In this document: positions 1 through 64,000 of the stretch, piece by piece
How the letters are laid out: every line of letters begins with the position of its first letter
How positions within the stretch are numbered: position 1 is the stretch's first letter
Assembly: GCA_035292885.1 (NCBI GenBank)
Contig: DATDPG010000019.1
Coordinates: forward strand, 59,570 to 123,569
From: Bdellovibrionota bacterium
Lineage (GTDB): Bacteria; Bdellovibrionota_G; JALEGL01; DATDPG01
DNA: 64,000 nucleotides
Direction: 5' to 3'
Notes under the pieces: generated by a model
The model's database searches: none
What the model was told of the DNA's origin: nothing
The model's input: the letters and a program-made list of their open reading frames with translations, nothing else
Position numbers and translations under genes: made by a program

Positions 1-500
1 TAGGGAAGGGAAGAGGCCATGATCGTCGTGTTGATCTGCAGCGGGATGCCGAACTCGTGCGCCCAGTGTGTCGCCTCGATGGTTCGGTCGAAAGCTCCCG
101 GGACCCCGCGGAACTCGTCATGCAGTTCGGCCCTCGGAAAATCGAGACTGAACGCTACCTGATCCAGGCCAGTTTTTTTAAGGTTTCGGATGAGTTCGCG
201 AGTAAGCGTGGGTGCCGCTGCCGGAATCGTTCCCATGCGCAGATCGCGCTTTTTCCCGTGGGCGATCAGCTCGAACAGGTCGGGACGCTTGACCGGATCG
301 CCGCCGCTCAACACCATGATCCGTGTTCCCATATCCGCCACTTGGTCCAGGAGATTTTTCCCTTCATCCGTGGTCAGTTCGTTTCGGGATCGGAGCGGCT
401 GCGCCATCGCCCGGCAATGTTTGCAGACGAGATCGCACGCCTGCGTGGTTTCCCAAATGGCGAGAAACGGAGCGACCGAAAAATCGAGCGGTGCGGGCAT
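1..500 (-). CDS. Radical SAM/SPASM-type enzyme (NirJ/AhbD-related), N-terminal part; gene runs off window start
   Basis: Open-ended, so absent from the ORF track. Reverse translation from ATG 500..498 gives MPAPLDFSVAPFLAIWETTQACDLVCKHCRAMAQ...VLSGGDPVKRPDLFELI...LHDEFRGVPGAFDRTIEATHWAHEFGIPLQINTTI. It has the CX3CX2C radical-SAM motif and the GGDP SAM-binding motif. The ATG shares one base with the TGA of the upstream porin gene. Confidence 0.8.
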   Translation of the reverse strand, partial: MPAPLDFSVAPFLAIWETTQACDLVCKHCRAMAQPLRSRNELTTDEGKNLLDQVADMGTRIMVLSGGDPVKRPDLFELIAHGKKRDLRMGTIPAAAPTLTRELIRNLKKTGLDQVAFSLDFPRAELHDEFRGVPGAFDRTIEATHWAHEFGIPLQINTTIMASSLP

Positions 501-1849
501 CATAAGCTGAACTTCACCTGCGTGTAGGCAAAGTAGGCCAGATCAAGGCCGATCACATGATCCATATAGGCTCCGGGGAAGAAGAGGCCGCCCAGAGCTT
601 CGAGATGAACATGATCGTTCACTTTCAGCGCCACGAGGAGATCGAGCTCTTCGCCCGCGTGAAGCCCGGTCTCGGTAGGGGGCGAGGCCTGACCGGCCAG
701 GGGCAATTCCGTCGCAATCGAGTAAAGCACGTCGTTCTGATCCACACGCCAAAACGTATGGAGATCCGATGTGAACGTCCATGCGGCGGTTGGTTTCCAA
801 GAGAGGCGAAAGACGCCGGATTGAACGTTTTGTCTTCCGAGAATATCCATGTACCCGAGCCATCGATGTGCGGTCGGGAAAAGTTGATGGAAGCGGGTGA
901 ACGTCGACGTCGACGAGTCGTCTCCGGAGGCGCGATTGTATTCCAAACCGACACGAAGCCCTTCGCGCACGGCGAACGTATAGCCGGTCTCAAGGTCCAA
1001 CATATACGCCCGCATGTCCTCGCCGCGGTGTTCGCCCACCTGGAACGCTCCTTCAAAGCGGCCGTCGACCAGGCCTACAACAAATTTTGTCCGCGCTCCC
1101 AGCGTGGCGAAGTTAAATGTGGTGGGGGAGCCTGCACGATCGTCACGGAGCCAGAGGGTGTAGAAATCCAGAGCCTTCATCGGCTCGGGAAGCCCGATGC
1201 CGGCGTACGCACCCGCGAAGTCCGAGCCGCCACCGATTCCCGAATCCGCAACATCGCTCTCTCCCAGTTTTGAATAAAATGCGTCGATCCAGTGAGCGTT
1301 CCGGTGAAAGCGAACCAGCGCCGCATCGAACGAGCGACCGACGTTCGAAAAGTCGACGTTTCCGATCACCACGGCATCGCCGTAGTTCATCTCTTGCCGG
1401 CCGACTTTAAGGAGGAGCTCGGGATTCATATCCCACTTCACGTAGGCTTGGTGAAGTGAGAGGTCCCGATCCTTTAAGGCGCCACTGGTCGACGTTCCGC
1501 CTGTGATCGTTCCGCCCCCGCCGATGCCGGCTTCCGTCTGTCCCCAAAAGCCTGAGAATTGCGGTTGGATGAATCCCTCAAGGGTGGCCATGGGGCGCAA
1601 CGTTACGTTCATTCGGATTCGCGATCCGATGAAACGTGATCCGTCATCGGTCGTGTTTGAAAAATCGGAATTCTCCCGGCCTTCATATCGAAAACGCGCT
1701 TCCCCGCCGAGTTCCCACTTGGGCGGTGCCGCGGGTTGCGGAGAAGGAGTGGGCGTCGGAGCCGCAACTTCCTCCAGTGGTTTCGTTTCTTGAGCGTGAA
1801 GACGTGCAGCGATGAACAGGAAAGCAACGAACACTGCGCTGTTGTTCAT
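500..1849 (-). CDS. Outer-membrane beta-barrel, alginate-export (AlgE-like) porin family
   Basis: Likely start is MNNSAVFVAFLFIAARLHAQE (signal peptide), in an ATGA overlap with the upstream CBS gene. Motifs WELGGEARFRYEGRENSDF and VGRQEMNYGDAVVIGNVDFSNVGRSFDA resemble the alginate-export family. Amphipathic strand pattern throughout. Confidence 0.65.
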   Translation of the reverse strand: MNNSAVFVAFLFIAARLHAQETKPLEEVAAPTPTPSPQPAAPPKWELGGEARFRYEGRENSDFSNTTDDGSRFIGSRIRMNVTLRPMATLEGFIQPQFSGFWGQTEAGIGGGGTITGGTSTSGALKDRDLSLHQAYVKWDMNPELLLKVGRQEMNYGDAVVIGNVDFSNVGRSFDAALVRFHRNAHWIDAFYSKLGESDVADSGIGGGSDFAGAYAGIGLPEPMKALDFYTLWLRDDRAGSPTTFNFATLGARTKFVVGLVDGRFEGAFQVGEHRGEDMRAYMLDLETGYTFAVREGLRVGLEYNRASGDDSSTSTFTRFHQLFPTAHRWLGYMDILGRQNVQSGVFRLSWKPTAAWTFTSDLHTFWRVDQNDVLYSIATELPLAGQASPPTETGLHAGEELDLLVALKVNDHVHLEALGGLFFPGAYMDHVIGLDLAYFAYTQVKFSL

Positions 1850-2259
1850 TCGACATCCCAAGACAACGTGAGGAAATCGGCTTCCGTGACAATCCCGACC
1901 AAGCGTTTTTCGTGATTGATGACCGGCAGACAGCCGACTTTGGTGTCGAGCATCAAAGCGGCCACTTCACGCAGATCGGTCTCCGGTGTCGTGGTCAACA
2001 CTTTCTTCCGCATGATCTCTTTCACGATGACATGCGCAAAAATTTCCTCTTGCCGGTTCTTTGGAAGACGGGCCAAACTGGAAACGGCGGCTTTTAGAAG
2101 GTCCCGATGCGTGAGCATTCCGACGACGTGTCTGGACTGATCCACGACCGGAACATGGCGGATCCGCTGCCAGCGCATGAGGTCTTCGGCCAGATCGAGC
2201 TTGTCGTCCGGATGGACGAAGAAAACTTCGGAAGTCATGATGTCTTTGACTTTCTTCAT
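1846..2259 (-). CDS. CBS-pair domain protein
   Basis: 137 aa with two CBS repeats: VKDIMTSEVFFVHPDD...HVPVVDQSRHVVGMLTHRDLL and VKEIMRKKVLTTTPETDL...GCLPVINHEKRLVGIVTEADF. Confidence 0.85.
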   Translation of the reverse strand: MKKVKDIMTSEVFFVHPDDKLDLAEDLMRWQRIRHVPVVDQSRHVVGMLTHRDLLKAAVSSLARLPKNRQEEIFAHVIVKEIMRKKVLTTTPETDLREVAALMLDTKVGCLPVINHEKRLVGIVTEADFLTLSWDVE

Positions 2260-2356
2260 ACGAGTTCCCCGGTATCATGATGTCTCGAGGGTCGGTGCGA
2301 AAGTATGACTTGGATCATGTTGAGAAGAGTGAATCGGACCGCGGAGACACAGGCGA

Positions 2357-3553
2357 ATGAAGCCCATACCCATTACTGAGACCCACGGGACACCGGCTTC
2401 AGAGCACGCCATTGATCCGTACCGCGTCTTTTTCCCATTGGGCGTGGTGGCCGGCCTGGTCGGAGTCGGAATCTGGCCCCTTTATGCGGTCGGGTGGATT
2501 TCGACGATTCCATCGTCCATCCACGTGGAGCTTCAGCTGCAGGGCTTCCTATTCGCGTTCGTGCTGGGTTTCTTGATGACCGCGCTTCCGAGATTTTCGC
2601 TCACGTGGCACGCGACGTGGCCGGAGCTCGCCTGGTTTTCCGGCCTGTTCTTGATCGGAAATGTGGCCACCGCGTTTGGATATTTTCCCATCGGCCGAGC
2701 GGCATATCTGATCAATATGATTTCGCTGGCGATCTACGCCATTCGCCGTTTTCGGAAACGGAAATCGGATCCGCCTCCTGAATTTGTATTTGTAGGCGCG
2801 GCTCTTTTGATCGGTTTGTTCGCCGCGACTCTTCGCGTGGCGGGACTGTTCGGCTTCATGGAGTCCGGCGCCGAAGTTTTCGGGCGCAGATTGATGTCCG
2901 AAGGCATGATGTTGATGCTCGTCCTGGGAATCGGAGGCAAGCTCGCTCCGATGTTTTTCGGTTTCGACGCCACCTCTCCGCTCATTTCGAAGATGGGGGA
3001 GGGCGTCCGTTTTACGCGGAAACATCTTGCCTATCTTGGGATCGCGCTGGTTCTTCTTTTTTCTTTTGTCGCGGAATACGCGGTCTCCGAAAAGATCGGC
3101 CTCTGGCTCCGGGCGATCGCGGCGACACTGATTTTCTTGGGAACCATGAAGCTCCATCGCCGGACAAAAACCAAAGGGGTCCTGGTGGGAGTGCTGAAAT
3201 TTTCGTCCTGGGCGGTCTGCTTGTCGCTCTGGGGTTCCGCCATTCATCCGCGATATCGCGTGGAGGTCTTGCACGTCATGTTTATCGGCGGATTTGGAAT
3301 GATGATTTTGGCGATCGCCACGCGCGTGATCCTGTCCCACGGAAATTATCCTCTGGATCTAGAGCGACGATCGAAGTCTTTGTTCTTCGCCGCGTTTCTT
3401 CTGTTCGGCGCGCTGATTTGTCGTGCGATCGCGCCGCTATTTGTGGACGCGTATTTCCCCCTCCTCGGATTGGCCGGAACCTTCTGGCTTTTCGGCCTCC
3501 TCCTTTGGGGCGCACTCTTTTCGACCCGCACGATCGTCGTTCGGAAAAAATAA
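2357..3553 (+). CDS. nnrS: NnrS-family polytopic membrane protein (haem/copper, NO-stress associated)
   Basis: 398 aa and hydrophobic throughout (about 12 TM). The segment IHVELQLQGFLFAFVLGFLMTALPRF resembles the conserved NnrS N-terminal His...TAxP motif (from memory). Confidence 0.6.
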   Translation: MKPIPITETHGTPASEHAIDPYRVFFPLGVVAGLVGVGIWPLYAVGWISTIPSSIHVELQLQGFLFAFVLGFLMTALPRFSLTWHATWPELAWFSGLFLIGNVATAFGYFPIGRAAYLINMISLAIYAIRRFRKRKSDPPPEFVFVGAALLIGLFAATLRVAGLFGFMESGAEVFGRRLMSEGMMLMLVLGIGGKLAPMFFGFDATSPLISKMGEGVRFTRKHLAYLGIALVLLFSFVAEYAVSEKIGLWLRAIAATLIFLGTMKLHRRTKTKGVLVGVLKFSSWAVCLSLWGSAIHPRYRVEVLHVMFIGGFGMMILAIATRVILSHGNYPLDLERRSKSLFFAAFLLFGALICRAIAPLFVDAYFPLLGLAGTFWLFGLLLWGALFSTRTIVVRKK

Positions 3554-3555
3554 AA

Positions 3556-3583
3556 GGGAGGAAGAGGTTTCCCTCTCCCTCCC
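3556..3583. terminator. Imperfect GC-rich hairpin between convergent genes
   Basis: gggaggaagagg-ttt-ccctctccctccc lies directly after the nnrS stop, between convergent nnrS and hsp20. Pairing is imperfect. Confidence 0.4.
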
Positions 3584-3605
3584 TTCGGAGCATCAGTCAG
3601 TCAAG

Positions 3606-4115
3606 TTACTCAGCGGTTTTCAGATGGATGGTCTTCCGCTCAGTTTTGGCCGCGTCAGTCTTGGGGAGAAGAACCGACAAAACTCCTTTCTTAAATACGG
3701 CTTCCGCTTTATCGGCTTTCACCTCACAGGGAAGCGGAATCGAACGATAGAAAGATCCATAGGCTCTTTCAGCCCAGTAATAATCTTTCCGTTTCTCCTC
3801 GACCTCGGATTTCTTCTCGCCTTTGATGGTCAGCGTTTCGTTGGTGAGAGAAATCTCGATGTCCTTCTCGTCCACTCCCGGAAGTTCAGCCAACACCTGG
3901 ATATCCTTTTCGGTATCCTTGACGTCGATCTTCGGCGTGTAAGCCTCCACGCTCTCCGTCATGTAGCGGAATTGAGTTGGCATGAAGTCGCGATATAACT
4001 CGTCGAACATGCGGCTCATCAGGCGCGGCATAGCGAAGAACGGAGACTCTTCACCGAATCTCTTTCGAGGCGCTTGCGACTCTCGAAGAATCGGGATGAC
4101 ATTGGGTAGTGCCAT
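3606..4115 (-). CDS. Hsp20/alpha-crystallin small heat-shock protein
   Basis: Alpha-crystallin domain: DVKDTEKDIQVLAELPGVDEKDIEISLTNETLTIKGEK...YGSFYRSIPLP...AVFKKGVLSVLLPK. Confidence 0.9.
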   Translation of the reverse strand: MALPNVIPILRESQAPRKRFGEESPFFAMPRLMSRMFDELYRDFMPTQFRYMTESVEAYTPKIDVKDTEKDIQVLAELPGVDEKDIEISLTNETLTIKGEKKSEVEEKRKDYYWAERAYGSFYRSIPLPCEVKADKAEAVFKKGVLSVLLPKTDAAKTERKTIHLKTAE

Positions 4116-4392
4116 TCAAGTCTCCTTTCTTTTCTTTGGTTGACGTTTGACAGCCCGTTACAACCCGCAAACTTTTTCTACGTCCGAAAAGAGAAAATTC
4201 ACTGACATGTGTCATGGTTTTTGATAAATATTAACATCAAATATGTGCCGTAATTTCAACGACGGCGGGCCGAATCGCAGGTAGCTGCACGAATCGCCAC
4301 GTCCTCCGTCCCTAGAACCGAAAAACCGTGAGACAAATCAGTTTTGTTTCTGGCGGGATGCGCAGAATGACTTCAATTACAAGGGAGGTCGT

Positions 4393-4863
4393 ATGTCGAC
4401 GTATCGAGCTCGGGATATAATGAAGCGCGACGTCATGACCGTGCCGGAAGATATGACCGTTCGCGAACTCGCCACTTTTCTGATCGAAAACCAAATCAGC
4501 GGCGCCCCCGTGACCAATAAGAGGGGGAGGATCGTCGGCGTCGTATCGATGCGCGATATCGTTGGCGTGGACGTCGACCGGCCCGACTCGGTGTCCGGCT
4601 CGCGCAACCGCCCGGAATTTTACGACATGTCATGGGACAACATGAATTTGATCGACGAGGTTCCGCAGATGCACATTGAGCGGCAGGGCATGCTGGTCGG
4701 AGACGTCATGAATTCCGCGGTTTACAAGGTTCACCCCGACGCTCCGGTTCGAGACATCGCACAGACGATGCTCCAGGCGAAGATTCATCGGGTGATGGTC
4801 ATGAACGGCGGAGACCGTCTAGAGGGTATCGTCACGACGATGGATCTCCTACCTCTGATCTAG
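4393..4863 (+). CDS. CBS-pair domain protein
   Basis: ARDIMKRDVMTVPEDMTVRELATFLIENQISGAPVTNKRGRIVGVVSMRDIV plus a second CBS repeat VGDVMNSAVYKVHPD...HRVMVMNGGDRLEGIVTTMDLL. RBS AAGGGAGG lies upstream. Confidence 0.85.
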   Translation: MSTYRARDIMKRDVMTVPEDMTVRELATFLIENQISGAPVTNKRGRIVGVVSMRDIVGVDVDRPDSVSGSRNRPEFYDMSWDNMNLIDEVPQMHIERQGMLVGDVMNSAVYKVHPDAPVRDIAQTMLQAKIHRVMVMNGGDRLEGIVTTMDLLPLI

Positions 4864-4873
4864 TTGATCACGC

Positions 4874-4912
4874 AAAAATAGCCTTGGGCTCCTGCCACCC
4901 AAGGCTATTTTT
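4874..4912. terminator. Bidirectional rho-independent terminator
   Basis: Perfect 15-bp stem aaaaatagccttggg / cccaaggctattttt with a 9-nt loop and A/T tracts on both sides. It sits between convergent genes. Confidence 0.8.
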
Positions 4913-4953
4913 GTGTCAGCTTAGCCCGACTAGTTCCCCCTTGTATTACCGGA

Positions 4954-5436
4954 CTAGGCCGCTTCTTTTTCGGCGTTGTGGACCTGGAACTTATGCCACC
5001 GGACCGTGAGCACCGGGCACAGGGCGTTTCGCACCACCCTTTCGGCTACGCTGCCCATCACAAAGCGGTCGATTCCCGTTCGTCCGTGCGTTGACATCAC
5101 GATCCAGTCGGCTCCGGAGTCGTCCGCTTCGTCACAAATCATCTGCGGAACCGAACGATTCGTGGATACGACCACCGACGTCACCTTTACGGGCGCCTTT
5201 AACTCCTGAATGTACTTGTCCATTTCTTTCCGCGCCGTATCGTTTGTCTTTTGTTCCAGATTTCGTCCCGGCCAGAGCGAATCCTCGCCGTAGATCACCA
5301 AACCGCTCAAATCCCGGACGTGAACCAGGCGCAATTCGGCGTTAAAGGCTTTACATAACTCCATCGCTTGTTCGGCCGCTTCTTTTGAAGCATCGGAAAA
5401 ATCAATGGGTACCAAAATTTTCTGGATCATGGTCAT
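4954..5436 (-). CDS. Universal stress protein (UspA family)
   Basis: KILVPIDFSDASKEAAEQA...LRLVHV...WIVMSTHGRTGIDRFVMGSVAERVV is the classic Usp ATP-binding signature. Confidence 0.9.
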   Translation of the reverse strand: MTMIQKILVPIDFSDASKEAAEQAMELCKAFNAELRLVHVRDLSGLVIYGEDSLWPGRNLEQKTNDTARKEMDKYIQELKAPVKVTSVVVSTNRSVPQMICDEADDSGADWIVMSTHGRTGIDRFVMGSVAERVVRNALCPVLTVRWHKFQVHNAEKEAA

Positions 5437-5875
5437 GGGAGGCTCCTTTCTGTAGATTAAGTTTCTTTCCGAGCGCCGCCTGAACGAGGGCTACAAAATC
5501 GACCTCAGTGACGATTCCCACGAGCTTCCCGTTCTCAATTACCGGAAGGCAACCCACCTTCTCCTTAGCGATCAGTTCCGCGGCCATCTCGAGCGGCATA
5601 TCCGGACTTGCGGTTACGACATGGCTTCGCATCAGATCACGAACAGGAATGTGCGCGTTTAGATTCTTTTGATGATCGGGATGGGGATTCGCAAAACAAG
5701 AAATGGCCCCCCGCAATAGGTCCCGGTGAGTGACCAGGCCGACCAACCGACGATTGTCGTCGATGACGGGAATGTGGCGGATTCGATGCCATTTCATAAT
5801 CTCCTCCGCCATGTCGAGCGTTTGATTCTCGAGCAGTGTAAAGAGATTCGTGGTCATGATGTCGGAAACTTGCAT
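5402..5875 (-). CDS. CBS-pair domain protein
   Basis: VSDIMTTNLFTLLENQTL...HIPVIDDNRRLVGLVTHRDLL and VRDLMRSHVVTASPD...GCLPVIENGKLVGIVTEVDF. Its end overlaps the usp start. Confidence 0.85.
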   Translation of the reverse strand: MQVSDIMTTNLFTLLENQTLDMAEEIMKWHRIRHIPVIDDNRRLVGLVTHRDLLRGAISCFANPHPDHQKNLNAHIPVRDLMRSHVVTASPDMPLEMAAELIAKEKVGCLPVIENGKLVGIVTEVDFVALVQAALGKKLNLQKGASHDHDPENFGTH

Positions 5876-5983
5876 CGTATACCCAGAGATAGAATCCCGC
5901 TTCGGGCTCGGTATACTATGATCCCCATCATAGACGGATGACTGCAGCGCGTTAGAAAGAGAAATTCCTATAGGAGGTGTGAA

Positions 5984-6427
5984 ATGAGATGCAAAGATCT
6001 CATGAACGGCAACGTTCGTTTCTGCCGAGAATTAGACCCCATTCATCTCTGCGCAAAGCTGATGCGCGATCATAATATCGGTTTTGTCCCGGTTCTGGAT
6101 GTGAACGATCGGGCGGTTGGAGTGGTCACCGATCGGGACATTACGTGCCGCGTTGTGGCCGTACAAAAATCGTTCGCACTTCCGGTGCGCGAGATCATGA
6201 CGCGACATCTGTTATCGTGCGGCGCGGAAGACGAACTCGGGTACGCCGAGGCCAAGATGAGCCAGCAAAGAAAGTCGAGAATCCTCGTCATGAACGAGGA
6301 AGGCAAAGCGGTGGGCGTGATCAGTCTGTCCGATATCGCCCGTGCGGAGCCTCATCGGCGTTCCGGGCGCGTGCTGGAAGAAGTCACGCGCCGAGAGGGC
6401 AGTTCGCGCCCGGTCGTCGTGATCTGA
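5984..6427 (+). CDS. CBS-pair domain protein
   Basis: CKDLMNGNVRFCRELDP...GFVPVLDVNDRAVGVVTDRDI and VREIMTRHLLSCGAED...ILVMNEEGKAVGVISLSDI. RBS AGGAGG lies upstream. Confidence 0.85.
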   Translation: MRCKDLMNGNVRFCRELDPIHLCAKLMRDHNIGFVPVLDVNDRAVGVVTDRDITCRVVAVQKSFALPVREIMTRHLLSCGAEDELGYAEAKMSQQRKSRILVMNEEGKAVGVISLSDIARAEPHRRSGRVLEEVTRREGSSRPVVVI

Positions 6428-6489
6428 CAAGGCTATTGCGGCATCCCTTCGACATGGGCCCAAGCGCCCTTGCCGAGGGGATATCGATA

Positions 6490-8175
6490 TCAAGAAGGAC
6501 CCGAAAACTGGCTGACGAGCGTTTCTAGTTGCTCTGGTTTCATCTCGAGATGCAAGCTGACGCTATGTTTCCGCTGGTCGACGGGCTGGCAGACGACAAC
6601 TTTTCCTTTCAATAGAATCCGCTGAAACGTGTGAGGAAGGTGGATTCGAACGAAAACCGTTTCACCGGTCTCTACGAAACGTTCCGACTCTATGAACATT
6701 CCGCCATGTTTCATGTTCCTTTCGAATTCCACCCGAAGCGCGTCGGCGGTCATAAAAAAAACATCCAGGACAACAAGATCAGGTTCATTTCGTTCCTGTT
6801 GTTCGGACGGGTCGTGGTCTTGAAGGTGGTTTTGGATGTAATGATTCAGAGCGGCAATGCCGGATTGTGGAATCTCCGTGAACCGGAGCGCGGCGAATGT
6901 TTTTTTGTCTTTCGAGACCTCATAAAGAAGCCGGCCGACGCCACGAACCTGGGCGTATCCGGCGCCCAGGTGAACGACGACGGGATATTCCTGCCCACGC
7001 CGGGGGACCAACCCTTCCCACTTTACGAGCATTCCGCCGCAACTTAGCTCGCGAACTTCGAATTGAACCTTTGCCCGCTGGACCGTGTCGATGAGGTCCG
7101 TTTGGATCGCCGCCGTTTCCGTGGAAATGCGCGGATGCTTTCGGCGGTCGGCTTGGGCGAGCAAAGATTCCAGATTGGAAGAAGCGTTGGCGGCAGCCCT
7201 ATCGGCTTTGTCCGAAGTTCGAAACTCATTCAATTTAGCCGTCCATTCTGCATCCAGGACTCGTAAGCGATTTGTAAAACGCTCATGAAAATAACCGGTT
7301 ACTTCCGTAAGTTCCGTCAACGGCTGCTGGGAAAAGTGAACGTGAAATAAATGCCGCTCAAACTCGTCCACGGTTTTGAAACGCATCTCCAGTTCTTTGC
7401 CCAATGCACGATTGAAAAAGATCCGAAGAACGTTTTCATCATTTGAGCTTCGAACCAGATCTTTGCAGGGAAGGCGAGGGATCGAACCCTCCTCGATCGC
7501 GCGCGTTAGGTCAATTTTGCTGGTCCCTTCGAAGGGGCGTTGACCGAAGAAGAGATAGAACGCCAAGACGCCAAGCGAGTAGATGTCCGTTCCGGTGCTG
7601 GGTGCCGCACCTTTGAAAACCTCAGGGGGAAGAAAAGCGAGCTTTCCAAAGTGTCGGTGTGTGGCATCGGCAAAGCTTTCCTGCCCGGCGCTTCCAAAAT
7701 CGACGATGCGGATCGTGCCGTCCTGAGCGATCATCACGTTGTCCGACGATAAATCGCCATGGAACAGAACGGAATTCGAGTTCTCAAAGATGGACGTTCG
7801 GTGAAGATAACGGAGGGCCTGGCAACAATCTCGGATCAAATAAAGGGAAAGCGGCAGGGGCACTTTTTGTCCCGCCTGCTGATAATCGTCGATCAGTTGC
7901 TGAACGCTTCCGCCAAGCAAAAGCTCCATGACCAGGAAGTACGTGTCGTTTATCCGTCCTTGATCGAGAATGGGAAGGATGTTGGGATGGCGCAATTTCG
8001 AACCGATCCGAACTTCACGAATAAAGTCCGCCACGGCCTGAGGTTCATGAACTCGTTCGGCTTTCAGGCATTTAACCGCATACGGCTGTTGATCCTTTAC
8101 TCCAAGGTAAACATTGGAGAGCCCCCCTTCGCCGATCTTGTGGATTAGATGGTATCTGCCGAGACGAGGGGGCAT
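6490..8175 (-). CDS. Hanks-type Ser/Thr protein kinase fused to two C-terminal PilZ-like domains
   Basis: Kinase motifs: IGEGGLSNVY (G-loop), YAVKCLK, HGDLSSDNVMI (atypical catalytic loop), VDFGSAG, LPPEVF. C-terminal region: RRKHPR...ELSCGGMLV (PilZ RxxxR / DxSxxG-like), then a second PilZ-like beta-barrel segment HGGMFIESERFVETGETVFVRIHLP. Confidence 0.8.
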   Translation of the reverse strand: MPPRLGRYHLIHKIGEGGLSNVYLGVKDQQPYAVKCLKAERVHEPQAVADFIREVRIGSKLRHPNILPILDQGRINDTYFLVMELLLGGSVQQLIDDYQQAGQKVPLPLSLYLIRDCCQALRYLHRTSIFENSNSVLFHGDLSSDNVMIAQDGTIRIVDFGSAGQESFADATHRHFGKLAFLPPEVFKGAAPSTGTDIYSLGVLAFYLFFGQRPFEGTSKIDLTRAIEEGSIPRLPCKDLVRSSNDENVLRIFFNRALGKELEMRFKTVDEFERHLFHVHFSQQPLTELTEVTGYFHERFTNRLRVLDAEWTAKLNEFRTSDKADRAAANASSNLESLLAQADRRKHPRISTETAAIQTDLIDTVQRAKVQFEVRELSCGGMLVKWEGLVPRRGQEYPVVVHLGAGYAQVRGVGRLLYEVSKDKKTFAALRFTEIPQSGIAALNHYIQNHLQDHDPSEQQERNEPDLVVLDVFFMTADALRVEFERNMKHGGMFIESERFVETGETVFVRIHLPHTFQRILLKGKVVVCQPVDQRKHSVSLHLEMKPEQLETLVSQFSGPS

Positions 8176-8220
8176 CTTCGATGCATTATACCCCCGCTTA
8201 AGACGGAGAGGATATCGTAC

Positions 8221-9888
8221 TTAAACGTAGTTCAGATACGTCGGCCGGTACTGTTTGGCCTGAACGAAGCTCGGAATATCGGACGGCTTCGGTTCTCGCG
8301 CAAGCTCCCGCCGATGAGCGATCTCCATAACGGCCCCTGCAATAGCCGCCGAGACTTCCCGGATTTTCGATAGAGGCGGATAAATCGATCCACGCTCCAG
8401 GTCCTCCTTCGATACGTGCTGCGCCAACGTCTTCGCCGAGGCGAAAAACATTTCATCCGTCACGAATCTTGCTCCGCTAAGAACGACGCCCAAGCCGACG
8501 CCGGGGAAAATGTACGCGTTGTTTCCCTGGCCGGGAGCGAAACGCTTGCCTTCGTACGTCACCGGATCGAACGGACTGCCGCTGGCGAAGATCGCCCTCC
8601 CTCGGGTGTGAACGTATGCTTCTTCGGCCGTACATTCCGCCTGGGAGGTCGGATTCGACAGAGCAAATACGACCGGCCGCTCGTTGAGCTTGGCCATTTC
8701 TTCCAATATCTCCTTGGTAAACTGCTTCGGATGACCCGATACGCCCACAAGCGCCGTCGGTCGCAATGAACGAACGGCCTGGAAAAGATCCGCCATCGGC
8801 GCGTGGGAATGTGCGTACGGACGTTTATGTTCCTGAAGATCTTTGCGAGAGCTTTCTACGAGTCCCTTGGAGTCGACGAACCAGCATCGTGATATCGCTT
8901 CCGGTTTGGCTAACCCGCCCTCCATAATCGCGCTGACGATCAAGTCGCCGATCCCGATGGCGGCTTCACCCGCTCCATGCATCAAAATTGTCTGGTCCGT
9001 CAGCTTTTTCTGCGTGATCTTCATGGCCGAATAAATTCCCGCCACGGTTACGGCGGCGGTTCCCTGAATGTCGTCGTTGAAGCAGCAAACCCGCTCCCGG
9101 TATTTGTTCAAAAGCCGGAAAGCGTTGTGATTGGCGAAGTCCTCGAATTGAAGAAGGGCCTTCGGGAAGATATCCTGGACCGCACTGACGAACTCTTCTA
9201 TGAGATCGTCGTATTCCTTCCCTTTCAATCTTGGCGCTTGCGTTCCCAAATAGAGCGGATCTTTCAAGAGTTCCTGATTGTTCGTGCCGACGTCCAGCGT
9301 GATCGGCAGCGATTGCCTGGGGTGGACGCCCGCGCACGCGGTGTAGAGGGCCAGTTTTCCCACCGGAATCCCCATGCCGTTGGCGCCCAGATCACCCAAA
9401 CCGAGGATTCGCTCGCCGTCCGTCACGACGATGACGCGAACATCCTTCTCCGGCCAATTTTTGAGAACTTGGCGGAAGCGGCTGCGTTCATGGCGGGTGA
9501 GGAACATGCCGCGCGACCGCCGGAAGATATGGCCGTACAGCTGGCAAGCCTTTCCCACGACGGGCGTGTAAATAACCGGCATCATCTCTTCGATGTGATC
9601 TTGAATGACGCGGTAGAAAAGGGTCTCGTTCCGGTCTTGGAGACCTCCCATATGAATGAATTTCTCGAGTTCATTCGGTTTTTTTCGGTAGTTTTCCAAG
9701 ACTCGAGCCACCTGTTCGTCTTGCGAACAGATCCGGGGAGGTAGAAGCCCCTCCAGGCCGAGTCTTCGCCGTTCATCGGCGGTGAATGCCGTGCCTTTGT
9801 TCAACCCCGGGTCGTGAAGCAGTTCGTCACCCGTATAGGCGACGCGAAGCGTGTGCTCATCCAGGGATCGATGTTTGCTCGATGACAT
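8221..9888 (-). CDS. maeA: NAD-dependent malic enzyme
   Basis: 555 aa with LHDPGLNKGTAFTADERRRLGLEGLLPP, VVTDGERILGLGDLG, FNDDIQGTAAV and LSNPTSQAEC. Textbook malic-enzyme signatures. Confidence 0.95.
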   Translation of the reverse strand: MSSSKHRSLDEHTLRVAYTGDELLHDPGLNKGTAFTADERRRLGLEGLLPPRICSQDEQVARVLENYRKKPNELEKFIHMGGLQDRNETLFYRVIQDHIEEMMPVIYTPVVGKACQLYGHIFRRSRGMFLTRHERSRFRQVLKNWPEKDVRVIVVTDGERILGLGDLGANGMGIPVGKLALYTACAGVHPRQSLPITLDVGTNNQELLKDPLYLGTQAPRLKGKEYDDLIEEFVSAVQDIFPKALLQFEDFANHNAFRLLNKYRERVCCFNDDIQGTAAVTVAGIYSAMKITQKKLTDQTILMHGAGEAAIGIGDLIVSAIMEGGLAKPEAISRCWFVDSKGLVESSRKDLQEHKRPYAHSHAPMADLFQAVRSLRPTALVGVSGHPKQFTKEILEEMAKLNERPVVFALSNPTSQAECTAEEAYVHTRGRAIFASGSPFDPVTYEGKRFAPGQGNNAYIFPGVGLGVVLSGARFVTDEMFFASAKTLAQHVSKEDLERGSIYPPLSKIREVSAAIAGAVMEIAHRRELAREPKPSDIPSFVQAKQYRPTYLNYV

Positions 9889-9974
9889 GATTTTCTCCTT
9901 TTCCGGCGCGGCTTTAAGCGGCGCGATTCAGGGCATTTTCTACCGCGATTCGGCGCATGACAAGATGATTCGGA

Positions 9975-10421
9975 TCAGCGATTCGGAACGAGAAGAATCT
10001 CACCCGCGACATCGGAATCCAGCGCTAACGTCGTCTCGTCAATCTGTATAACGACGGACGGCCTGAGCTGTTTCAGTCGGAGTCGGGTCCCCGGAAGAAT
10101 GCCTAGGGAAGAGAGTTCATTGAGTCGCGTGGGATGACTCACTTGAAGCGCCGCGACTTCACCACATTGTCCGGGTTGCAGATCCAACAAGCGGGTCATG
10201 CCTCCTTCGCCGTTGATTCTTGGATGTTGGTGCGTTCCGAAAATGCGGCTCAGCCATCGCGCGGCGATCGATCGAGAGGGATCCGGAAATTCATAACCGC
10301 ACGTAGGACAGCGGATCAAGCCGCATTTTCCGGCAAACGGGCAGGCACACGTTTCCGCTTGCGGCGAGAACGCTTTGTTGCATAGAGGACAGCGAAGGGA
10401 AACTTCCGGTGTCAGAGCCAT
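9975..10421 (-). CDS. feoA: FeoA-domain protein with N-terminal Cys-rich zinc-ribbon
   Basis: Start chosen at MALTPEVSLRCPLCNKAF (10-nt overlap with the feoB stop). The CPLC...CAC...C...CPTC cluster is followed by the FeoA SH3-like domain LLDLQPGQCGEVAALQV...LGILPGTRLRLKQLRPSVVIQIDETTLAL. Confidence 0.75.
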   Translation of the reverse strand: MALTPEVSLRCPLCNKAFSPQAETCACPFAGKCGLIRCPTCGYEFPDPSRSIAARWLSRIFGTHQHPRINGEGGMTRLLDLQPGQCGEVAALQVSHPTRLNELSSLGILPGTRLRLKQLRPSVVIQIDETTLALDSDVAGEILLVPNR

Positions 10422-12463
10422 GCGGACCTCATGGCGAGATTGACCATTCCACCCACGAAAAACGCGAGAGGAAAAATCAGGGCCGTCATCCAAGCCGCTG
10501 TTTTGAGGCCATGTTCTTTAATCACCACAAAGAAGTTGGCGATACATGGAATGAAAAGCGTCATTGTCACCATCGCAACCACCACTTGAATCTCCGTTTC
10601 CGGCGCCACGCGCCCGGCCGCCAATCCCGGCCGGAATAGATCGTAAAGGCCGGCGGCGCCGTAATCCCGGCGGAGAAACCCGATCAAAAAAGCGTCCGTG
10701 GCTTTCGCCGGGAGATCGAGCCACCCGGTCACTAAGGGAGAAGCTGCTTGCTGCAGCCAACGAAGCGCGGAAAGGCGGTCCAGAAACCACAATATAAATG
10801 TGCCCAGAAAAAAGAGCGGGACGGCTTCGCGCAGATACCACTCGATTCGAGCGGCTGTTTTAATCAAGACGTTTGAGCCCAACGGTTTGCGCAAGGGGGG
10901 TATTTCGAGGATGAAATCGCTCCCGCGTCCCGGATAGAGTTTCCCGGCTAAAAAACCCACGACCATCATGACGGCGACGACGGTTCCCACCCACCAGAGC
11001 GTGGCCGCCAGGCTCAGCTGAGCGAGGAGCCCGAGGATGACGCCGAGCTGGGCCGAGCACGGAATGGCGAGCGCCAGGAGCAGCGTGACGATGATCCGTT
11101 CTTTTCGGCTGGTGAGCGTTCGTGTAGTGATCGTGGCCATGGTGTCGCATCCCAGGCCGAGAACCATCGGCATCACGGCTTGGCCGTTGAGGCCGAACAG
11201 ACGGAAAAATCGATGCAACAGAATTGCGAGCCTCGGCAGGTAGCCGCTGTCCTCCAAAATCGAAAACGCGATGAAGAAAAAACCGACGATCGGAAGGACG
11301 ATGGCGACAGAGTAGGAAAGCGCCATGGAAAAGAGGCCGTAGTCGCCGATCAAAAGGCCGGGACCCGTCCCGATCTCCACGCCTTTCGCGCCGATGAAAA
11401 AGGGTTCCCACGATGCCGGCAGAAGTACTCGGAGCGTCCAATCGAAAGCCGGCGTCAGAAATTTTGCGAAGACGGTGTTTTCAAGGAAATCCACCGCTTT
11501 TCCGGCTCCCAATACGCCGACGAATAGATAGATGCCATAAAGCACGGCGAGAGCCAGAGGGAAACCCCAAACCGAGTGTGTCGTTATTTCGCCCAATCGC
11601 GTGAGCCACGTCTGCGACTGTGTGATCTTTTGGCGACGGACGACGCTCAAGACGCGATCGACCCATTCAAACCGGCAACGTGCGACTTCCGCTAAAAGCC
11701 CGGGGCCGAGTTCTTCTCGCAATTGATTCGCGGTAGTCTCGGCCTCCCTCGCCCGGTCGTGGAGCCACGATTTCGCGCGGCCGGGCAACGAACCGTTTCC
11801 AATCAAAAGCAGCAGCGCTCGCCCCCGGCGCCCCGGCATTTCAGCCGGCATCAAGGACGCGATCCGGTGGAGCGCGGATTCAATCGCCGGCGGATACGAA
11901 AGACGGATTCGTCCGCGCTGGTAGCGAAGCTTGAGGTCCAATAGCTCTTCAAGTCCCTTATTCTGAGTAGCCACGGTACCCAGTACGTGAACGCCGAGTT
12001 CCTCGCGGAAAGCCTTGAAGTCGATTTCAAATCCGGCTGCGAGCGCCTCGTCCATCATGTTACATACAAGGACGGTGGGTGCCTCCAATTCAAGCAACTG
12101 AATCGTCAGGAAAAGAGCCCGCCGAAGGTTTTTAGCGTCGCAGACCTGAATGACTTCCAGGCCGGGGTGGTCCAATCGGTCGAGGAGCGCATCCCGAGCG
12201 ACGCGATCCGCGTCGGAAACGGCGAATAGACTGTTCGTTCCCGGCAGATCGAGGATTTTGGTATTCCGGCCTTTGAAAATACCCTGGAGAATTTCGACGG
12301 TCGTCCCCGGGTAATTCGACACATGGGCGTAATGGCCGGTCAGATGCCCGAATATCGCGCTCTTCCCTACGTTGGGATTTCCGACCAAGAGCGTCGAGGT
12401 CGTGGGCGTGGGCGCCGGTGCCTCCGCTATCGCGGCCCCGGCGCATTGCGAGTGGGCAATCAC
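10412..12463 (-). CDS. feoB: Ferrous iron transporter FeoB
   Basis: GNPNVGKSAIFGHLTG (G1), NYPGTTVE, DLPG, NMMD, then a long polytopic permease domain. 683 aa. Confidence 0.95.
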   Translation of the reverse strand: MIAHSQCAGAAIAEAPAPTPTTSTLLVGNPNVGKSAIFGHLTGHYAHVSNYPGTTVEILQGIFKGRNTKILDLPGTNSLFAVSDADRVARDALLDRLDHPGLEVIQVCDAKNLRRALFLTIQLLELEAPTVLVCNMMDEALAAGFEIDFKAFREELGVHVLGTVATQNKGLEELLDLKLRYQRGRIRLSYPPAIESALHRIASLMPAEMPGRRGRALLLLIGNGSLPGRAKSWLHDRAREAETTANQLREELGPGLLAEVARCRFEWVDRVLSVVRRQKITQSQTWLTRLGEITTHSVWGFPLALAVLYGIYLFVGVLGAGKAVDFLENTVFAKFLTPAFDWTLRVLLPASWEPFFIGAKGVEIGTGPGLLIGDYGLFSMALSYSVAIVLPIVGFFFIAFSILEDSGYLPRLAILLHRFFRLFGLNGQAVMPMVLGLGCDTMATITTRTLTSRKERIIVTLLLALAIPCSAQLGVILGLLAQLSLAATLWWVGTVVAVMMVVGFLAGKLYPGRGSDFILEIPPLRKPLGSNVLIKTAARIEWYLREAVPLFFLGTFILWFLDRLSALRWLQQAASPLVTGWLDLPAKATDAFLIGFLRRDYGAAGLYDLFRPGLAAGRVAPETEIQVVVAMVTMTLFIPCIANFFVVIKEHGLKTAAWMTALIFPLAFFVGGMVNLAMRSAWL

Positions 12464-12624
12464 CTTTTGAATTCTGCTCGGGTTGGCTTAAGCAAAACAT
12501 GATATGGAACAGGGTCGGGCTTAGGGGTCGGGCGAATCTTTCGCGAAACGGCGGAGTCATGTAAAAGACTGCGCGCTAAGATCGTGAGGTTGTTGTCGTC
12601 AGAAATTCAATCAGGAGGATCAGA

Positions 12625-12975
12625 ATGAAATCGCTTGTTGTGGTTTTGGGTGTTCTTTTCGCGTCGAGTGCCATGGCGCAAGACAAACTCGCCTCGCAGA
12701 AGGCGTTGTTCGATAAGTATTGCAAGAAATGTCATGCCGAGGATGGGAGTGGGAAAAAGCCCACCGGTGAATGGCTGCCGGTCGTAAAGACGCTTAAATT
12801 GGAAAAGCCGGAAATGTTGAGCATCATCTCGGATGAAGCCAAGAAGAAGACGGACGACGACATCAAGAAAATGATCCTGGAAGGAAAAGACAAGATGAAG
12901 GCGACCAAAGCGACGCCGGAAGAGGCGATTGAACTGGTCGCATACGTTCGTCATTTGCAGGGCGGCACGAAGTAA
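12625..12975 (+). CDS. Small periplasmic monohaem cytochrome c
   Basis: Signal peptide MKSLVVVLGVLFASSAMA and a single CKKCH. RBS AGGAGG. About 60% identical by eye to the protein at 45214..45588. Confidence 0.85.
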   Translation: MKSLVVVLGVLFASSAMAQDKLASQKALFDKYCKKCHAEDGSGKKPTGEWLPVVKTLKLEKPEMLSIISDEAKKKTDDDIKKMILEGKDKMKATKATPEEAIELVAYVRHLQGGTK

Positions 12976-13011
12976 CAAAGACCGTTTTTAGGCTGTTCAA
13001 AGCCGGTCAGT

Positions 13012-13311
13012 TTAGAGGCCGTTTGTGCCGTGGCAACCGGCGCAGGCGGCCTCGCCCTGTGTGCGGACGATTTCCTGTATCGCGTCCAGATCGATCCCGG
13101 CAAGCGAACTCTGATTACTCTGGTGGATGTTCTTCGGAAGGTGGCACCCGAAGCAATCTGAACGCTGCCACCCCGGCTGATGCTCTTCTTCCGTGAGAAT
13201 CAACGACTGCGGCGAGTTAATAATGTCTCCATAATTTTCGCCCGGACTGTCATGACCGCAGCCGCTCATGAGGACCGCGAGGAAGAAAAGGATGTACGTT
13301 GGGCGGGTCAA
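13012..13311 (-). CDS. Dihaem cytochrome c lipoprotein
   Basis: I moved the start to TTG 13311 (TTGA overlap with the upstream stop; RBS GAAAGGA 8 nt upstream). This gives MTRPTYILFFLAVLMSGC (lipobox). Two motifs, CFGCH and CAGCH. Confidence 0.7.
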   Translation of the reverse strand: MTRPTYILFFLAVLMSGCGHDSPGENYGDIINSPQSLILTEEEHQPGWQRSDCFGCHLPKNIHQSNQSSLAGIDLDAIQEIVRTQGEAACAGCHGTNGL

Positions 13312-13910
13312 AAGGAGATTCCTTTCTTCGTATGGCAATCCCGGCAAAACTGAATCTGATGGCACGAACCGCACGAATGAGGATTCGCCCGCGCTTCGAC
13401 GGAATGGACGTAAAGGAACGTGCGCGGATGGACGGTCTGAAGGATCGAATCACGCTGCATGTGGCAATCGACACAGCTCGATCGATCGTGGCACGTGGCG
13501 CAGGAAAACTCGTCCAATCGGGCGAAGACGGCGTGCCGCTGCGTCCAATCGAGACGATGGTCCGCCGGGATTAGCGGCCGGACATCCTTGTGACAGAGAA
13601 AACATCTTTGGGTGGCCTGCGCGGCCATCTCCGGTTTGCGATGACAGTCATGGCACTTCCATACCGGGCCGGCTTCGCTCGTTATTACGAGCGGTTTTAG
13701 GGCGTCGCGCTGCGGATGACAGCTCAAGCAATGGAGATTCTTCTCCTGAATTACAGGCGCATGAACGGCGTGGTTAAACAAAATGGATGGATGAACGGTT
13801 TGCTTGGGTGTGACCTGGCGCCAGTCCCCGGTGCGGACGCATCCGCCGATGATCGTAACGGCGATCGGCGCGATCCAGAAAAAATGTTGGCGTAGTTTAG
13901 AAATAAACAT
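13308..13910 (-). CDS. Heptahaem cytochrome c, probable lipoprotein
   Basis: MFISKLRQHFFWIAPIAVTIIGGC (lipobox-like). Seven motifs: CLSCH, CHDCH, CFLCH, CATCH, CVDCH, CGSCH, CRDCH, including paired CxxCH-x4-CxxCH units. The start overlaps the barrel gene stop by 14 nt. Confidence 0.85.
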   Translation of the reverse strand: MFISKLRQHFFWIAPIAVTIIGGCVRTGDWRQVTPKQTVHPSILFNHAVHAPVIQEKNLHCLSCHPQRDALKPLVITSEAGPVWKCHDCHRKPEMAAQATQRCFLCHKDVRPLIPADHRLDWTQRHAVFARLDEFSCATCHDRSSCVDCHMQRDSILQTVHPRTFLYVHSVEARANPHSCGSCHQIQFCRDCHTKKGISF

Positions 13911-15126
13911 AACGAGCCGAGACTCCCACGCGAACATCCGCCGTTTGATCGATGTTCGAATTGATTTCGCCGTTTACGCCGAGCTCAAGTCCCCATCGCC
14001 ATGCGTACAAGCATCCCAGGCCGGTGTGAAGAGCGTAATCTTCCGACCCGGTCACCTTGTCATATCGAGCGACGGCGAAAGATCCTCTGGCCCGCCATCC
14101 GAGCGAGATCTGTTTTTCGAGCGAGCTCGTGAATCCTCCGGATCGTCCGCCGTAACTATCCTGAAAGAATGCTCGGACGGAGGCGATCCAGGGGCGAACC
14201 CCCTCGATCCATTGAAACCCGCCATCCACCATATGGCCGTCCTCGGATCGGGTGGTCAGAACTTCATAACGTTGAAAACTGTACCCCGCCTGAACCGAAA
14301 GTTTCGAAGAGACTCGGTACGCCGCTGCACCTCTCCCTTGCCATTCCTCCCCCTGGGAAAAGAGCGTAAAAATCCGGTCCTGCCATTCGAAATTATCGCG
14401 GGATTCGTTGTATCGGGCGAACTCTCCGGAGAGGAGCAAGGCATCCATGGGGAAGAGTTCAAGTCCTGCACGACCTGATCCGAAAAGGGTTTTGTCCGCC
14501 AGGTAATCGATCGAACCATATAATAGAGGCGTCCAAAAAAACGGGAGCGCTTGTTTGGCTCCGGCCACGATCCATTGCCGGTGGACTGTCTCCAGATCGT
14601 CTTCATACCGATACCCCATCGTCAGTGTGGTCGAGGAGAACGGTTGCAGCGTCAGGTCGGCGCCGATCAACGTGGATTCTTCGTCGAAATCGGAAATTTC
14701 AGGATGCCTTCGCAAGCCGCCGAAGAGACGTCCCGATATTCGTCTCCGGGTACCCAGAGAAACTTGCGCGCCGTCGAGAAGGATCAGCGACTCGAACGGG
14801 TTCGCCAGAAATCTCCCCGCCTGGGCGTTCATTCCCCATTCGGGCCGATTCCACGAAACACTCGCTTGGTAAAGATCGGCCTTGTTGTCCGGATTTATCA
14901 GATTGGACAAAATCTGGCCGTCCATTGAAAATTCCCCTTGCAGCGGGGAAATTGGGGCGCTCAGGCGAAGGCGATTCACCCACGGGAGTTCCCGGTCTCC
15001 GATCAGATTTTCCCGGATCTGATTATACGATCTGAGTTCGACGGTCGGACCGGCCCAAGAGAGTGTTGGAGCAAGAATGACCATCCATCCCAGCGTCCGA
15101 TACACCCCTCGAAAAAGAAATGGCAT
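13897..15126 (-). CDS. Outer-membrane beta-barrel (porin component of a porin-cytochrome module)
   Basis: Signal peptide MPFLFRGVYRTLGWMVILAPTLSWA, alternating amphipathic strands, and a C-terminal ...VSARYVYF (aromatic terminus). Paralogous by eye to 49972..51312 (AGRFLANPFESLILLDG vs AGRQFRQEFESLYFDG). Confidence 0.65.
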   Translation of the reverse strand: MPFLFRGVYRTLGWMVILAPTLSWAGPTVELRSYNQIRENLIGDRELPWVNRLRLSAPISPLQGEFSMDGQILSNLINPDNKADLYQASVSWNRPEWGMNAQAGRFLANPFESLILLDGAQVSLGTRRRISGRLFGGLRRHPEISDFDEESTLIGADLTLQPFSSTTLTMGYRYEDDLETVHRQWIVAGAKQALPFFWTPLLYGSIDYLADKTLFGSGRAGLELFPMDALLLSGEFARYNESRDNFEWQDRIFTLFSQGEEWQGRGAAAYRVSSKLSVQAGYSFQRYEVLTTRSEDGHMVDGGFQWIEGVRPWIASVRAFFQDSYGGRSGGFTSSLEKQISLGWRARGSFAVARYDKVTGSEDYALHTGLGCLYAWRWGLELGVNGEINSNIDQTADVRVGVSARYVYF

Positions 15127-15203
15127 ATGGATATTTTAGTGTTCGTCTCCCGAAGAATAAGAACCATGATATGCATCATGCCGGGATAATTCCCGTCAAG
15201 GGC

Positions 15204-16301
15204 ATGATCAAAGAAATGCGCGCTCGGCATCCATTGGGGTTGTGGAGTCTTATTTTCACGTTGCTGAGTGTTTCCCCGGCGCTGGCGGAAAAGGAGAAAC
15301 CTAAGAGCGGCTGTATCGCCGAGGGATGCCATGCCGTTCTCATGAACGCGAAAGTCGTGCATTCGGCGATCGAGGATGGCGCATGCGACGGATGCCATAC
15401 ACCTTCGGAGGGGAGCAGTCCCGACCAGGCGGGTGCCAAACATAAATTCGAGAAGATCGACGTCGGCCAGGCCTGCGGAGATTGCCATGAGGCCGCGAAA
15501 GACAAATCGATTCACAAGCCGTACGGCGAAGCGAAGTGCACCGCTTGCCACAATCCGCACTCGTCCGACCAGCCGGCTTTGTTGCGGGAAGAGTCGCCGG
15601 CACTTTGCCAGCCATGCCACGAAAAGATCGCCGCAATTTCCTCGCGAGGTTCGAGCGATCATCTGGTGGCCGACGGAAAACTCGCCTGCCTGAGCTGTCA
15701 CGAAGGTCACCTGTCGAAAATACCGAAACTTCTCCGAAAATCGCCGAAAGAACTCTGCTTGGGATGTCACAACAAGGAAATCTCGACACCTCAGGGAACT
15801 CTGGTCGATATCGCCGGTAAGCTCACCGACAAAAAAGCGACCGTCCATGACCCCGTCGCCGATGGGTGCGTCTCTTGCCATAATCCGCATGGGAGCGAAC
15901 TCCCGCGGCTCCTCGTCCGTTCGTATCCGACGGCCTGGTACGGCAATCCATCGATTTCTGCGTACGGCCTCTGTTTTGAGTGCCATGAAGCGGCCGGTTT
16001 TGAAGCCAAGGAGACCGAGGAGGGGACGGCGTTTCGAAACGGCAAGAAAAATCTCCATGCGGTCCACATCTTGAACGATCCGCTGGGCCGCTCCTGTTCC
16101 GCCTGCCACGACGTGCATGCGGCGGCGGGAGAGCACCTCATTCCGTCGCAAGTTCCCTTTTTCGGTTTCTTGGTTCCCACGAATTTCAAGACGGCGGAGA
16201 ACGGCGGCAGCTGTTTCCCGGGTTGCCATGAAGCGAGAGCCTACGATCGCTTGGAGGCTGTGCCTCTATCTAAGCCGGACTCGGGACACCCGAAACCTTA
16301 A
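15204..16301 (+). CDS. Periplasmic multihaem cytochrome c (9 canonical + 2 non-canonical motifs)
   Basis: Start taken at MIKEMRARHPLGLWSLIFTLLSVSPALA. Canonical motifs: CDGCH, CGDCH, CTACH, CQPCH, CLSCH, CLGCH, CVSCH, CFECH, CSACH. Non-canonical: CIAEGCH (CX4CH) and CFPGCH (CX3CH). Repeated CHNPH signature. Confidence 0.85.
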   Translation: MIKEMRARHPLGLWSLIFTLLSVSPALAEKEKPKSGCIAEGCHAVLMNAKVVHSAIEDGACDGCHTPSEGSSPDQAGAKHKFEKIDVGQACGDCHEAAKDKSIHKPYGEAKCTACHNPHSSDQPALLREESPALCQPCHEKIAAISSRGSSDHLVADGKLACLSCHEGHLSKIPKLLRKSPKELCLGCHNKEISTPQGTLVDIAGKLTDKKATVHDPVADGCVSCHNPHGSELPRLLVRSYPTAWYGNPSISAYGLCFECHEAAGFEAKETEEGTAFRNGKKNLHAVHILNDPLGRSCSACHDVHAAAGEHLIPSQVPFFGFLVPTNFKTAENGGSCFPGCHEARAYDRLEAVPLSKPDSGHPKP

Positions 16302-16406
16302 GAACCAAACGGCATCCGGTCAAAATAGTTTCCGTACGAGAACTGATACAAATCATGGTTCACAAGGAGGCGTTCTGTTCTCCTAATTCTAGTAACCGGA
16401 ATTCAT

Positions 16407-16910
16407 TTGGAACCGAACGGAAGATGGCTTTTGTATGCGTGTTGTTGCGTAGGGTCGGCACTGATCGTCTCCGGATGTCAGAGCGGGAGCGGTCAGCCGA
16501 TTCAATACAATCATAAAGTTCACGTGGAAGAGGCGGGAATGGATTGCGTGTCGTGCCACGTCAACGTCCAGAGCGGCGCCCGCGCCACGATTCCGAACAT
16601 CGACGTATGCCAGGATTGCCATTCCGAGGAGCCTTCGGCGGATAAAACGGAACTGAAGAAGTTATTCTCTTATACTTCGTCGAATAAAAAGATTCCTTGG
16701 CGGAAGGTTTACCGTGTGGACGCGCATATCTTTTTTTCGCATCGAAGGCACGCGGTTCTCGGGAACATTTTGTGTGAAACATGTCACGGAAAGGTTGGGG
16801 AGAAAATGACTCCGGTGACCGGACGGGCCGTGGCCATCACGATGAAAGGTTGCATGGATTGCCATGAGAAGAGGGGGGTAGCTAATGACTGCCTTCTTTG
16901 TCACCGGTGA
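16407..16910 (+). CDS. Pentahaem cytochrome c lipoprotein (ActA/QrcA-like)
   Basis: TTG start. LLYACCCVGSALIVSGC lipobox. Motifs CVSCH, CQDCH, CETCH, CMDCH, CLLCH. Sits directly upstream of the molybdopterin-family subunit. Confidence 0.8.
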   Translation: MEPNGRWLLYACCCVGSALIVSGCQSGSGQPIQYNHKVHVEEAGMDCVSCHVNVQSGARATIPNIDVCQDCHSEEPSADKTELKKLFSYTSSNKKIPWRKVYRVDAHIFFSHRRHAVLGNILCETCHGKVGEKMTPVTGRAVAITMKGCMDCHEKRGVANDCLLCHR

Positions 16911-16939
16911 GGCGGAGCGGACAGGAGACCTGAAACGAC

Positions 16940-19444
16940 ATGGCGAATATTGACCGAAGAAAATTCCTGAAGATCCTCGGCGCGAGCGCGACTGGAACGG
17001 CGCTGGGGGGTACGGCAACGGGCGCCATGGCCTGGCTTTGGAAGGTCCCGGACCACCTAATTGAAGAAGCGTTGCGTGGACCCGGGTTCGAGACGTTCAA
17101 GAATTCCGTCTGTCAATTGTGCCCGGCGGGTTGCGGCATACGGGTCCGACTGATCGATAACATCCCCGTCCGGATCGACGGGAATCCGACACACCCGATC
17201 AATCGTGGAGGCATCTGCCCGCAGGGCGCGGCCGGCCTCGATTTTCTGTTCCATCCCGATCGGATTCAGACGCCGCTCATCCGTGTGGGGCCGAGGGGGA
17301 AGGGGGAATTCAAAGCGATCGGTTGGGACGAGGCGCTGGGCAAATTGGCTGAACGTTTGGGAACCCTACGACAGAAAAGAACCCCCGAGCAGCTGGCCTG
17401 CTTCGTTTACGAAAAACGCGGGTTGATGCACGAAACGATCGGTCGATTCATGGACGGATTCGGATCGCGAAATTTGATCGCAACGGACGACGGGGAGCAC
17501 GATTATCTGCCCTATCAGCTCCTCTTCGGCTGGAAGAACCTGCCGGCGTACGACATCGAGAATGCGCGCTACCTGCTGAGTTTCGGCGCGAACATTCTGG
17601 ACGACGGCGTTTCTCCGCTGCACGCGATTCACGGATACCGGAAAATGAGGGAAGGCGCCGCCGGGGAACGGGGAAAGTTTGTTTTCGTGGATTCCCGGCA
17701 TTCCGTGACCGCCGCCAGCGCGGATGTTTATCTGCCGATCCTGCCCGGAACCCACGGAGCGTTTGCGCTTGCCGTGGCGTATGTGTTGATCAAAGAACGG
17801 CATCTCGATACGGCGTTTCTCCGCGACCACGTCGACGGCTTTGAGTCCTGGACCGACGACCGGGGGAATCGTCACGCGGGCTTCAAGGACTATGTCCTCG
17901 CGGACTTCTATCCCGAACGCGCCGCGAAGATCACCGGAGTTCCCGCGGAGAGAATCATCGACGTGGCCCGGAACTTCGGAAGAACGCGCCTGTCGTTGGC
18001 AGTCGTGGGAAATTTGGGCACCGATACGACCAACGGCCTCTGGAACGCGCTCGCGGTTCTCTCGCTGAACGTTCTCGTCGGGAATATCGAAACCAAGGGG
18101 GGCCTTCTTGTTCCGCGGGCGGCACCGTTTTCAAAACTCCCGGTCGTTCGTCCGGATGAAATCGCGAAGCGAGGGCTGAACAAACCTCTCCTCTTCGAAG
18201 CCGAGAATCGCCAGGCTCCCTTGGTTTCCGACTCCATGGGCCTCGCGTGCGAACGGATGGCCAAAGGCGAACCGTATTCCATCGATACGCTCTTGGTCTA
18301 TGGCACCAACCCTGCGTTTGACCACCCGTACGCGAAGAGTGTTCGCAAAGCGCTCGAGAAGATTCCGTTCATCGTCTCGTTTTCGGGAATTCGGGACGAG
18401 ACTGCGGAATATGCCGATCTGATCCTCCCCGATCATGCGTTTCTCGAAAAATGGTTCGATAGTGCCGACACGCCCGGCATCAAGTTCGCTCACGCGTCGG
18501 TCGGTTCCCCGGTAGTGAATCCCCTTTATCAAACCCGGCACACGGGAGATGTCCTGACGGAAGTTGCGGCGAAGCTGGGAGGGAGTGTGGCCCAGGCATT
18601 TCCACAATCGGATTTCCTTTCGGCCTTGCAGCAAAAGTTCAAGGGGATTTTCGCTTCCGGCGAGGGAACCGTCGTATCGGGCTCGTTCGAGGAATCGTGG
18701 GCGCAGTTCCTTAAAGAGCGGGGCTGGCAGAACCTCGTCTACGAGTCCTTCGAAGGTTTCTGGAAGGTATTGGCGGAGCGCGGCGGGTGGTGGGATCCGA
18801 CGCAGGATGTGATGTCTATCAAAGAAGCGATTCAGACGCGCACGGGGAAAATTATGCTCCGGCTCGACGAGCTTCAATCCAAAGCAAGTGAAGCGGCACG
18901 ATCCGTGGGTAAGGAAAATACCTCCCCTGAAGCCGCAAGCCGGATACTGGCTGCCTGGGGAATTCGAGAAACCGCTGACGCCGCCTTTCTTCCACACTAC
19001 GAGGAGCCCACGTTCACGGGCGAAGTAAAAGAGTTCCCGTACGTGTTGGTCACGTTCGGCTTGCTTTCAAATCGCAGAGGTTTCGGCTCATTTTCGCCGT
19101 TGCTCCAGGAAATGTTTGGTTATCCCGAGCGGATTTACTGGGATTCTTGGGTGGAATTGAATCCCCATACGGCGCACGAGCATCATCTTGTTTCGGAAGA
19201 CTGGGTGAAAATCTCGTCGCCGGCGGGGTCGCTTCGCGCGCGGGTTGTTTTCAATGAAGCGTTGGAGCCCCATACGGTGGCCGTACCGTTCGGCATGGGT
19301 CATACGTCCGGCGGGCGTTACGCCAAGGGCGTGGGTGTGAATCCCTATGAGATTCTGACGGAAGTGAGCGACGTCTTGCGGGGAAAGCCGGCGAAAGTCG
19401 CGACGCGCGTGAAAATTGAGAAATCCGAAAGGAAGGTCCGCTAA
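16940..19444 (+). CDS. Molybdopterin-oxidoreductase-family large subunit (PsrA/ActB1/QrcB-like), Tat-exported
   Basis: Twin-arginine signal MANIDRRKFLKILGASATG. FS0-type motif CQLCPAGC-x27-C. 834 aa with family-typical blocks (GWDEALGKLAERL, LLSFGANILD, LVYGTNPAFDHP). Confidence 0.85.
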   Translation: MANIDRRKFLKILGASATGTALGGTATGAMAWLWKVPDHLIEEALRGPGFETFKNSVCQLCPAGCGIRVRLIDNIPVRIDGNPTHPINRGGICPQGAAGLDFLFHPDRIQTPLIRVGPRGKGEFKAIGWDEALGKLAERLGTLRQKRTPEQLACFVYEKRGLMHETIGRFMDGFGSRNLIATDDGEHDYLPYQLLFGWKNLPAYDIENARYLLSFGANILDDGVSPLHAIHGYRKMREGAAGERGKFVFVDSRHSVTAASADVYLPILPGTHGAFALAVAYVLIKERHLDTAFLRDHVDGFESWTDDRGNRHAGFKDYVLADFYPERAAKITGVPAERIIDVARNFGRTRLSLAVVGNLGTDTTNGLWNALAVLSLNVLVGNIETKGGLLVPRAAPFSKLPVVRPDEIAKRGLNKPLLFEAENRQAPLVSDSMGLACERMAKGEPYSIDTLLVYGTNPAFDHPYAKSVRKALEKIPFIVSFSGIRDETAEYADLILPDHAFLEKWFDSADTPGIKFAHASVGSPVVNPLYQTRHTGDVLTEVAAKLGGSVAQAFPQSDFLSALQQKFKGIFASGEGTVVSGSFEESWAQFLKERGWQNLVYESFEGFWKVLAERGGWWDPTQDVMSIKEAIQTRTGKIMLRLDELQSKASEAARSVGKENTSPEAASRILAAWGIRETADAAFLPHYEEPTFTGEVKEFPYVLVTFGLLSNRRGFGSFSPLLQEMFGYPERIYWDSWVELNPHTAHEHHLVSEDWVKISSPAGSLRARVVFNEALEPHTVAVPFGMGHTSGGRYAKGVGVNPYEILTEVSDVLRGKPAKVATRVKIEKSERKVR

Positions 19445-20131
19445 ATGCCGCGATGGGGAATGGTGATCGATCTCGATAAGTGCACCGGCTGCGGCGCTTG
19501 CGTGGCCGGGTGCAAAGTGGAGAACAATGTCGCCGTCGGCTCGGCTGAACTCGGGCGGGAAAACCGAGCCATGTTCTGGATGGAGATGGTGAAGTTCGTG
19601 GAAGGGGAACACTATCCCGATGTGCGGATTCGGTACGTGCCGCGGCCTTGCTTTCAATGCGACAACCCACCGTGCACCCGTGTTTGTCCCGTCCGCGCGA
19701 CGTATCTCTCCGATGAGGGGATTGTGGCCCAAATCTACGCCCGCTGCATCGGATGTCGCTATTGCCAAGCGGCCTGCCCGTACACCGTCAAGTCTTTCAA
19801 CTGGTACGAGCCGAAGTGGAGCCAAGAACGGTCCAGTTGCTTGAATCCCGATGTGTCTCAGCGGCCGAAAGGGGTCGTGGAGAAGTGCACGTTTTGTCAC
19901 CACCGCCTGCAGGTGGCGCGGGAGAAAGCACGGGCCGAAAACCGATCTCTCCGCGAGGAGGATTACAAAGTGGCTTGCCAGGACGCCTGTCCGGCCGGAG
20001 CGATATTGTTCGGAGACTTGGAAGACAAGTCGACGCAGGTGTTCAAGCTCAGCAAGAGTCCGCGTGCCCAACGTCTCATGGAAGATCTCGGAACCGAGCC
20101 GAAGGTCTTCTACCTTTCGAGGGGAGGATGA
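19445..20131 (+). CDS. 4Fe-4S ferredoxin-type subunit (PsrB/NrfC/ActB2-like)
   Basis: WGMVIDLDKCTGCGACVAGCKVENN, RPCFQCDNPPCTRVCP, CIGCRYCQAACPY, KCTFCHHR. The start abuts the upstream stop (TAAATG). Confidence 0.9.
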   Translation: MPRWGMVIDLDKCTGCGACVAGCKVENNVAVGSAELGRENRAMFWMEMVKFVEGEHYPDVRIRYVPRPCFQCDNPPCTRVCPVRATYLSDEGIVAQIYARCIGCRYCQAACPYTVKSFNWYEPKWSQERSSCLNPDVSQRPKGVVEKCTFCHHRLQVAREKARAENRSLREEDYKVACQDACPAGAILFGDLEDKSTQVFKLSKSPRAQRLMEDLGTEPKVFYLSRGG

Positions 20132-20132
20132 C

Positions 20133-21485
20133 ATGAAAGCCCGGCCGGAAGATCTGGGAGCGGAGGAACATCTCCTCAAACCGCTTCATCGGGTTTCCCC
20201 GAAGCTTCTCGTTCTTTGCGGCCTGCTTTTCCTGGCGGTTCTCAACATGCTCTTCGCCTTCGCGGGACAGGTTTGGTTCGGTCTCGGTGTCACCGGAATG
20301 AATCAGCCGGTGACGTGGGGTTTCTATATCGTCAACTTCGTCTTCTTCATCGGGATCAGCCACGCGGGGACGCTCATTTCCGCGATCCTGCGCTTGTCAC
20401 AGGCTGAATGGAGGCGGCCCATCACGCGAATGGCGGAAGTCATTACGGCCCTCGTTCTTGCGATCGGCGGTATCCAGCCGATCATCGATCTGGGAAGGCC
20501 GGACCGGGTCTTCAATATCTTTACGTCGGGCAGACTCCAGTCGCCGCTTTTGTGGGATGTGACGTCGATATCGGCCTATTTTATGGCCAGCACGGTCTTT
20601 CTCTATTTGCCCCTCATTCCGGATATCGCGCTTCTTCGGGACCGGGGAGGAAAGCTTCGCTGGGCCTACGACCTGATGTCCTGGGGATATCGCGGGACGG
20701 AACGCCAGAAGCACGTGCTGGAACGAGCCATGACGATCATGATGATCATTGTCATCCCGATCGCCGTATCCGTTCATACGGTGATCTCCTACATCTTCGC
20801 CATGACGATTCAGCCGGGGTGGCACAGCACGATCTTCGGCCCTTATTTCGTGTGCGGGGCGATCTTTTCCGGAATCGCGGCGCTCTTGATCGTCATGATC
20901 GCCTTTCGGAAGGCCTATCACCTGGAGGACTACTTAAAACCCATTCACTTCTCCTACCTGGGACAACTTCTTTTGATCATGTCGCTCCTCTGGTTTTACT
21001 TCACGTTTTCGGAATACCTTACGGCCTTCTTCGGGAACGAACCGCAGGAACTTCGTGTCGTGAATTATAAATTTACGGGGGCATACTGGCCGCTCTTCTG
21101 GGGGATGATCGTCGCGAACTTCGTCATTCCGGTGGCTCTTTTGAGTTCACCCAAAATCCGAACCATCCCGAACATCTTGGTGGCGTCGATCTGCGTGGTG
21201 ATCGGAATGTGGCTGGAGCGATTAAACATCGTGGTTCCGTCGCTCGCGAATCCGAGGCTCCCATACGCGACGGGCTTCTATATTCCCTCGTACACCGAAT
21301 GGTCCCTTTTCTTAGGGATGGCGGCGCTTTTCGTCTTGATGTTCATCGGCTTCTCCAAGTTTTTCCCGCTCATCTCGGTTTGGGAAATTCAGGAAGGGAG
21401 GACGCACGGCGTGAAAGAGGTGACCGAAAGGGTCGAGAGCTACCTTCCTCCGATGGCGCTCGAAGGAAAGGGGCGGGATTCATGA
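20133..21485 (+). CDS. NrfD/PsrC/ActC-like polytopic quinone-interacting membrane subunit
   Basis: The track ORF 19851.. is an extension overlapping the FeS gene. The real start is MKARPEDLG at 20133, 1 nt after the FeS stop. 450 aa with about 10 TM helices (GFYIVNFVFFIGISHAGTLISAILRL etc). Confidence 0.8.
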   Translation: MKARPEDLGAEEHLLKPLHRVSPKLLVLCGLLFLAVLNMLFAFAGQVWFGLGVTGMNQPVTWGFYIVNFVFFIGISHAGTLISAILRLSQAEWRRPITRMAEVITALVLAIGGIQPIIDLGRPDRVFNIFTSGRLQSPLLWDVTSISAYFMASTVFLYLPLIPDIALLRDRGGKLRWAYDLMSWGYRGTERQKHVLERAMTIMMIIVIPIAVSVHTVISYIFAMTIQPGWHSTIFGPYFVCGAIFSGIAALLIVMIAFRKAYHLEDYLKPIHFSYLGQLLLIMSLLWFYFTFSEYLTAFFGNEPQELRVVNYKFTGAYWPLFWGMIVANFVIPVALLSSPKIRTIPNILVASICVVIGMWLERLNIVVPSLANPRLPYATGFYIPSYTEWSLFLGMAALFVLMFIGFSKFFPLISVWEIQEGRTHGVKEVTERVESYLPPMALEGKGRDS

Positions 21486-21715
21486 CGAAAAAGAAAATTC
21501 TTTTTTTCAGCCAGCTCGTCTCTCTGGCGGGGATCTGGGTCTTCGTCTTGGGAATCAGCGTCTGGATTCTCCATCTCATCCGGATGGCCAACAAGCTTCA
21601 TGACGCTCCGACGGCGTCCGTATCGATCAGCCTGGTGGCCATTCCCGTCTTTCTCACAGGCGCGAGCGTGCTGACATATGTCTTCGTCGGCATACAGAGA
21701 GGTGGAAAGGAATAA
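21482..21715 (+). CDS. Small two-TM membrane protein (ActD-position subunit)
   Basis: ATGA overlap with the NrfD-like stop. MTKKKILFFSQLVSLAGIWVFVLGISVWIL...ISLVAIPVFLTGASVLTYVFVGI. Confidence 0.55.
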   Translation: MTKKKILFFSQLVSLAGIWVFVLGISVWILHLIRMANKLHDAPTASVSISLVAIPVFLTGASVLTYVFVGIQRGGKE

Positions 21716-21719
21716 TGCG

Positions 21720-22931
21720 ATGAACGGGCGGATTCCGATGGCCGTGTTCACCGTCGTTTTGGGCGCATCCTTCATGCTCGGCGGCTTCGCTCGGAGTGAG
21801 GAGGAGAATTGGCTTCCATCGGAGCCGCTCAAGGGGCGAGTTGTCTTCGAGCAAAAGCACTGCCCGCAGTGCCATTCGATCGGAGGCGCGAAAGGCGGGG
21901 TCGGTCCCGATTTAGCCGAAGCGGGAACGTATTTTCACGGGAGCTTTCTCCAGCTCTCATCCATTTTATGGAACCACATTCCGGACATGCTGGTGGAATA
22001 CAAAACGCGAAATCTTTCTTGGCCGAGTTTCTCCGAGGACGAGGTCGGCTATCTGATTTCCTATCTGTACTATCTGCGATACTTGGGAAGCCCGGGCGAT
22101 GTCGCCAACGGCCAGCGCCTCCTCCAGACGAAAGGGTGCGTCGCCTGTCATGCCGTCGGGAAACAAAAAAAGGCGGGGGACGCGCCTCCGCTGGATCAGC
22201 TCAAGAAATATGTTTCGCCGCTCTACCTGGTGCAGGCGGTTTGGAATCACGGGCCCCGGATGCAGCGGATGATCGAACAAAAGGGAATCAAGCGGCCGAC
22301 ATTCGACGGTCAGGAAATCAGCGACATGAGCGCGTACATCCGCAACGTAAGCCGCTGGAACACCGAGGAGAAAGTGTATCTCTCCCCGGGCGATCCGAAG
22401 AACGGAGAACGGGTGTTTGAAAGCAAGGGGTGCGTCAAGTGTCACTCCGAACAAAGGGGGAGGAAGCGGGCGCCGTCGCTGGAGAAGTCGAGCCTGAATG
22501 AGAGCGCGGCGGGCATCGCGGCGCTGATGTGGAACCATGCGGATGTCATGATGAGTTCGATGAAAGAGGAGAAAATCAGCTGGCCGACGTTCGAAGGGCG
22601 CGAGATGCCCGATCTGGTCGCATACCTGTTCTTTCTGGATTTTCTGGAACCGCCGGGAAACGCCGCAAAGGGCAAGGAGCTATTCGGCCAGAAACAATGT
22701 TCCTACTGTCATTCGATCCACGGAGCCGGGGGTACCATCGGACCCGATCTCGCGGTCGTCGGTTCTCTTTCCTCCACCCGGTCGATCCTCCGGATGATGG
22801 TGAATCACGCGGAAAACATGTCGGAAGCCGTCCTGGGCGCCGGGAAAGCCTGGCCGGTTCTGGGCGGTGACGAGATGAATAACATCTTCGCGTACTTAAA
22901 AAGCGTCGAACGGAAAGAAAAAAAGAAATAG
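21720..22931 (+). CDS. Tetrahaem cytochrome c built from four tandem class-I-like domains
   Basis: Start MNGRIPMAVFTVVLGASFMLGG (RBS GGAAAGGA). CPQCH, CVACH, CVKCH, CSYCH, each about 100 aa apart and each followed by a (W/V)NHxxxM motif. Paralog at 37130..38365. Confidence 0.85.
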   Translation: MNGRIPMAVFTVVLGASFMLGGFARSEEENWLPSEPLKGRVVFEQKHCPQCHSIGGAKGGVGPDLAEAGTYFHGSFLQLSSILWNHIPDMLVEYKTRNLSWPSFSEDEVGYLISYLYYLRYLGSPGDVANGQRLLQTKGCVACHAVGKQKKAGDAPPLDQLKKYVSPLYLVQAVWNHGPRMQRMIEQKGIKRPTFDGQEISDMSAYIRNVSRWNTEEKVYLSPGDPKNGERVFESKGCVKCHSEQRGRKRAPSLEKSSLNESAAGIAALMWNHADVMMSSMKEEKISWPTFEGREMPDLVAYLFFLDFLEPPGNAAKGKELFGQKQCSYCHSIHGAGGTIGPDLAVVGSLSSTRSILRMMVNHAENMSEAVLGAGKAWPVLGGDEMNNIFAYLKSVERKEKKK

Positions 22932-22945
22932 CCCCTATTAAATGG

Positions 22946-23512
22946 CTACCTTCGCAATTTAGACAGAAGGGAGGCCAGTGTTCGAGCTTCCCCGGCGCCA
23001 TACCGGCGGGTCAATTTCTTCAGGAGCGGGAGATCCAGCTTTTCACGCGAGACCTCCAATACCCCTCGCACGTCATCCATATCTTTAGGTCCCCCGGCGA
23101 AGATTTTCATCGCAATAAAATCCTCCGCCCCAATGATCCGTATGTGGCCTCCCATAAAGGCGGCCTCCAGAGCTCTGGACAGAGCTCCCGCTTCCATCCC
23201 TCGAATTCCCAACAACAAATCCACTCGGTTTTCGTAGGCATCCGCAAGCATGAGTACCGCCGTCACCGGGTCATCGACATCTCCTTTACTCAATTCCACA
23301 AGAAAACCCGCCCGATGCATCTCCTTTTCAAGTTCAGGCAAGTCGCCTGATGGCAGCGAAATGACTACATCCGCGTCTTGGCTGGCGCGAACCAGACCAT
23401 GGAAAGCGGCAGCAATCGCACCCACCACGGCATACGGAATCTTCAAATGATTCAAGATGTCGACCGCGTCCAAGAGGAGCAGCGTGGATTGTCCAGGTCC
23501 CGTTGTCTTCAT
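22946..23512 (-). CDS. Nucleotidyltransferase-fold protein (MNT/AbiEii-like), probable TA-type component
   Basis: VVGAIAAAFHGLVRASQDADVVI (hG-x-n-DxD NTase motif) and C-terminal IIGAEDFIAMKIFAGGPKDMDDVRGVL. Paralog at 42597..43094. Confidence 0.55.
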   Translation of the reverse strand: MKTTGPGQSTLLLLDAVDILNHLKIPYAVVGAIAAAFHGLVRASQDADVVISLPSGDLPELEKEMHRAGFLVELSKGDVDDPVTAVLMLADAYENRVDLLLGIRGMEAGALSRALEAAFMGGHIRIIGAEDFIAMKIFAGGPKDMDDVRGVLEVSREKLDLPLLKKLTRRYGAGEARTLASLLSKLRR

Positions 23513-23691
23513 GGAAATCGATCTCGCTCTGCCTTTCGGTTAGAGCGAAAGGACTTCCCGATCCTGTGGATCTCCATCACAAGACGGGAATGTTCCGCAT
23601 AGGCGATCAGGCGCTGCTCCGGCGACATACGCCGGGCACTTTCGATAAGCTTTCGCCGCATCCGTTCGCCGAGTCTGGATCTCTTTTTCAC
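23509..23691 (-). CDS. Small basic protein, putative partner of the NTase-fold protein
   Basis: 60 aa in an ATGA overlap with the downstream NTase gene. SPEQRLIAYAEHSRLVMEI resembles TPEQIILWLEGYRRMIFEV in the small ORF at 42449..42604. Confidence 0.4.
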   Translation of the reverse strand: MKKRSRLGERMRRKLIESARRMSPEQRLIAYAEHSRLVMEIHRIGKSFRSNRKAERDRFP

Positions 23692-23835
23692 ACGATGAGC
23701 ATATATCCAATTCGGAAAGGGCGGATAACTTTTCAGCGTAATTCTAGTCCTGGAACTACCTGAGTTCTGAAATCACGAGATCGGCGTCGTATACGGCGCC
23801 GGAGGAGATGGCGGAGGGACTTCCGCCGGGGTATG

Positions 23836-25218
23836 TCAGTCGCCGACCTCGCACTCCTGGAGGCTCCATGCGGGAAGCGAAGAATTACTTTCCTTGCCGA
23901 TCGACCGAAGCCTATAAAGGACGTCGCTCACCTGGACGACCTCGTATCCCCTGTAGTCCCAGCCCATCCGGCAGCGGGAATCTCCCGGGCATGTCATCCA
24001 TTCGGCGCAGCCGCCTTCGGGATCTCTCCTGTAGCATTCCGGGTGAGGACGCATCAACGGACATTGGTAGTCTCCGCTCAAACCGACCTTGGTCTCGAGG
24101 CATCCGTCCCAATTGGGATCGCCACCAAAAGCCTGAGTATCGTACGTTGGGGAAGAGGAGTAGTTGTTCGTATACGTCCCCGGGTTGAATGTGACTTTCG
24201 CGGTGTAACCCAACGCGTGGGTGGTTTGGCATTCAACGACGTCCGGTTTGCAGTTCTTGTCCATGCCATTGCCAAAAACATCCGGAGCCGTGGAATAGAC
24301 CGTCGGATCGTCGTCCTTGCAGTCGGTTCCCCCCGAAGTCATGTTCGCCTCTCCGTCTCCATCGTTATCCGCGTTGGTCGGATCGGTCAGCGGCTGCGTT
24401 GTCACCTCCTCGTAATCGGTCCGGCCGTCGCGATCCGTGTCTTTCGCCAAAGGGTCGGTCCTATAGGTGTGGACTTCCACGCCGTCATGAAGTCCGTCCC
24501 CATCCGTGTCGACGGACGCCGGGTCGGTTCCATAGGTCGACTCTTCGGGATCGCTCAGACCGTCGCCGTCCGAATCCGGGGGGCCGTACAAAAATCCACC
24601 TTCGAGGACGGACGAGCAACCGTCGGGATTTGCAGCCACAACATCCACCTTGCACGTGCCGGCACAGACGTGGTCTAGGCTTGGGACCGCTACGCCGATC
24701 GTCGAGTGGCTTACGGTCCCCTCGTACCTTGCTCGTTCGCCGCCGATGGAAACGATGGCCGAACCAGCTAAATCGACCACAAAATTTTCCCCCGATACAT
24801 CGACGTGCGTGTCCATCCTTCCGGAATTTGGAGTTAATGCCGTAATTTTCGGACGGGTCGTGCAGAGGGTCGCTCGCGTGTATGTGAAAGCATCAAAAAA
24901 ATCAGCCTTCCGCCCCTGAGCGTCGACCAAGGACACATCGACGGCTCCGACACTGTCACCGGCCGGCACCTGGACTTCAATCGCCGAGTCTTCGGCATGC
25001 AGGATCGCCGCCTCTCTTGAGGCGAAAAGAACCTTGCGAACCTCCCCGAAGCCCTTCCCGAGGATGGTGACCACCGATCCGCCTTCCCCCGAACCGGGCT
25101 CAATTCCAAGAAACGTCACGCTTTGCTGGAAGGACGTTGTTTCGCCATCGGGAGATGAACAGAAACAAAGCAAGAGACAGAGGGGGGCTACCCCAGCGAT
25201 CAGGTTCGGCTTCCGCAT
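23836..25218 (-). CDS. Secreted/lipoprotein with two IPT/TIG-like domains, TSP3-type Ca-binding repeats and a Cys-rich C-terminal domain
   Basis: Signal MRKPNLIAGVAPLCLLLCFCSS. IPT-like ITALTPNSGRMDTHVDVSGENF. Repeats DSDGDGLSD, DTDGDGLHD, DTDRDGRTD, DNDGDGE. MopE-like segment DCKDDDPTVYSTAPDVFGNGMDKNC. Confidence 0.7.
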   Translation of the reverse strand: MRKPNLIAGVAPLCLLLCFCSSPDGETTSFQQSVTFLGIEPGSGEGGSVVTILGKGFGEVRKVLFASREAAILHAEDSAIEVQVPAGDSVGAVDVSLVDAQGRKADFFDAFTYTRATLCTTRPKITALTPNSGRMDTHVDVSGENFVVDLAGSAIVSIGGERARYEGTVSHSTIGVAVPSLDHVCAGTCKVDVVAANPDGCSSVLEGGFLYGPPDSDGDGLSDPEESTYGTDPASVDTDGDGLHDGVEVHTYRTDPLAKDTDRDGRTDYEEVTTQPLTDPTNADNDGDGEANMTSGGTDCKDDDPTVYSTAPDVFGNGMDKNCKPDVVECQTTHALGYTAKVTFNPGTYTNNYSSSPTYDTQAFGGDPNWDGCLETKVGLSGDYQCPLMRPHPECYRRDPEGGCAEWMTCPGDSRCRMGWDYRGYEVVQVSDVLYRLRSIGKESNSSLPAWSLQECEVGD

Positions 25219-25497
25219 GTCAGTCTTTGCTTAAAGGGAACCCCCTTTGTTTCAGCTGCTACGATCCACCGACGACAGGTTTGTTGTATCCCCATACCTT
25301 CTCCGGGGGCCAATGCAGCAACCGGTGTGCCAGGTATATATTATGTTGGAAGTTTAAGAAGTTACGTAAAATCGTTCGTCAAAAGGCCGCAAAGTTTGAA
25401 TGAAGTTCTGCGCTGCTTGGGCAGAATGTCGGCGACGAACGTTGCGTTATCCAAGGCACGTAGCAATCGGCTTCACACACTCTTATAGTTCACGACG

Positions 25498-26397
25498 GTG
25501 TTGATCGTTTCGATACTGACTGGGGTAGCGATATCGGCTGCCGCCCCCGCTTCCACCAAGGTCGCGTTTTTGGCCGATCATGGGTACAGCGAAACAACCG
25601 ATGCCGTTTTCCGGATGGTTCGAAACGAAGGCGCTTCCCTGCTCGTGATTCAAGGCGATCTCGACTACAAGAGCGACGCCCAACAATGGGAGGAAATGAT
25701 CAACAGGACGTTGGGAGAGAATTTTCCGGTCCTCGTGGCTCCCGGCGACGAGGAATTTAAGCGCTGGAAAGACTACCAAACTGTCTTCCGCCGCCGCCTC
25801 GAACGAGCCAAAGAAGTTTCATGCGAGGGTGACCCTGGAATCCGTTCCACGTGCACGTTCCGCAATCTTCGGGTTCTGTTGCTCGGGGTGGGGTTGACCG
25901 GCGACGACTATTCTTCCTACATCCGCAATCCGGCTATCCATGGGAAGGAACCGTGGAAAATCTGCTCCTGGCATCTTAACCAGCGCCTCCTTCAGATCGA
26001 GAAGAAACCGGACGAAGCCGGATGGGACGCCTATGAAGCCTGCCGTGAGATCGGCGCGATCGTGGCAAACGGCCACGCGCACGTCTATGCCCGGACACAT
26101 CTATTGTCGAAAATGAATCCGCCGACCATCCTCTCGAAGGAACCGGTTCTTACGATCGCGCCCGGTCAGACGTTTCTCTTCATCAGCGGCATCGGCGGAA
26201 AATCAATCCGAAAGCAAAAGGACACCCTGGCCGCCAACCCCTGGTGGGCTACTGTTTATACCCGAAAACAACATGCCGATTTCGGTGCGCTCTTTTGTTC
26301 GTTCGGCGCCCAAGAGAAAAAGCCCAAAGGAGACTGCTACTTCAAAGACATTCAAGGCCGAGTCGTAGACCGTTTCGAGCTTCTCAGTCTTTTGTAG
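25498..26397 (+). CDS. Metallophosphoesterase (calcineurin-like), secreted
   Basis: GTG start with a hydrophobic N-terminus. FLADHGY, VIQGDLDY, ANGHAHVYAR (GHxH). The GNHE block is degenerate (APGDEE). Confidence 0.6.
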   Translation: MLIVSILTGVAISAAAPASTKVAFLADHGYSETTDAVFRMVRNEGASLLVIQGDLDYKSDAQQWEEMINRTLGENFPVLVAPGDEEFKRWKDYQTVFRRRLERAKEVSCEGDPGIRSTCTFRNLRVLLLGVGLTGDDYSSYIRNPAIHGKEPWKICSWHLNQRLLQIEKKPDEAGWDAYEACREIGAIVANGHAHVYARTHLLSKMNPPTILSKEPVLTIAPGQTFLFISGIGGKSIRKQKDTLAANPWWATVYTRKQHADFGALFCSFGAQEKKPKGDCYFKDIQGRVVDRFELLSLL

Positions 26398-26427
26398 CGT
26401 AGCTCCGGGTCGGATACGATCCCAGGC

Positions 26428-28017
26428 GTGAAGCGTTCGGCCCAGGTCGTTCAACCGGTACCGCCTTCTGGGGAGGTGGGGCGGGAGTATCCGGGCTTAT
26501 ACGAAGAACTCGACCAGCTGCGACGAAAGCGGTTGACGCTGGTGGCTACCGTCGGCGCGTTGATGTGCCTCACGATTCAAGTGATCAACTTCTGGACCCA
26601 AGCCGGCCCGCGGATCTATCCGCGGATGGAACCGGAGATCCTCGATCGGGCCACACTGCTCTTTCACGCCGCTTCGTTTCTTTCAGCCGCTTTCCTGTTT
26701 CGAATTCGTTCGCTTCAGACACAGACGGTTCTCGCTCTCGATCTCCTCTTGTTTGGGTTGAACATTCTCGCTCGATCCCTTGCGACGATCTGCATCGTTG
26801 AAACGGGCGATCATTTTCCGGGAATCGAGGGTATTTCCCTTGCGGTGATTTTGCATGGGGTATTCGTTCCGACCGGTATCACGATACCGATTGTGCTCGG
26901 CGCCTTGGCCACGATCTCCTTCCCGTTGGCCCAAATCGCGGGTTTACACTGGTTCGACTCGATCGCCGCACATTGGCAACAAGTAAGTGGGGCGGAGCCG
27001 TTTGCGTTCTTGCTTACTTTGAACACGCTTACGATCGCCTTTTTCGCCTTTCTCGGCGTTCTGGCCAACCGCGTTTTTTACGGCCTCGCCCGGGACGCCT
27101 ACCGCGCCAAACAGCTTGGGAATTATCTCATTGAAGGGGAACTCGGTTCGGGCGGGATGGGAAAAATTTTGATCGGACGGCATCGTCTGATGCGCCGGCC
27201 GACGGCGATCAAAGTTTTGCGGGCCGAGTTTTTGGGCGGGCCGGAAGCCTTGGCTCGTTTCGAGCGCGAAGTCGAACTGGCGTCAAAGCTTACGCATCCC
27301 AACACAATCGCCATATATGATTTCGGACGTTCGGCCGACGGAACCTTTTACTACGCCATGGAAATGCTCAAGGGGTTAAACCTCCAGGAACTCGTGGATC
27401 AATACGGTCCTCTTCCCTCGCCGCGGGCCGTGCATATCGTAAAGCAAATTTGCGGATCGCTGGCGGAAGCGCATTCGATGGGTGTCGTCCATCGCGACAT
27501 TAAACCGAGCAATATTTTTCTCACGCAGCGCGGAGGTCTGGACGACTTCGTCAAAGTCATCGATTTCGGTTTGGCCAAACAGGTCGCCACGCCCGACGTG
27601 CCGGGTGAGGGCCTTACGGAGGCCGGGCGTCTGTTCGGCACGCCGCATTTTATGGCGCCGGAGACGGCATACGGAGCCGATCGAGCGAGTCCTCAGTCCG
27701 ATATCTACAGCCTGGGCGCGGTCGCTTATTGGCTTGTAACCGGAAAGCGGCTCTTCGACGGCACTCCGGCGGAAATATTGGCCGCGCATGTGAAGACGGT
27801 ACCGAAGCCGCCTTCAAAAGTTTCAGAGGTTCAGATTCCGGCCTCACTCGAACAGACGATACTTACCTGCCTAAAGAAAAAACCGGAGGAGCGACACAAA
27901 TCGGCGATGGAAATCTTCACCGCGCTGGACGGCATCGAAGGGACATCACGTTGGTCAAACGCACAAGCGAGAGAGTGGTGGGAGATCCACCATCCGGGTC
28001 TGTTCACGCATCTTTGA
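26428..28017 (+). CDS. Membrane Ser/Thr protein kinase (N-terminal ~6-TM domain + Hanks kinase)
   Basis: LGSGGMGKILIG, AIKVLR, HRDIKPSNIFL, DFGLAK, GTPHFMAPE. Paralog of 30270..31850. Its 3' end overlaps the convergent gene by 14 nt. Confidence 0.85.
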   Translation: MKRSAQVVQPVPPSGEVGREYPGLYEELDQLRRKRLTLVATVGALMCLTIQVINFWTQAGPRIYPRMEPEILDRATLLFHAASFLSAAFLFRIRSLQTQTVLALDLLLFGLNILARSLATICIVETGDHFPGIEGISLAVILHGVFVPTGITIPIVLGALATISFPLAQIAGLHWFDSIAAHWQQVSGAEPFAFLLTLNTLTIAFFAFLGVLANRVFYGLARDAYRAKQLGNYLIEGELGSGGMGKILIGRHRLMRRPTAIKVLRAEFLGGPEALARFEREVELASKLTHPNTIAIYDFGRSADGTFYYAMEMLKGLNLQELVDQYGPLPSPRAVHIVKQICGSLAEAHSMGVVHRDIKPSNIFLTQRGGLDDFVKVIDFGLAKQVATPDVPGEGLTEAGRLFGTPHFMAPETAYGADRASPQSDIYSLGAVAYWLVTGKRLFDGTPAEILAAHVKTVPKPPSKVSEVQIPASLEQTILTCLKKKPEERHKSAMEIFTALDGIEGTSRWSNAQAREWWEIHHPGLFTHL

Positions 28018-30256
28018 GTAATTCTTTGAGAGCAGATCGTTCTTCGTCCGAGGCAAAGAGCGTGGCTCCGGTCTTTAGAAGGTCGGAAACGACATGGTCG
28101 ATCGGTCGAACGGTTTTTCGCTTTTGTTCATCGCTCAGATCGCCGATAAACGGCCACAGTCCCTTTTTCAGATCGGCGGGAAGGACCTGCTCCAGATATT
28201 CGAGGGCGAAGCTCCTGAGCTTTTCGTTCTCGAGAAGAATTCCATAATAGGCCGCCCGAACCGCCTCGGGCTCCAGCACCAGCGCCAACATACGGAAGGT
28301 ATGCTCGATCCCGAGCTCCCCTCGGCGTCCCACCCGTTCGGACACGAGATCATCCTCTTCCGGCTCGGTTTCATCCAAAAGCCGGTGCAGTTCCCAGACC
28401 GGCTTTCCACGGCTGACTTCCCCTTTCAAGGCTTCCCACACACCCGTCTTCCAATTTGTCTCCGACACCGGAAGGCCATGCTTTCGGCGGTTGGCTAAAG
28501 CGATCGCCGAACGATATCGAACTTCGAACCGTGAGTCTCCCAGAGCCACGACAAGCGCCTCATCCGCTTTGGCGATCGGAACTTTCGCCAGGACACGGGG
28601 GATTCTCCTGCGGATGACGAAATCGTTGTTTTCGTCCCGGAGAATCCCCGCCAACACGTGGAATCCGCCAGCCCCGACTCGAACCAAAGCGTGCGTGACA
28701 AGATCCTGAAGATCTTTTTGTGCCAGGAGACGGACGAGAGTCTCCGCATGGCTTTCATTCCAGTCCGTTTTCTCCATCAGCGCTTTTCGAACCTCGGTGG
28801 GATTTTTGGATTGAATCCGTTCCAATGTCGTGCTCTTCGTTGGCGTGACCGGCGCTTGAGAGACTTTGGCTGCACCCGAGGGTGGAAGGAGACCTCGGGC
28901 CTCCAAGTCGGCGGCTATACCCAGCCGGCTGAAGGTCGCCGTCAAAAGCCCTCTCCCCTCAAATCGGGCATCCGCCAGCATTCGTTCCGGTTCCGCCTTA
29001 TCCCGCAGCTGTTGAACGAGCGTCTCAAAATACTTCCTTCCGATTTGCCGGCTCAGCCCCAAGAAACCGAGGGCTGAGACTCCCACAAGAATCGAAAGGT
29101 ATTTGGAGGGAAGGCCTCCCAAGGTGATGCATAGAAAAATGAGTCCCGATCCGGCCCCTTCGGCAGCCGCGTCGACCAAAGAATCAATGAAGGTCTTCGT
29201 TTTTCGCCGGACCTGCGTGGGAAGAGGGATGTACACAACTTCGACGGCCGACCGAAAAATGGATTTCCGGATCGAATTGTCCGCGCCGCGCGCCAACGTG
29301 GCCGCTATTAATCCGGGCAAGAGAAAAAGCCCGGTGGAGCCGGCCAGCAAAACCATCGGCAGAACTGCGAACGTGGTCCCGACACCCGTCCTCGCCAAAA
29401 GCGGCGCTGTAACAACGACCTGAAGAAGAAGAGAAATAAGGCCGGTCCAACCGTAGAAGCTCCCGAAAAACCCGGCCAGCTGTTCCCTCGACTGCAAGGA
29501 AGCTCGAACTTGTTCCTTGAATTGATAGTCGAGGAGCGTGCTCGCTAACGTTGCCGCGAAAACGATTGAAGCCAACGTCCGCAGATGCTCGTTCCGCCAT
29601 ACGAGATGCAAGCTCTCACGCGTACTGGTCCGTTCGCCCTCCTTTTCCTTAGGGTCCATGTCCTTTCGCGCCGGAAGCAGGACTTGCAGAAGCAAAAAGA
29701 GGCCGACAAGCCCAATTAACGCCGGGATCATTTGAACGAGGCCGATCTGTTTGATCAGCGGCTTGATGGACGTACCCAGAGTGAGGGCGCCGATGGTCCC
29801 TCCGGCGCTGATTAACGCAAACAAACGCTTGGCGCGGCGAATCGGAAAAAATTCCGCCGTGACCACCCAGAAGCCGGAGGTCAAGACGAATGCGCCCAGC
29901 GCCGTCCAGAGGTAAAAGACAACCACGGCGGAAGCATTTTGCGTCGCAACCGGCCAAAGTGCGAGAAGGCCCATCGCGAATAGAAACACCGCGTAACGAA
30001 GGACACGTTGAGCTCCGTACCGGGCCATAAGTTTGGAAAACGTCCCAATCGTTGGCAACGCCAGAACCACGACGGCGGTCGTGATATACGGGAGCGTCTT
30101 GACGTCGAATGTGCCAAGGTAGAGGGCCTCACGAAGGGAGCGCCCGAGAATCATCATTCCGACGACGAAAAACGCGCCGAGAAAACAGAGAGCAACCGTA
30201 GGGAACTCGCCCGGCCTTATGTCAAGCCAACTTGTGAGCCGCTGGGCGGGTTTCAT
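28004..30256 (-). CDS. MFS/TLC-like (nucleotide-transporter-like) permease fused to a C-terminal HEAT-repeat domain
   Basis: N-terminal region of about 420 aa with about 12 TM helices (IRPGEFPTVALCFLGAFFVV...LREALYLGTFDVKTLPYI). C-terminal soluble region has HEAT-like repeats (IPRVLAKVPIAKADEALVVALGDSRFEVRYRSAIALA). Confidence 0.55.
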   Translation of the reverse strand: MKPAQRLTSWLDIRPGEFPTVALCFLGAFFVVGMMILGRSLREALYLGTFDVKTLPYITTAVVVLALPTIGTFSKLMARYGAQRVLRYAVFLFAMGLLALWPVATQNASAVVVFYLWTALGAFVLTSGFWVVTAEFFPIRRAKRLFALISAGGTIGALTLGTSIKPLIKQIGLVQMIPALIGLVGLFLLLQVLLPARKDMDPKEKEGERTSTRESLHLVWRNEHLRTLASIVFAATLASTLLDYQFKEQVRASLQSREQLAGFFGSFYGWTGLISLLLQVVVTAPLLARTGVGTTFAVLPMVLLAGSTGLFLLPGLIAATLARGADNSIRKSIFRSAVEVVYIPLPTQVRRKTKTFIDSLVDAAAEGAGSGLIFLCITLGGLPSKYLSILVGVSALGFLGLSRQIGRKYFETLVQQLRDKAEPERMLADARFEGRGLLTATFSRLGIAADLEARGLLPPSGAAKVSQAPVTPTKSTTLERIQSKNPTEVRKALMEKTDWNESHAETLVRLLAQKDLQDLVTHALVRVGAGGFHVLAGILRDENNDFVIRRRIPRVLAKVPIAKADEALVVALGDSRFEVRYRSAIALANRRKHGLPVSETNWKTGVWEALKGEVSRGKPVWELHRLLDETEPEEDDLVSERVGRRGELGIEHTFRMLALVLEPEAVRAAYYGILLENEKLRSFALEYLEQVLPADLKKGLWPFIGDLSDEQKRKTVRPIDHVVSDLLKTGATLFASDEERSALKELLKDA

Positions 30257-30269
30257 TCAGAGGTGTTTA

Positions 30270-31850
30270 CTACGCCGCCTCGGCGAAGTCGACCGGCTGG
30301 CGATGAAGCGACCACCACTCCCTCGCCTGATTCTGCGTCCAGAGTCTGTTGGGTTCACAGGTTTCAAGCGCACCGAGGAACTCGTCCATATTTTGAAAGC
30401 GATCTTCGGGCTTCTTGGCCAGACACCGAAGAACGAACCGGTCCAACGCTTCGGGAATGGCGATCTCGGAGAGTTCGGAAGGTGGTTTAGGGTCGGTCTT
30501 GGCGTGATCGACGAGAAGCTCGACGTTGGACGACGCGGCAAAAAGCGGCTGTCCCGTGAGCAACCAGAAGGTCACCGCTCCCAGATTATAGATATCGGCA
30601 CGATGATCCACTTTCGATGAGCCGTACACCATCTCCGGCGCGATGTACCGAGGGGTCCCGAAAATCACTCCGGTCTTCGTCAAGTGGGAGGCTCCGTCAA
30701 TTTTCATCTCTTTGGCCAGACCGAAATCCAGAACCTTTACGAAATCGTAAATGCCACCCCGTTCCGTCAGAAAAATATTCGCCGGCTTGATATCGCGGTG
30801 AATGATGTCCTTGTTGTGAGCTTCACCGAGCGAGCCGGCGACCTGACGGAGAATATGAATGGTACGAGCGGCCGGCAGGGGACCGTATTTCTCGACGATC
30901 TCCTGAAGGTTTAGGCCGTCCAGGAACTCCATCACGTAAAAAAATTTGTTGTCGTCCGTCCGTCCGAAATCATAAATTGAAATCGTATTGGGATGACTGA
31001 GTGTCGAGGCCAGTTGAACCTCCCGTTCGAAACGTTGGATCGCCGCTCCGGAATCGTCGTCGCCCGGCACAAGCATCTTTAATGCGGTCGGCCGGTGCAT
31101 CATGGCGTGATGGGCGATATAGACCTTTCCCATGCCGCCGCTCCCGATCTCTTTTTCCAGGATGTAATTGCCGACTTGCTTCGCTTGATGGAGGTCCTTT
31201 CGCATGTTGTAAAGCGTCTTTGTGACCAGAGCCGAGACAAGACCATATATCGCGATTTGAATCGCTTGCGCCGGTGTGGCTCCGACCATCGCGTCGTATC
31301 CTCCACGCGTCTCCCAAAAGGTTTGGACGGAAGGGAACCAGAGATAGGACAAGAATCGCATGACGACGAAACCGAGTGTTGCCCAAACGCCCATGCTGAT
31401 CTGGCAACTCAAGAGACAGGGAACAAATGCCGCGTGTACGAAAAGTATCAATGAAATCGGAAAAAGTGGAGCCTCGGCCGGAAATGCGATGGCCCCAACC
31501 CACGTAGCCAGCAAAAGGTTGAAATGGAATACAACGTTATCGATCGTGCGGAGGGTCCCCGCTCGCCAATCCTTCAAGGAACGTAGAAAAAGCAGTGCTC
31601 CGGCAAAAGAAGCGGCATGAATCCATTTGGAAATCAGAACCCAATTCGGCGCGATCACACTTTCCCATTGAACCGGGCCCCACAAGTATTTTGTAATAAC
31701 CCAGCCGATCACACTGAGCGTCAGGCCCAAATAGGAGACGAGAATCAGGCGCTGATGAAGAAGCCCGCACCTCTCCTTCTGAAACGAGTCGCTCGTCTGG
31801 GCGGGCGACGGTTCCTTTTTCTTACAGCAAAGGGGCATCGTGATCGGCAT
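30270..31850 (-). CDS. Membrane Ser/Thr protein kinase (paralog of 26428..28017)
   Basis: IGSGGMGKVYIA, ALKMLV, HRDIKPANIFL, DFGLAK, GTPRYIAPE. The N-terminal polytopic domain is collinear with the other kinase. Lies 13 nt upstream of the transporter-HEAT gene. Confidence 0.85.
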   Translation of the reverse strand: MPITMPLCCKKKEPSPAQTSDSFQKERCGLLHQRLILVSYLGLTLSVIGWVITKYLWGPVQWESVIAPNWVLISKWIHAASFAGALLFLRSLKDWRAGTLRTIDNVVFHFNLLLATWVGAIAFPAEAPLFPISLILFVHAAFVPCLLSCQISMGVWATLGFVVMRFLSYLWFPSVQTFWETRGGYDAMVGATPAQAIQIAIYGLVSALVTKTLYNMRKDLHQAKQVGNYILEKEIGSGGMGKVYIAHHAMMHRPTALKMLVPGDDDSGAAIQRFEREVQLASTLSHPNTISIYDFGRTDDNKFFYVMEFLDGLNLQEIVEKYGPLPAARTIHILRQVAGSLGEAHNKDIIHRDIKPANIFLTERGGIYDFVKVLDFGLAKEMKIDGASHLTKTGVIFGTPRYIAPEMVYGSSKVDHRADIYNLGAVTFWLLTGQPLFAASSNVELLVDHAKTDPKPPSELSEIAIPEALDRFVLRCLAKKPEDRFQNMDEFLGALETCEPNRLWTQNQAREWWSLHRQPVDFAEAA

Positions 31851-31927
31851 ACGCTCGCATCTCCCGGTGGGGCCTATCTAGCGATGATAATGATCATTGT
31901 CCAGGAGGTCCCCGTATCTCCTTTATA

Positions 31928-33238
31928 TTGATTCAGTCCGGAGGAAGGTCTAAAAATTACAAATTGATTCCAAGGGCTTACACGGTTCTTTTGGGGATCC
32001 TCTGCACGATGACGCCTGCGGTCGCGGAAACCGTACCCGCGCCGATCTCCGGAACAGAACCGGAAACCCCGGTCGTCATCCAGGAAAAGGAACCTCGCTG
32101 GCCCAAAATCCTCGCTTTTCCCTTGGATCTTCCACCGACGGTTGTTCGCGGCGTCGGTCTCCCTTTCTCCATGTTCGCGAATTGGGCCGAGGAGACGAAC
32201 CTGCCCCTTCGGGCGCTGGAGTTTTTTTCCAACGATGACCGAACGGCGTATTGGTACCCGACCTTTCGAATCGGCGGTAAGGGAGGCGCATTTTTCGGCG
32301 CCGGAGGAAAGCACCGAGACCTTTTCGGGAGGGGATACAGCGGTTCGGCGCTCGCGAATGTTTCGTTAGGCCTCGATCTCGATGCCAAACTTTCCTTCAC
32401 GCATCCTCATCTCGGAAACAGCGATGTCGCCGGAGGTTTGGCCGCAACGTATTACCGGCGGCAACTGGAGGAATACTACGGCATCGGCAACGATTCCCGG
32501 GCGGAAGATTCCCGGAAATTCGAAGGGCGTCTTTTATATTTGTCCGCGCCGCTTGGCGGACAATGGGGTCGTCATTTCAATTGGGACGCGGCGGCGAAGT
32601 ACGCGGTTCTTGAGCAAGATGAGGCTTTCCCTGGAGATTTAAGCGGCAATTTTCCGTCCAACGAACTCTTCGGATTGGGCGAGTCGATCTCGGGGGGAGA
32701 CTTCGGCTTTGGTCTTCGTTGGGACGACCGGGATTTTAAAGGAGCGCCCGGGAAAGGGACGGTGATCAAGGGTTCGTTCAACGGCTTTGTTGGAGAGAAC
32801 GATTTTCGTTTTATTCGGACCAAAGCGGCGTTCAGCCGTTTTCTGACGCTCCGAAAACGAGGGCGAACGCTCGGTTTCGGCGGACGGTTTGAGTGGGCGG
32901 CTACGCCCGGGGGCGGCGAAATTCCGTTCACTTTCGTTCCATACTTGGGCGGAAGCGGAAATTTTCGCGCCTACGACGATTTTCGGTTCCGAGACAACGC
33001 GCTGTTTATGCTGATTAGCGAGTACCGTTATCCGCTCTGGCGGTACGCCGACATGGCGCTCTTTTTTGAAAGCGGCCGTGTCGCGGGCAGCCCGAGAGAT
33101 CTAAGTTTCCACGATCTGCACTACTCGTACGGCGCTGAAATTCGTTTTCGGACGCTCGACATCGCCTTTTTTCAAATTCTCATCGCTCACGGGGAGGACG
33201 GGTTCCGCGCGACGATGTCTCTGAACCAAAGTCTATGA
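31928..33238 (+). CDS. Omp85/BamA-superfamily-like outer-membrane barrel (short, without an obvious POTRA array)
   Basis: Signal-like AYTVLLGILCTMTPAVA. PYLGGSGNFRAYDDFRFRDNALFMLISEYRYPLW...FFESGRV resembles the lGG..lRGY loop-6 region of surface-antigen barrels. Confidence 0.5.
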   Translation: MIQSGGRSKNYKLIPRAYTVLLGILCTMTPAVAETVPAPISGTEPETPVVIQEKEPRWPKILAFPLDLPPTVVRGVGLPFSMFANWAEETNLPLRALEFFSNDDRTAYWYPTFRIGGKGGAFFGAGGKHRDLFGRGYSGSALANVSLGLDLDAKLSFTHPHLGNSDVAGGLAATYYRRQLEEYYGIGNDSRAEDSRKFEGRLLYLSAPLGGQWGRHFNWDAAAKYAVLEQDEAFPGDLSGNFPSNELFGLGESISGGDFGFGLRWDDRDFKGAPGKGTVIKGSFNGFVGENDFRFIRTKAAFSRFLTLRKRGRTLGFGGRFEWAATPGGGEIPFTFVPYLGGSGNFRAYDDFRFRDNALFMLISEYRYPLWRYADMALFFESGRVAGSPRDLSFHDLHYSYGAEIRFRTLDIAFFQILIAHGEDGFRATMSLNQSL

Positions 33239-34989
33239 ACGCACCCTTTTTTCGCACGGTCCTGATCGTTTTATCCGTCACGGGTTGCACGCATCATTCG
33301 CCTGCGCCGATTCTCACGCAGCACCAAATCGCCGACGATCGGAAGCCGATCGCCCCGGTCAAGGAGCGAACCGACTTGAAATATGGCGAAGTCGCCGATC
33401 GAAACACGTTCGAGCGACTTGCACGGGTCGCGGACGTTCGAACCTACCTAACGGGCGTAGGAAATAGCCTGGGCGGTGACTGGGGCCCCGAAGCCCTCAA
33501 CGCGAACTCGTTCGACGAAGTCGCCGACTCCAGCTGGTTTACGAATCGGAATGCACGCCAGGAGGTCGCTCTCGATATTCTTCGAGACGGCCCGCCGCCG
33601 GCGATTCACCTGTCGACCGTAGGGCCACTCGCCATTATCAGCGGCAAGGGATCGGGGGATATTCCGGGATTCATCGTGGCGGACCCAAACAACCAGCGGT
33701 TCCTTCTGAAGTTCGATTCGAGCGAATATTGCGGCCTATCGACGTCGACCGACGTCATCTCCAGCCGTTTCTTGTATGCCGCCGGTTACAATACTCGGGA
33801 AACACGGATCGAGCATATCGATCCGGCTCGATTCGTTCTCGATCCGAAAGCAAAAACCAAAGACCGCTTCGGGAAGAAGGTTCCGATGGATCAGGAGGCG
33901 TTTGCTCGCCTGATCGCCCGGCTTCCCGGCTGCCGGAAAGACGGAAAAGTTCGAACGATGGCCAGTCGCTTTTTGGAAGGGAAACCTGCCGGCCCGTTCT
34001 CCTATCAGGGTCGACGCGCCGACGACCCCAATGACAGGCTTCCCCATCAACACCGGCGGGAGTTGCGCGGTCTCGTGGTTCTGGCGTCATGGATCAACAA
34101 CACCGACTTTCAGGATTACAACACGCTCGACATGTTCAAGGAGGCGGGCGATGGGAATGGGCATCTCGTCCATTACTTGCTCGACTTCGGCGGATCCTTC
34201 GGCCACGGGACGCTCCACCCGAAACAAAATTACCAGGGCCATATTCATTTTATTGATTTCGAGGAAGCAGGATTAAATCTTCTGACGTTCGGACTTCGCG
34301 ATCCCGTCTGGGCGCAAGATTTCCCAATTCGGTATCGGTCGATCGGAAACTTTCGGGCCGACAACTTCGACCCATCGGAGTGGCGGCCGAGCAATCCCCA
34401 TCCGGCCCAGCAACAAATGACCGAACGAGACGGATTCTGGGGGGCGAAGCTGGTGGCCTCTTTTTCCGATGAACAGATCCGCACCGCCGTCCGGGCCGCC
34501 GAGCTTCCCGAAGATGGGGCCGAAGAGGAGATGGTTCGAATTCTAAAAAGTCGGAGGGACACGATCGCGAAGTACTGGTTTTCAAAGGTCGGAGCTCTCG
34601 ATCGTTTTGTCATCGAAGGGGACGTCCCCACCGTCCGATTTGTAGACTGGAACCAGGCGGGGCTCTGGCGGCCGACGCAGGCTGTGTCGTATCGCTGGCA
34701 TCTTCGAGGGAGGAAAATCTATCGTAGCGGTACGACACTCAAACCTCGGATCGAATTATTCGCAACGAAGGAGGCATTCGAAACTTGGCAGAAACAGATC
34801 CGTAAGAGCGCCGATCGTTACCTGCGACTGAACATCACGCCGATGATCGAAGATCCCGTCAGCCTGCCGTACGAGAAAGTTGCAACAACCGCTCGCGCGG
34901 CGGGCCACTCGACCGAGGCGAGCATTTTCCTCCATGATGACGGTCGATTCTATTGGGTTGGAACCGATCGAAAGCGATCGTCGAACTAA
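33235..34989 (+). CDS. Lipoprotein of unknown function with protein-kinase-like catalytic motifs
   Basis: ATGA overlap with the upstream barrel gene. MNAPFFRTVLIVLSVTGC lipobox. RFLLKFD, WINNTDFQDYN (D-x4-N) and LLDFGGSFG (DFG). Confidence 0.6.
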   Translation: MNAPFFRTVLIVLSVTGCTHHSPAPILTQHQIADDRKPIAPVKERTDLKYGEVADRNTFERLARVADVRTYLTGVGNSLGGDWGPEALNANSFDEVADSSWFTNRNARQEVALDILRDGPPPAIHLSTVGPLAIISGKGSGDIPGFIVADPNNQRFLLKFDSSEYCGLSTSTDVISSRFLYAAGYNTRETRIEHIDPARFVLDPKAKTKDRFGKKVPMDQEAFARLIARLPGCRKDGKVRTMASRFLEGKPAGPFSYQGRRADDPNDRLPHQHRRELRGLVVLASWINNTDFQDYNTLDMFKEAGDGNGHLVHYLLDFGGSFGHGTLHPKQNYQGHIHFIDFEEAGLNLLTFGLRDPVWAQDFPIRYRSIGNFRADNFDPSEWRPSNPHPAQQQMTERDGFWGAKLVASFSDEQIRTAVRAAELPEDGAEEEMVRILKSRRDTIAKYWFSKVGALDRFVIEGDVPTVRFVDWNQAGLWRPTQAVSYRWHLRGRKIYRSGTTLKPRIELFATKEAFETWQKQIRKSADRYLRLNITPMIEDPVSLPYEKVATTARAAGHSTEASIFLHDDGRFYWVGTDRKRSSN

Positions 34990-35075
34990 GTCAGGCGCCA
35001 CGTAAGCTGCTGGAATTACTTACGATTTAAATACCTTAAAAGTCAGCCGCATAAATCGTAAAATAGAAATACTCC

Positions 35076-35861
35076 TTGTTCCGCCATTCCAATACGGGTC
35101 GTATTCTGCTGTTTTTGACAGTCCTGATCTCCATCACTTCGGCGCAGGCGGCGGAAGATTTTTCACCGGGATCCTTTGAACTGCCGCCCCATCCTCGTTT
35201 TACGGCATTCAGACAGAGCCTATTGGCCGAACAAGCAGCCCTCATCGCCGGAACAACCTTCGCCGCATCGTTTCTGGCGTATCGCCTGGTGGATACACCG
35301 CTCGGGGTCGACGGAAGCGCCGGCGCTTTAGGACCCGCCAGTCAATGGATCTCGGATATCGGCAACTATCTTCCGTTTGCGCTGCCGGTCGGGTTTTTTG
35401 CCGCGGGCCAGTTTTTCGAAAAGGGAAGTCTGGAGAGGTCCGAGGCATTTAAGACGGCCCAGGAGTTGGCCGAAGCGATCGCCCTAACCTACGGAACGAC
35501 GATAGGACTCAAGTACGCCGTGGGCCGAACGAGACCGAACGGTCAGGATGATGCATCGTTCCCCTCCGGTCACGCGTCGATGGCCTTTGCTGCGGCCGGC
35601 GTCCTCGCGCAACGATTTCCTTGGTACGTTGGCGTCCCCTCCGTGGCGTTCGCCAGCGCAGTTGGGTTCACCCGGTTGGACCTGGGCAAACACTACCTCT
35701 CCGATGTCGCTGTCGGAGCAGGATTGGGTCTCTTCTTCGCCACCACGGTTCACCTCTACCATTCCAATTTGTCTTTTATGGCCCATAAGCCATCGCAGCA
35801 GACGGTTGTCCCGATGGTGGCAAAAAACATTTTAGGTCTCAGCTTCACGGGGACCTTTTAG
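35076..35861 (+). CDS. PAP2-family (acid) phosphatase, membrane/periplasmic
   Basis: KYAVGRTRP, PSGH and TRLDLGKHYLSDV give the three PAP2 motifs. N-terminal signal ILLFLTVLISITSAQA. Confidence 0.85.
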   Translation: MFRHSNTGRILLFLTVLISITSAQAAEDFSPGSFELPPHPRFTAFRQSLLAEQAALIAGTTFAASFLAYRLVDTPLGVDGSAGALGPASQWISDIGNYLPFALPVGFFAAGQFFEKGSLERSEAFKTAQELAEAIALTYGTTIGLKYAVGRTRPNGQDDASFPSGHASMAFAAAGVLAQRFPWYVGVPSVAFASAVGFTRLDLGKHYLSDVAVGAGLGLFFATTVHLYHSNLSFMAHKPSQQTVVPMVAKNILGLSFTGTF

Positions 35862-35955
35862 TCTTCGATTTGGAAATCGGCCGACGTCGCTGCTGACTCA
35901 GGTGATCAAGTAAACCCGCTTGATTTTAGCGGTTTATGTGGTATAACGCCTTGCG

Positions 35956-37113
35956 TTGGTATCCACAAAAAAAATCATCTTTTTCTTATTCGCTTTGATA
36001 ACCTTTGCACCCCCCTCCCAGGCGGAGGGGCCGGTCCTGGGTATCGGCGATGTCTTAAATCTTCTTACCGAGCTGCGTAGGTTCCATCAGAATTGCATTC
36101 CGGACGATGGCAGAGAGGTTTCCGAGGATACCCACGCGTTTTTAAATGAATGGAACAACCTCTCCACTCTGCCGTTCAACGCAATCGACTACCCGGCTCT
36201 GGCCGCAAAGATGGGGCCGAGTCTCTTACGAATGGGGAAGCTTCTCCACAGATACACCTATGGCGGGTCCTATGACGAACTGAATCCCGGTCATTCACGG
36301 GAGTTCGGCAACGGTACAAGGAGTCGCAATTTCAGGGGACGCCGCAATCATGAACTCAGAGATCCGGAGAATTGCGGCCCGCCGGTCGTCGACAGAATTC
36401 TCGCTGAGAAACAATGGGACAGAGTCCCCGGTTTCGACCCCAGCGTTTGGCGGCAACGTAATTCATTGGTAACGCAAGCCAGATCGCTCCTTCAACCGAG
36501 TCTAATCGTAACGGCGACGACAGCAGCGGCTGTCGCTGCGCTCTCTAGTCTCGCTTTACGTCAACCATCCGCTCTCCTCTCTCAAGCGAGTTCACCAATA
36601 ATTATGCCCAGGCTAACGGACCAGATCGTTCCAGACGCCGAGATACGACGTGACCCACCAGAAGTGTTCCTCGCTCTTTGCAGCGCTATCACATCGAATG
36701 GCCGGTGCGAACCGGAGCTCGATATAAACTGGCAAAAGCTTTACGTGTTGTATGCCTCGCGGGCGATCAACGACTTTTCCGAAGTGGTGACGAAGGAAAT
36801 CGAATTCCGGGAGAAAATCCTACAAGGTTACCGACCGACTCTCGCCCAACTGCTGGAGATGTACGCGCGCCGAGATGTTCTGGGTCAGATCAAGATCTGC
36901 GACGGAAACATCGAGAGCTGTTTGCCTCCTGAAAAGGGTTTTCATTATCAAAAGGCCGCACAGATTCTTCAATGTCTTGATAACGATGCGGAAGGCTGTC
37001 GTGAACTTCCGGAAGGCTTCGGGAAGCTCAGCCGGGGCTACGTTGATAAAGCGATCAAACGACAGTTCGGAATAAGACCTTTTCCATCTCGCCTTCCTCC
37101 GAAGTGGAGCTAA
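35956..37113 (+). CDS. Secreted hypothetical protein
   Basis: 385-aa ORF with a TTG start and signal peptide KKIIFFLFALITFAPPSQA. No motif recognised. The region looks more AT-rich than its flanks. Confidence 0.5.
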   Translation: MVSTKKIIFFLFALITFAPPSQAEGPVLGIGDVLNLLTELRRFHQNCIPDDGREVSEDTHAFLNEWNNLSTLPFNAIDYPALAAKMGPSLLRMGKLLHRYTYGGSYDELNPGHSREFGNGTRSRNFRGRRNHELRDPENCGPPVVDRILAEKQWDRVPGFDPSVWRQRNSLVTQARSLLQPSLIVTATTAAAVAALSSLALRQPSALLSQASSPIIMPRLTDQIVPDAEIRRDPPEVFLALCSAITSNGRCEPELDINWQKLYVLYASRAINDFSEVVTKEIEFREKILQGYRPTLAQLLEMYARRDVLGQIKICDGNIESCLPPEKGFHYQKAAQILQCLDNDAEGCRELPEGFGKLSRGYVDKAIKRQFGIRPFPSRLPPKWS

Positions 37114-37129
37114 ACAACAGAATATGCGT

Positions 37130-38365
37130 CTACGGTAAGTGCTTCGCATTCGGACTCGCCGGAGCCAGGCTCGTCAGAAACGCATAGAGATCCGCCATCT
37201 CCCGGCCCGTCAGTTTGGGCCACTTCAAGTGTTGCTCGGTATGCTTCTCTTGCATCTCGGTGGAGTGGTTCCACATCGCCGCGACCATGCCCATGGGGGA
37301 GTTCAATTTGCTGATGGCGGCGAAATCTTTCGCCGCGTTTCGTCCCTTGCCGTTTAAGGAGTGGCACGTCAGGCATTCTCGGTCCCTAACGAGATTCTCC
37401 CCTGTGGCGGGGCTCCCCGGTGCGTCCTCCAGTTTCATGCTGTAGAGATACGCGATGACGTGCGCCATCTCCCCCTCCTTGAAATCCGGGAACGTGAGTT
37501 TCTTTTCTTTCATCATCTCCCACATGGCGGGGCCGTGATTCCACATCTTGGCCGCGATCTCGGTCACGGGATAGTTGAAATCGACCTCAGCGAAATCGGG
37601 CGCCGTGGTTGGTGGTTTGGCACGGAACGAATGGCAATGCATGCACCCTTTTTCGGTCAAGAGTTCCTTCCCCTTTGAGGGATCGCCGAGGTCATAGTCG
37701 CTGGCCGGGAAGACGGTCGGGGCCATATACGAACGGATTCCGGCGGCCAGGGCGTCCATCTCGTCCTCTTCGATGACGGGCCGATCGATCTTGTACTTCT
37801 CAAAAAGCGCCAGCATTTTCGGGCCATGGTTCCACATCGCTTCCGCCAGTCGGATGGGGGAGATGTATTCCTTTTTCGCGCTGATGTCGGGAGCGATTCG
37901 GGCGCCTTCCCCTCCAAATTGATGACAAGAGAAGCATCCCTTTTCCTTCAGCACCTTTCTTCCCATCGATTCCCTCACCGGTTCCGCCATGTACCGGATG
38001 AAAGAGAGATAGCGAACCAGCTCGGACATCTCCTTCGGCGTGAACTTCGGAAAGGCATACCCTTTGGTCTCGATCTTCTTCGCCATTCTCGGAAGGTGAT
38101 TCCACATGACGGAAGAAAGCTCGAGGTATGTACCGTAAAACTTGCGGTTGCCCAGGTCGGGACCGCCGCGGCCCCCCCTCCCGTACACGGAATGGCACTG
38201 CGCGCATCCCTTCTGATGGAAGACTTCCCGACCCGGCCACGGTGAGGCCGAAGTGGCTGCTTCCTGCGCCCGAAGGGCGAAAATGGAGCCGGATGACATC
38301 AGGAGATACGCGAGAATGAATTGCAGGAGGCGGATGCAGTTTCTCCGGGTAGTGGACATAGTCAC
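37130..38365 (-). CDS. Tetrahaem cytochrome c built from four tandem class-I-like domains (paralog of 21720..22931)
   Basis: Signal LLQFILAYLLMSSGSIFALRA. CAQCH, CFSCH, CMHCH, CLTCH, each followed by MWNHxxxM. Confidence 0.85.
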   Translation of the reverse strand: MTMSTTRRNCIRLLQFILAYLLMSSGSIFALRAQEAATSASPWPGREVFHQKGCAQCHSVYGRGGRGGPDLGNRKFYGTYLELSSVMWNHLPRMAKKIETKGYAFPKFTPKEMSELVRYLSFIRYMAEPVRESMGRKVLKEKGCFSCHQFGGEGARIAPDISAKKEYISPIRLAEAMWNHGPKMLALFEKYKIDRPVIEEDEMDALAAGIRSYMAPTVFPASDYDLGDPSKGKELLTEKGCMHCHSFRAKPPTTAPDFAEVDFNYPVTEIAAKMWNHGPAMWEMMKEKKLTFPDFKEGEMAHVIAYLYSMKLEDAPGSPATGENLVRDRECLTCHSLNGKGRNAAKDFAAISKLNSPMGMVAAMWNHSTEMQEKHTEQHLKWPKLTGREMADLYAFLTSLAPASPNAKHLP

Positions 38366-38516
38366 CTCGTCGTTTCTTGTGAGATTAAAGCCCTGCTCCG
38401 TTTATCTCATGCATGACAAGAGGGTGAACGGCTGTATATGATTTAGATCAGCTGCCGGCGGACAACCGTCTGGAGAGCAATCGACGTTGCGCTCGTGGGG
38501 TCGGCCACGAGACAAG

Positions 38517-38768
38517 CTACTTTGCGGTGCCTTTCTTCCGAAAGATTCGAATAGGAGTTCCCAGCTTGTATAGCTCGCCCACTTTGCAGATGTCTTCGCA
38601 TTGGACGGAGATGCTCGCGCCCACGACTTTTTCGACGTCCGGGATTTCCTCCCATTCCTCCTCCAGGCCGCTGATTTCGGTCGCGACGCGGTCGAGTGTT
38701 GCGTCCGGAACGAGCTTTCCGAAGTGTTTCGTCAAAACCGTTCGGATTTTATCGGCGTCCCGGGGCAT
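38517..38768 (-). CDS. Small acidic hypothetical protein
   Basis: 83-aa ORF between vapC and the tetrahaem gene. No recognisable motif. Confidence 0.4.
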   Translation of the reverse strand: MPRDADKIRTVLTKHFGKLVPDATLDRVATEISGLEEEWEEIPDVEKVVGASISVQCEDICKVGELYKLGTPIRIFRKKGTAK

Positions 38769-38828
38769 AGAATCTCTCCTTCGCTTTCCATTCTCACCGT
38801 TGTTTGCGTATTTTAAATATGACCAGGA

Positions 38829-39257
38829 TCATTCTTTGAAGGGATTGAGGATTCGCAAGTCCTCTACGTGAAAACCATGCTGCAGGTCTTCGGTATAGAG
38901 CGCGTCACAATTCGAGGCCAGTGCCTGAGCCACAATGGCCGCATCCCAGAAAGACCAGCGATAACGATGCCGAAGGCGACACGCGTGGACGAAGATTTCC
39001 TGAGTTGTCACGACCGGGTCCCATGAAAAGTAACTACGACAGACATCGACGGCATCCTCGAAGGAAAGAGGTTTCGGGATCTTGGTCGCGACCGTGACGA
39101 GAAATTCCTGCAACACCTGCAGGCTCGTCGCAGCCGATTGGTTTTCCCAATGGGCCTTTACGAGATCCGAAGATCGATTTGATTTACCGGAATCACTTCG
39201 ATCATACGCATAGACGAGAATATTCGTGTCAAAGAAAGCGCGCCTATTTTCGGACAT
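38829..39257 (-). CDS. vapC: PIN-domain toxin VapC
   Basis: RAFFDTNILVYAYD (N-terminal acidic PIN motif), plus a later FWDAAIVAQA and ...YTEDL. Overlaps the upstream antitoxin gene by 14 nt. Confidence 0.85.
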   Translation of the reverse strand: MSENRRAFFDTNILVYAYDRSDSGKSNRSSDLVKAHWENQSAATSLQVLQEFLVTVATKIPKPLSFEDAVDVCRSYFSWDPVVTTQEIFVHACRLRHRYRWSFWDAAIVAQALASNCDALYTEDLQHGFHVEDLRILNPFKE

Positions 39258-39489
39258 GCAGGGCGTCCCTCGACCAGGTCACCTTTCCCACTTCATACAG
39301 GCCCTTCGCCATTCTTCGCATTTCCTTGCGAAACGCACGTTGATGAAGCGATTTCCGCGAAATGAGTTCGTGGGCGTATTTGGCAAGAAGCCTGGAGACA
39401 GACTGGTTGGCTTCGGCCGCGGCGATTCGGAGCTTTCGCAACAACGGGCGGGGGAGGGTCAACGTGATGTTTTCGAGATCTCTCTTCAT
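39244..39489 (-). CDS. vapB: Ribbon-helix-helix antitoxin VapB
   Basis: Start at MKRDLENITLTLPRPLLRKLRIAAAEANQSVSRLL (RHH beta-strand + helix pattern). Confidence 0.7.
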   Translation of the reverse strand: MKRDLENITLTLPRPLLRKLRIAAAEANQSVSRLLAKYAHELISRKSLHQRAFRKEMRRMAKGLYEVGKVTWSRDALHVRK

Positions 39490-39551
39490 TACACTATTAT
39501 CGTGTAACACGATTATCGTGTCAATGCCTCGACCGGGTGGTGCCAAGACAG

Positions 39552-40793
39552 TTACTTGCGCGGCGGAGGAAGCGAACGGATTTTGAGAGCCAGAGCGATG
39601 ACCAACAACGTGAGGAATATTGTGCTGATTCCGAGGCCGACTCGGCGGGTTTTGTTTTCGCGGAGAGCGGCTTTCCCCAAAGCGATGGCTTGATCCACAG
39701 CTTTTCGTCCCTCCGTGATCTTCGCCTCCACCCCCGGCATGGAAAAGGAGTGAATCTCGGTTCGTGCCTGAATCAACGCCTGCCGGGCATTTTGCATGCT
39801 GTCCTCGGCTTCGGTGACGTCCATTCCCTTGTCCCTCGCTTCTTCGATAATCTTCGAAGCTTCGGCCGAATAATTCTTCAAAGAGCCGATCATCTTGGAG
39901 AACGCCATGGCCACGGCGGCGCCTTTATCCCCCTCTTTGTGGCACTTGGCGCAGATCGCGCCTTGCTGCGTCCCGATCCGGTCATCTGAGATGTGAACGA
40001 TCAGATGATTGCCGTGGCAGGAAATGCATTCGCCGTAGGGATCCTTCTGCAGGGCTTTCGCCATGGGACTCTTGAGAAACAGCTCGGCGTTGTGGACGTG
40101 GCAGGAGCCGCAAATATGGGCGATGGATTTCAGTCCCGGCGGTGTGGCGCCGTGGTTGCCGTGACAATCGTTGCAGGCGGGAGCGCCCCGGACATCTCCT
40201 TTTTCAAGCAGAGCTTTCCCATGCACACTTTTCGCGTACTCGGCATAGACGGTCGTCGAGATCTTGTACGGCTTCATATATTCGGGGTCGGCGTGGCAAT
40301 GGGCGCACATCGTCGGCAGGTTCACCGCGTAAACCGGAGACTTCGCGTCGTTGACTTTCCGGATGTTGTGCACGCTGTGGCAGCTGACGCATTCGGCGAC
40401 TTTGGTGTCCCCCTGTTTCAGTTTCTTGCCGTGCTGGCTGGTCAGGTAGAGCTCATACTGATCGACCCGAAGCATCGGGTTGTATTTCTTCATGAAGACC
40501 GGGTTGCTGTGGCATTTCGCGCAAAGTTTCGGAATGTCCGCCCTCTTCGGCGCCCCTTTGAAGCCTTTCTTCGGGTCCATTGAGATATCTTGGTCGTCCG
40601 AGGTCGGATCTCCGCCGTGGCATTCGTTGCACCCGATTCCCGCCGTGGCGTGCACGTCATCCTTCCAGCGGGTGGAGGGCTCATCTTCCATCGACTGATG
40701 GCAGATAAGGCATTGGCCGCCGGGCAGCGCAGCAGCTTCTTCGGCGTATGCCGACGAAAGTACGTTCAGCAGAATGAATAAAATCCAACTCAT
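39552..40793 (-). CDS. Nonahaem cytochrome c with C-terminal TM anchor (partner of the Rieske/cyt b complex)
   Basis: Start MSWILFILLNVLSSAYA in an ATGA overlap with the cyt b stop. CLICH, CNECH, CAKCH, CVSCH, CAHCH, CNDCH, CGSCH, CISCH, CAKCH. C-terminal GLGISTIFLTLLVIALAL. Confidence 0.85.
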   Translation of the reverse strand: MSWILFILLNVLSSAYAEEAAALPGGQCLICHQSMEDEPSTRWKDDVHATAGIGCNECHGGDPTSDDQDISMDPKKGFKGAPKRADIPKLCAKCHSNPVFMKKYNPMLRVDQYELYLTSQHGKKLKQGDTKVAECVSCHSVHNIRKVNDAKSPVYAVNLPTMCAHCHADPEYMKPYKISTTVYAEYAKSVHGKALLEKGDVRGAPACNDCHGNHGATPPGLKSIAHICGSCHVHNAELFLKSPMAKALQKDPYGECISCHGNHLIVHISDDRIGTQQGAICAKCHKEGDKGAAVAMAFSKMIGSLKNYSAEASKIIEEARDKGMDVTEAEDSMQNARQALIQARTEIHSFSMPGVEAKITEGRKAVDQAIALGKAALRENKTRRVGLGISTIFLTLLVIALALKIRSLPPPRK

Positions 40794-41881
40794 GCGAGTA
40801 CGTGTCCGGCGATGGTCATTCCTATAAAAAAAAGCAATAGCGCCATCCCGATGCCGCGGAGAATCTTTGTGGTCGATTTCTTTTTTCCGCAGTCGATCCA
40901 TGGAATAAGCAGCCAAAACACGCCGATCCCGCCGAAGATCATGTGTCCGACCAGCTCCCCGTCAATCGGCCCCACCTTGGCGGGCAAGAACTTGAGCGTC
41001 TGGAACATGAAAAGGAAATACCACTCCGGTTTGATTCCGGCCGGGGCGGAGGCGAAAGGATCGGCTTTCCTTCCCAGTTCCCAGGGGAAGAAGACCGCCA
41101 GGATCGCCAAAATATCGAGAATGATAAACCAAAGTAAAACGTCCCGGAGAAAGAAGTGCGGGAAAAACGGGATACTCTTCCGGTTTTCCGGGTGGCGTTT
41201 CCAATCTTCGGGCTCGTGCATTCCCTGGATCTGCACGAACAGCAAATGAATACCCAGAACGGAAGTGAAGATCGCCGGGAGGAGGGCGACATGCAAAGCG
41301 AAGAAGCGGGTCAGCGTAGAGCCGGTGACTTCTTCTCCGCCGCGGAGAACATGCATGAGGGTTTTCCCGATGTACGGCACGACGCCGATCATGTCGGTGC
41401 CGACCTTGGTGGCGAAGAAGGAAAGTTCGTTCCACGGCAGCAGGTAACCCGAAAACCCGAACGTCATGACGATTCCCAGAAGGGCGAGCCCCGTGACCCA
41501 GCTGAGTTCGCGGGGTTTCCTGTAAGCTCCCATGAAAAAGACGCTGAACATGTGGATGATGACGGCCAGGACCATCAAATTGGCCGACCAGCTGTGGATC
41601 GACCGGATCAGCCAGCCGAAAGGCACTTTCGATGTGATAAATTGAACGCTCTCGAAGGCCGCGTCGGCGCTCGCCTTGTAATAGAACATCAGGAGAATGC
41701 CGGTGGAGAGTTGGACGATGAAGAGAAAGAGGGAAACTCCGCCGAAGTAATACCAGATCGCGGTCTTTCCCATCGGCACTTCTTTGTGCCGCCCCCACTC
41801 AATCAGCTGTGCGATGGGATATCGGTCGGACAGCCATTCGATCGCGAGAGCGGCCCTACGCTTTAAGTGAGATGTAAACAT
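40790..41881 (-). CDS. Cytochrome b (fused b6 + subunit-IV-like) of a bc-type complex
   Basis: YYFGGVSLFLFIVQLSTGILLMFYY, RSIHSWSANLMVLAVIIHMF, GYLLPWNELSFFATKV and the PEWYFLFMFQTLK (PEWY) motif. Confidence 0.9.
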   Translation of the reverse strand: MFTSHLKRRAALAIEWLSDRYPIAQLIEWGRHKEVPMGKTAIWYYFGGVSLFLFIVQLSTGILLMFYYKASADAAFESVQFITSKVPFGWLIRSIHSWSANLMVLAVIIHMFSVFFMGAYRKPRELSWVTGLALLGIVMTFGFSGYLLPWNELSFFATKVGTDMIGVVPYIGKTLMHVLRGGEEVTGSTLTRFFALHVALLPAIFTSVLGIHLLFVQIQGMHEPEDWKRHPENRKSIPFFPHFFLRDVLLWFIILDILAILAVFFPWELGRKADPFASAPAGIKPEWYFLFMFQTLKFLPAKVGPIDGELVGHMIFGGIGVFWLLIPWIDCGKKKSTTKILRGIGMALLLFFIGMTIAGHVLA

Positions 41882-42308
41882 CTTCTCCCTGAACGTGGAC
41901 TTCGTACGTGTCGAGCGGGTGAGGCGGCGGGCCGGCCACATTGTTTCCGTTCAAATCGTATTGACCGTTGTGACAAGCGCACCAAATGCGCTCCATGTCG
42001 GGCCGGTACTGGACGATGCAGTCGAGGTGCGTGCATTTTCCCGTGAACGCGGCGAAACTGCCGTCCTTCTTGCGGACCAGCAGCGCCGGTTTGTTTCCGA
42101 ACTTGCAGATTTTCCCGCTGTTCGGGGGAATCTCGGAGACCGCAGCGACTTTCGCCGAAGAGACTTTGGCTTCGGTCTCCGCGACAGGAGTGAGGTAGCG
42201 AACGATCGGATAAAAGACGGACCCCACCCAGGCGAAACCGCTGGCCCCTAAAAGGGTGTTCAAGAATCCGCGTCGGGAGGTTTCGGTCGAGCTTCGAATC
42301 GGTTTCAT
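41856..42308 (-). CDS. Rieske [2Fe-2S] protein, Tat signal
   Basis: SRRGFLNTLLGASG. CTHLDC...CACHNGQY Rieske boxes. Confidence 0.9.
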   Translation of the reverse strand: MKPIRSSTETSRRGFLNTLLGASGFAWVGSVFYPIVRYLTPVAETEAKVSSAKVAAVSEIPPNSGKICKFGNKPALLVRKKDGSFAAFTGKCTHLDCIVQYRPDMERIWCACHNGQYDLNGNNVAGPPPHPLDTYEVHVQGEDVYISLKA

Positions 42309-42448
42309 TGAATTACAGTAACGAGATTTCGCCCCAAGAAAATGGAGGAGATTTTAGAGTGTTCCCTTGCTTCAATCCAGTTTTGAGGTCGACGAAGCGG
42401 AGTTTCGCAGGATCGGAAAGGTCGACCATGATCCAAATCAGCTTGAAA

Positions 42449-42604
42449 TTACGACGAACGGTTGATTTTTAACCACCGGTCTCGGAGCGCGGGGTTATTT
42501 CTCCAGACCTCAAAGATCATCCTTCGGTATCCTTCGAGCCAAAGAATAATCTGTTCAGGCGTGAGTTTGGGTGTTCGTCCCCAGTCATGAGTTGTTTTAG
42601 GCAC
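42449..42604 (-). CDS. Possible 51-aa small ORF downstream of the NTase-fold gene (below track cutoff)
   Basis: GTG start overlapping the NTase stop. Hand translation gives MPKTTHDWGRTPKLTPEQIILWLEGYRRMIFEVWRNNPALRDRWLKINRSS. It resembles the small protein at 23509..23691. Confidence 0.25.
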   Translation of the reverse strand: MPKTTHDWGRTPKLTPEQIILWLEGYRRMIFEVWRNNPALRDRWLKINRSS

Positions 42605-43094
42605 TTTCTTGCCCTGTAAGTTTTCTCAATTCCGCTGCGTCGAAAAGGTCCTTGTCTCTGCCGGCTCTGTCCTTCATTTCAATCAGGTCCATTTTGCCGA
42701 TCACTCTAATTTTAATTCCAAAGGCATCGACCAACAATTGCCTGCCCGCAAGTTCCTGAAATGGCTTGGGTTCTTGTGAAAAGACATCGATGACTTCAAA
42801 TGGATTTCCCGGGTGAATGAAAGAGAAAACCATCATTCCCTTTTCCTCTATCCATTCTTTGCGTTTATGCGCATCGGCGAAATCTTTTGCATCAACCGGC
42901 AGGCGGGGCTTGAAACCAAGATGCGAGACCATTTCTACAAATGCCAGGACATTTTTGCGCTCAAGGTGCACGATGAGATCAAGATCCACGGTCGCTCGTT
43001 GGACCTGATGAAAATTCACGGCGAATCCGCCTGCGACGAGATACTCGATTTTTCTTCGGTCAAGCTCAATGAAAAGTTCTTTGTACGGAACCAT
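42597..43094 (-). CDS. Nucleotidyltransferase-fold protein (paralog of 22946..23512)
   Basis: LVAGGFAVNFHQVQRATVDLDLIV and VIGKMDLIEMKDRAGRDKDLFDAAEL. AT-richer than its flanks. Confidence 0.55.
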   Translation of the reverse strand: MVPYKELFIELDRRKIEYLVAGGFAVNFHQVQRATVDLDLIVHLERKNVLAFVEMVSHLGFKPRLPVDAKDFADAHKRKEWIEEKGMMVFSFIHPGNPFEVIDVFSQEPKPFQELAGRQLLVDAFGIKIRVIGKMDLIEMKDRAGRDKDLFDAAELRKLTGQESA

Positions 43095-43236
43095 CGTTCG
43101 ATACTGTAACGAATCTGGGTAGAAATTCCCATTCGTCGCCTTGGGAGGATGGCGAAGGCCTCATCGGCGTGTAAAACCGATCGGACGGCGTCCCGCGGAA
43201 TCAAAGACTTTCCAAGATTCTCTCTCTAAGTATGGG

Positions 43237-45168
43237 TTAAGGGTTGGGGCGATCGAGTTCGCGCGGATGATCCCGTTCCATTTCATGGCGGGTCACTTTG
43301 CCCGTGAGCCACGTTACGTTCATCGGATATTCATCCGGATGGAATATCACGAAGAAGAGGTGCCACACGAGAATGGCCAGCGTCGCCAGCCACGCCTCAA
43401 AATAGTGAATCAACTCCGCCAGCGGGATGCCCCAAACGGGAAGGAATCTTGAAAACAGTTCTGGAAACCAGAGCGCAAAGCCCGTGACCGACATCACGAT
43501 CGTTCCCCAAATGAGCGCCCAATATTCCGCCTTGTGAATGTACGTGTACCGGCCGAGCTTCGGTGCCGTGGCTGCGCGCGCCCGGACGAGTTTAACGTAA
43601 TAAAAGATGTTGGCCGATAAATCCCGGACATCCGTGAGACGCGGAAGAAGCTCCCGAATCTCCTTTCGGCCCTGACGTGTGAAGATCGAATGGAAAATGT
43701 GAAGGACTCCCGCGCTTAACATGATCACCGCGCTGGTACGATGGATGACGCCGCGAGCGTGTTCACCCAAATGAACCCAATCCAAAATCACCGTCCAGCC
43801 GGCGCGAGAAAAATGAAGCGCGAAGCCGGTGATGACAAGCGTCGTAAAGCTCACCAGGAGCAGGCCGTGAGCCACGAGCTGAATCGTTGTGAATCGGGTG
43901 TAGACGACTTCTTCCCGGTGTGAGCGGATCTTTTTCACGACGGCCGCTGCATAAATGAGCAAGTTATGAAGAAGCATCAGGCCGATCGTGCTGACAATCA
44001 TCCAGAGATAGAGAATGCGAACCCAGTAGAGAATGGGGCTGGCTGTCGGAGAGGTGTCCAAGTGCACGGGAACGCGGCTGAACGCCTGCGTTGCATCGGG
44101 GTGGCACTTGCCGCAGGTCTTGGCCAGGTTGTCCGGATGAATCGAGGAGCGGGTATCGGAAGAGGGGAGAATCCGGTGCGTTTCATGGCAGCTGGAACAG
44201 TTTGCGACGGTGACCGAGCCGCGCCGGACGGCCATGCCATGATAACTCTGCATGTACGTTGAAAGCCGTTGAATTGAAAATCCGTATCGCTGGGCCAGAG
44301 TAAGATCGGAATGACAGTGGCCGCACGTCTTCGTTGTCAGCTGTGCAGGCGACACAGGCGATTCAGGCGATTTCGTGTCGACGATGGCGTGTTCGCCGTG
44401 GCAGTCCGTGCAGGCGGGGGCGTCCGTAATCCCGCGAGCGACGGCCTGTCCGTGCACGGAGACCTTATAATCTTCTAAGATATCGCTGTGGCATCTTCCA
44501 CATGTTGCGGGAATTTGTTTCTTCGAAACCGCGGACATCATTTCACGTCCCGGCTGGATCGTGTGATAGCCGTGACAGTCGGTACAGACGGCGGCTTTCA
44601 GATTACCAGCCGCAATGGCACGACCGTGGACGCTGTTTTTATACGCGCCGACAGGGTCGGACACGGGGATGTCGTATTTCTTGGCGAGTTTGATGTCGGC
44701 GTGACACTTGGCGCACAAAGCGGGGACGTTGGCTTTGCTGTGTCTCGCGGTTTCGCTGGTGAACGGCTGAATCAAATGCGCGTCGCCGTGGCAATCGACA
44801 CAAGAAGGCGCATCTGAAATCCCATTGTTCTTTGCAGTGCCGTGCGTGCTGCCGCGGTACTCCTTTTCGGCATCTTCATGACAGCTTCCGCAATTTACTT
44901 TTTGTGGAGCTTCCTCATGCTCGCCGAAGGGCCCGCCGGCGTGGCAGTCGGTGCAGGCTAGTTCGCCGTGGACGGAAGCCTTGAAAACTTTGGGATCCAC
45001 GACGTCATGGCAATCAACACACTTTTTCGGATCGATTCGGTTCGCGGCAAAAACCGACGAAATCGCAAACATTGCGCAGCCGACGAATGCCAAGCCCGAT
45101 TTTGTAAAGGGAACCCCGGTCGGTTTCAAAAATTGGACACTCATCCGATGAAAACGCCCGCCAAGCAT
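43237..45168 (-). CDS. CbcL-like inner-membrane fusion: 11-haem cytochrome c domain + HydC/FdnI-type cytochrome b domain
   Basis: Eleven CXXCH motifs: CVDCH, CTDCH, CGSCH, CVDCH, CAKCH, CTDCH, CGRCH, CTDCH, CGHCH, CSSCH, CGKCH. These are followed by a 4-TM b-type domain (YTRFTTIQLVAHGLLLVSFTTLVITGFAL...IHKAEYWALIWGTIVMSVTGFALWFP) with conserved His. The start may be the internal MSVQF at 45144. Confidence 0.8.
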   Translation of the reverse strand: MLGGRFHRMSVQFLKPTGVPFTKSGLAFVGCAMFAISSVFAANRIDPKKCVDCHDVVDPKVFKASVHGELACTDCHAGGPFGEHEEAPQKVNCGSCHEDAEKEYRGSTHGTAKNNGISDAPSCVDCHGDAHLIQPFTSETARHSKANVPALCAKCHADIKLAKKYDIPVSDPVGAYKNSVHGRAIAAGNLKAAVCTDCHGYHTIQPGREMMSAVSKKQIPATCGRCHSDILEDYKVSVHGQAVARGITDAPACTDCHGEHAIVDTKSPESPVSPAQLTTKTCGHCHSDLTLAQRYGFSIQRLSTYMQSYHGMAVRRGSVTVANCSSCHETHRILPSSDTRSSIHPDNLAKTCGKCHPDATQAFSRVPVHLDTSPTASPILYWVRILYLWMIVSTIGLMLLHNLLIYAAAVVKKIRSHREEVVYTRFTTIQLVAHGLLLVSFTTLVITGFALHFSRAGWTVILDWVHLGEHARGVIHRTSAVIMLSAGVLHIFHSIFTRQGRKEIRELLPRLTDVRDLSANIFYYVKLVRARAATAPKLGRYTYIHKAEYWALIWGTIVMSVTGFALWFPELFSRFLPVWGIPLAELIHYFEAWLATLAILVWHLFFVIFHPDEYPMNVTWLTGKVTRHEMERDHPRELDRPNP

Positions 45169-45213
45169 ATCTCAGCTTGGCGGGCGCCGAAACATGAACT
45201 CATTCTGAGCCTG

Positions 45214-45588
45214 TTATTTCGCCTTTGACTGCAGGTCTCGCGTGTATTCCGTCAACGCCGTAATGTCGGCGTCCGACAGTCCTTCCAACTTCTTCATCTT
45301 CCCTTTGCCCTCTTTCATCGACTTCTTAATGTCGTCGTCGGTGATTTTCTTGGCTTCGGGGGAAAGGATGCTGAGCCCTTCCGGCTTTTCGAGCTTCAGG
45401 GTTTTAGCTACCGGCATCCAGGAGCCGTCCGCCTTCTTTCCGCCGCCGTCTTCCGCGTGGCATTTCTTGCAATGCTTGTCGTACAGCGCCTTTTTCGCGG
45501 CGTCATCCGCCGCGAATGCGGACGCGGCAAACATCAAAGCGGGCACAACCAGGATTCCGATCAGTCCAATCAACGTCTTCTTCAACAT
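45214..45588 (-). CDS. Small periplasmic monohaem cytochrome c (paralog of 12625..12975)
   Basis: Start MLKKTLIGLIGILVVPALMFAASAFA behind RBS GGAGGA. Single CKKCH. Confidence 0.85.
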   Translation of the reverse strand: MLKKTLIGLIGILVVPALMFAASAFAADDAAKKALYDKHCKKCHAEDGGGKKADGSWMPVAKTLKLEKPEGLSILSPEAKKITDDDIKKSMKEGKGKMKKLEGLSDADITALTEYTRDLQSKAK

Positions 45589-45650
45589 AGGCTTCCTCCA
45601 GTGTTTCTTTTTAGATGATGCCAAATTTACGAACATGATTCGGATCAATG

Positions 45651-45685
45651 AAATGAAAAGAGGGCCGGCCCGTATGGGCCGGCCC
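45651..45685 (-). terminator. Rho-independent-type hairpin inside the cytochrome gene string
   Basis: Perfect 10-bp GC stem gggccggccc / gggccggccc with a 4-nt loop (45662..45685). On the minus strand it is followed by TCTTTTCATTT. Confidence 0.6.
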
Positions 45686-45719
45686 CGTCAATCGCTCTGG
45701 ACGGTTCAAACTCTCGCGC

Positions 45720-48700
45720 TTAACGCAACGTCGCGTTCGGAACCGCCACGCCGGTGATTACCTTATACGTCCCTTGGAGGACGCCGACCTCGTATCCGGC
45801 GTTATGGACGCCCATGCTGCCGTCTCGAACCACCAGATTGTGGTTCCAGATCGCCCGGCGGATCTTGTCGGATCGGGCCCACTTGAAGGCCCCGCCGGCG
45901 GGATAGACGCTAACGCCGGGGTTGCAGTCCGCGGCGTTCGTGCAGGCCGTAGTAAGGTCGTTGTCGCACTTGCCGGCAATGTACGCCCCGCACGTGCTGA
46001 GGCACTTGTCGTGCGTCGGCGTCGGATCCAAAGGATCGACCGTACCACACGAGATGGTCGTATCTTCTTTGCACCGGTTCTTGCTCGAACCCGAGGTATT
46101 GCACGGACGCGCATCCGCGCCTGCACCGTTGAAGTTCGAGTAACCCAGAGCGTCCGGAACGATGCAGTCGTTGTCCGTGGAACACTCGATCTCATCCGTA
46201 CTCCCGGCGGTGGACCTCGGTTTTGCGATGGTGCACTTGTTGGTCGCAGTGACACAGGGGCCGAAGTACATCGTCCCCGTCGTCGCAATTTTGCAGTCCT
46301 CGTCCTTGGAGCAACTATAGGCCGAACGTTGATCACACTTTCCGGCTGTGATCGTCCCGCACGGTCCGTAGTTCGTCGCTGATACGGTCGTCACATTCAC
46401 CTTCTTCAGGTTGCATCCGGCATCCGAAGTGCAGAATTGAGCGTCGGCCACAATCGTAGTACTTGCTGCCGAGCAAGTCTTGACCGCGTCGCAACTCGTG
46501 TCACCAGCCGCCGTGCAACTGATGTAGGGCGCCAGCGTACACTTCTTGTTTGCGTTGCAGTCACCCGCGTCCAGTGTAGTGACACTGCACGTTCCCAGGT
46601 TCACGTCGTCGTACGCTTTGATGGCGTCCGACAAGAGGAGCGCAAGCCCCGTGACTTCGTCCTGGATCCCCTCGATCGTCCCATCGCCGTCGTAATCGCC
46701 GCGAGCCTCACGGTTAATCTCCGTGAGATCCGTGTGACATGGCGTGCACGCGCTGATGTTCGCGAGCTCACCCGCTTCACCGGCTACGGTCTCCTCTTCC
46801 TCGGCACCGACTAGATGGCCGACGCCGTGACCGCTCATAATGTTGAAAGAGTGACCGCCCAAGTGGCGGAACCCATCCTCCGTCGCATCCGGCCCCTCGG
46901 CCATGTGGCACGTGAGGCACTTCCGGTTCTCCGTCGGCAATGTCGGGTCACCCGAAACATCCGCCAGAATAAATCCCGGCTCGGAATGGAACGAATTCCC
47001 CGTTGTGAAGACATCGTCGATTCCGTTTTTGTCGAGGTCGAGAAGAGCCCCCTTTCCTTCGAGAACGGGAGCCTGCGGATTGTAGTGGACCTGTCGCGTG
47101 TAATAGTCCGCGTTTTGCTCCAACGTCTCGCAGAGCGTATCTGAAACGCCGTCGCGATTCGTGTCGCACGAAAACTCTCCGAAACTGTAGAGGCCGTCGT
47201 GGCACTTGTAACAAACGGCCGCCTTCCCGGCATCCACTGTCGATTCGTCGATGATCATCTCGAGCTCTCCGTGCATTCGAAGCTGGTCCTCGTTTGTCGC
47301 GTCGTGCGGGTCATGACACCCAGCGCACCCGATACCGACGAAAGCCTCCTGTTCCGTGATCGGCGTGAGGGCTTCCTCGCCCCCCTCCACATAATTGATG
47401 AAGCCCTTGGAGGTATGGCAGCGTGTACAGGCTGCGTTCGTGAGCCATGAAACCTGATAGCTGGCGGAGCCGTGCGAGACGCCGGTCATGTTGTGCGAGG
47501 AGTTGATCCATTCGGCCTCTTGCGTATGACACTGGCCGCAGATACCGGTCTGAGAAGCGGAGACACCGATCTTCGTGGCGTCGCCGTTGTGTCCCGAACC
47601 CGGGCCATGGCAATTCTCACACTGAACACCGCTTAGAGCGGCCACGGAAGGCGCATCCGCCAAGAAATCGGCGTATGTGCCCGGCTGGGTGGAAACGTCA
47701 AAGCCGGTCGAGGCCACGGCCTCGTCAAATCCGCCGTTTGCGGCGGACGTATTGTAACCGACCGTTTCAAAGCCCCACAGATAGGGCTCGGGTGCCAGCG
47801 ATGACATGGCCAGATACGAATTTTCGTAGAGCTTTGAGTGATTTGTTCCCTGCCACTCGCCGACTTTGTCCGGCATCGCCGAACCGTCATGGCATCCGGC
47901 GCACTCGGGCCTCGCCGCGTCGCCGGTGATACTTCCGATGCCTACATACGTCCCGGCATACATCCGGAACGAACCCACGATCGTGCAATGATCCACGCCG
48001 CCGTCCGAGGTGTATTTACAATTGGGCGCGACACGGCCGCACGCCCGTACACCATCCGCATCGGGTCCCACAGCCGATTCATCGACCGTCGCCGTGTAGG
48101 CCACCGTGTAATACCCCTCGACATCCGGCGTGAACTTGGGGAGCTGAAGCGCTGAGGCTACGGTTCCGGAATCGGCAAAAACGGCTGCAGATCCATCCGG
48201 GGGTGTCAGCGTCCAAGACCAGTCATCGTTGATGGGCTTGGCGCGCCTCGTGGTCGGCGTGCTCGTCGAAGGCAACGAACCGTTACACGCTGTCGAAGTG
48301 GATGTGTACTCCAATATGACCGAACTGTTCGGTCCCTGCAGGTAGAGGGGAACATTCAGCGGAACGGTCCAAAGACCGCTCGACCGCTGAATCTCGGCAC
48401 CGGCGTCCTGAACATAGACCACCTGTGTCGTGCTGTCGCTGTTCCCGGCACCGTCGTCCACCGTCAACCTGAAATAGAGTTTCGTATCTTCGATCGAAAC
48501 AGGGAGCGGTTGCCACTTGTACTCATCACTTTGTCCGCCGTGCGCGGCGTTCTCCTCAGCTTCCCTCAAACCGACGGTCAGAAAATCCTTAAGCGCGGGA
48601 GCGGTGAACGGAAGAGTTGAGGACGTGCTCCCGGCCGTCGCGGTCGCGAAGGGGCCGGAGACCTGCTGCCAGCTGTAGTTCACGACACTTCCGCGGCTGT

Positions 48701-49163
48701 TTTCGCCGGAGAGAATTCCACCCGCGTCTTCCAAATCGATGGCCAGTTCATCCGTTCCGAATCGTGTGCGTGTGGTGATGGTGGAACCGGAACCGTTCGT
48801 GATGACCGCAAGAATCGTCTTGGCCGTGACGCTGACCGTGTCGGTGCTTTCGGCATCGTGGAGAGAGAGTTTCAACACGTACGTGCCGGCCGCGTCCGCG
48901 ACAAAGCTGGTCGCGATTTCGGAACCGCCCGTCAGAGCGGCGGAAGAACCGTCGGGTTTCGATTCAAGCGTCCATATAATATTGCCGACGACCGTGCTTC
49001 CGGAACCGTCCAAATTCACGGTGTCGCCGATCAGGACCTTCTGGTCCTCGCCTGCGTTAGCGGCGGCGGTCCCTTCCGGATCGTCGTCGCATGCCGAAAC
49101 ACTGATCGCCACGGCGGCAGCCGCGAGAAGATTGATCATCCAAAGTCCCTTCGTGCTTTTCAT
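45720..49163 (-). CDS. Giant surface lipoprotein octahaem cytochrome c with PKD-like domains and Cys-rich C-terminal repeats
   Basis: Start MKSTKGLWMINLLAAAAVAISVSAC (lipobox; RBS GAGGGAGAG). Motifs CAGCH, CENCHGPGSGH, CGQCH, CTRCH, CAGCHDPH, CYKCH, CLTCH, CTPCH. PKD-like DTVNLDGSGS...AGTYVLKLSLHD. C-terminal 4-Cys modules. Confidence 0.85.
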   Translation of the reverse strand: MKSTKGLWMINLLAAAAVAISVSACDDDPEGTAAANAGEDQKVLIGDTVNLDGSGSTVVGNIIWTLESKPDGSSAALTGGSEIATSFVADAAGTYVLKLSLHDAESTDTVSVTAKTILAVITNGSGSTITTRTRFGTDELAIDLEDAGGILSGENSRGSVVNYSWQQVSGPFATATAGSTSSTLPFTAPALKDFLTVGLREAEENAAHGGQSDEYKWQPLPVSIEDTKLYFRLTVDDGAGNSDSTTQVVYVQDAGAEIQRSSGLWTVPLNVPLYLQGPNSSVILEYTSTSTACNGSLPSTSTPTTRRAKPINDDWSWTLTPPDGSAAVFADSGTVASALQLPKFTPDVEGYYTVAYTATVDESAVGPDADGVRACGRVAPNCKYTSDGGVDHCTIVGSFRMYAGTYVGIGSITGDAARPECAGCHDGSAMPDKVGEWQGTNHSKLYENSYLAMSSLAPEPYLWGFETVGYNTSAANGGFDEAVASTGFDVSTQPGTYADFLADAPSVAALSGVQCENCHGPGSGHNGDATKIGVSASQTGICGQCHTQEAEWINSSHNMTGVSHGSASYQVSWLTNAACTRCHTSKGFINYVEGGEEALTPITEQEAFVGIGCAGCHDPHDATNEDQLRMHGELEMIIDESTVDAGKAAVCYKCHDGLYSFGEFSCDTNRDGVSDTLCETLEQNADYYTRQVHYNPQAPVLEGKGALLDLDKNGIDDVFTTGNSFHSEPGFILADVSGDPTLPTENRKCLTCHMAEGPDATEDGFRHLGGHSFNIMSGHGVGHLVGAEEEETVAGEAGELANISACTPCHTDLTEINREARGDYDGDGTIEGIQDEVTGLALLLSDAIKAYDDVNLGTCSVTTLDAGDCNANKKCTLAPYISCTAAGDTSCDAVKTCSAASTTIVADAQFCTSDAGCNLKKVNVTTVSATNYGPCGTITAGKCDQRSAYSCSKDEDCKIATTGTMYFGPCVTATNKCTIAKPRSTAGSTDEIECSTDNDCIVPDALGYSNFNGAGADARPCNTSGSSKNRCKEDTTISCGTVDPLDPTPTHDKCLSTCGAYIAGKCDNDLTTACTNAADCNPGVSVYPAGGAFKWARSDKIRRAIWNHNLVVRDGSMGVHNAGYEVGVLQGTYKVITGVAVPNATLR

Positions 49164-49189
49164 GTTTTCTCTCCCTCTCATGAAAGTTC

Positions 49190-49984
49190 TTACTGCGTAT
49201 GACATATGATGCAAGCCTGTCCATTGTCCGGATGCCGAAGCGGCGTATGGCAGCCCCGGCAATCCGCGTTAGGTAGATGGTTGACGTTGCTCGGTCGCCT
49301 CGGCGTGGCCATGTGAGCCGAGCTCGTTTGGTGGCACACCACGCACCTCTGTGCCCCATACGATTCCAGCGGGTAATGACAGTTCAGGCAGTGCCGATTT
49401 TGGGACGCCCCGAACCCGGCCATGTGATCGATCGGCTTCGTTTCCATATGGCACCGCTGGCAGAAGTCGGTCCGGTGGCACGTCATGCACTGCGATCGGT
49501 CGAAGCCCACCTGGAGCGCATGGCCGCGGAGGCGGAAGAATTGGTTGTGATTCGCCGGCGGCGTGATCTGGTGGCATTCCGAGCAGCTGGACTGCGTGTG
49601 GCAGAGGTTGCAGCTGTTCTTCGTGTCGAACCTAAACCGCTGCACCAGCGCGCCGTGCTCATGCTTGAACGTCAAATCGTGCCAGGCCGGTTTCGTGTCT
49701 TTGGTCATCCCGCCTTCGTGACATTCCGAACAGTCGCTGTCTCGCGCAACATCCGGGTGCTCCCACGTTGTGCCTTCGTCGCACCCTTTGTTGCCGAGAA
49801 AAAATGGGACCGCGAGCATTATTGTTAAAACAGACAACGATCGTCTGATGGGGTGCCAAGAAAATACGTTCGGGCTCCGGTCCCGACGGTACCCCCCAAG
49901 TCCATGCTCGAGACTGCGCGTGGACTTGGGTGTCCCCGTCGGGCCACCCGAACGTATTTTCTTGGCACCCTTCAAAAGTTCCAA
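49190..49984 (-). CDS. Nonahaem cytochrome c (periplasmic/barrel-inserted component)
   Basis: CSECH, CNLCH, CSECH, CMTCH, CQRCH, CLNCH, CVVCH, CRGCH, CIICH, with paired CxxCH-x4-CxxCH units as in 13308..13910. Hydrophobic segment LSVLTIMLAVPFFLGNKGC. The exact start is uncertain. Confidence 0.85.
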   Translation of the reverse strand: MELLKGAKKIRSGGPTGTPKSTRSLEHGLGGYRRDRSPNVFSWHPIRRSLSVLTIMLAVPFFLGNKGCDEGTTWEHPDVARDSDCSECHEGGMTKDTKPAWHDLTFKHEHGALVQRFRFDTKNSCNLCHTQSSCSECHQITPPANHNQFFRLRGHALQVGFDRSQCMTCHRTDFCQRCHMETKPIDHMAGFGASQNRHCLNCHYPLESYGAQRCVVCHQTSSAHMATPRRPSNVNHLPNADCRGCHTPLRHPDNGQACIICHTQ

Positions 49985-51312
49985 GCGACCCTCACATCCA
50001 ACGTATGGAAATTGTCCAGGTCACTGGTTTCAAATTCGTACCCGAGCCGCCCCTCAAAGTCTTTGAGAAACTTCACGGTTCCCCGCGCATAGTACGTTTG
50101 GACGTTGTCCGATTCGTTCCCGGCTAAAAGGTTATATCGATAGAGGTAGAAAGCTGTTCCGGCCGTCAGCCGCAGCTTCCGCTTCAACAGGTCTTGGGCG
50201 ATGGAGAAAGATGTCCCGTACGTATCGTTCTGAAGTTCGTTGTCCTGTCCCAAATAGTAATCGCCGGTTAACGAAAGGCTCATGCCGTCGAGCGGCCATT
50301 CGATCGTTGACCCCGTCAAAAAGAACCGCTGAAAACCGTGATTGAACGCACTGGCGACCTGCTCTTCAATCAAAATACGGAATGCATACCCCGCATCCAG
50401 GGCAAAATGCTCGCCGATCCCCTTCATCCCGGTGAAGGCCATTTCGTAATACGGTTTGTATTCCCCGGCGAACGAATACGGATCCAGATCGATCACGCGG
50501 ACACCGTACGACTCGAGGAGACTGAAGAAGTGAAACTGGAGAGAAAGGTTCTGTTCGATGAATCGGTACCGGGTGTCGAGGGCCAAGTCCCGGACTTGAT
50601 CCAAGAACGATGTAAACCTCGAGGAAATCATGAGCCCCGGCTGGGCGTCCCACCAAACGCTCAGGCCGAAGAGATCATCTTCGATGTCACCGACGTTCGC
50701 CCGGAAGCCGGTGAAGTCATCCTTCAAATGAACGTAATCGAAACGGGCCCGAACCACCTTGACCGGATCGATCTCAAACGCTCCGCCGGCGACAAAATCG
50801 CCGCTGTCGGAACCGGTTTCCGTTTCGTAGAAATGGACCGGAACGCCGCCGTACGACATCAGCTTGAACCCTTTGGCTTCCCGCCACTGAAGGGAGAGGC
50901 CGTCGAAGTACAGCGACTCGAATTCCTGCCGGAACTGCCGTCCCGCGCGAAGCCGATCGAATACGCCGAGGTTGTTGGCGTCGAGGTAGGCGTGGTAGAT
51001 CCGCCCCGCGGCGCCGGTGTTGAAGGAGTCGTACACGCCATTGAACGTGGAATCCGAACTGTCGCCGTCCAGGTCGAAAATCCCGCCGGCCTGCAGGGAA
51101 ACCGCCACGCGGTCGTTCAAAGGCTCGCCCATGTTGAGCGAAAGAAGCGTTTCAAGATCCTGATCGCTGGTATCGGCGGTGGCGCGCAGTTTGTAACGGG
51201 TGCTGATGGAACCGAAAATATTGGAGTCTTCCGCGATCGCCGCATCGCAATAGACATACGCCCCAAAAAGGAGAAGCGTACATCCCAACCGACGGCGGCG
51301 AGAGGCGAGCAT
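49972..51312 (-). CDS. Outer-membrane beta-barrel (porin component of a porin-cytochrome module)
   Basis: Signal MLASRRRRLGCTLLLFGAYVYCDAAIA, amphipathic strands, and C-terminal ...LDVRVAWNF. Paralogous by eye to 13897..15126. Confidence 0.65.
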   Translation of the reverse strand: MLASRRRRLGCTLLLFGAYVYCDAAIAEDSNIFGSISTRYKLRATADTSDQDLETLLSLNMGEPLNDRVAVSLQAGGIFDLDGDSSDSTFNGVYDSFNTGAAGRIYHAYLDANNLGVFDRLRAGRQFRQEFESLYFDGLSLQWREAKGFKLMSYGGVPVHFYETETGSDSGDFVAGGAFEIDPVKVVRARFDYVHLKDDFTGFRANVGDIEDDLFGLSVWWDAQPGLMISSRFTSFLDQVRDLALDTRYRFIEQNLSLQFHFFSLLESYGVRVIDLDPYSFAGEYKPYYEMAFTGMKGIGEHFALDAGYAFRILIEEQVASAFNHGFQRFFLTGSTIEWPLDGMSLSLTGDYYLGQDNELQNDTYGTSFSIAQDLLKRKLRLTAGTAFYLYRYNLLAGNESDNVQTYYARGTVKFLKDFEGRLGYEFETSDLDNFHTLDVRVAWNF

Positions 51313-51718
51313 GATAAATCAACCTACAATGTGAATCGTCCCCATACGGATTCCATGACGTAAATCAAGTTGCTGAATATTTCTCAACTTCTTGATGATT
51401 CCAAGAATAATCTCACAATCAACGCGGGCAGCCGCAAAGGATCCAGAATTTCCTCTCTTGGCGGTTTCGACGAAATCCCGCGTGATGGCGGCAGGGAGCG
51501 GGTGGATTTTCGATACAGGCGGGCGAACCGCCGAGCGGGCAATCTTCGCGCAAAGCTGTGGAAAAAGGGTCTTCCGGCCGCATCAGCTGAAGAACGCCGT
51601 TGAAGGCGAAACCGTGCGTCGCCAAAACAACGACCTTTCCTTCTTTTTCGGCCATGCGGGTTCCCGGTTTCTCGAAAACTCATTATCACCGATCATCACG
51701 CCGAAGAATAGGACTGAA

Positions 51719-51947
51719 ATCAGGATTGGAACGCTTGGACCGCCGACCAAAGGGCGAACCCGAAAAAAAGCGCCGCGGCCACCCATCGGACCCACTTCAT
51801 TTTGATCTTTTCGGCCATTCGGTCGCCCAAATAGACGGCCAGACCGCCAGCTCCGACGACCGGGCGGAATTCGTGCGTAGGAACGTCAACTCGTCCGATT
51901 TTCTCAAATCCGTACTCATTTGAGAGGCGTCGAAGGCTCTCATTGTG
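51719..51947 (-). pseudogene. Possible remnant of a UPF0016/GDT1-like membrane protein C-terminus
   Basis: Open frame between an upstream TAG and a TGA reads ...FRPVVGAGGLAVYLGDRMAEKIKMKWVRWVAAALFFGFALWSAVQAFQS. No start codon lies upstream of the internal Met, and the ExGDKT motif is missing. Confidence 0.3.
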
Positions 51948-51973
51948 CTACTCTCCACTCGACGACGAATCCC

Positions 51974-52660
51974 ATGGGCCAGAACGAACGACGAATCCAC
52001 ACACGGCTTCAGCTGAGCGAGGAGGTCCGGGCCTCCACTCCCAAAGGCTTTCTGACAGGCTACCTCCGAGATGTCTCCAAAGGGGGCGCGGGAGTCGTCT
52101 TCGAAGAGAGCGTCGGGGATGTCGGGGAAACGATCGAGATTTTTCTCCCCTTCCCCGGCGGCGTGGAGATCGCCGTGATGGCGGAGATTGTCCGAATCCA
52201 AGAAACCCAGGGCGGTCTCTTGCACGGCCTCTGCTTCAGCCTCGTTGAACCTTCGATGCAGGAAAAACTTCTGACGCTCGTCGAGACCCTCCTCGCCGGA
52301 TCGGGGGGAAAGCGACGGGAGCACCCGCGCGTCTCCAAGAGAATTCCGATCCGCTACGGGAACCAGGCGGAGTTTCAAGCCGGCCTCCAAACGATCTCCA
52401 TGGGTGGGTTGTCGATGATGATCGACACTCCCGTGGTTCTCTTCCAAGAGGTCGAAGTCTCCATTCCGGACGTCAGCGGTCGCGAACTTCTCATCCTCCC
52501 CGCCCGGGTGATCTACCAGCACAACCTCGAGAAAAGTGGAAAGAAGCAGTATGAGGTCGGTCTTCAGTTCCGTGAACTGACGGGTCCGCAGAAGGCCTGC
52601 CTCGCCGAACTCCTCCGCTACGTGATGGATACACCGGCCGACGCCACAGGTTCCAAGTGA
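51974..52660 (+). CDS. Tandem PilZ-domain protein (c-di-GMP receptor-type)
   Basis: Start MGQNERRIHTR. Two RxxxR...D/NxSxxG pairs: RRIHTR...DVSKGG and RREHPR...TISMGG. Confidence 0.8.
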   Translation: MGQNERRIHTRLQLSEEVRASTPKGFLTGYLRDVSKGGAGVVFEESVGDVGETIEIFLPFPGGVEIAVMAEIVRIQETQGGLLHGLCFSLVEPSMQEKLLTLVETLLAGSGGKRREHPRVSKRIPIRYGNQAEFQAGLQTISMGGLSMMIDTPVVLFQEVEVSIPDVSGRELLILPARVIYQHNLEKSGKKQYEVGLQFRELTGPQKACLAELLRYVMDTPADATGSK

Positions 52661-52960
52661 CTCCGTAAGCCATTTTGCGACGGCGTCCGCCTGGCCTCAC
52701 CGGGCCAAGCTTCGAACTCGGGAATTTCTAACGACCCTATACATGATGAAGATCATGTACAGACTCTCCCGACGAGAGTGTTATTGCGCGCAGGTTTAGT
52801 AGCTTCGGAGGCGTACGTCGGCTTGGGAGAAGCTGATCCACAAGATTGACTTTGAGACCCAAGAGGCATACGCCTTCGCGCGATCCGTGTGGAACGCCGA
52901 TGGCGGCCCGCACGATATTTTTCAATAAAACTCAATATTTGATTTTGGAGGAACGTACAA

Positions 52961-54211
52961 ATGCCAGAGCTCAATCCGTTTAAAATTGCTCAGCAACAGT
53001 TCGATGAGGCGGCCGAAAAGCTCGGCCTCGACAGCGCTACGCGAGAACTTCTCCGGTGGCCGATGACCGAAACGATCGTCAGCATCCCCGTCCGGATGGA
53101 CGACGGAACGACGAAAGTGTTTCGGGGGTATCGCGTTCAATACAACGGGTCCCGTGGGCCGACAAAAGGCGGCCTTCGGTGGCATCCGGAAGAGACGATC
53201 GACACCGTGCGAGCCCTGGCGGCATGGATGACCTGGAAGACCGCGTGCGTCGATATTCCTCTCGGCGGCGCAAAAGGCGGCGTTACCTGCAATCCGAAGG
53301 CGATGTCGACGAATGAAAAAGAGCGTCTGGCGCGCGGCTATATCCGCGCCGTCTCTCGTCAGCTGGGCGTCATGAAGGATGTTCCGGCGCCCGACGTCTA
53401 CACGACGCCGCAAATCATGGGTTGGATGATGGATGAGTTCGAGACGATCGTCGGCGAGCATCATCCGGGCGTCATCACCGGGAAACCGTTGCCGTTAGGC
53501 GGCTCCGAAGGTCGCGGCGATGCAACGGCTCGCGGCGGAATTTATTGCGTCCGCGAAGCGGCCAAGAAAATCGGCCTCGATCCAGCCAAGGCGACTTACG
53601 CCATCCAGGGATTCGGCAACGCCGGCCAATTTGCGGCGACGTTGCATAAGGAAGTCCTCGGCGGCGGCCGGCTGCTCGCGGCCAGCGACTCCCGCGGCGG
53701 CGTCACGAGCCCGGACGGCATGAATCCGGAGGCTCTGGTGAAGTTCAAGAATGAAACCGGCAGTGTCGTCGGATTCCCGAATACGAAGCCGATTTCGAAC
53801 GAGGAACTTCTGGTCATGAAATGCGATGTCCTCTATCCGTCGGCGCTGGAGAATGTCATCACGAGTCAAAACGCCGCGAACATCAAGGCGAAGATCGTTT
53901 GCGAGCTGGCGAACGGCCCGACGACGCCGGAAGCGGACACGATTCTGTTCAAGAATAATGTGTTCGTTCTCCCGGACTTCATGGCCAATGCCGGAGGCGT
54001 GACGGTCTCTTATTTTGAGCAGGTCCAGAATACGTACAACTATTACTGGCCGATCCAAGACGTCCATCAGCAGTTGGATCGAAAGATGACCGACGCGTTC
54101 AACGCGGTGTACGAGACCTCGCAGAAGAAAAAAGTCCACATGAGGCTGGCTGCATATATGGTGGCCGTGGCGCGCGTGGCGGAGGCCTGCAAGCTGCGCG
54201 GCTGGGTCTAA
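52961..54211 (+). CDS. gdhA: Glutamate dehydrogenase
   Basis: KGGLRWHPEETIDTVRALAAWMTWKTACVDIPLGGAKGGV, IQGFGNAGQFAA. 416 aa. RBS GGAGGA. Confidence 0.95.
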   Translation: MPELNPFKIAQQQFDEAAEKLGLDSATRELLRWPMTETIVSIPVRMDDGTTKVFRGYRVQYNGSRGPTKGGLRWHPEETIDTVRALAAWMTWKTACVDIPLGGAKGGVTCNPKAMSTNEKERLARGYIRAVSRQLGVMKDVPAPDVYTTPQIMGWMMDEFETIVGEHHPGVITGKPLPLGGSEGRGDATARGGIYCVREAAKKIGLDPAKATYAIQGFGNAGQFAATLHKEVLGGGRLLAASDSRGGVTSPDGMNPEALVKFKNETGSVVGFPNTKPISNEELLVMKCDVLYPSALENVITSQNAANIKAKIVCELANGPTTPEADTILFKNNVFVLPDFMANAGGVTVSYFEQVQNTYNYYWPIQDVHQQLDRKMTDAFNAVYETSQKKKVHMRLAAYMVAVARVAEACKLRGWV

Positions 54212-54217
54212 TTAAGC

Positions 54218-54378
54218 GTCCCGAGCCCGACATATCTTGATAGTCGGCCGCCGCTGCATCCCGGTTGGCTGCGTTGCTCCCCCTCGACGTACAGCTTTGC
54301 AAGTACGCCGTCGTCGTCGCGCCTTGCCAACCGGGCGCATCGGCGTCCTTTGTTATCAATCTATCTCGGGCTCGGGAC
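54218..54378 (+). mobile_element. 161-bp palindromic MITE-like element, copy A
   Basis: Terminal inverted repeats GTCCCGAGCCCGAcATAtcTTGATA / TATCAAtcTATcTCGGGCTCGGGAC (22/25 match; outer 13 bp perfect). Internal arms are also self-complementary. 152/161 identical (hand count, no gaps) to the reverse complement of 63143..63303. Confidence 0.7.
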
Positions 54379-54442
54379 GCTAGCGTTCCATAAGGGAACA
54401 CGGCGTTCTTTGCGGCGCCGGGTGGAATGTTATCATGCCGAT

Positions 54443-56827
54443 ATGCCCACCCGGCGCCGTCGTTTATCTCCTTCGAAATCGGCTCGTAAACGGCCTCCTC
54501 AGACTGAATCGAGTCGAGTCATTCAGCGCTATCTGCGCCGGTATCCGGGGCTCCGCGCCCGAATCATTCAGAATTTTCTCGTCCGCCTTCATTCCCAAGG
54601 GATCGTTTCGGTGGACGAAGTCTACCGGATTGCACTCGGGAAATCGGCGCTTCGGCAGCAGATCAAACACCGAGTCGCCATGAACATCGATACGGCCGTT
54701 CAATGGACGCGGACGGAACGGAACGCCGTATGGAAAACCGTTTTGTCGTACGCCGAGCGGCACTTTTCTCCGGAAGAAATTCACGATCTGGTCGGCGTGA
54801 CGGTCAAACGGGAAGAAGCGCAGAATCTTCAAGACATCGCCGGTCTTCCGGGAATTTCCTTCGAAATTCTTAAACGCAGGGTCGCGGATTTCTGCAAGCT
54901 TCCGCGGACCATCATTTCCCTGCCGCCTTCCGATCTGGTGGCGACCCGCGTCGCCCTCATGCGGCAGTTTGTCAGCGATCACATTGATTTTCTTACGGTC
55001 GCACGAAACTACGTCCAGGTGCGGGACCTGGACGTCGTCGCCCAGCGAATCATCGGTCCGAGGGAAGGAATGGGGCGGATCGGCGGGAAAGCGGCCGGCC
55101 TGCTTCTGGCCGACAAGATTTTACGCCAGCATTACCAGAACGCGGGAAGAGAGCCTCTGATGCCGCTCAAGACACCCGACTCATATTATTTGCGGTCCGA
55201 TTTGAACGACGAGTTCGTCCGCCGGAACGGCCTCATGGAATACGCGAGCCAGAAATACAAATCGCAGGAGGCGATCGAAGCCGATTACCCCCTGCTCCGG
55301 GAGCTTTTTCACGCCGGTTCATTCCCTCCCGAAGTCGTCTCCCGCATTCGAAAATTGCTGGAGAAACTCGGACCCACGCCGTTGATCGTCCGTTCCTCCA
55401 GTTTGTTGGAAGACAGCCTCGGCGCCGCGTTTTCCGGGAAATACCGGAGCATCTTTCTGGCGAATCAGGGCTCCCTTTCCAATCGACTGATTCGCTTTTT
55501 GAGCGCCGTAAAGGAGGTTTACGCGGGCGTGCTCTCGGCCGATCCACTGGTCTACCGGCGGGAGCGGGATCTAATCGACTACGACGAATTCATGGCGATT
55601 CTGATTCAACCGGTCGTGGGAAGGACGTATCGGCACTATTATTTTCCACTTTTCGCCGGCGTGGCGTTTTCGCGAAACGATTACTACCGGTGGGACCGCC
55701 GAATTCGCCGCGAGGACGGCTTGGTCCGCCTCGTCGCGGGGCTCGGCACACGCGCCGTGGACCGTGTCAGCGCGGAGTATCCGAGAATGATCGCCCTCAC
55801 GGTCCCGTCGCTCCGTCCCCAAGGGGACGTGGACGAGATCTGTCGCCAGTCTCAGCGCCGCGTGGATGTCGTGAATCTTAGAACGAACAGATTTGAAACA
55901 CTCAATTTTACCGACGCGATCGAGGCGGAACCCCCGCCGAATTTCGATCTGGTGGCTTCCATTGTAGAAGAGGAAGCCTTGCGACCGATCGTCGGAAATT
56001 TCGTGGATACCTCCCGACAATCGATCTGCCTGACGTTTGACAAATTGATTGAATCGACGCCGTTCGCGCCTCACATGCGTGAGGTGTTAAGCGTCTTGGA
56101 AAAGGGCTACGGATGCCCGGTGGACATCGAGTTCGCCAGCGATGGAAAAGATTTTTATCTGCTTCAATGCCGGCCGTTGGCGCAGAAAATCGAAGCTAGC
56201 CGTGTGCGCGTTCCGACGGACGTCGAGCCGAAGCGGGTTCTGTTCAACGCCCAGCGTGACGTGATGAACGGCATCGTGCGAAATATTGAATACATTGTTT
56301 ATGTTCCGGCCGAAGCGTACGACGACGTCTCTGATCTGACGACGAAACAGATGATCGGCCGCGTGGTGGGGCAGCTGAACCAGAAACTGCACGGCTCCAG
56401 ATTCATCTTGCTCGGTCCGGGACGCTGGGGATCCAACGACATCAATCTGGGCGTGCGCGTGAATTACGCCGACATTCGAAACAGCCGCGCTCTCATCGAG
56501 GTGGCTCATGAGAAGGACGGTTACGTTCCCGAAGTTTCGTTCGGCACACACTTCTTTCAAGATCTTGTGGAATCCGGAATCAGTTACCTGCCGCTCTATC
56601 CGGATGAGCCGGGCGGAATCTTCAATGCGGATTTTCTTCTGAATTCACCGAACCGCTTGCCGAAACTGTTGCCCAACCACAAGAGTTTTGCCCCGATAGT
56701 GCGGGCCATTCATGTCCCTGAAGTGGCGGAAGGCGAGTACGCCCATTTGCTGATGGACGGCGAGAATGAATTGGCGCTCTGTTATCTGGGCCCGATGCAG
56801 AGGGAAGAGGCGTCGACGCAGGCGTAG
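54443..56827 (+). CDS. PEP/pyruvate-binding (PEP synthase / PPDK N-terminal ATP-grasp-like) domain protein
   Basis: Start moved to MPTRRRR (the track ORF start at 54350 lies inside the repeat element). GRIGGKAAGLLLA and LIVRSSSLLEDSLGAAFSGKYRSIFL match the PPDK_N-type signature. I did not see a phospho-His swivel motif. Confidence 0.75.
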   Translation: MPTRRRRLSPSKSARKRPPQTESSRVIQRYLRRYPGLRARIIQNFLVRLHSQGIVSVDEVYRIALGKSALRQQIKHRVAMNIDTAVQWTRTERNAVWKTVLSYAERHFSPEEIHDLVGVTVKREEAQNLQDIAGLPGISFEILKRRVADFCKLPRTIISLPPSDLVATRVALMRQFVSDHIDFLTVARNYVQVRDLDVVAQRIIGPREGMGRIGGKAAGLLLADKILRQHYQNAGREPLMPLKTPDSYYLRSDLNDEFVRRNGLMEYASQKYKSQEAIEADYPLLRELFHAGSFPPEVVSRIRKLLEKLGPTPLIVRSSSLLEDSLGAAFSGKYRSIFLANQGSLSNRLIRFLSAVKEVYAGVLSADPLVYRRERDLIDYDEFMAILIQPVVGRTYRHYYFPLFAGVAFSRNDYYRWDRRIRREDGLVRLVAGLGTRAVDRVSAEYPRMIALTVPSLRPQGDVDEICRQSQRRVDVVNLRTNRFETLNFTDAIEAEPPPNFDLVASIVEEEALRPIVGNFVDTSRQSICLTFDKLIESTPFAPHMREVLSVLEKGYGCPVDIEFASDGKDFYLLQCRPLAQKIEASRVRVPTDVEPKRVLFNAQRDVMNGIVRNIEYIVYVPAEAYDDVSDLTTKQMIGRVVGQLNQKLHGSRFILLGPGRWGSNDINLGVRVNYADIRNSRALIEVAHEKDGYVPEVSFGTHFFQDLVESGISYLPLYPDEPGGIFNADFLLNSPNRLPKLLPNHKSFAPIVRAIHVPEVAEGEYAHLLMDGENELALCYLGPMQREEASTQA

Positions 56828-56828
56828 C
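56732..56828 (+). repeat. 97-bp direct repeat, copy 1 (authentic 3' end of the PEP-binding gene including its TAG)
   Basis: 92/97 identical (hand count) to 57486..57582. Confidence 0.9.
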
Positions 56829-56861
56829 GGCAAGCGTGGAGTTCGCGATCGGGAAACCCGG

Positions 56862-57143
56862 TCAGCTGATTTTTTCTTTCTCCGCCATCCGCCCGCTTAC
56901 AAACTTGTAAAGTACGCTTGAAATCAGCGTCTGATAAGGTATCCCTTCTTCCGCCGCCTTCACCCGAAGCCGCTCCAGCACCTGAGACGGAATTCTTATA
57001 TTCACCCTCTTGTCTTTGGCGAGCGTAGCGCGGGCGTATTTTTGGTATTTAGATTTTTCCCTTCTCAGTGAACGAACGGAACGCCATTCGTCTCGATCAT
57101 AAGAATCAAGAATCTCCTTCTCCTCTATATTTGGATGCTTCAT
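56862..57143 (-). CDS. brnA: BrnA-type (CopG/RHH) antitoxin
   Basis: RVNIRIPSQVLERLRVKAAEEGIPYQTLISSVLYKFVSG. 4-nt overlap with brnT. Confidence 0.8.
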   Translation of the reverse strand: MKHPNIEEKEILDSYDRDEWRSVRSLRREKSKYQKYARATLAKDKRVNIRIPSQVLERLRVKAAEEGIPYQTLISSVLYKFVSGRMAEKEKIS

Positions 57144-57421
57144 TTGCGTCCCTTTCGTATATATATTCGGGTAGCCTTACGACTCGGAATGATGGTTTTA
57201 AACACGATTTCTGCGCCCTTTTCTTCAAAGGGGACCAAACATGCGTAACCGTTGATATCGAGGACGAAAATTCGCTGAAAAGGGTACTTCGCCTTATTGG
57301 GATGTTCCAAGATATCGAGAACACCTCCTCTTTCAATGACCAAAACCGCTTCCTCGAAGGAAATTTCTCGTTGGCTCTTAAGGCTCGCATTCTTCCCCGG
57401 ATCCCACGTAAAAACCTTCAC
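57140..57421 (-). CDS. brnT: BrnT-type (DUF497) toxin
   Basis: MKVFTWDPGKNASLKSQREISFEEAVLVI... is the characteristic BrnT N-terminus. Confidence 0.85.
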   Translation of the reverse strand: MKVFTWDPGKNASLKSQREISFEEAVLVIERGGVLDILEHPNKAKYPFQRIFVLDINGYACLVPFEEKGAEIVFKTIIPSRKATRIYIRKGRK

Positions 57422-57485
57422 TGTTGCTAATTGTAAGACAATGTGTGCCTAACGTCAACAACACTCTGGGCTAGTCGTCGCAGCC

Positions 57486-57582
57486 GGCGAGTACGCCCAT
57501 TTGCTGATGGACGGCGAGAATGAATTGGCGCTCTGATATCTGGGCCCTGTGCAGAGGGAAGAGACGTCGACGCAGGCCTAGC
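57486..57582 (+). repeat. 97-bp direct repeat, copy 2 (non-coding relic of the gene 3' end)
   Basis: ggcgagtacgcccatttgctgatggacggcgagaatgaattggcgctctg... repeats 56732..56828 with 5 substitutions. Confidence 0.9.
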
Positions 57583-57651
57583 TGCAGGCTTGGACTGATT
57601 CAGATCATAGTAATTGTGCGTGCCGGCAATCATGATCCAGAATAGGAAATT

Positions 57652-58734
57652 ATGACCCAAATCCGAGCCTGGAAGTTCCAAAAAGCGGGGGAGCCGTTTT
57701 CGTTTGCGGAATCCGCCATGCCCAAACCGGCGCCGGGAGAAGTGTTGGTGCGAGTCGCGGGTTGCGGGGTTTGCCACACGGATCTCGGATACGTCTACGA
57801 CTCCGTTCGGACCGTCAAACCCCTTCCGCTGACGCTCGGTCACGAAATCAGCGGATTCGTGGAGGAGGTCGGCGCCGGGGCAAAAGAATGGATGGGAAAA
57901 GCGGTGATTATTCCGGCCATCCTTCCCTGCGGCGAATGTGATCTTTGCAAGAAGGGGAGACGATCGATCTGTCGGCGGCAGAAAATGCCTGGGAACCATA
58001 TCGACGGTGGTTTCGCAAGTCACATTGTTGTTCCCTCCCGTTTTCTGTGCGCCGTGCACGTTCGAAACGAAAATGAACATTTCGGCGATTCCGGCGTCAC
58101 GCTGAAGGAGCTCTCCGTCGTGGCGGATGCCGTTACCACGCCGTACATGGCGATTAAAAGGAGCGGCTTGGCAAAGGGCGATTTGGCGATCTTCGTCGGT
58201 GTCGGCGGAATTGGGGGTTTTGGTGTTCAGCTCGCCGCCGCTTTGGGCGCAACGGTTGTGGCCGTCGACATCTCGGACAAACGTCTTCAATTCATGAAGG
58301 AACATGGCGCCGAGGCCATTTTCAATTCGAAAGAGATCAACGGAAAGGAACTCCGAAGGGCGATCGGCGCGTTCGCGGCCGAACGAAAACTTCCGTCGTA
58401 CGAATGGAAGATTTTTGAAACCTCGGGGAGCGCCGCCGGGCAAGAACTAGCGTTTGGGCTCTTGACCTTCGGCGCTCATTTGGCCGTCGTCGGTTATACG
58501 ATGGAACAACCCGCCCTGCGCTTAAGCAATTTGATGGCGTATGACGCCCAAGCTTCGGGAAATTGGGGATGTGATCCGGTCTATTACCGGGAGGTGCTGG
58601 ATCTGGTAAAGAGCGGAAAGATCAAGCTTGCGCCGTTCGTGGAGCTGCACCCATTGAACCAGATCAACGAGATTTTCAACTGGGCGCACCACAAGAAACT
58701 GGAACGGCGCGCCGTTCTGATACCGGAAAAATAA
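57652..58734 (+). CDS. had: Zn-dependent alcohol-dehydrogenase-family enzyme, probable 6-hydroxycyclohex-1-ene-1-carbonyl-CoA dehydrogenase
   Basis: GEVLVRVAGCGVCHTDLGY, LTLGHEISGFV, structural-Zn cluster CGECDLCKKGRRSIC, and GVGGIGGFGVQ. The function is assigned from its context next to oah/dch/bcr. Confidence 0.65.
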   Translation: MTQIRAWKFQKAGEPFSFAESAMPKPAPGEVLVRVAGCGVCHTDLGYVYDSVRTVKPLPLTLGHEISGFVEEVGAGAKEWMGKAVIIPAILPCGECDLCKKGRRSICRRQKMPGNHIDGGFASHIVVPSRFLCAVHVRNENEHFGDSGVTLKELSVVADAVTTPYMAIKRSGLAKGDLAIFVGVGGIGGFGVQLAAALGATVVAVDISDKRLQFMKEHGAEAIFNSKEINGKELRRAIGAFAAERKLPSYEWKIFETSGSAAGQELAFGLLTFGAHLAVVGYTMEQPALRLSNLMAYDAQASGNWGCDPVYYREVLDLVKSGKIKLAPFVELHPLNQINEIFNWAHHKKLERRAVLIPEK

Positions 58735-58744
58735 AGGAGGACCG

Positions 58745-59845
58745 ATGTCGCCGTTTAAAGATCATGATTTGGTTCCGAATCCGAAGTTCACGCAGATCCT
58801 TTACGAATTAAAGCCGTGTCGGAACCCGAAAGGGTCGTCCGTTGCCGACCTTTTCAACGCGTGGATCACGCTGAACAATCCGGAGCAGTTCAATTCGTAC
58901 ACGACGCAGATGGTGAAAGAGACCATTTTGGCGTTTCGGACCGCGTCGAATCAGCGCAATGTGGTCGCGGTCGTCTTGACGGGCGCGGGCGAAAAAGCCT
59001 TCTGTACGGGGGGGAACACGAAGGAATACGCGGAGTACTACGCGGGCCAGCCGGACGAATATCGCCAATACATGAGGCTGTTCAACGACATGGTGACGAC
59101 GATTCTCCAGTGCGACAAGCCGGTGATCTGCCGGGTCAACGGCATGCGGATCGCCGGAGGCCAGGAAGTCGGCATGGCGTGTGACTTCTCGATCGCGAGC
59201 GACCGCGCAGTTTTCGGACAGGCCGGACCGAAGCACGGCTCCGTTCCGGACGGCGGCTCGACGGATTTCTTGCCTCTTTTCGTCGGCGTGGAGCGGGCGA
59301 TGGAAAGTTGCACGCTCTGCGAGACCTGGAGCGCCTATCAGGCGTATCGGCTCGGATTGATCACCGACGTCGTTCCGGTGCTGAAACGGAATGGAACGTT
59401 TATTTCGAACCCGGCGGTCATTACGGGCCGCTGGATCGATGAGGCCGGAAAGATCGTCTACGGCCAATTCAAGACGGGAGAGGACCGATCGAGCGCCGAA
59501 AAGATCGTTCGCGAATGCAAGGTGGATCTGTCGGCGCTCGATCGTGCGGTCGAAAGTATGTGCACGTCCCTTCTAATGACGATGCCGGGGTGCCTCTCCA
59601 AGACGCTCAGCTCCGTTCGAAAGCATAAGCTGGAACATTGGGACCGGAACCGAGAGACCAACCGCGACTGGCTCGGCCTGAACATGATGACCGAAGCGAA
59701 GGTCGGGTTCCGGGCGTTCAACGAAGGAACGAAGGAAAACCGCGAGGCCGATTTTATCGAGCTGCGCCGGAGACTTGCCCGCGGCGAGCGATGGAGCGAC
59801 ACGTTGGTCGAGGCGGTCCTCCCGTCGAAGAAGGAGAAGATTTAG
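58745..59845 (+). CDS. oah: Crotonase-superfamily enzyme, probable 6-oxocyclohex-1-ene-1-carbonyl-CoA hydrolase (Oah/BamA-like)
   Basis: 366 aa, long for a crotonase. VVLTGAGEKAFCTGGN, VNGMRIAGGQEVGMACDFSIA. Confidence 0.6.
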   Translation: MSPFKDHDLVPNPKFTQILYELKPCRNPKGSSVADLFNAWITLNNPEQFNSYTTQMVKETILAFRTASNQRNVVAVVLTGAGEKAFCTGGNTKEYAEYYAGQPDEYRQYMRLFNDMVTTILQCDKPVICRVNGMRIAGGQEVGMACDFSIASDRAVFGQAGPKHGSVPDGGSTDFLPLFVGVERAMESCTLCETWSAYQAYRLGLITDVVPVLKRNGTFISNPAVITGRWIDEAGKIVYGQFKTGEDRSSAEKIVRECKVDLSALDRAVESMCTSLLMTMPGCLSKTLSSVRKHKLEHWDRNRETNRDWLGLNMMTEAKVGFRAFNEGTKENREADFIELRRRLARGERWSDTLVEAVLPSKKEKI

Positions 59846-60616
59846 ATGGTCCCCTTCAAGAAGATCAAAGTCGACAAACTCTACGACGGCCAGGTTTGGT
59901 GGATTACGTTGAATGTTCCCAAGGGTAACGTTCTGGACCGGGAGATGATGTTGGAGATCGAAGACTCCGCGAGATCGGCCCGCATTCCGTCGGTGAAGGC
60001 GCTTGTTTTCGAGGGGGCGGGGGATCATTTCTCGTTCGGCGCCAGCGTGGCCGAACACACCAAAGAAGCGGCGCCGAGCATGCTGGCGGCGTTCCATCAA
60101 CTCTTCCGAACGTTGATCGATTCATCGAAACCTCTGGTTGCCGTCGTACGGGGTCAATGTCTCGGAGGAGGAATGGAATTGGCGACGTTTTGCCACTGGG
60201 TGTTCGCTTCCGAAAACGCCATGTTCGGCCAGCCCGAGATTCAGCTCGGCGTTTTTCCGCCGGTCGCATCGATCGTGCTTCCAGCCAAGGTCGGCCAGGC
60301 GGCCGCGGACGATCTCATCCTGACGGGTCGGTCGATTCCGGCGCGCGAAGCCAAGGAAATCGGCCTCATCACTTCCGTTTCCGGCGATCCAAAGGCGGAA
60401 GCGACGAACCTGCTCGACAAACAGATTCTCCCCAAGAGCGGTGCGGCGCTGGAATTCACCGTAAAAGCGAGCCGGTATGAATTTCATGAAGCCTTCCGCC
60501 GTGGAATCGAGCGGCTGGAGAAGACGTATGTTCGTGAATTGATGGAAACCGCCGACGCCAACGAGGGAATCGCATCCTTCCTGGAGAAACGGAAACCGGC
60601 CTGGAAAAATCGATGA
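59846..60616 (+). CDS. dch: Crotonase-superfamily enzyme, probable cyclohexa-1,5-diene-1-carbonyl-CoA hydratase
   Basis: The start abuts the upstream stop (TAGATG). LVFEGAGDHFSFGASVAEH, VVRGQCLGGGMELATFCH. Confidence 0.6.
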   Translation: MVPFKKIKVDKLYDGQVWWITLNVPKGNVLDREMMLEIEDSARSARIPSVKALVFEGAGDHFSFGASVAEHTKEAAPSMLAAFHQLFRTLIDSSKPLVAVVRGQCLGGGMELATFCHWVFASENAMFGQPEIQLGVFPPVASIVLPAKVGQAAADDLILTGRSIPAREAKEIGLITSVSGDPKAEATNLLDKQILPKSGAALEFTVKASRYEFHEAFRRGIERLEKTYVRELMETADANEGIASFLEKRKPAWKNR

Positions 60617-60624
60617 GGAATTCG

Positions 60625-60695
60625 GGGGACACACGACTGGACCCAAACTCCAATTGCTTCTCAAGAAGCCAATTCGGGTCCATACATGTGTCCCC
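60625..60695 (+). promoter_or_regulatory. 71-nt extended three-segment hairpin in the dch-bcrC spacer
   Basis: GGGGACACA/TGTGTCCCC (9 bp), TGGACCC/GGGTCCA (7 bp) and AATTGCTTCT/AGAAGC(C)AATT (10 bp with one bulge), nested. No U-tract follows. Confidence 0.5.
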
Positions 60696-60706
60696 TTAAT
60701 TAAGAG

Positions 60707-61870
60707 ATGACCGTCGAGCAGATCATCGGGCGCTGTCAGGTGCTCTACGACGATCTGGAATTCAAATACGTCCGAGAATGGAAATCGAAAAAAGCCGGGC
60801 GCAAAGCGGTGGGTTACATGCCGATCTATATCCCCCGGGAGCTGGTGCGGGCGGCCGGTATTCTTCCCGTCGGCCTGATGGGCGGGGGGGACCAGCTGGA
60901 AATCATCCGCGGAGATTCGTACTTTCAGTCATACATCTGCCACATTCCGCGAAGCACGATCGAACTGGGTCTCCTCAAGAGATTCGATGACCTCGATGGT
61001 TTGATCTTTCCGAGCACGTGCGACGTCATCCGAAACCTGTCGGGGATGTGGAAGCTTCTGTTTCCCGACCGGTACGTGAAATATTTTGATGTTCCGCAGA
61101 ATTTCGACCGAAATACGGCGGGAACGTATTACCGCCACGAGCTTCAGACGCTGCAAACGGATTTCGAACGGTTGTCCGGACAAGAGATTTCGGCGGAAGG
61201 ACTTCGAAAGGCGATCCGGCTCTATAACGAGAACCGGCGCTTGATTCGGGAGCTGTACGATCTTCGCTGCGAGCGGCCCTGGCTCGTTCCAACGACCGAG
61301 AGCTACCTGCTCCTTCGAGCGGGAAATCTCCTGGACGTCGAAGAGCACAATCGAATGCTGGCGGACTACCTCCGAGCCGTCATTCGCGTCGACCGCCGTC
61401 CTCTGGACAACAGCCGGGTCGTGATCCGGGGCGTTTTCTGCGAGCAGCCGCCGCTCAACCTGATCAAGACCTTGGAACGTTCGGGCTGTTACATCGTGGA
61501 AGACGATTTCGTCCTGGTCTCCCGCTGGATTCGAGGAGACATCCCCACCGAGGGGGACCCGCTCGAGAATCTGGTTCGCGCCTTTTTGGAGGACAGCGTG
61601 GAAACCGCCGTTCGGTACGACAGCGCGGACGAAAAAGGAACCCGATTGATCGAAATCGTCCGAAAGCGAAAAGCGGACGGCGTGATTTTTTGTGCGCCCA
61701 GTTTCTGCGATCCGGCACTTCTGGACCAGCCGATGTTGACGGCGGCTCTGGAAAAAGAGGAGATTCCTTATACGCACTTCAAGTTCGCCGAGAACACCGG
61801 GCAGTTTCAGGTCATCCGGGAGCAGGCCGGAACCTTTTCGGACTCCGTGAAACTTTGGGGGACCCTATGA
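60707..61870 (+). CDS. bcrC: Benzoyl-CoA reductase / 2-hydroxyacyl-CoA dehydratase family subunit (BcrC/BadD-like)
   Basis: 387 aa. KAVGYMPIYIPRELVRAAGILPVGLMG...YICHIPRSTIE...FPSTCDVIRN is an HGD-D-type fold signature. Confidence 0.7.
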   Translation: MTVEQIIGRCQVLYDDLEFKYVREWKSKKAGRKAVGYMPIYIPRELVRAAGILPVGLMGGGDQLEIIRGDSYFQSYICHIPRSTIELGLLKRFDDLDGLIFPSTCDVIRNLSGMWKLLFPDRYVKYFDVPQNFDRNTAGTYYRHELQTLQTDFERLSGQEISAEGLRKAIRLYNENRRLIRELYDLRCERPWLVPTTESYLLLRAGNLLDVEEHNRMLADYLRAVIRVDRRPLDNSRVVIRGVFCEQPPLNLIKTLERSGCYIVEDDFVLVSRWIRGDIPTEGDPLENLVRAFLEDSVETAVRYDSADEKGTRLIEIVRKRKADGVIFCAPSFCDPALLDQPMLTAALEKEEIPYTHFKFAENTGQFQVIREQAGTFSDSVKLWGTL

Positions 61871-63141
61871 GCGGAAAAATTCAAAAAGAACAGAGCATGG
61901 TCGTTCAAAAAGAAATGATCGCCGACTATTACAGCCGTCTTTCCCGGGCGCACGACGAAGGGAAGAAGGTCGTCTACACGTTTGTCCCCGGAAATTTGAT
62001 TGAATTGATCGACGCGCTCGGATTTTTGCCCGGTCTACCCGAGATCAACGCTCTTCAATCGGGGATGCGCGGCAAGTCGGCGGGGTACATCGCCGAGGCG
62101 GAAAAGGCGGGACATTCGGAAGATGTCTGCACGTACGTCAAGTGCGACATCGGGATGAAAAAATCGGGAAACATCGGTCCGACCGGCGAGAAAATTCCCG
62201 AACCGGATCTGTTGCTCCTGTCGTACACCGGCTGCTTCACCTTCATGAAATGGTTCGAGCTTCTCCGGAAGGAATACAACTGCCCGGTGGCGATGCTCCA
62301 CGTTCCCTACCAAGCGGACGGCGTCATCACCGACAACATGCGCAACTACGTCGTCGACCAGTTAAAAAACAACATTATCCCGACCATGGAAAAGGTGGTC
62401 GGTCGAAAGCTCGATCTGGACGAATTGTCGGCCCGCATGGCTCGCTCGGCGAAGGCGGAAGACGATTTGGTAAGCGTGTTCCAGTCGGCCAAGAAACGGC
62501 CGTCGCCGATCGACGCGTATTTCGGGGGCGTCTATTATATCGGGCCGATCTTCACGGCGTTCCGGGGCAGCGAAGCGTGCCAGACCTATTACCGCGTTCT
62601 CCGCGGTGAAGTGGAAGAGCGGATCGAGGAGCACAAAGGGCCGGTGACGCCCGAAGGGGACATTTCGCAGGAAAAATACCGTCTCGTCGTAGAGGGGCCT
62701 CCCAATTGGACCAACTTCCGGGAGTTCTGGAAGATGTTTTACGATGAGGGGGCGGTCGTTGTCGCCTCGACCTATACGAAAGTCGGGGGCGTCTACGACC
62801 GAGGCTTCCGGCACGATCCGAATCGTCCGCTCGAATCGCTCGCCGAGTACTGTCTCGGCTGTTACACGAACTTGAATCTCCCGTCGCGGATTTCGATGCT
62901 GGAAAAATATGTGAAGGAGTACGACGCGGACGGCTTTCTCATCAATTCGGTCAAGAGCTGCAATTCCTTCTCGGCCGGACAGCTTTTGATTTTGAGGGAA
63001 CTCGAAGCCCGCACGGGAAAGGCGGGAGCGTTCATCGAGACGGACCTCGTCGACCCCCGGTACTTCTCGGCGTCGAACGTGAAGACTCGACTTGAGTCGT
63101 ACTTTCGAATGATCGACATGAAAAGGGCAAGGGCAGCCTAG
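61867..63141 (+). CDS. bcrB: Benzoyl-CoA reductase / 2-hydroxyacyl-CoA dehydratase family subunit (BcrB/BadE-like)
   Basis: Real start MSGKIQKEQ in an ATGA overlap with the bcrC stop (the track ORF start 61690 is an extension). KKVVYTFVPGNLIELIDALGFLPGLPE...CTYVKCDIG...SYTGCFTFMKW...VKSCNSF. Confidence 0.7.
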   Translation: MSGKIQKEQSMVVQKEMIADYYSRLSRAHDEGKKVVYTFVPGNLIELIDALGFLPGLPEINALQSGMRGKSAGYIAEAEKAGHSEDVCTYVKCDIGMKKSGNIGPTGEKIPEPDLLLLSYTGCFTFMKWFELLRKEYNCPVAMLHVPYQADGVITDNMRNYVVDQLKNNIIPTMEKVVGRKLDLDELSARMARSAKAEDDLVSVFQSAKKRPSPIDAYFGGVYYIGPIFTAFRGSEACQTYYRVLRGEVEERIEEHKGPVTPEGDISQEKYRLVVEGPPNWTNFREFWKMFYDEGAVVVASTYTKVGGVYDRGFRHDPNRPLESLAEYCLGCYTNLNLPSRISMLEKYVKEYDADGFLINSVKSCNSFSAGQLLILRELEARTGKAGAFIETDLVDPRYFSASNVKTRLESYFRMIDMKRARAA

Positions 63142-63142
63142 T

Positions 63143-63303
63143 GTCCCGAGCCCGAAATAGATTGATAACAAAGGTCGCCGATGCGCCCGGATGGCAAGGC
63201 GCGACGACGAAGGCGTACTTGCAAAGCTGTACGTCGAGGAGGAGCAACGCAGCCAGCCGGGATGCAGCGGAGGCCGTCTATCAAGATATGTCGGGCTCGG
63301 GGC
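63143..63303 (-). mobile_element. 161-bp palindromic MITE-like element, copy B (inverted relative to copy A)
   Basis: The reverse complement aligns gap-free with 54218..54378 (9 mismatches). Fills the bcrB-bcrA spacer. Confidence 0.7.
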
Positions 63304-63309
63304 ACTAAG

Positions 63310-64000
63310 GTGGAGTGCTTTATCGGAATTGACTTGGGATCGACCACCACAAAAGCGGTCATCATCGATCGAAACCGGAATATTTTGGGCAGTGGAATTA
63401 CGAACAGCCGGAGTAATTATGACGTCGCCTGCAAGATCGCCCGCGAGGAGGCGTTCACAAACGCCCGCTTCTCTCTGATTCGCGGTAAGGCAAAGCAGCG
63501 GGGCTTGCTGAATTCGGAGGGAGAGAAGGCCCTGGTCCGACTCGGAAACGAATTTTTCGTCCAAGACTTTTTGATCCAGTTGTGGAACCTTCGCGATTTA
63601 GCCACGGAACGGCTTCGGAACGAGCGCTATGCAACTTCCCGATTGACACTGCAAAAAATTCTCAGAGAAATATTTGAAGATATTGAAGAAAAGGCGATGA
63701 AAGACGTCGGGGGAGGGGGGAGACGAAAATCGGACTTTTTCCGAGATCTGGCCGGAGCCTATTATCAAGAATCGGCGGAACGTTACGCCCGGGAGGGAAA
63801 AATCCCCTTCGAGCTGCTGATGAGCGTGTTCGACGGCGTGATTTTTCTTGTCGAGAATTCGATGGAGGAAAAAGGATTCGCTGAAATCATGAAAGGTCTC
63901 TTCGACCGGGTCGGCTTCGGCATCTTCCCGAAGGAACGGGAAACCGATTGGCGGGAGTTGATCGAGGCAACGGCCTCCACGCCTTTCAATGAAGCGGGAA
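63310..64000 (+). CDS. bcrA: BcrA/BadF/BzdQ-type ATPase subunit (BadF/BadG/BcrA/BcrD family), 5' part; runs off window end
   Basis: Open-ended, so absent from the track. Hand translation from GTG 63310 gives VECFIGIDLGSTTTKAVIIDRNRNILGSGITNSRSNYDVACKIAREEAF... (acetate/sugar-kinase-fold phosphate-1 motif). Confidence 0.75.
   Translation, partial: MECFIGIDLGSTTTKAVIIDRNRNILGSGITNSRSNYDVACKIAREEAFTNARFSLIRGKAKQRGLLNSEGEKALVRLGNEFFVQDFLIQLWNLRDLATERLRNERYATSRLTLQKILREIFEDIEEKAMKDVGGGGRRKSDFFRDLAGAYYQESAERYAREGKIPFELLMSVFDGVIFLVENSMEEKGFAEIMKGLFDRVGFGIFPKERETDWRELIEATASTPFNEAG

Follow-up and report, generated by a model that had tools for sequence, protein, structure and literature searches.

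Gene content and layout

The stretch of DNA analysed here, termed the window, spans 64,000 nucleotides and carries five neighbouring genes that encode an outer-membrane β-barrel, a nonahaem cytochrome, an octahaem lipoprotein, a monohaem cytochrome and an inner-membrane cytochrome of the CbcL/MtrH/MtoC type (table 1). The host is an uncultured soil or groundwater bacterium. In gene order, beginning with the barrel, the products contain 0, 9, 8, 1 and 11 CXXCH motifs. The first three genes (the triad) run in the order barrel, small multihaem, large multihaem, with translationally coupled starts. The barrel and nonahaem genes overlap by 13 nt (49972 to 49984), a gap of 26 nt with GAGGGAGAG upstream of ATG 49163 separates the nonahaem from the octahaem gene, and a spacer of 131 nt containing a GC hairpin leads to the monohaem gene. 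An ORF check found all five ORFs on the minus strand at the coordinates given by the first-pass annotation, and its haem counts, overlap, gap and spacer were likewise reproduced.

Three gene starts deserve comment. The octahaem protein had been described as a lipoprotein of 1180 aa; it is indeed a lipoprotein with eight haems, but its length is that in table 1, and 1180 aa is the product of the longest ORF, with its start at TTG 49262. The nonahaem cytochrome has 264 aa when read from TTG 49984, a start that is uncertain because the closest relative does not share the first 45 residues; its mature part comprises approximately 195 aa after a conserved Cys68. The CbcL-like gene may start at 45144 (NCBI, 635 aa) or 45129 (ENA, 630 aa), and both are more likely than ATG 45168, since the latter is covered by a hairpin.

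A gene for a PilZ protein is the divergent neighbour upstream of the barrel. At the opposite end, an unannotated 165-aa ORF (42597..43094) lies between the CbcL-like gene and a run of cytochrome genes, which is broken up by a toxin–antitoxin-like pair. Further cytochrome blocks are present in the window.

Table 1. Features of the cytochrome block and its surroundings; residue numbers refer to the octahaem lipoprotein.
Feature	Position	Strand	Details
Outer-membrane β-barrel	49972..51312	minus	446 aa, signal peptide, ~22 strands, no plug domain
Nonahaem c-type cytochrome	49190..49984	minus	9 CXXCH; predicted wire through barrel
Octahaem lipoprotein	45720..49163	minus	1147 aa, 8 CXXCH, lipobox VSAC
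Tandem Ig/PKD-like domains	residues ~30–400		~3–4 domains
OcwA/OmhA-like haem core	residues ~410–850 and 1099–1137		NrfA superfamily; 1099–1137 are C-terminal helices
Cys-rich insert	residues ~853–1096		24 Cys
Hairpin directly 3′ of octahaem gene	45661..45686	minus	intrinsic-terminator-like
Monohaem class I cytochrome c	45214..45588	minus	124 aa, Sec signal peptide (AFA/AD)
Hairpin between monohaem and CbcL-like genes	45155..45190	minus	13-bp stem, then UUUUC
CbcL/MtrH/MtoC-type inner-membrane cytochrome	43237..45144	minus	11 CXXCH
Context cytochrome run	37130..42308	minus	membership in system not shown
Rieske protein	41856..42308	minus	Pfam, NCBIfam
Cytochrome b6-like protein	40790..41941	minus	ExtP NF040969, 215.7 bits (cut-off 290)
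Membrane-anchored 9-haem cytochrome	39552..40916	minus	Pfam, NCBIfam
Tetrahaem class I cytochrome	37130..38365	minus	ExtS, 49 bits (cut-off 100)

The barrel and its two multihaem cytochromes

The barrel, which ends in VRVAWNF as first annotated, has no match in Pfam, NCBIfam or the PDB. It belongs to a family of approximately 1,000 clusters that is shared with Planctomycetota, including anammox bacteria. Modelling of the barrel predicts 22 strands with the plug absent (pLDDT 86), and the expected C-alpha diameter is ~38–44 Å; the best-matching structures are barrels with a plug or a pilus subunit inside. A multihaem gene (8–17 haems) lies directly 3′ of the barrel in all 43 evaluable related loci, and in most of these a second large multihaem gene follows. 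This adjacency and the predicted plug-less barrel bear out the view of the first three genes as a porin–cytochrome unit.

The nonahaem cytochrome is 40–54% identical to the product of the gene after the barrel in relatives, a range that includes the C-terminal part of the 13-haem partners in Planctomycetota; it has no significant relative in the PDB. It is slim (~22 residues per haem) and would fill the plug-less 22-strand barrel as a wire. Nine invariant non-motif histidines (alignment A3) could each provide the second ligand to one haem, and every haem of the wire is thus a candidate for bis-histidine ligation.

The closest parallel in design is the Pcc system of Geobacter sulfurreducens (OmbB–OmaB–OmcB), a likeness that rests on gene order and protein sizes and not on sequence homology. 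In both cases a barrel of ~45 kDa and ~20–22 strands accompanies a small cytochrome of ~25 kDa with 8–9 haems (PMC4282303, PMC4245776); OmaB has 27 kDa and 8 haems (PMC4282303). The mature barrel length of ~420 residues had been regarded as unusual, but it is normal among Pcc porins, which are predicted to have 18–22 strands, with OmbB at ~45 kDa (PMC4282303, PMC4245776). Anaeromyxobacter and Candidatus Kuenenia are among the wider set of Pcc clusters described by Shi et al. (2014), and the Planctomycetota/anammox branch of the barrel family has 13-haem partners of ~340 aa, as found in Kuenenia and Anaeromyxobacter (PMC4245776). Shewanella MtrCAB and MtoAB/PioAB follow the same logic, with a wire in a barrel and a lipoprotein cytochrome at the surface. 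Unlike in Pcc, no orfR-type regulator is noted beside the barrel, and the outer cytochrome is an octahaem protein with an OcwA/OmhA-type core and PKD/Ig domains, whereas OmcB has 12 haems.

The combination of an NrfA/OTR-style core with adhesin-like modules, suspected from the outset, was found in the octahaem lipoprotein. Its Pfam matches are K319L-like PKD, Paired_CXXCH and Cytochrome_C554, and the N-terminal β-sandwich array modelled by AF2 resembles cadherin/Ig arrays. Among solved structures, its profile best matches OcwA of Thermincola potens (6i5b_A, 8e-18) and OmhA of Carboxydothermus ferrireducens (6qvm_A, 2e-16), followed by NrfA (6e-9). Both OcwA and OmhA are cell-surface reductases of Gram-positive iron reducers (PMC6703420, PMC7829351). 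The C-terminal helices with their DGSxGxHN motif are shared, and a similar role in electron transfer at the cell surface (PMC6703420, PMC7829351) would apply here. The octahaem protein differs in having 8 haems instead of 9 and 11 and in being a lipoprotein of a diderm bacterium; it also carries Ig/PKD domains (~400 aa) and a Cys-rich insert of 245 aa, and its gene follows those of a barrel and a wire. This insert was found in only one other protein, P0073, and a distant relative of the haem core, P0165, bears a T9SS sorting domain, which together with the Ig/PKD arrays favours a conduit.

Surface exposure of the octahaem lipoprotein is probable, and with it assembly of a barrel–wire–lipoprotein complex. 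The lipobox cysteine is kept in all 15 close homologues whose N-terminus is intact. The residue after it is Asp (CDDD), where homologues have Gly or Ser. In E. coli, Asp at this position causes retention of lipoproteins in the inner membrane, and by this rule CDDD counts against outer-membrane placement. The poor model of the haem core (pLDDT 58 overall) likewise counts against a conduit.

A possible link to the quinone pool

The monohaem cytochrome (Pfam Cytochrom_C, 42 bits) has the haem motif CKKCH and a likely Met ligand in GKGKM, and is predicted to act as a periplasmic shuttle. Its matches in the PDB are c6-, c552- and c555-type cytochromes, while MtoD (4xxl) scores only E = 0.4. On the contig of P0195, a CbcL-like gene comes after a gene for a class I monohaem cytochrome c of 137 aa. 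The CbcL-like protein consists of a signal peptide, an 11-haem periplasmic c domain, a linker transmembrane helix and a four-helix di-haem b domain of the FdnI/HydC type. The first-pass annotation had the haem number and the CbcL-like architecture right; it counted four transmembrane helices and began the gene at 45168, whereas a scan gives five helices (one linker and the four-helix FdnI core) and a later start is likely. The protein matches PF01292 (37.9 bits against a cut-off of 30.1), and the H-x14-H of its last helix falls within an alignment with FdnI (1kqf_C; E = 6e-5). The architecture recurs in more than 7,900 homologues, the nearest being unnamed proteins of uncultured bacteria.

The likeness to CbcL, MtrH and MtoC lies in the fusion of two domains, a periplasmic multihaem c domain at the N-terminus and a HydC/FdnI-like di-haem b domain. 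This family has 3–23 haems and 416–1034 aa and comes from 15 phyla; its genes often lie beside mtrAB/mtoAB (PMC6295460). The likeness to CbcL is one of architecture: 11 haems in 630–643 aa here, against 9 haems and 6 predicted transmembrane helices in CbcL of G. sulfurreducens.

The monohaem and CbcL-like genes (the pair) may not belong with the triad but form an independent respiratory module, a chance neighbour in a cytochrome-rich region, with the triad fed by other inner-membrane complexes; we regard this as a serious reading, if an unlikely one. The five genes had been annotated as one tight block, of which order and coordinates hold, but a strong terminator-like hairpin (GGGGCCGGCCC-ATAC-GGGCCGGCCCT, then CTTTTCATTT) parts the triad from the pair and counts against a conduit joined to the module. 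It lies in the 131-nt spacer, has an 11-bp stem with 10 G–C pairs followed by a T run, is the top terminator match within 36.5–52.5 kb and has a centroid fold of −28.7 kcal/mol (z = −2.5). The second hairpin, 3′ of the monohaem gene and overlying ATG 45168, is also terminator-like (centroid fold −35.7 kcal/mol, z = −3.7; 0 of 200 shuffles as stable). Triad adjacency is kept, but the five-gene order is repeated in a single close relative (L012). In the closest relative (L058), POR/ferredoxin genes follow the triad and the pair is absent beside it; the pair occurs alone on another contig; other relatives use NrfCD-type or Rieske/cytochrome b modules in its place; and the other cytochrome blocks of the window fit a chance association.

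Against independence stands L012 itself, where the five genes have 27-nt and overlapping junctions and the gene before the CbcL-like one encodes a homologue of the monohaem protein. In 6 Planctomycetota loci a CbcL-like gene lies no more than 8 kb from the barrel; Rieske/cytochrome b genes are near it in 7 loci of that phylum, and NrfD/FeS/4-haem/cytochrome c modules in 4 loci, of which two are near-identical. A quinol-linked module of some kind adjoins the triad in most long loci. We consider it probable that the block is a Pcc-type, Geobacter-style porin–cytochrome conduit adjoining an inner-membrane quinol:cytochrome c module, to which the triad may be coupled.

Direction of electron flow

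The first-pass annotation held that direction cannot be read from sequence, and this stands: these families do not give it, since CbcL/MtrH/MtoC homologues occur in Fe(III) reducers and Fe(II) oxidisers alike (PMC6295460). Outward flow, with reduction of Fe(III), Mn(IV), humics or electrodes, seems somewhat more likely. The reverse is disfavoured by the outer cytochrome, whose closest relatives of known structure are terminal reductases of iron reducers; nor was a marker of lithotrophy, such as an oxidase or a carbon-fixation gene, noticed in the window. Inward flow is rather doubtful. The conduit would then take electrons from Fe(II), minerals, a partner cell or a cathode and pass them through the monohaem cytochrome to the CbcL/MtoC-type protein, with reverse flow to the quinone pool; the neighbouring Rieske/cytochrome b complex and high-potential c cytochromes could be an added or alternative target. 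Class I cytochromes with a Met ligand are usually high-potential, and known outward chains do not typically include one with His/Met ligation, which counts against the favoured reading. The c6/c552-like monohaem protein with its likely Met ligand fits inward flow, as do the Rieske/cytochrome b complex and tetrahaem class I cytochrome just downstream. The gene set of conduit, monohaem class I cytochrome and CbcL/MtoC-type protein mirrors mtoA-mtoB-mtoD-mtoC (PMC6295460), and inward flow would parallel mtoAB-mtoD-mtoC of Gallionella and Dechloromonas, although the match to MtoD is marginal.

The downstream genes also recall the Geobacter extHIJKL-MNOPQS region, in which a cytochrome b6-like protein and c-type cytochromes are encoded close to an outer-membrane conduit; here, however, the ExtP- and ExtS-like proteins both score under the curated cut-offs, and the five conduit proteins match no Ext-named model in NCBIfam.

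It is very improbable that the triad is instead an outer-membrane-anchored surface reductase of soluble compounds (nitrite, hydroxylamine, sulfur oxyanions, selenite or tellurite), with the octahaem protein as catalyst and the barrel and wire only feeding it electrons: its core falls within the NrfA/ONR/MccA/OcwA group, nitrite and hydroxylamine are in vitro substrates of OcwA (PMC6703420) and the neighbouring cytochrome b resembles, under its cut-off, ExtP of the Geobacter selenite/tellurite operon, but the octahaem protein lacks CXXCK and any other signature of a catalytic haem, its family has lost the first His–His pocket of OcwA and reads His–Tyr at the second, siting such an enzyme beyond the outer membrane brings no obvious gain, and Planctomycetota pair the same barrel and wire with true MtrC/MtrF-like decahaems, which are electron-transfer proteins. 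With only 7 invariant non-motif histidines for its 8 haems, and with one of these, H693, aligned to a pocket His that is not a ligand in OcwA, the octahaem protein may have an open haem.

In the preferred reading, that of a conduit adjoining a quinol-linked module, the wire and the octahaem lipoprotein would exchange electrons, either way, at the outer face, where the tandem Ig/PKD domains and the Cys-rich insert would project the lipoprotein away from the cell. On the periplasmic side, the monohaem cytochrome and the 11-haem domain would connect the wire to the quinone pool via the FdnI-type di-haem b domain. The block had been put forward as an undescribed conduit variant. This is true only of the identity of its parts, because Pcc porins typically have barrels this small and CbcL/MtoC-type genes adjoining outer-membrane conduits are already described (PMC6295460, PMC4245776); the design is known, and the novelty lies in the proteins from which it is built.

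The five-gene block and its junctions

A check of open reading frames (ORFs) confirmed the five minus-strand genes placed in this block by the first-pass annotation, with CXXCH counts, in gene order, of 0, 9, 8, 1 and 11. The junctions it described are equally real: the genes for the barrel and the 9-haem cytochrome (here termed the wire) overlap by 13 nt, a 26-nt gap holding GAGGGAGAG precedes the ATG at 49163 of the octahaem lipoprotein gene, and a 131-nt spacer with a GC hairpin follows that gene. The 1180 aa assigned to the octahaem lipoprotein, however, belong to the longest ORF, which opens at TTG 49262; the gene as placed encodes 1147 aa. The spacer hairpin has an 11-bp stem with 10 G–C pairs, followed by CTTTTCATTT, and is the best intrinsic-terminator-like site within 36.5–52.5 kb. 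A second strong terminator-like hairpin, with a 13-bp stem followed by UUUUC, lies 3′ of the monohaem gene and covers ATG 45168, previously taken as the start of the last gene; NCBI places this start at 45144 and ENA at 45129, giving proteins of 635 and 630 aa, respectively. Rfam and tRNA scans of the window returned no matches. A PilZ-domain gene is divergent from the barrel gene, with an intergenic region of ~600 nt between them.

Features of the window, in coordinate order
Feature	Coordinates	Strand	Description
FeoB gene	10412..12463	minus	ferrous iron transporter; adjoins second cytochrome-rich block
Second cytochrome-rich block	13012..22931		
2-haem protein	13012..13374	minus	
7-haem protein	13308..13937	minus	
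Haem-free protein	13897..15126	minus	409 aa; signal peptide; weak DUF2490 match
Molybdopterin oxidoreductase	16940..19444	plus	TAT signal
NrfD protein	19851..21485	plus	
Rieske/cytochrome b set	37130..43094		Rieske, cytochrome b6-like, membrane-anchored 9-haem and tetrahaem class I cytochrome genes
Small ORFs (n = 2)	38829..39546		break the Rieske/cytochrome b set
165-aa ORF	42597..43094		unannotated; between Rieske/cytochrome b set and CbcL-like gene
CbcL-like gene (last gene)	43237..45144	minus	from NCBI start
Second hairpin	45155..45190	minus	
Monohaem cytochrome c gene	45214..45588	minus	
Spacer hairpin	45661..45686	minus	
Octahaem lipoprotein gene	45720..49163	minus	
Wire gene	49190..49984	minus	
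Barrel gene	49972..51312	minus	
PilZ-domain gene	51920..52660	plus	

The barrel-and-wire core

A metagenome-assembled genome (MAG) labelled Bdellovibrionota encodes an identical barrel protein, annotated as ‘hypothetical protein’, which is also present on several metagenome contigs. The MAGs that carry close relatives were assembled from groundwater and aquifers and bear the labels Deltaproteobacteria, Pseudomonadota or Myxococcota. The barrel protein has no match in Pfam or NCBIfam, and its family profile found none among PDB sequences up to E = 10. An AF2 model built from a 48-sequence alignment (pLDDT 86, pTM 0.79) has ~22 strands, short loops and no plug. We infer the size of the lumen from strand number and the standard barrel formula rather than from model coordinates; 22 strands give a C-alpha diameter of ~38–44 Å, and an unplugged barrel of such size would, if the model is right, need an occupant. 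The family is large, with 1044 clusters at 50% identity in a full-library profile search at E ≤ 1e-3, and ‘hypothetical protein’ was the sole name carried by the members sampled, including when cluster names were sampled for a Kuenenia or Geobacter member.

For the wire, Pfam and NCBIfam gave nothing specific, and it has no significant solved relative in the PDB, where MtrA was not found. Besides its nine CXXCH motifs it has nine invariant non-motif His, enough for a second His ligand on every haem, and the mature protein has only ~22 residues per haem. A conserved Cys follows its hydrophobic segment, in the form LxNKxC here and as a canonical LAGC lipobox in Planctomycetota, and the wire may therefore itself be lipid-anchored. 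Conservation with the closest relative does not extend to the first 45 aa of the wire, and the start codon is therefore uncertain.

The barrel is co-conserved with a multihaem gene: in all 43 related loci that could be evaluated for the gene after the barrel, a gene with 8–17 CXXCH lies directly 3′ of it, and wire identity across related loci is 40–54%. Within the close clade, a wire of 8–9 haems is followed by a 7–8-haem lipoprotein of 639–1147 aa. The Planctomycetota loci (L018–L057, of which L021, L023 and L057 are from anammox lineages) carry a barrel that is 26–32% identical and, as wire, a 13-haem lipoprotein of ~340 aa; they include Ca. Anammoxibacter, Ca. Subterrananammoxibius and one Brocadiaceae MAG. 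The gene after this longer wire commonly encodes a true MtrC/MtrF-like decahaem cytochrome (PF22113, 140–148 bits), an arrangement that combines Pcc-like (Geobacter-type porin-cytochrome) and Mtr-like parts in a hybrid.

The octahaem lipoprotein

Among the 15 close homologues with an intact N-terminus, the signal peptide ends in a lipobox Cys, and no variation occurs in the eight CXXCH motifs or in seven further His. Single-sequence PDB searches with this protein, the wire and the CbcL-like protein gave marginal matches only; OcwA and OmhA emerged once a profile was used. The octahaem family profile matched 6i5b_A (OcwA, Thermincola potens; 8e-18) and 6qvm_A (OmhA, Carboxydothermus ferrireducens; 2e-16), followed by NrfA (6e-9), octahaem nitrite reductases, MccA and cytochrome c554. 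These belong to the NrfA-type homologous group (PMC9250108), of which the best matches are the cell-surface members. The earlier description of an ‘NrfA/OTR-style’ core is thus right at the superfamily level, but OTR is the outlier of the group, and the core is better described as OcwA/OmhA-like.

The kinship with OcwA and OmhA extends over a homologous haem core and the C-terminal helices, the match taking in the DGSxGxHN helix; in the AF2 model helices span residues 833–851, 1099–1114 and 1122–1137. The haem number differs, with eight CXXCH motifs rather than nine or eleven. OcwA and OmhA have nine or eleven haems, two of them penta-coordinate under His-His pockets (HH281/282 and HH380/381; PMC6703420, PMC9250108). 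The segment of the first OcwA pocket (281/282) is absent from the octahaem family (CHTQ--EAEW), and the second, His-His 380/381, is replaced there by His-Tyr (H693-Y694 in the protein studied here).

Only residues ~30–400 are well modelled by AF2; this part is a tandem beta-sandwich array that matches cadherin and Ig arrays in Foldseek. Because the model is poor in the haem core and the Cys-rich insert, Foldseek matched only the Ig-like array. The insert (~853–1096; 245 aa, 24 Cys), which separates the first of the C-terminal haem-core helices from the second, has a recurring G-K/D-C-D/N...C-S/T...D-C pattern and is shared with a single, 74%-identical relative. Surface exposure is predicted, and is argued for by the conserved lipobox, the Ig/PKD domains, the kinship with OcwA/OmhA and a T9SS sorting domain in a distant haem-core relative; against it stands the Asp that this protein alone has after the lipid-modified Cys.

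Putative inner-membrane partners, known conduits and possible electron flow

The last gene encodes 11 CXXCH motifs within residues 50–356, followed by a HydC/FdnI-like b domain with conserved His (PF01292, 37.9 bits against a cut-off of 30.1), to which FdnI aligns (1kqf_C, E = 6e-5) with inclusion of the H-x14-H pair. Four transmembrane helices had been proposed; we find a signal peptide and, after the c domain, five transmembrane helices, within the 4–6 expected of such b domains. This architecture is common to more than 7,900 homologues, of which the best 120 are unnamed or annotated as formate dehydrogenase gamma or cytochrome b/b6 domain proteins. By domain content the protein fits the CbcL/MtrH/MtoC family, whose members have 3–23 haems, occur in 15 phyla in both reducers and oxidisers, and are often encoded beside mtrAB or mtoAB (PMC6295460). 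The monohaem protein is an ordinary class I cytochrome c; an MtoD-like identity was rejected, since 4xxl matched only marginally (E = 0.4).

The linkage of these two genes to the upstream triad of barrel, wire and octahaem lipoprotein is looser than a single conserved unit would suggest. The five-gene order claimed at first does recur with tight junctions, but at a sole locus (L012). In the closest relative the triad is followed by POR/ferredoxin genes, and a monohaem cytochrome c and CbcL-like pair occurs alone, without the triad, on another contig. A module of cytochrome c, 4-haem, FeS and NrfD genes adjoins the triad at L007, L009/L014 and L017, and ccm genes do so at L008; in Planctomycetota, six loci have CbcL-like genes near the barrel and seven have Rieske/cytochrome b genes there. 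Given this pattern, we interpret the block as two modules placed side by side. The general arrangement, a conduit beside some quinol-linked module, supports a functional link as judged from gene neighbourhoods, without proving this particular one.

Other cytochrome genes occur elsewhere in the window. The Rieske/cytochrome b set, which includes a cytochrome b with a below-cut-off score against the ExtP model (215.7 bits), is broken by small ORFs that resemble, by eye, a PIN toxin and antitoxin. Within the second cytochrome-rich block, the three minus-strand genes (13012..15126) may form another, smaller porin-cytochrome trio; homology between its putative barrel and the one described here was rejected (hhalign probability 3%). 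Divergent plus-strand genes encode a 9-haem MtrC-domain protein, a 5-haem lipoprotein, an FeS subunit-like stretch and a tetrahaem class I cytochrome, together with the molybdopterin oxidoreductase and NrfD protein.

Among known conduits, the triad has the Pcc-type gene set: a clustered barrel, periplasmic multihaem cytochrome and outer-membrane multihaem cytochrome. Gene order and sizes match OmbB (~45 kDa, 20 predicted strands), OmaB (27 kDa, 8 haems) and OmcB (PMC4282303), and the modelled strand count falls within the 18–22 of Pcc barrels, which are smaller than MtrB (PMC4245776). Shi et al. place the periplasmic cytochrome of the Kuenenia Pcc cluster in a group of 338–344 aa with 12–14 haems (PMC4245776), which by size and haem number would fit the Planctomycetota branch. 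The triad does not match the MtrCAB/MtoAB/PioAB set, with its large MtrB/PioB barrel, decahaem MtrA/DmsE wire and MtrC/OmcA decahaem, and the barrel protein has no CXXCH, hence no N-terminal haem motif of a Cyc2-type fusion. Published pcc and mto clusters already include genes for inner-membrane cytochromes (PMC4245776, PMC6295460), and no new principle is revealed; the novelty lies in which parts are used, namely a barrel-and-wire family that has no annotation and an OcwA/OmhA-like outer lipoprotein. A literature search for a link between the host lineage and porin-cytochromes found nothing.

It is conceivable, though in our judgement improbable, that the conduit is an Fe(II)- or electron-uptake system of an uncultured subsurface lineage. 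The OcwA-like octahaem protein, possibly with one open haem, would collect electrons, and the wire, a high-potential monohaem cytochrome and the CbcL/MtoC-type protein would pass them to the quinone pool and the Rieske/cytochrome b neighbour. Were this so, the block would be a Pcc-type counterpart of MtoAB-MtoD-MtoC, built wholly of non-Mtr parts.

A sizeable unannotated barrel family, with no relative in Pfam, NCBIfam or the PDB, gains a predicted function, and an OcwA-type cytochrome, characterised so far only on the Gram-positive surface, sits in a diderm porin-cytochrome cluster. One barrel-and-wire core is joined to differing surface cytochromes (OcwA/OmhA-like here, MtrC-like in Planctomycetota and anammox lineages) and differing inner-membrane modules (CbcL-like, NrfCD-type or Rieske/cytochrome b), a modular exchange that helps to predict extracellular electron transfer in uncultured groundwater and soil bacteria.

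Follow-up and report, generated by a model that had tools for sequence, protein, structure and literature searches.

We consider it reasonably likely that the protein encoded at positions 45720–49163 of the window, the 64,000-nucleotide stretch of a Bdellovibrionota metagenome-assembled genome analysed here, is the lipid-anchored surface terminal cytochrome of a three-gene porin-cytochrome conduit, composed of a β-barrel protein, a nine-haem periplasmic cytochrome and an eight-haem lipoprotein. Electrons would exit the quinol pool via a neighbouring CbcL-like cytochrome, which combines 11 haems with cytochrome b, cross the periplasm via a monohaem cytochrome c and then the nine-haem protein threaded into the barrel, and would be passed by the eight-haem domain, which has the OcwA/NrfA fold, to an extracellular acceptor, for example, Fe(III)/Mn(IV) oxides or humics. 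The same route might also be travelled in the opposite direction. The analysis establishes the domain architecture, the homology and fold, the loss of haem 2, the topology of the insertion, its purifying selection and the conservation of the gene trio, whereas localisation, assembly into a complex, the direction of the current, the disulfide bonds and the function of the insert are inferred. The coding sequence, which like all features described below lies on the minus strand, is complete from the ATG start to the stop codon and is preceded by a GGGAG ribosome-binding site. A preliminary description of this DNA had assigned the protein 1180 amino acids (aa). The uninterrupted open reading frame spans positions 45720–49262, whereas the ATG start corresponds to 45720–49163 and yields 1147 aa, in agreement with public gene calls and an identical public protein (P0001).

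Gene neighbourhood and direction of electron flow

Two genes upstream of the cytochrome gene would supply the other parts of the conduit. The more distant one (49972–51312) encodes a 446-aa putative outer-membrane β-barrel protein with a signal peptide, a terminal ...VRVAWNF and a β-periodicity of z=3.0 relative to shuffled sequences. It has no Pfam or PDB match and no transmembrane helix past the signal peptide, and its assignment as a barrel derives from these crude sequence statistics; orthologues with 42%–46% identity occupy the same position in loci L001 and L002. The nearer gene (49190–49984) encodes a 264-aa cytochrome with nine CXXCH motifs, a candidate periplasmic or trans-barrel wire, which has no significant relative in the PDB and also adjoins the homologues of the outer cytochrome in L001, L002, L003 and L088. 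The order of the trio, namely, a protein of ~445 aa without Pfam match, a multihaem protein of ~220–260 aa and the PKD-cytochrome, is the same in the window, L001, L002, L003 (partial) and L088, the latter carrying four tandem paralogues of the outer cytochrome.

Genes for a presumptive barrel and for two multihaem cytochromes, one periplasmic and the other a lipoprotein, stand side by side, as is characteristic of Pcc/Mtr-type clusters. The gene logic and the proposed mechanism are the same as in Geobacter OmbB-OmaB-OmcB (Pcc), in which OmcB has 12 haems, and in Shewanella MtrCAB, but neither the barrel nor the nine-haem protein displays detectable sequence homology to solved Mtr components, and the outer cytochrome has the NrfA/OcwA fold rather than the staggered-cross fold of MtrC/OmcA. 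Membership in the MtrC/OmcA family, with its decahaem staggered-cross fold, β-barrel domains I/III and TIGR03507 signature, was rejected.

Downstream, a gene for a 124-aa monohaem class-I cytochrome c (45214–45588; Pfam PF00034, one CXXCH) is followed by one for a CbcL-like protein (43237–45168) that combines 11 CXXCH motifs with a membrane cytochrome-b domain (Pfam Ni_hydr_CYTB and multihaem families) and is a candidate quinol oxidase/reductase. Further downstream, on the same strand, lie genes for a Rieske protein, cytochrome b, a nine-haem cytochrome c and a four-haem class-I cytochrome c with FixO-like similarity. With a Rieske/cytochrome b complex and cytochromes c of class I close by, the neighbourhood is as compatible with electron uptake (Fe(II) oxidation) as with outward transfer.

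The direction of the current is the point at which the proposed scheme has its most serious competitor. With the same architecture and location, the surface cytochrome could oxidise Fe(II) or another extracellular donor, the electrons flowing inward via periplasmic cytochromes c and either ending at an oxidase or being driven uphill by way of the Rieske/cytochrome b complex. We regard this as possible, although less probable than outward transfer. The monohaem cytochrome directly downstream and the Rieske, cytochrome b, nine-haem and FixO-like genes beyond it are consistent with inward flow, and there is precedent for porin-cytochrome modules operating either way, MtoAB and PioAB among them. 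By contrast, CbcL-like quinol-linked cytochromes are tied to outward transfer in Geobacter, and the sequence leaves the haem potentials unspecified. The nearest characterised relatives of the outer cytochrome, OcwA and OmhA, are cell-surface terminal reductases that reduce Fe(III) oxides (PMC6703420, PMC7829351).

A cysteine-rich insertion in the C-terminal helix bundle

The outer cytochrome contains an insertion (aa 854–1090; 45894–46604) found only in the window protein and in a 74%-identical homologue, P0002 (alignment A1 and loop survey). Its 24 cysteines lie between aa 859 and 1080, a stretch of ~220 aa. The preliminary description placed this region in the last ~230 aa and took it for a stalk. 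It is internal instead: the 57 residues that follow it are conserved better than any other part of the protein (94.7% identity to P0002) and contain the invariant GVHN motif. As judged from the alignments and the structural model, the insert occupies a loop of the C-terminal helix bundle that is hypervariable, forming an excursion between helix 1 (aa 833–852) and helices 2–3 (aa 1099–1137). The segment carrying helices 2 and 3 (aa 1091–1147; 45723–45893), with its invariant DGSxGVHN motif (H1120), aligns with the C-terminal helices of OcwA, OmhA and NrfA.

In 77 relatives, the same loop comprises 89–296 aa and its cysteine count is always even (0, 2, 4, 6, 8 or 24). P0002 retains all 24 cysteines, with an identity of 75.6% in the insert as against 78.3% in the core; pN is 0.167 and pS 0.625 (dN/dS ~0.14), and the insert is under purifying selection. 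Where about six repeated modules had been described, just three units show a relationship that goes further than shared composition (aa 933–957, 968–1000 and 1056–1080): they have the spacing C-x7-C-x7-C-x5-C, with z-scores of 7.7 and 4.5 relative to shuffles, and there is a 31-nt DNA repeat (D2/D3; 77% identical, spaced 369 nt). In the remaining three groups of four cysteines the spacings differ, and their scores are no higher than those of shuffled sequences. The first copy, GPCGTITAGKCDQRSAYSCSKDEDC (46293–46367), and the third, STCGAYIAGKCDNDLTTACTNAADC (45924–45998), are supported by both the module comparison and the DNA repeat; the second (46164–46262), supported by the module comparison, has an extra loop of 9 aa that its counterpart in P0002, with plain x7-x7-x5 spacing, lacks. 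A fourth 4-Cys unit (C1021-x9-C1031-x7-C1039-x14-C1054; 46002–46109) corresponds, in the loop comparison, to the sole cysteine cluster of the same loop in many family members and is ancestral.

The module was unfamiliar to the first description, and neither the insert nor single modules match any curated family in Pfam-A or NCBIfam, the HMM searches at E≤10 returning only chance-level Squash, Nodulin and WAP fragments (E 0.07–1.9). Nothing in the protein is without precedent except this cysteine-rich loop of 220 residues, which occurs in no more than two sequences. The pLDDT of the insert in the AlphaFold model is mostly <50 and hence does not establish an ordered, disulfide-rich fold, although with only two sequences such low confidence is uninformative either way. 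We suggest that, in this lineage, a loop at the tip of the helix bundle that is both hypervariable and exposed on the surface has expanded, growing from the ancestral 4-Cys unit to 24 cysteines. These are most likely cross-linked by 12 disulfides, and the insert probably serves as a rigid, projecting surface for contact or adhesion and stands outside the electron path.

Alternatively, the insert might be a functional thiol or metal module, either a redox-active dithiol/disulfide relay or a set of Cys4 sites that sense or bind surface metals. The grouping of the cysteines in fours, their conserved spacing and the retention of all 24 under purifying selection are compatible with such a function, and cation binding by the Asp-rich C[ST]xDxDC ends is conceivable. 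Nevertheless, we find it unlikely: the C-x7-C-x7-C-x5-C spacing fits no CxxC-type metal or redox motif, the even cysteine counts in all relatives fit disulfide pairing, and the signal is of the Sec/lipoprotein type and not of the Tat type, which speaks against pre-assembled Fe–S clusters. Moreover, in the model the insert leaves the far end of a 20-residue helix at an estimated ~30 Å from the haem core and would therefore be too far away for direct electron exchange.

The octahaem domain and its relatives

The haem domain (aa 406–853; 46605–47948) contains eight CXXCH motifs, at aa 421, 515, 542, 579, 613, 651, 749 and 806, and both the W-x2-[ST]-x-H motifs and the CENCHGPGSGH signature are present and conserved, all as first described. 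The suspected kinship with NrfA is also borne out: among solved structures, the surface cytochromes OcwA and OmhA come nearest, and nitrite reductases of the octahaem and pentahaem types rank next. In an hmmsearch of PDB sequences, the family profile matched OcwA (6i5b) with E=5e-30, OmhA (6qvm) with 1e-22, NrfA (2vr0/2j7a) with 6e-16 and MccA with 1e-7. The AlphaFold model of the core has pLDDT >90 across most of the haem domain, and the OcwA/NrfA superfamily fold is shared, including the C-terminal helix bundle with its G(I/V/F)HN motif.

By sequence, the haem domain is related to OcwA (TherJR_2595, PDB 6I5B), the nonahaem cell-surface terminal reductase of Thermincola potens, in which the electron output is surface-exposed (PMC6703420). 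Both proteins share the order of haem motifs, the CE(N/Q)CHGPG..H, CHxxHD and CHM motifs and the C-terminal DGSxGVHN helix. OcwA, however, has nine haems, two of which (2 and 5) are of open coordination, whereas the window protein has lost the haem-2 site: the relic LWGFE (47766–47780) occupies a position at which 60 of the 61 wider-family members have C-x-x-C-H (column counts, alignment A5), and the stretch CGQCHTQEAEW is devoid of the HH motif of the OcwA site. Nine CXXCH motifs are found in 53 of 61 members of the wider family, and the second motif is lost in 46 of 49 members of the PKD subfamily. With eight CXXCH motifs, LWGFE at the haem-2 site and no HH, the protein was not classified as OcwA proper, which, in addition, comes from a monoderm and lacks the lipobox, the PKD/Ig domains, DxDxDG loops at these positions and the cysteine-rich loop. 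OcwA is also stated to have none of the redox-active disulfide bridges proposed for the Shewanella surface cytochromes OmcA/MtrC (PMC6703420). OmhA (PDB 6QVM), the S-layer cytochrome of Carboxydothermus ferrireducens, differs in being undecahaem, with an N-terminal two-haem extension, and in belonging to a Gram-positive envelope; it too is devoid of PKD domains and the cysteine-rich insert.

The octahaem core had also been read as that of a surface-displayed catalytic reductase, which would reduce nitrite, hydroxylamine, sulfite or tetrathionate at an open-coordination haem. The NrfA-superfamily fold on which this reading drew stands, and CTRCH (aa 579–583; 47415–47429) occupies the position of the catalytic haem 1 (CXXCK) of NrfA and of the five-coordinate haem 5 of OcwA in HMM alignments to 2vr0 and 6i5b. 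Furthermore, H693 aligns with the pocket His380 of OcwA, a protein that slowly reduces nitrite in vitro (haem roles and activity: PMC6703420). The reading is nevertheless weakened to the point of being very unlikely. No CXXCK motif is present in the protein, and the second open site of the OcwA type has disappeared with haem 2 and its HH motif; the residue aligned with OcwA His381, Y694 in the window protein, varies in the family (Y/H/F/N/D), these pocket correspondences coming from sequence alignments (the AlphaFold model contains no haems). Eight invariant non-motif histidines (442, 525, 557, 620, 693, 726, 771 and 1120) and Met754 could suffice as sixth ligands for every haem, and the neighbourhood, in which no NrfH/NrfBCD-type partner was found, is of the conduit type, with a barrel-like protein and wire-like cytochromes, rather than a nitrite reductase operon.

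Similar considerations distinguish the protein from the pentahaem NrfA and octahaem ONR nitrite reductases (for example, 2VR0, 1QDB and 8RV0), the catalytic haem position of which is the one aligned with CTRCH: it has extra N-terminal haems, is lipid-anchored, carries Ig domains and is encoded in a porin-cytochrome context. Assignment as an NrfA nitrite reductase was rejected on the grounds of the missing CXXCK, the eight rather than five haems and the barrel-like, nine-haem, monohaem and CbcL-like neighbours. Octahaem tetrathionate reductase (OTR) has no C-terminal oligomerisation helices and carries its open-site haem in the N-terminal module (PMC9250108), a description that does not apply to the window protein.

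The 49 members of the subfamily show conservation of all three Asp-rich loops noted earlier, which for the third (DYDGDG..E) extends to the wider family. With alternating conserved Asp/Asn, Gly and a subsequent acidic residue, they follow the DxDxDG or EF-hand-like pattern and are candidate calcium loops. The first, CDTNRDGVSDTLC (47130–47168), is of the DxNxDG type and is closed by Cys666 and Cys678, both present in 49 of 49 sequences (G672 in 46 of 49); this Cys-bounded loop is absent from the wider family. The second, DLDKNGIDD (47013–47039), is DxDxDG-like and, according to the alignment columns, subfamily-specific, and the third, DYDGDGTIEGIQDE (46656–46697), is an EF-hand-like loop conserved family-wide (D823 and E836 each in 109 of 110 sequences) that leads into helix 1 of the C-terminal bundle, modelled at aa 833–852.

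The lipid anchor and N-terminal Ig-like domains

The signal peptide (49089–49163) ends, as proposed, in a lipobox, VSAC, in which the lipid-modified C25 is invariant in 16 homologues. The residues at +2, +3 and +4 are Asp-Asp-Asp; under the '+2 rule' of Escherichia coli, which may not be that of Bdellovibrionota, Asp at +2 keeps a lipoprotein in the inner membrane. Such retention would favour a periplasm-facing electron hub anchored to the inner membrane or to the inner leaflet of the outer membrane, which we consider highly improbable given that 15 homologues have a different +2 residue, mostly Gly or Ser, that exposed proteins typically show such features as the PKD/Ig domains, the T9SS-tailed relatives and the hypervariable loop with paired cysteines, and that the gene order is the same as in porin-cytochrome clusters. 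Surface exposure is also indicated by the wider family, in which Pfam assigns to members T9SS sorting tails, TSP3 repeats or FlgD-Ig domains.

The lipobox together with a Pfam PKD domain supports the initial view of a lipoprotein with PKD/Ig-like modules. Domain 1 (aa 31–118; 48810–49073) is a K319L-like PKD domain that matches PF22352 at aa 37–113 (E=6e-11; score of 42.5 bits, cut-off 27) and, in a profile comparison, the PDB entry of a KIAA0319L PKD domain, and is modelled by AlphaFold as a β-sandwich with pLDDT ~90. Domain 2 (aa 119–255; 48399–48809), a second PKD-like stretch with modelled strands of pLDDT 78–90, resembles the PKD domains of KIAA0319L (the AAV receptor) weakly and contains a lineage-specific insert at aa 198–212 (alignment A1). 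In the bacterial cytochrome these domains are N-terminal spacers, with no functional relation to KIAA0319L. The three Ig-like domains separate the haem domain from the lipid anchor and therefore form a natural tether, which would keep the haem domain off the membrane. The last of them, the β-rich domain 3 (aa 256–405; 47949–48398; alignment A1), has AlphaFold strands with pLDDT mostly 54–89 and lineage-specific inserts with four extra cysteines (293, 375, 382 and 393), all of which are kept in P0002.

The lipoprotein and its haem domain

The cytochrome gene lies in an uninterrupted open reading frame on the minus strand (45720-49262), within which 45720-49163 begins at the ATG of codon 34, with GGGAG upstream. 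From this start the protein is 1147 aa long, rather than 1180 aa as in the preliminary description; independent gene calls gave the same length, as does an identical public protein from a Bdellovibrionota MAG, annotated as 'cytochrome c3 family protein'. The signal peptide closes with VSAC, the cysteine of which (C25) is invariant in 16 homologues. Straight after this lipid Cys, residues 26-28 (49086-49088 and the following codons) are Asp-Asp-Asp, whereas the +2 residue is never Asp and mostly Gly or Ser in 15 aligned homologues. Under the E. coli rule, Asp after the lipid Cys would signal inner-membrane retention; the Asp residues at +2 to +4 thus leave the choice between a surface and a periplasmic location uncertain.

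Three beta-rich domains (aa 31-405; pLDDT mostly 54-92 in the full-length AlphaFold model) separate the lipid anchor from the haem domain and are therefore an obvious tether or spacer. An above-threshold Pfam match marks aa 37-113 as a K319L-like PKD domain, in addition to matches to generic multihaem families, and KIAA0319L PKD domains from the PDB match domains 1 and 2 as well. Lineage-specific insertions at aa 198-212, 288-304 and 364-394 (within nt 47949-48809), common to the window protein and its closest homologue, P0002, bring four extra conserved cysteines (293, 375, 382 and 393) into Ig-like domains 2 and 3, and the gain of Cys-containing surface insertions therefore looks like a general trend in this lineage.

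The haem domain carries eight CXXCH motifs (aa 421, 515, 542, 579, 613, 651, 749 and 806), and a search of the protein for CXXCK found none. A profile of the 110-sequence family, searched against PDB sequences, matched OcwA (6i5b, E=5e-30), OmhA (6qvm, 1e-22), Desulfovibrio NrfA (6e-16), other NrfAs at lower significance and MccA (1e-7), so that the core, earlier termed NrfA-style, was rightly placed at the superfamily level. The two nearest relatives that have been characterised reduce Fe(III) at the cell surface of Gram-positive thermophiles (PMC6703420, PMC7829351). Full-length AlphaFold modelling from 16 sequences left the haem core unusable (pLDDT <50), and a run with the 110-sequence alignment brought the greater part of it above pLDDT 90 (model mean 76.8, pTM 0.79); Foldseek of the model against the PDB gave no significant match. 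Both the haem core and the PKD domains belong to known kinds.

Column counts over the 110 sequences revealed nine CXXCH motifs, motif for motif as in OcwA, in 53 of the 61 members of the wider family; in the PKD-octahaem subfamily, the second motif lacks both cysteines in 46 of 49 members (consensus LWxFH; LWGFE in the window protein). Haem 2 of OcwA is one of two five-coordinate haems and has an HH motif above it (PMC6703420), a stretch that the window protein lacks. Those who solved the OcwA structure suggested that octahaems descend from OcwA-like nonahaems in which either haem 2 or haem 5 was lost (PMC6703420). Judging from the alignment, the PKD subfamily is a natural case of haem-2 loss and would exemplify that step of the scheme for octahaem evolution (PMC6703420, PMC9250108). 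CTRCH (aa 579-583), the remaining candidate open site, aligns with the CXXCK haem of NrfA and with haem 5 of OcwA, and the non-ligating H380 of OcwA with H693; the position of Y694, equivalent to H381, is variable in the family. Met754 and eight non-motif histidines (442, 525, 557, 620, 693, 726, 771 and 1120) vary little or not at all, and their number would suffice for a sixth ligand at every haem, although one haem may still have an open site.

The three Asp-rich loops that had been pointed out in this domain are all conserved by the column counts, and their motifs suggest that they may bind calcium. Two of them are insertions specific to the subfamily, namely CDTNRDGVSDTLC (aa 666-678), bounded by two cysteines invariant in the subfamily, and DLDKNGIDD (aa 709-717); the third, DYDGDG..E..E (aa 823-836), is kept across the whole family (D823 and E836 in 109/110 each).

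The cysteine-rich insert

Of the 47 cysteines in the protein, 24 fall within aa 859-1080, a region previously taken for a C-terminal tail. The protein alignment shows instead an insertion of ~220 aa (aa 854-1090), preceded by the conserved DYDGDG..EGIQDEV helix and followed by the terminal RRAIWNHNLVVRDGSxGVHN...LQGTY; the last 57 residues are the best conserved in the protein (94.7% identity to P0002). Homologue searches turned up a single full-length relative, P0002 (1145 aa, 74% identical), along with ~50 shorter ones (850-1100 aa, 42-57% identical) that share the PKD-plus-octahaem architecture. AlphaFold flanks the insert with a helix at aa 833-852 and helices at aa 1099-1114 and 1122-1137, which are modelled as the three-helix bundle typical of the NrfA superfamily; the insert would then sit at the far tip of this bundle. 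In 77 relatives the same loop spans 89-296 aa and holds 0, 2, 4, 6, 8 or 24 cysteines, always an even number; the loop is thus hypervariable and rich in paired cysteines, with the insert as its most extreme form. One of its groups, C1021-x9-C-x7-C-x14-C1054, comes after the conserved strand IVPDALGY and is the counterpart of the single 4-Cys unit that many family members have in this loop (GxC-SSF..C-..AGT.SC-.NVA.GKTRDDYQQC-NF). The insert marks the bundle-tip loop as a hotspot for the gain of disulfide-paired surface elements, and this loop would be a good place to seek determinants of substrate or surface specificity.

The preliminary description, largely correct apart from this topology, had over-counted the repeat. 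Of about six modules proposed, three are related, with the pattern C-x7-C-x7-C-x5-C (aa 933-957, 968-1000 and 1056-1080): their alignment gives z=7.7 and 4.5 relative to shuffled sequences, with 0/500 shuffles reaching the observed score, a 31-nt stretch of DNA recurs with 77% identity in copies 1 and 3, at a distance of 369 nt, and the module at aa 968-1000 has a 9-aa extra loop absent from P0002. The other three 4-Cys groups do not rise above shuffles and do not match the module HMM. Searching with this HMM, built locally from the three canonical modules, gave no additional copy, whether in the window, in the homologue loci L001-L088 or among 227 proteins.

The insert is constrained coding sequence. 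All 24 cysteines are conserved in P0002, with almost exactly the same spacing, the identity is 75.6% in the insert and 78.3% in the core, and pN=0.167 and pS=0.625 correspond to a dN/dS of ~0.14. The AlphaFold model of the insert, resting on two sequences, has pLDDT mostly <50 with short islands of ~70 and is uninformative on an ordered fold.

The module had been described as unrecognised, and the insert has indeed no Pfam or NCBIfam match, even at E<=10. Neither a phmmer search against 1.84 billion representative proteins, among which the member standing for the query's own 50% cluster probably lacks the insert, nor a scan of GTDB genomes and JGI metagenomes with the insert's back-translated pattern yielded a true relative. 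With the insert alone, a word-index homologue search gave no hit and also missed the identical public protein, which makes it an unreliable negative. The sole phmmer match, P0121, is a 2342-aa protein whose score was summed over 22 weak stretches; it consists of a degenerate ~40-aa tandem repeat and is almost certainly a translated satellite and a database artefact. A likeness of the Thr/Ser/Asp-rich C-x5-C units to the beta-helical antifreeze protein of Tenebrio was likewise discarded as one of composition only (BLASTP E>=0.28, with an approximate antifreeze sequence). The Cys-rich module is thus confined to two sequences and unrecognised by curated libraries, and because it is known from these two only, the insert is of narrower interest.

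A porin-cytochrome-like gene trio and its putative electron route

Two genes lie immediately upstream of the cytochrome on the same strand. The product of the first (446 aa) has a signal peptide, a C-terminal end ...VRVAWNF, significant amphipathic periodicity of the beta type (z=3.0) and no hydrophobic helix beyond the signal peptide; it has no Pfam match and no informative relative in a PDB profile search. That of the second (264 aa) carries nine CXXCH motifs and likewise had no informative relatives in a PDB profile search. Orthologues of both (42-47% identity) precede the PKD-cytochrome at loci L001 and L002, and the pair is arranged in the same way at L003 and L088. The last of these (GCA_040960315.1, 4794-21815) has a 514-aa barrel-like gene, a 231-aa multihaem gene and then four tandem PKD-cytochrome paralogues (851, 1075, 1899 and 952 aa), with a Ccm maturation operon adjoining.

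In encoding a putative barrel, a multihaem protein and an outer cytochrome together, the locus obeys the same gene logic as porin-cytochrome conduits, among them Geobacter Pcc and Shewanella Mtr. The trio shares this logic with MtrCAB and Geobacter Pcc but differs in that the outer cytochrome has the NrfA/OcwA fold. To our knowledge, outer cytochromes of this fold have so far been characterised only in Gram-positive thermophiles, and Gram-negative extracellular electron transfer is understood almost entirely from MtrCAB and Geobacter Pcc/Omc. A haem-2-less OcwA-fold octahaem as the outer part of a Gram-negative porin-cytochrome-like trio is a new, uncharacterised variant, and the locus suggests a third solution to extracellular electron transfer in these bacteria.

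Downstream are genes for a monohaem class-I cytochrome c and for a CbcL-like protein with 11 haems and a cytochrome b domain. Farther downstream of the conduit genes, 37130-42308 (minus strand) encodes a Rieske protein, cytochrome b, a nine-haem c and a four-haem class-I c, together resembling a bc-type complex with a multihaem c subunit.

In the scheme that we propose, the lipoprotein would be exported, loaded with eight haems and anchored via C25 on the cell surface, docked to a barrel that is traversed by the nine-haem protein. From the quinol pool, electrons would then flow through the CbcL-like protein to the octahaem domain and on to an insoluble or polymeric acceptor, with the Ig-like domains serving as a spacer and the insert forming a disulfide-stapled protrusion at the helix-bundle tip. 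As the insert is estimated to lie ~30 A from the haem core, it is likelier to be a contact, adhesion or shielding surface than an electron path. The direction of flow is less certain, since the nearby Rieske/cytochrome b genes and class-I cytochromes would fit an inward flow, with oxidation of Fe(II), equally well. We consider unlikely a combined reading in which four propositions would hold at once: that the insert is a new, independently folding disulfide-knotted repeat (C-x7-C-x7-C-x5-C); that, grafted onto the helix-bundle tip of a surface cytochrome, it acts as a mineral- or cell-binding head or a redox-switchable thiol module; that the family is an unrecognised class of Gram-negative porin-cytochrome conduits with an outer component of the NrfA/OcwA fold; and that this component may retain one open-coordination haem.

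Spread of the family and other genes in the window

Members of the wider nonahaem family bear T9SS tails, FlgD-Ig domains or TSP3 repeats. They are spread over many phyla, in at least 339 GTDB species genomes, one of which is that of the isolate Stygiobacter electus. We know of no study of a protein of this family from these genomes. Literature searches found no paper describing the PKD-octahaem subfamily and nothing on PKD-domain multihaem cytochromes or on Stygiobacter electus; Gavrilov et al. had earlier remarked on the clustering of OcwA with uncharacterised nonahaems of Gram-negative origin (PMC7829351).

Several other genes of the window deserve mention. A FeoB ferrous-iron transporter (10412-12463, minus strand) shares the window with the putative iron-respiratory cluster. 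At 16940-22931 (plus strand), the gene for a molybdopterin oxidoreductase (834 aa) precedes two ORFs in overlapping frames and the gene for a 417-aa cytochrome c, which has two class-I domains; the set may be a respiratory module resembling ACIII or Psr. Two paralogous Ser/Thr protein kinases of ~527 aa (26428-28017, plus strand; 30270-31850, minus strand) enclose a TLC/MFS-type transporter gene (28004-30256), and a 460-aa protein with a TIG/IPT domain and a bacterial TSP3 repeat (23836-25218, minus strand) may be another surface protein.

Follow-up and report, generated by a model that had tools for sequence, protein, structure and literature searches.

In an uncultured bacterium, a 165-nt hairpin lies exactly on the bcrB stop codon of the operon for class I benzoyl-CoA reductase. 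This hairpin and its inverted counterpart upstream are very probably two independent insertions of a non-autonomous element of the cut-and-paste type (a MITE), the second of which (copy B) landed at the bcrB stop. Within the 64-kb stretch of DNA that was analysed (the window), the order is gdhA, copy A, a PPDK_N-like gene, had, oah, dch, bcrC, bcrB, copy B and bcrA, a gene context already given correctly by the sequence-only reading that preceded this work, and both genes flanking copy B stay intact. The features involved are as follows:

52961 to 54211, plus strand: gdhA (glutamate dehydrogenase), upstream neighbour of copy A
54216 to 54380, plus strand: MITE copy A, 165 nt, within the 3′ region of gdhA (nhmmer against the family profile, E 1e-32)
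54216 to 54242, plus strand: left terminal inverted repeat of copy A, GCGTCCCGAGCCCGACATATCTTGATAG
54354 to 54380, plus strand: right terminal inverted repeat of copy A
54381 to 54382, no strand: TA to the right of copy A (its left flank, 54214-54215, reads AA within TTAA)
54412 to 54470, plus strand: likely gdhA terminator, with a GC-rich hairpin of 14 bp ahead of a U-rich tail (-42.8 kcal/mol, z -3.4)
54611 to 56827, plus strand: gene with a PPDK_N domain (PEP-utilising-like), downstream neighbour of copy A
57652 to 61870, plus strand: had-oah-dch-bcrC, between the copies (TIGR03201, TIGR03200, TIGR03189, TIGR02263)
61867 to 63141, plus strand: bcrB (424 aa; TIGR02260, 719 bits), intact
63139 to 63140, no strand: left TA of the copy B duplication, which with the first G of the element forms the bcrB stop TAG
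63141 to 63305, minus strand: MITE copy B, 165 nt, inverted with respect to copy A (nhmmer E 1.6e-33)
63306 to 63307, no strand: right TA of the copy B duplication
63310 to 64000, plus strand: 5′ part of bcrA, with a GTG start at 63310, running past the window end

The two inverted copies of a palindromic element announced by the sequence-only reading were recovered by a repeat finder as arms of 169 nt (54215-54383 and 63138-63306), 93% complementary and 8754 nt apart. In the original 161-nt frame, positions 54218-54378 align without gaps to the reverse complement of 63143-63303 with exactly 9 mismatches, as had been counted by hand; after refinement of the boundaries each copy measures 165 nt, with 11 mismatches between them and a longest identical run of 28 nt. 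Terminal inverted repeats are present in each copy as described, 24 of 27 positions being complementary in copy A, where the outermost 15 nt are perfect, and 23 of 27 in copy B, with one mismatch within the outermost 15. Folding bore out that the whole unit can form a single long hairpin, with -93.3 kcal/mol (z -9.9) for copy A and -94.0 kcal/mol (z -8.6) for copy B, and 0 of 200 shuffled sequences as stable as the native ones. Open frames in the element reach only about 54 aa, and their homologues are confined to spurious or fused ORFs; the element has no coding capacity for a transposase, and its size is below the limit for MITEs (~300 bp). A search with nhmmer found no third copy in the 64-kb window, so two copies are known in the 64 kb of the source genome examined. 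The possibility that the repeats were an assembly artefact was ruled out by contigs from independent assemblies (ENA contigs of two other assemblies and one Logan contig; source samples ERZ27254861, ERZ27254865 and SRR3989295), which are 100% identical over copy A (loci L122 and L123) and over the first 135 nt of copy B (L122).

The target-site duplications, which could not be defined at first, can now be given as TA. At copy B a TA stands on either side, and across the family the left flank is TA in 9 of 11 cases and the right flank likewise in 9 of 11, for the most part in the form C-TA-G. The element would seem to insert at a TA dinucleotide, often in a C-TA-G context, and to duplicate it. 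A target-site duplication of the kind found in bacterial MITEs is observed with two exceptions, locus L134 and copy A, whose duplication is imperfect since its left flank reads AA and not TA.

Copy B occupies the spacer between bcrB and bcrA, and a comparison with the nearest relative (L129, BcrB 80% identical) supports the notion that the element separates the two genes. The relative has the same gene order as the window, had-oah-dch-bcrCBAD, with no spacer at the junction, where bcrB and bcrA overlap as TAATG. When copy B and one TA were deleted in silico, the compact bcrB-stop/bcrA-start junction GCAGCC-TAA-G-GTG resulted. In this line, copy B probably inserted into the TA of an ancestral bcrB TAA stop codon, which would have moved bcrA 167 nt downstream. 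The bcrB TAG stop (63139-63141), which had been said to abut the element, in fact overlaps its first base; because the duplicated TA and this first G rebuild a stop codon, BcrB remains unchanged, and its C-terminus is indeed unaltered when compared with the L129 relative. The window BcrB is 100% identical to NCBI HLG18498.1. An extension of bcrA from an in-frame ATG within copy B had also been suggested, and it stands that from in-frame ATGs at 63181 and 63262 the reading frame continues into bcrA without a stop. The extended protein is nevertheless unnecessary, given that the native GTG corresponds to position 1 of the BcrA profile and to the start of the relative (N-termini VECFIGIDLGS in the window and MDCVVGIDLGS in L129). 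From this GTG, bcrA is open and intact over 230 codons and matches TIGR02259 positions 1-197 from its first residue. The best empty-site comparison for the window copies is this 80%-identical relative, with no empty site from a close strain.

Copy A begins 4 nt past the gdhA TAA stop, where it probably inserted upstream of the probable gdhA terminator; as this terminator lies 3′ of the element, copy A is likely co-transcribed in the gdhA 3′ UTR. Each copy is expected to be transcribed along with its neighbours and to form a very stable hairpin in the RNA. In the predicted fold of the bcr mRNA, the bcrB stop and the bcrA start face each other at the base of the stem, which suggests that the insertion is probably tolerated, either through retained coupling or through processing as described for other MITEs.

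A wider family was revealed through ORFs that gene callers had run across copies of the element. Loci L125, L126, L127, L130, L131, L132 and L134, from other metagenomic genomes, match with nhmmer E values from 1e-18 to 1e-43 and carry diverged members, about 75% identical, 155-165 nt long and usually TA-flanked in a C-TA-G context; a derivative of ~62 nt with an internal deletion also exists. The terminus TAGTGTCCCGAG of L125 is shared with the window element, and termini vary among subfamilies yet stay complementary within every copy. Locus L127 holds 9 copies in 16.6 kb, within or at the edges of intergenic spacers. Other members, of 160+2 = 162 nt (54 codons), lie within intact genes and keep the frame: a RecQ-type helicase, a Y-family polymerase and a DUF222-HNH protein carry them in linkers, a TonB receptor in its signal peptide, and protein clusters contain length classes 54 aa apart. 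Insertion polymorphism is seen between L134 and L135/L136, where flanks 98% identical differ by a precise 162-nt indel; the filled site reads TA...TT and the empty one TT, which points either to an imperfect duplication or to a deletion that produced the "empty" allele. For copy B of the window, the distant L129 is the only analogue of such a comparison. With the TA duplication, the wider family, the dense multi-copy loci and the filled/empty polymorphism, the initial MITE-like reading has become firmer, and the plan of the element would be that of a MITE: 165 nt, terminal inverted repeats of ~27 nt and a long, imperfectly palindromic body. Bacterial MITEs are ~100-200 bp long, form long stem-loops, often have 5′-TA-3′ at their ends as well as duplicated targets, and are inserted in operons and, in frame, in genes (PMC2229807, PMC10969869).

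Mobilisation would have to occur in trans, by a transposase encoded elsewhere in the genome. The reported absence of a transposase from the window held for the ORFs scanned: no transposase domain appeared in 29 ORFs that lie upstream of gdhA, most of those there of ~190 aa and above, or in the series of genes that begins with gdhA and ends with bcrA. Likewise, the window and the fetched loci, a very small search space, contained no autonomous IS with matching termini; the transposases near L132 are IS30-like (HTH_38 and rve) and IS5-like (DDE_Tnp_1), with ends that do not match. IS630 elements show a preference for CTAG, and the family shares the TA target with CTAG preference of IS630/Tc1-mariner MITEs, its TA flanks being mostly C-TA-G. 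Since no transposase was found, it is this target habit, and nothing else, that suggests a DDE enzyme of the IS630/Tc1-mariner type as the one that may mobilise the element. A precedent is RUP, tied to IS630-Spn1 via its TA targets (PMC2229807).

Some features of the family fit this MITE explanation less well. Within a locus, most copies point the same way (8 of 9 in L127, 5 of 5 in L131), something not predicted by a symmetric DDE mechanism, and the central core is better conserved across genomes than the termini, the reverse of the usual MITE pattern. Both observations, together with the long hairpin shape and the dense intergenic copies in L127, would suit a REP/REPIN-type element moved in single-stranded form by a transposase of the RAYT kind (IS200/IS605-like). 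We regard this as unlikely, because TA stands on both sides of most copies and filled and empty sites differ by the 160-nt element plus 2 nt. IS200/IS605-type insertion makes no target duplication. Moreover, the termini form genuine inverted repeats, with covariation from one subfamily to another, the end sequences GCGTC, GTGTC and GCAGC show no conserved GTAG/CGTC tag, and no fetched locus contains a Y1-transposase gene; REPs are 20-40-nt units with a GTAG or CGTC tag, no target duplication and an associated RAYT gene (PMC3733652). As for ERIC and other enterobacterial repeats, a blastn comparison of the element with 5,426 E. coli genomes gave no match. The conserved core could otherwise be read as functional in itself, the repeats being a structured non-coding RNA or protein-binding module with its own host function that was repeated by chance (mRNA stabiliser, attenuator and RNase III site were named as examples). 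The core GCTGCATCCCGG..GCTGCGTTGCTCC / TCGTCGCGCCTTGCCA.CCGGGCGCATC is kept, in contrast to the variable outer stems, between genomes with GC contents of 56% and 65-69%, the predicted fold is very stable, and of the 11 mismatches that separate copy A from copy B, 2 lie at paired positions and keep or improve the pair (2/164 is compensatory and 35/131 turns a G.T wobble into T-A). However, both strands fold equally well, which leaves no strand-specific G-U signature, no Rfam 15 family matches at E <= 1 in 52000-64000, the window copies lie in opposite orientations relative to transcription, and those in coding sequences occur in either one. Copy B contains no promoter or terminator motif and copy A only a weak 6-bp terminator-like match, whereas the signatures of mobility account for the distribution with no need of a host function, so that this explanation appears quite improbable.

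The sequence-only reading had spoken of the copies as bracketing 8.8 kb, wording that suggests a unit where two independent insertions are the better fit, and had raised a potential on/off switch, in which recombination between the copies would invert had-oah-dch-bcrCB relative to bcrA. Taken as a rival explanation, the block would be a programmed invertible segment whose flipping turns benzoyl-CoA reductase on and off. Two 93%-identical 165-nt repeats do flank the block in inverted orientation, and in two assemblies a contig ends inside a copy, which makes structural heterogeneity conceivable. Nonetheless, all three independent assemblies that cover a junction show one and the same orientation (limited evidence, as only L122 reaches copy B), no recombinase or invertase domain was found among the genes in or beside the block, and the identity of 93% leaves no identical run above 28 nt. 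The same family occurs elsewhere as single scattered insertions, some of them inside genes, and a flip would part bcrCB from bcrAD, breaking the operon with no promoter logic; neither copy nor its surroundings yielded a sigma-70-like promoter. A switch of this kind is therefore extremely improbable.

Going further than the MITE explanation itself, the family might be an undescribed one spread across phyla, with a core under selection for a function of its own, and a free-living counterpart of the Rickettsia palindromic elements (RPE), an extension that we consider doubtful. The core would then act either as a module, whether of RNA or for protein binding, or as a peptide linker of 54 residues that is tolerated. 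It is asymmetric, central and ~100 nt long, with the ends as the presumed transposase-binding parts. According to the MAG labels, the 56% GC window belongs to Bdellovibrionota, and the contigs of 65-69% GC have one cluster member labelled Gammaproteobacteria.

In practical terms, bcrA should not be extended into the element, nor should ORFs be called across it, and the handling of the hairpin may influence bcrAD expression. The family offers a natural example of a TA-targeting MITE tolerated in three settings, namely a stop/start junction, 3′ UTRs and in-frame insertions of 54 codons in conserved proteins, and it may explain some contig breaks in metagenome assemblies. Altogether, the element is a real and fairly ordinary kind of mobile DNA, which leaves the current understanding of MITEs unchanged.

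Among known elements, RUP and other IS630-associated MITEs are, like the window element, small and non-coding, with terminal inverted repeats and a stem-loop fold (PMC2229807). RUP inserts at TA, has this dinucleotide at each end and presumably depends on mobilisation in trans (PMC2229807), and the window family has TA flanks in a C-TA-G context. RUP measures 107 nt in comparison with 155-165 nt, the collections searched contained no similar sequence, and as no cognate IS630-type element with matching termini was found, the link is one of target-site habit only. The Correia/NEMIS elements of Neisseria, of ~100-155 bp, share terminal inverted repeats of ~25 bp, the TA duplication and insertion within operons, and are co-transcribed with their neighbours as long hairpins cleavable by RNase III (PMC10969869, PMC2229807); their sequence and host are unrelated, and the window copies have no detected sigma-70-like promoter. 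The Rickettsia palindromic elements (~105-150 bp) contain open reading frames and sit in frame within conserved genes in a non-destructive way (PMC2229807, PMC10969869). Relatives of the window element resemble them, by description, as in-frame insertions of 54 codons, whereas the window copies are intergenic and, TA included, measure 167 nt, which is not divisible by 3, and the hosts of the family are free-living environmental bacteria instead of Rickettsia. Finally, Chunjie, a MITE from Geobacter uraniireducens, differs in sequence, size (178-235 bp) and host, and has many intergenic copies of variable size; like copy B, it was found inside an operon whose structure was left undisturbed (summarised in PMC10969869).

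The paired inverted repeat is a real feature of the window, returned by a repeat finder as the single outstanding inverted pair (arms at 54215-54383 and 63138-63306, 169 nt, 93% complementary, 8754 nt apart). In the 161-nt frame of the sequence-only reading, a recount gave the same 9 mismatches and 0 gaps. Comparison of the ends with each other and with related copies extended the element by 2 bases on each side to 165 nt, a frame in which copies A and B show 11 differences and a longest identical run of 28 nt. The terminal inverted repeats already described are present in each copy, with 24/27 matching positions in copy A and 23/27 in copy B; in copy A the outermost 15 nt show no mismatch. 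As had also been anticipated, each copy is predicted to fold as RNA into one long imperfect hairpin (-93.3 and -94.0 kcal/mol; z of -9.9 and -8.6 against dinucleotide shuffles), and 2 of the 11 differences affect paired bases of the hairpin, where pairing is preserved or strengthened. No third copy was found in the 64-kb window with nhmmer.

NCBIfam and Pfam assignments bore out the gene order proposed from the sequence, with copy A between gdhA and the PEP-binding gene and copy B between bcrB and bcrA:

52961-54211, gdhA
54216-54380, copy A, downstream of gdhA
54611-56827, PPDK_N-domain gene
downstream of the PPDK_N-domain gene, had, oah, dch, bcrC and bcrB, with the end of bcrB at 63141
63141-63305, copy B, between bcrB and bcrA
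63310, GTG start of bcrA

A TA dinucleotide borders copy B at either end (63139-63140 and 63306-63307), and the present TAG stop of bcrB, which had been seen to abut the element, is made up of the left TA and the first G of copy B. When copy B and one TA are deleted in silico, the junction reads ...GCAGCC-TAA-G-GTG-GAG..., where bcrB ends in TAA and the GTG of bcrA follows one base on. The closest available relative, a 210-kb Logan contig with an 80% identical BcrB (L129), keeps the gene order of the window, had-oah-dch-bcrC-bcrB-bcrA-bcrD, and its bcrB and bcrA overlap as TAATG. Together, the reconstructed empty junction and this overlap identify the 168-nt bcrB-bcrA spacer of the window as an insertion. 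Copy A begins 4 nt past the TAA stop of gdhA and has TA at its right flank and AA (within TTAA) at its left, so that its target duplication is imperfect. For copy B the target-site duplication, previously left undefined, can be given as TA. Judged from the sequences, the BcrB and BcrA proteins are untouched by the insertion: the C-terminus of BcrB is ...MKRARAA in the window versus ...MKRKAAH in L129, and the N-terminus of BcrA is VECFIGIDLGS versus MDCVVGIDLGS, aligned from position 1 of the TIGR02259 profile. In-frame ATGs that could extend bcrA do exist within copy B, at 63181 and 63262, which would lengthen the protein by 43 and 16 aa, respectively, but such an extension would be unnecessary, since the native start is conserved.

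Three further contigs, each from a different sample, also encode GdhA and match the window at 100% identity, which rules out the assembly artefact considered at the outset. They are L122 (ENA ERZ27254861, a 42.9-kb contig, of which the 20,317 nt compared correspond to window 42961-63277), which spans copy A and 135 nt of copy B before the contig ends; L123 (ERZ27254865), which spans copy A; and L124 (Logan SRR3989295), which ends 39 nt into copy A. BcrB has a 100% match in NCBI HLG18498.1, labelled 'MAG TPA: ... [Bdellovibrionota bacterium]' and located on a 133-kb contig. Contig ends thus lie inside element copies in two independent assemblies (L122, at window 63277, and L124, at window 54256), which may reflect either further copies in those samples or loss of coverage at a very strong hairpin. 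In L124, a Logan contig assembled at k=31, the break might point to a third copy, similar to A, in the sample, or to poor coverage of the hairpin.

Relatives of the element were reached by translating its three open frames and searching a protein collection for ORFs that run through copies. Contigs from other samples carry diverged copies that are about 75% identical to the element across positions 25-133, and in L125 over its full length (nhmmer E-values of 1e-18 to 1e-43); the terminus TAGTGTCCCGAG is common to the window element and L125. Copies of the family measure 154-165 nt and each folds into a long hairpin, a statement that rests on single-copy folds: when 17 copies were aligned with MAFFT and analysed with RNAalifold, the outer arms were misaligned, so that no family-wide consensus hairpin emerged. 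TA occurs at 9/11 left and 9/11 right flanks, usually as C-TA-G, and the termini vary from one subfamily to another (GCGTCCCGAGCCCGA, GTGTCGTGTCTCAG, GCAGCCCGTGGTGAAAGTCC, GTGGTGTGTCTCAC), the two ends of any one copy being complementary. One contig (L127) holds 9 copies in 16.6 kb, within or at the edges of intergenic spacers, one of them in the nusA-infB spacer, and another (L131, 21118-21183) carries a derivative of about 62 nt that retains only the two terminal repeats, separated by a short loop, and starts with C-TA-G. In alignments of the window copies with L125-L134, a central asymmetric core (GCTGCATCCCGG..GCTGCGTTGCTCC / TCGTCGCGCCTTGCCA.CCGGGCGCATC) shows higher conservation than the terminal inverted repeats between genomes whose GC contents are 56% and 65-69%, the reverse of what is usual for MITEs. 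Most copies within a locus also share one orientation (8/9 in L127, 5/5 in L131), a uniformity that symmetric cut-and-paste does not predict and that might reflect a replication- or transcription-related bias.

Other searches were unproductive. A scan of a genome collection with the 11-nt termini and a free interior gave 120 matches in unrelated GC-rich genomes, mostly ordinary GC-rich sequence, none of which shares the interior. A metagenome scan with a 20-base terminal/subterminal pattern gave one match, in the AT-rich JGI contig Ga0256827_10005447 (L121, 4326-4350), where 25 nt of an aspartate-semialdehyde-dehydrogenase-like (asd-like) coding sequence (..STYQSISGSG..) are identical to the element terminus (31/33 with flank); it was judged to be due to chance. 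No element match was found in viral contigs, plasmids, phages, E. coli genomes or Rfam. An exhaustive HMMER search with the 54-aa open frame gave low-complexity Ser/Pro-rich proteins as top matches, and only about 13 short single-stretch matches that, at the protein level, resemble real element copies.

An insertion polymorphism was found in a TonB-receptor gene (L134), which differs from 98%-identical orthologues (L135, L136) by a precise 162-nt insertion, a 160-nt element (2189-2348) plus 2 nt, located in the signal-peptide region and read through in frame. The filled site has TA at one flank and TT at the opposite flank, and the empty allele TT, which would be explained by an imperfect duplication, a non-canonical target or an empty allele formed by deletion between microhomologies. 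Together with this one, the in-frame relatives, of 160 nt plus TA or 54 codons (L131 11540-11699; L132 11252-11411; L134 2189-2348; proteins P0125, P0126, P0127 and P0139), occupy genes that are still intact, in GC-rich environmental bacteria. The 54-codon unit occupies the linker of a RecQ-type helicase (RQC 419-512, element 514-565, HRDC 599-665), and lies between IMS and IMS_C in a Y-family polymerase and between DUF222 and HNH in a DUF222-HNH protein; several 90%-identity protein clusters show two length classes about 54 aa apart.

The element is small and non-coding, with terminal inverted repeats, TA flanks, multi-copy relatives, insertion polymorphism and a reconstructable empty site for copy B, and its initial reading as a MITE was right. 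A TA duplication within CTAG is the habit of IS630/Tc1-mariner-type DDE transposases, and IS630 prefers CTAG targets, so that an enzyme of this type would mobilise the element in trans. TA targeting has been reported for RUP/IS630-Spn1 (PMC2229807). A scan of 29 larger window ORFs upstream of gdhA and of the genes from gdhA to bcrA gave no transposase, and none of the related loci examined has one with element-matching termini; next to the L132 copy lies an IS30-like transposase gene, which lacks such termini. The stronger conservation of the core, the mostly uniform orientation within loci and the 2/11 differences that keep or improve a pair leave a low probability for mobilisation by a single-strand (RAYT-like) route or for selection on a function of the core.

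The suggested on/off switch, in which the block between copies A and B would flip, found no support: the three assemblies covering a junction share one orientation (copy B being reached by L122 alone), no recombinase was found in or beside the segment, identity between the copies extends over no more than 28 consecutive bases, and elsewhere the family occurs as single insertions. A composite transposon carrying had-oah-dch-bcrCB was rejected, as no transposase was found, the block stops partway through an operon, and L129 has the same order without the element. A segmental inverted duplication was likewise rejected, given the TA flanks and the wider family.

At the transcript level, a 14-bp GC-rich hairpin with a 21-nt loop, followed by a U-rich tail, lies just downstream of copy A (54412-54470) and is probably the gdhA terminator, missed by a simple terminator scan because of the size of its loop; copy A, being upstream of it, probably lies within the gdhA 3' UTR. 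Copy B, where no promoter-like or terminator-like motif was found, would have to be transcribed within the bcr mRNA. The insertion would have moved the original Shine-Dalgarno-like AAGGG 167 nt further upstream, the end of the element offering GGGG 7 nt before the GUG. In the predicted mRNA fold, the region of the bcrB stop and the bases immediately 5' of the bcrA GUG form the base of the stem, so that this start would stay hidden as long as the stem is closed; a ribosome that finishes bcrB at its stop codon would open the stem. By analogy with Correia elements, for which RNase III-type cleavage has been described (PMC10969869), the bcr transcript could possibly be cut at the element.

Two further features of the window were recorded. 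A direct duplication of about 110 nt (56723-56840 and 57477-57594), covering the 3' end of the PPDK_N-like gene with its TAG stop, flanks a small BrnA/CopG-type antitoxin ORF and a 67-aa ORF (56862-57343, minus strand), and the two resemble an inserted toxin-antitoxin cassette that separates had from the PPDK_N gene. Multihaem cytochromes, cytochrome b, a molybdopterin oxidoreductase with NrfD and several PilZ-domain Ser/Thr kinases (13300-16230 and 37130-49260) make up a gene company that is unusual for a genome labelled Bdellovibrionota.

Altogether, the element is new, having no match in the collections or literature searched, and belongs to a well-known kind of bacterial mobile DNA; that it inserted precisely at a stop codon within the bcr operon is neat but has precedents. 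In-frame insertion has been described for Rickettsia palindromic elements, ERIC and the 107-bp form of Correia (PMC2229807, PMC10969869). The relatives of the family resemble Rickettsia palindromic elements in lying in frame inside intact genes, here outside Rickettsia, whereas the two copies of the window, 167 nt long with their TA, are both intergenic.
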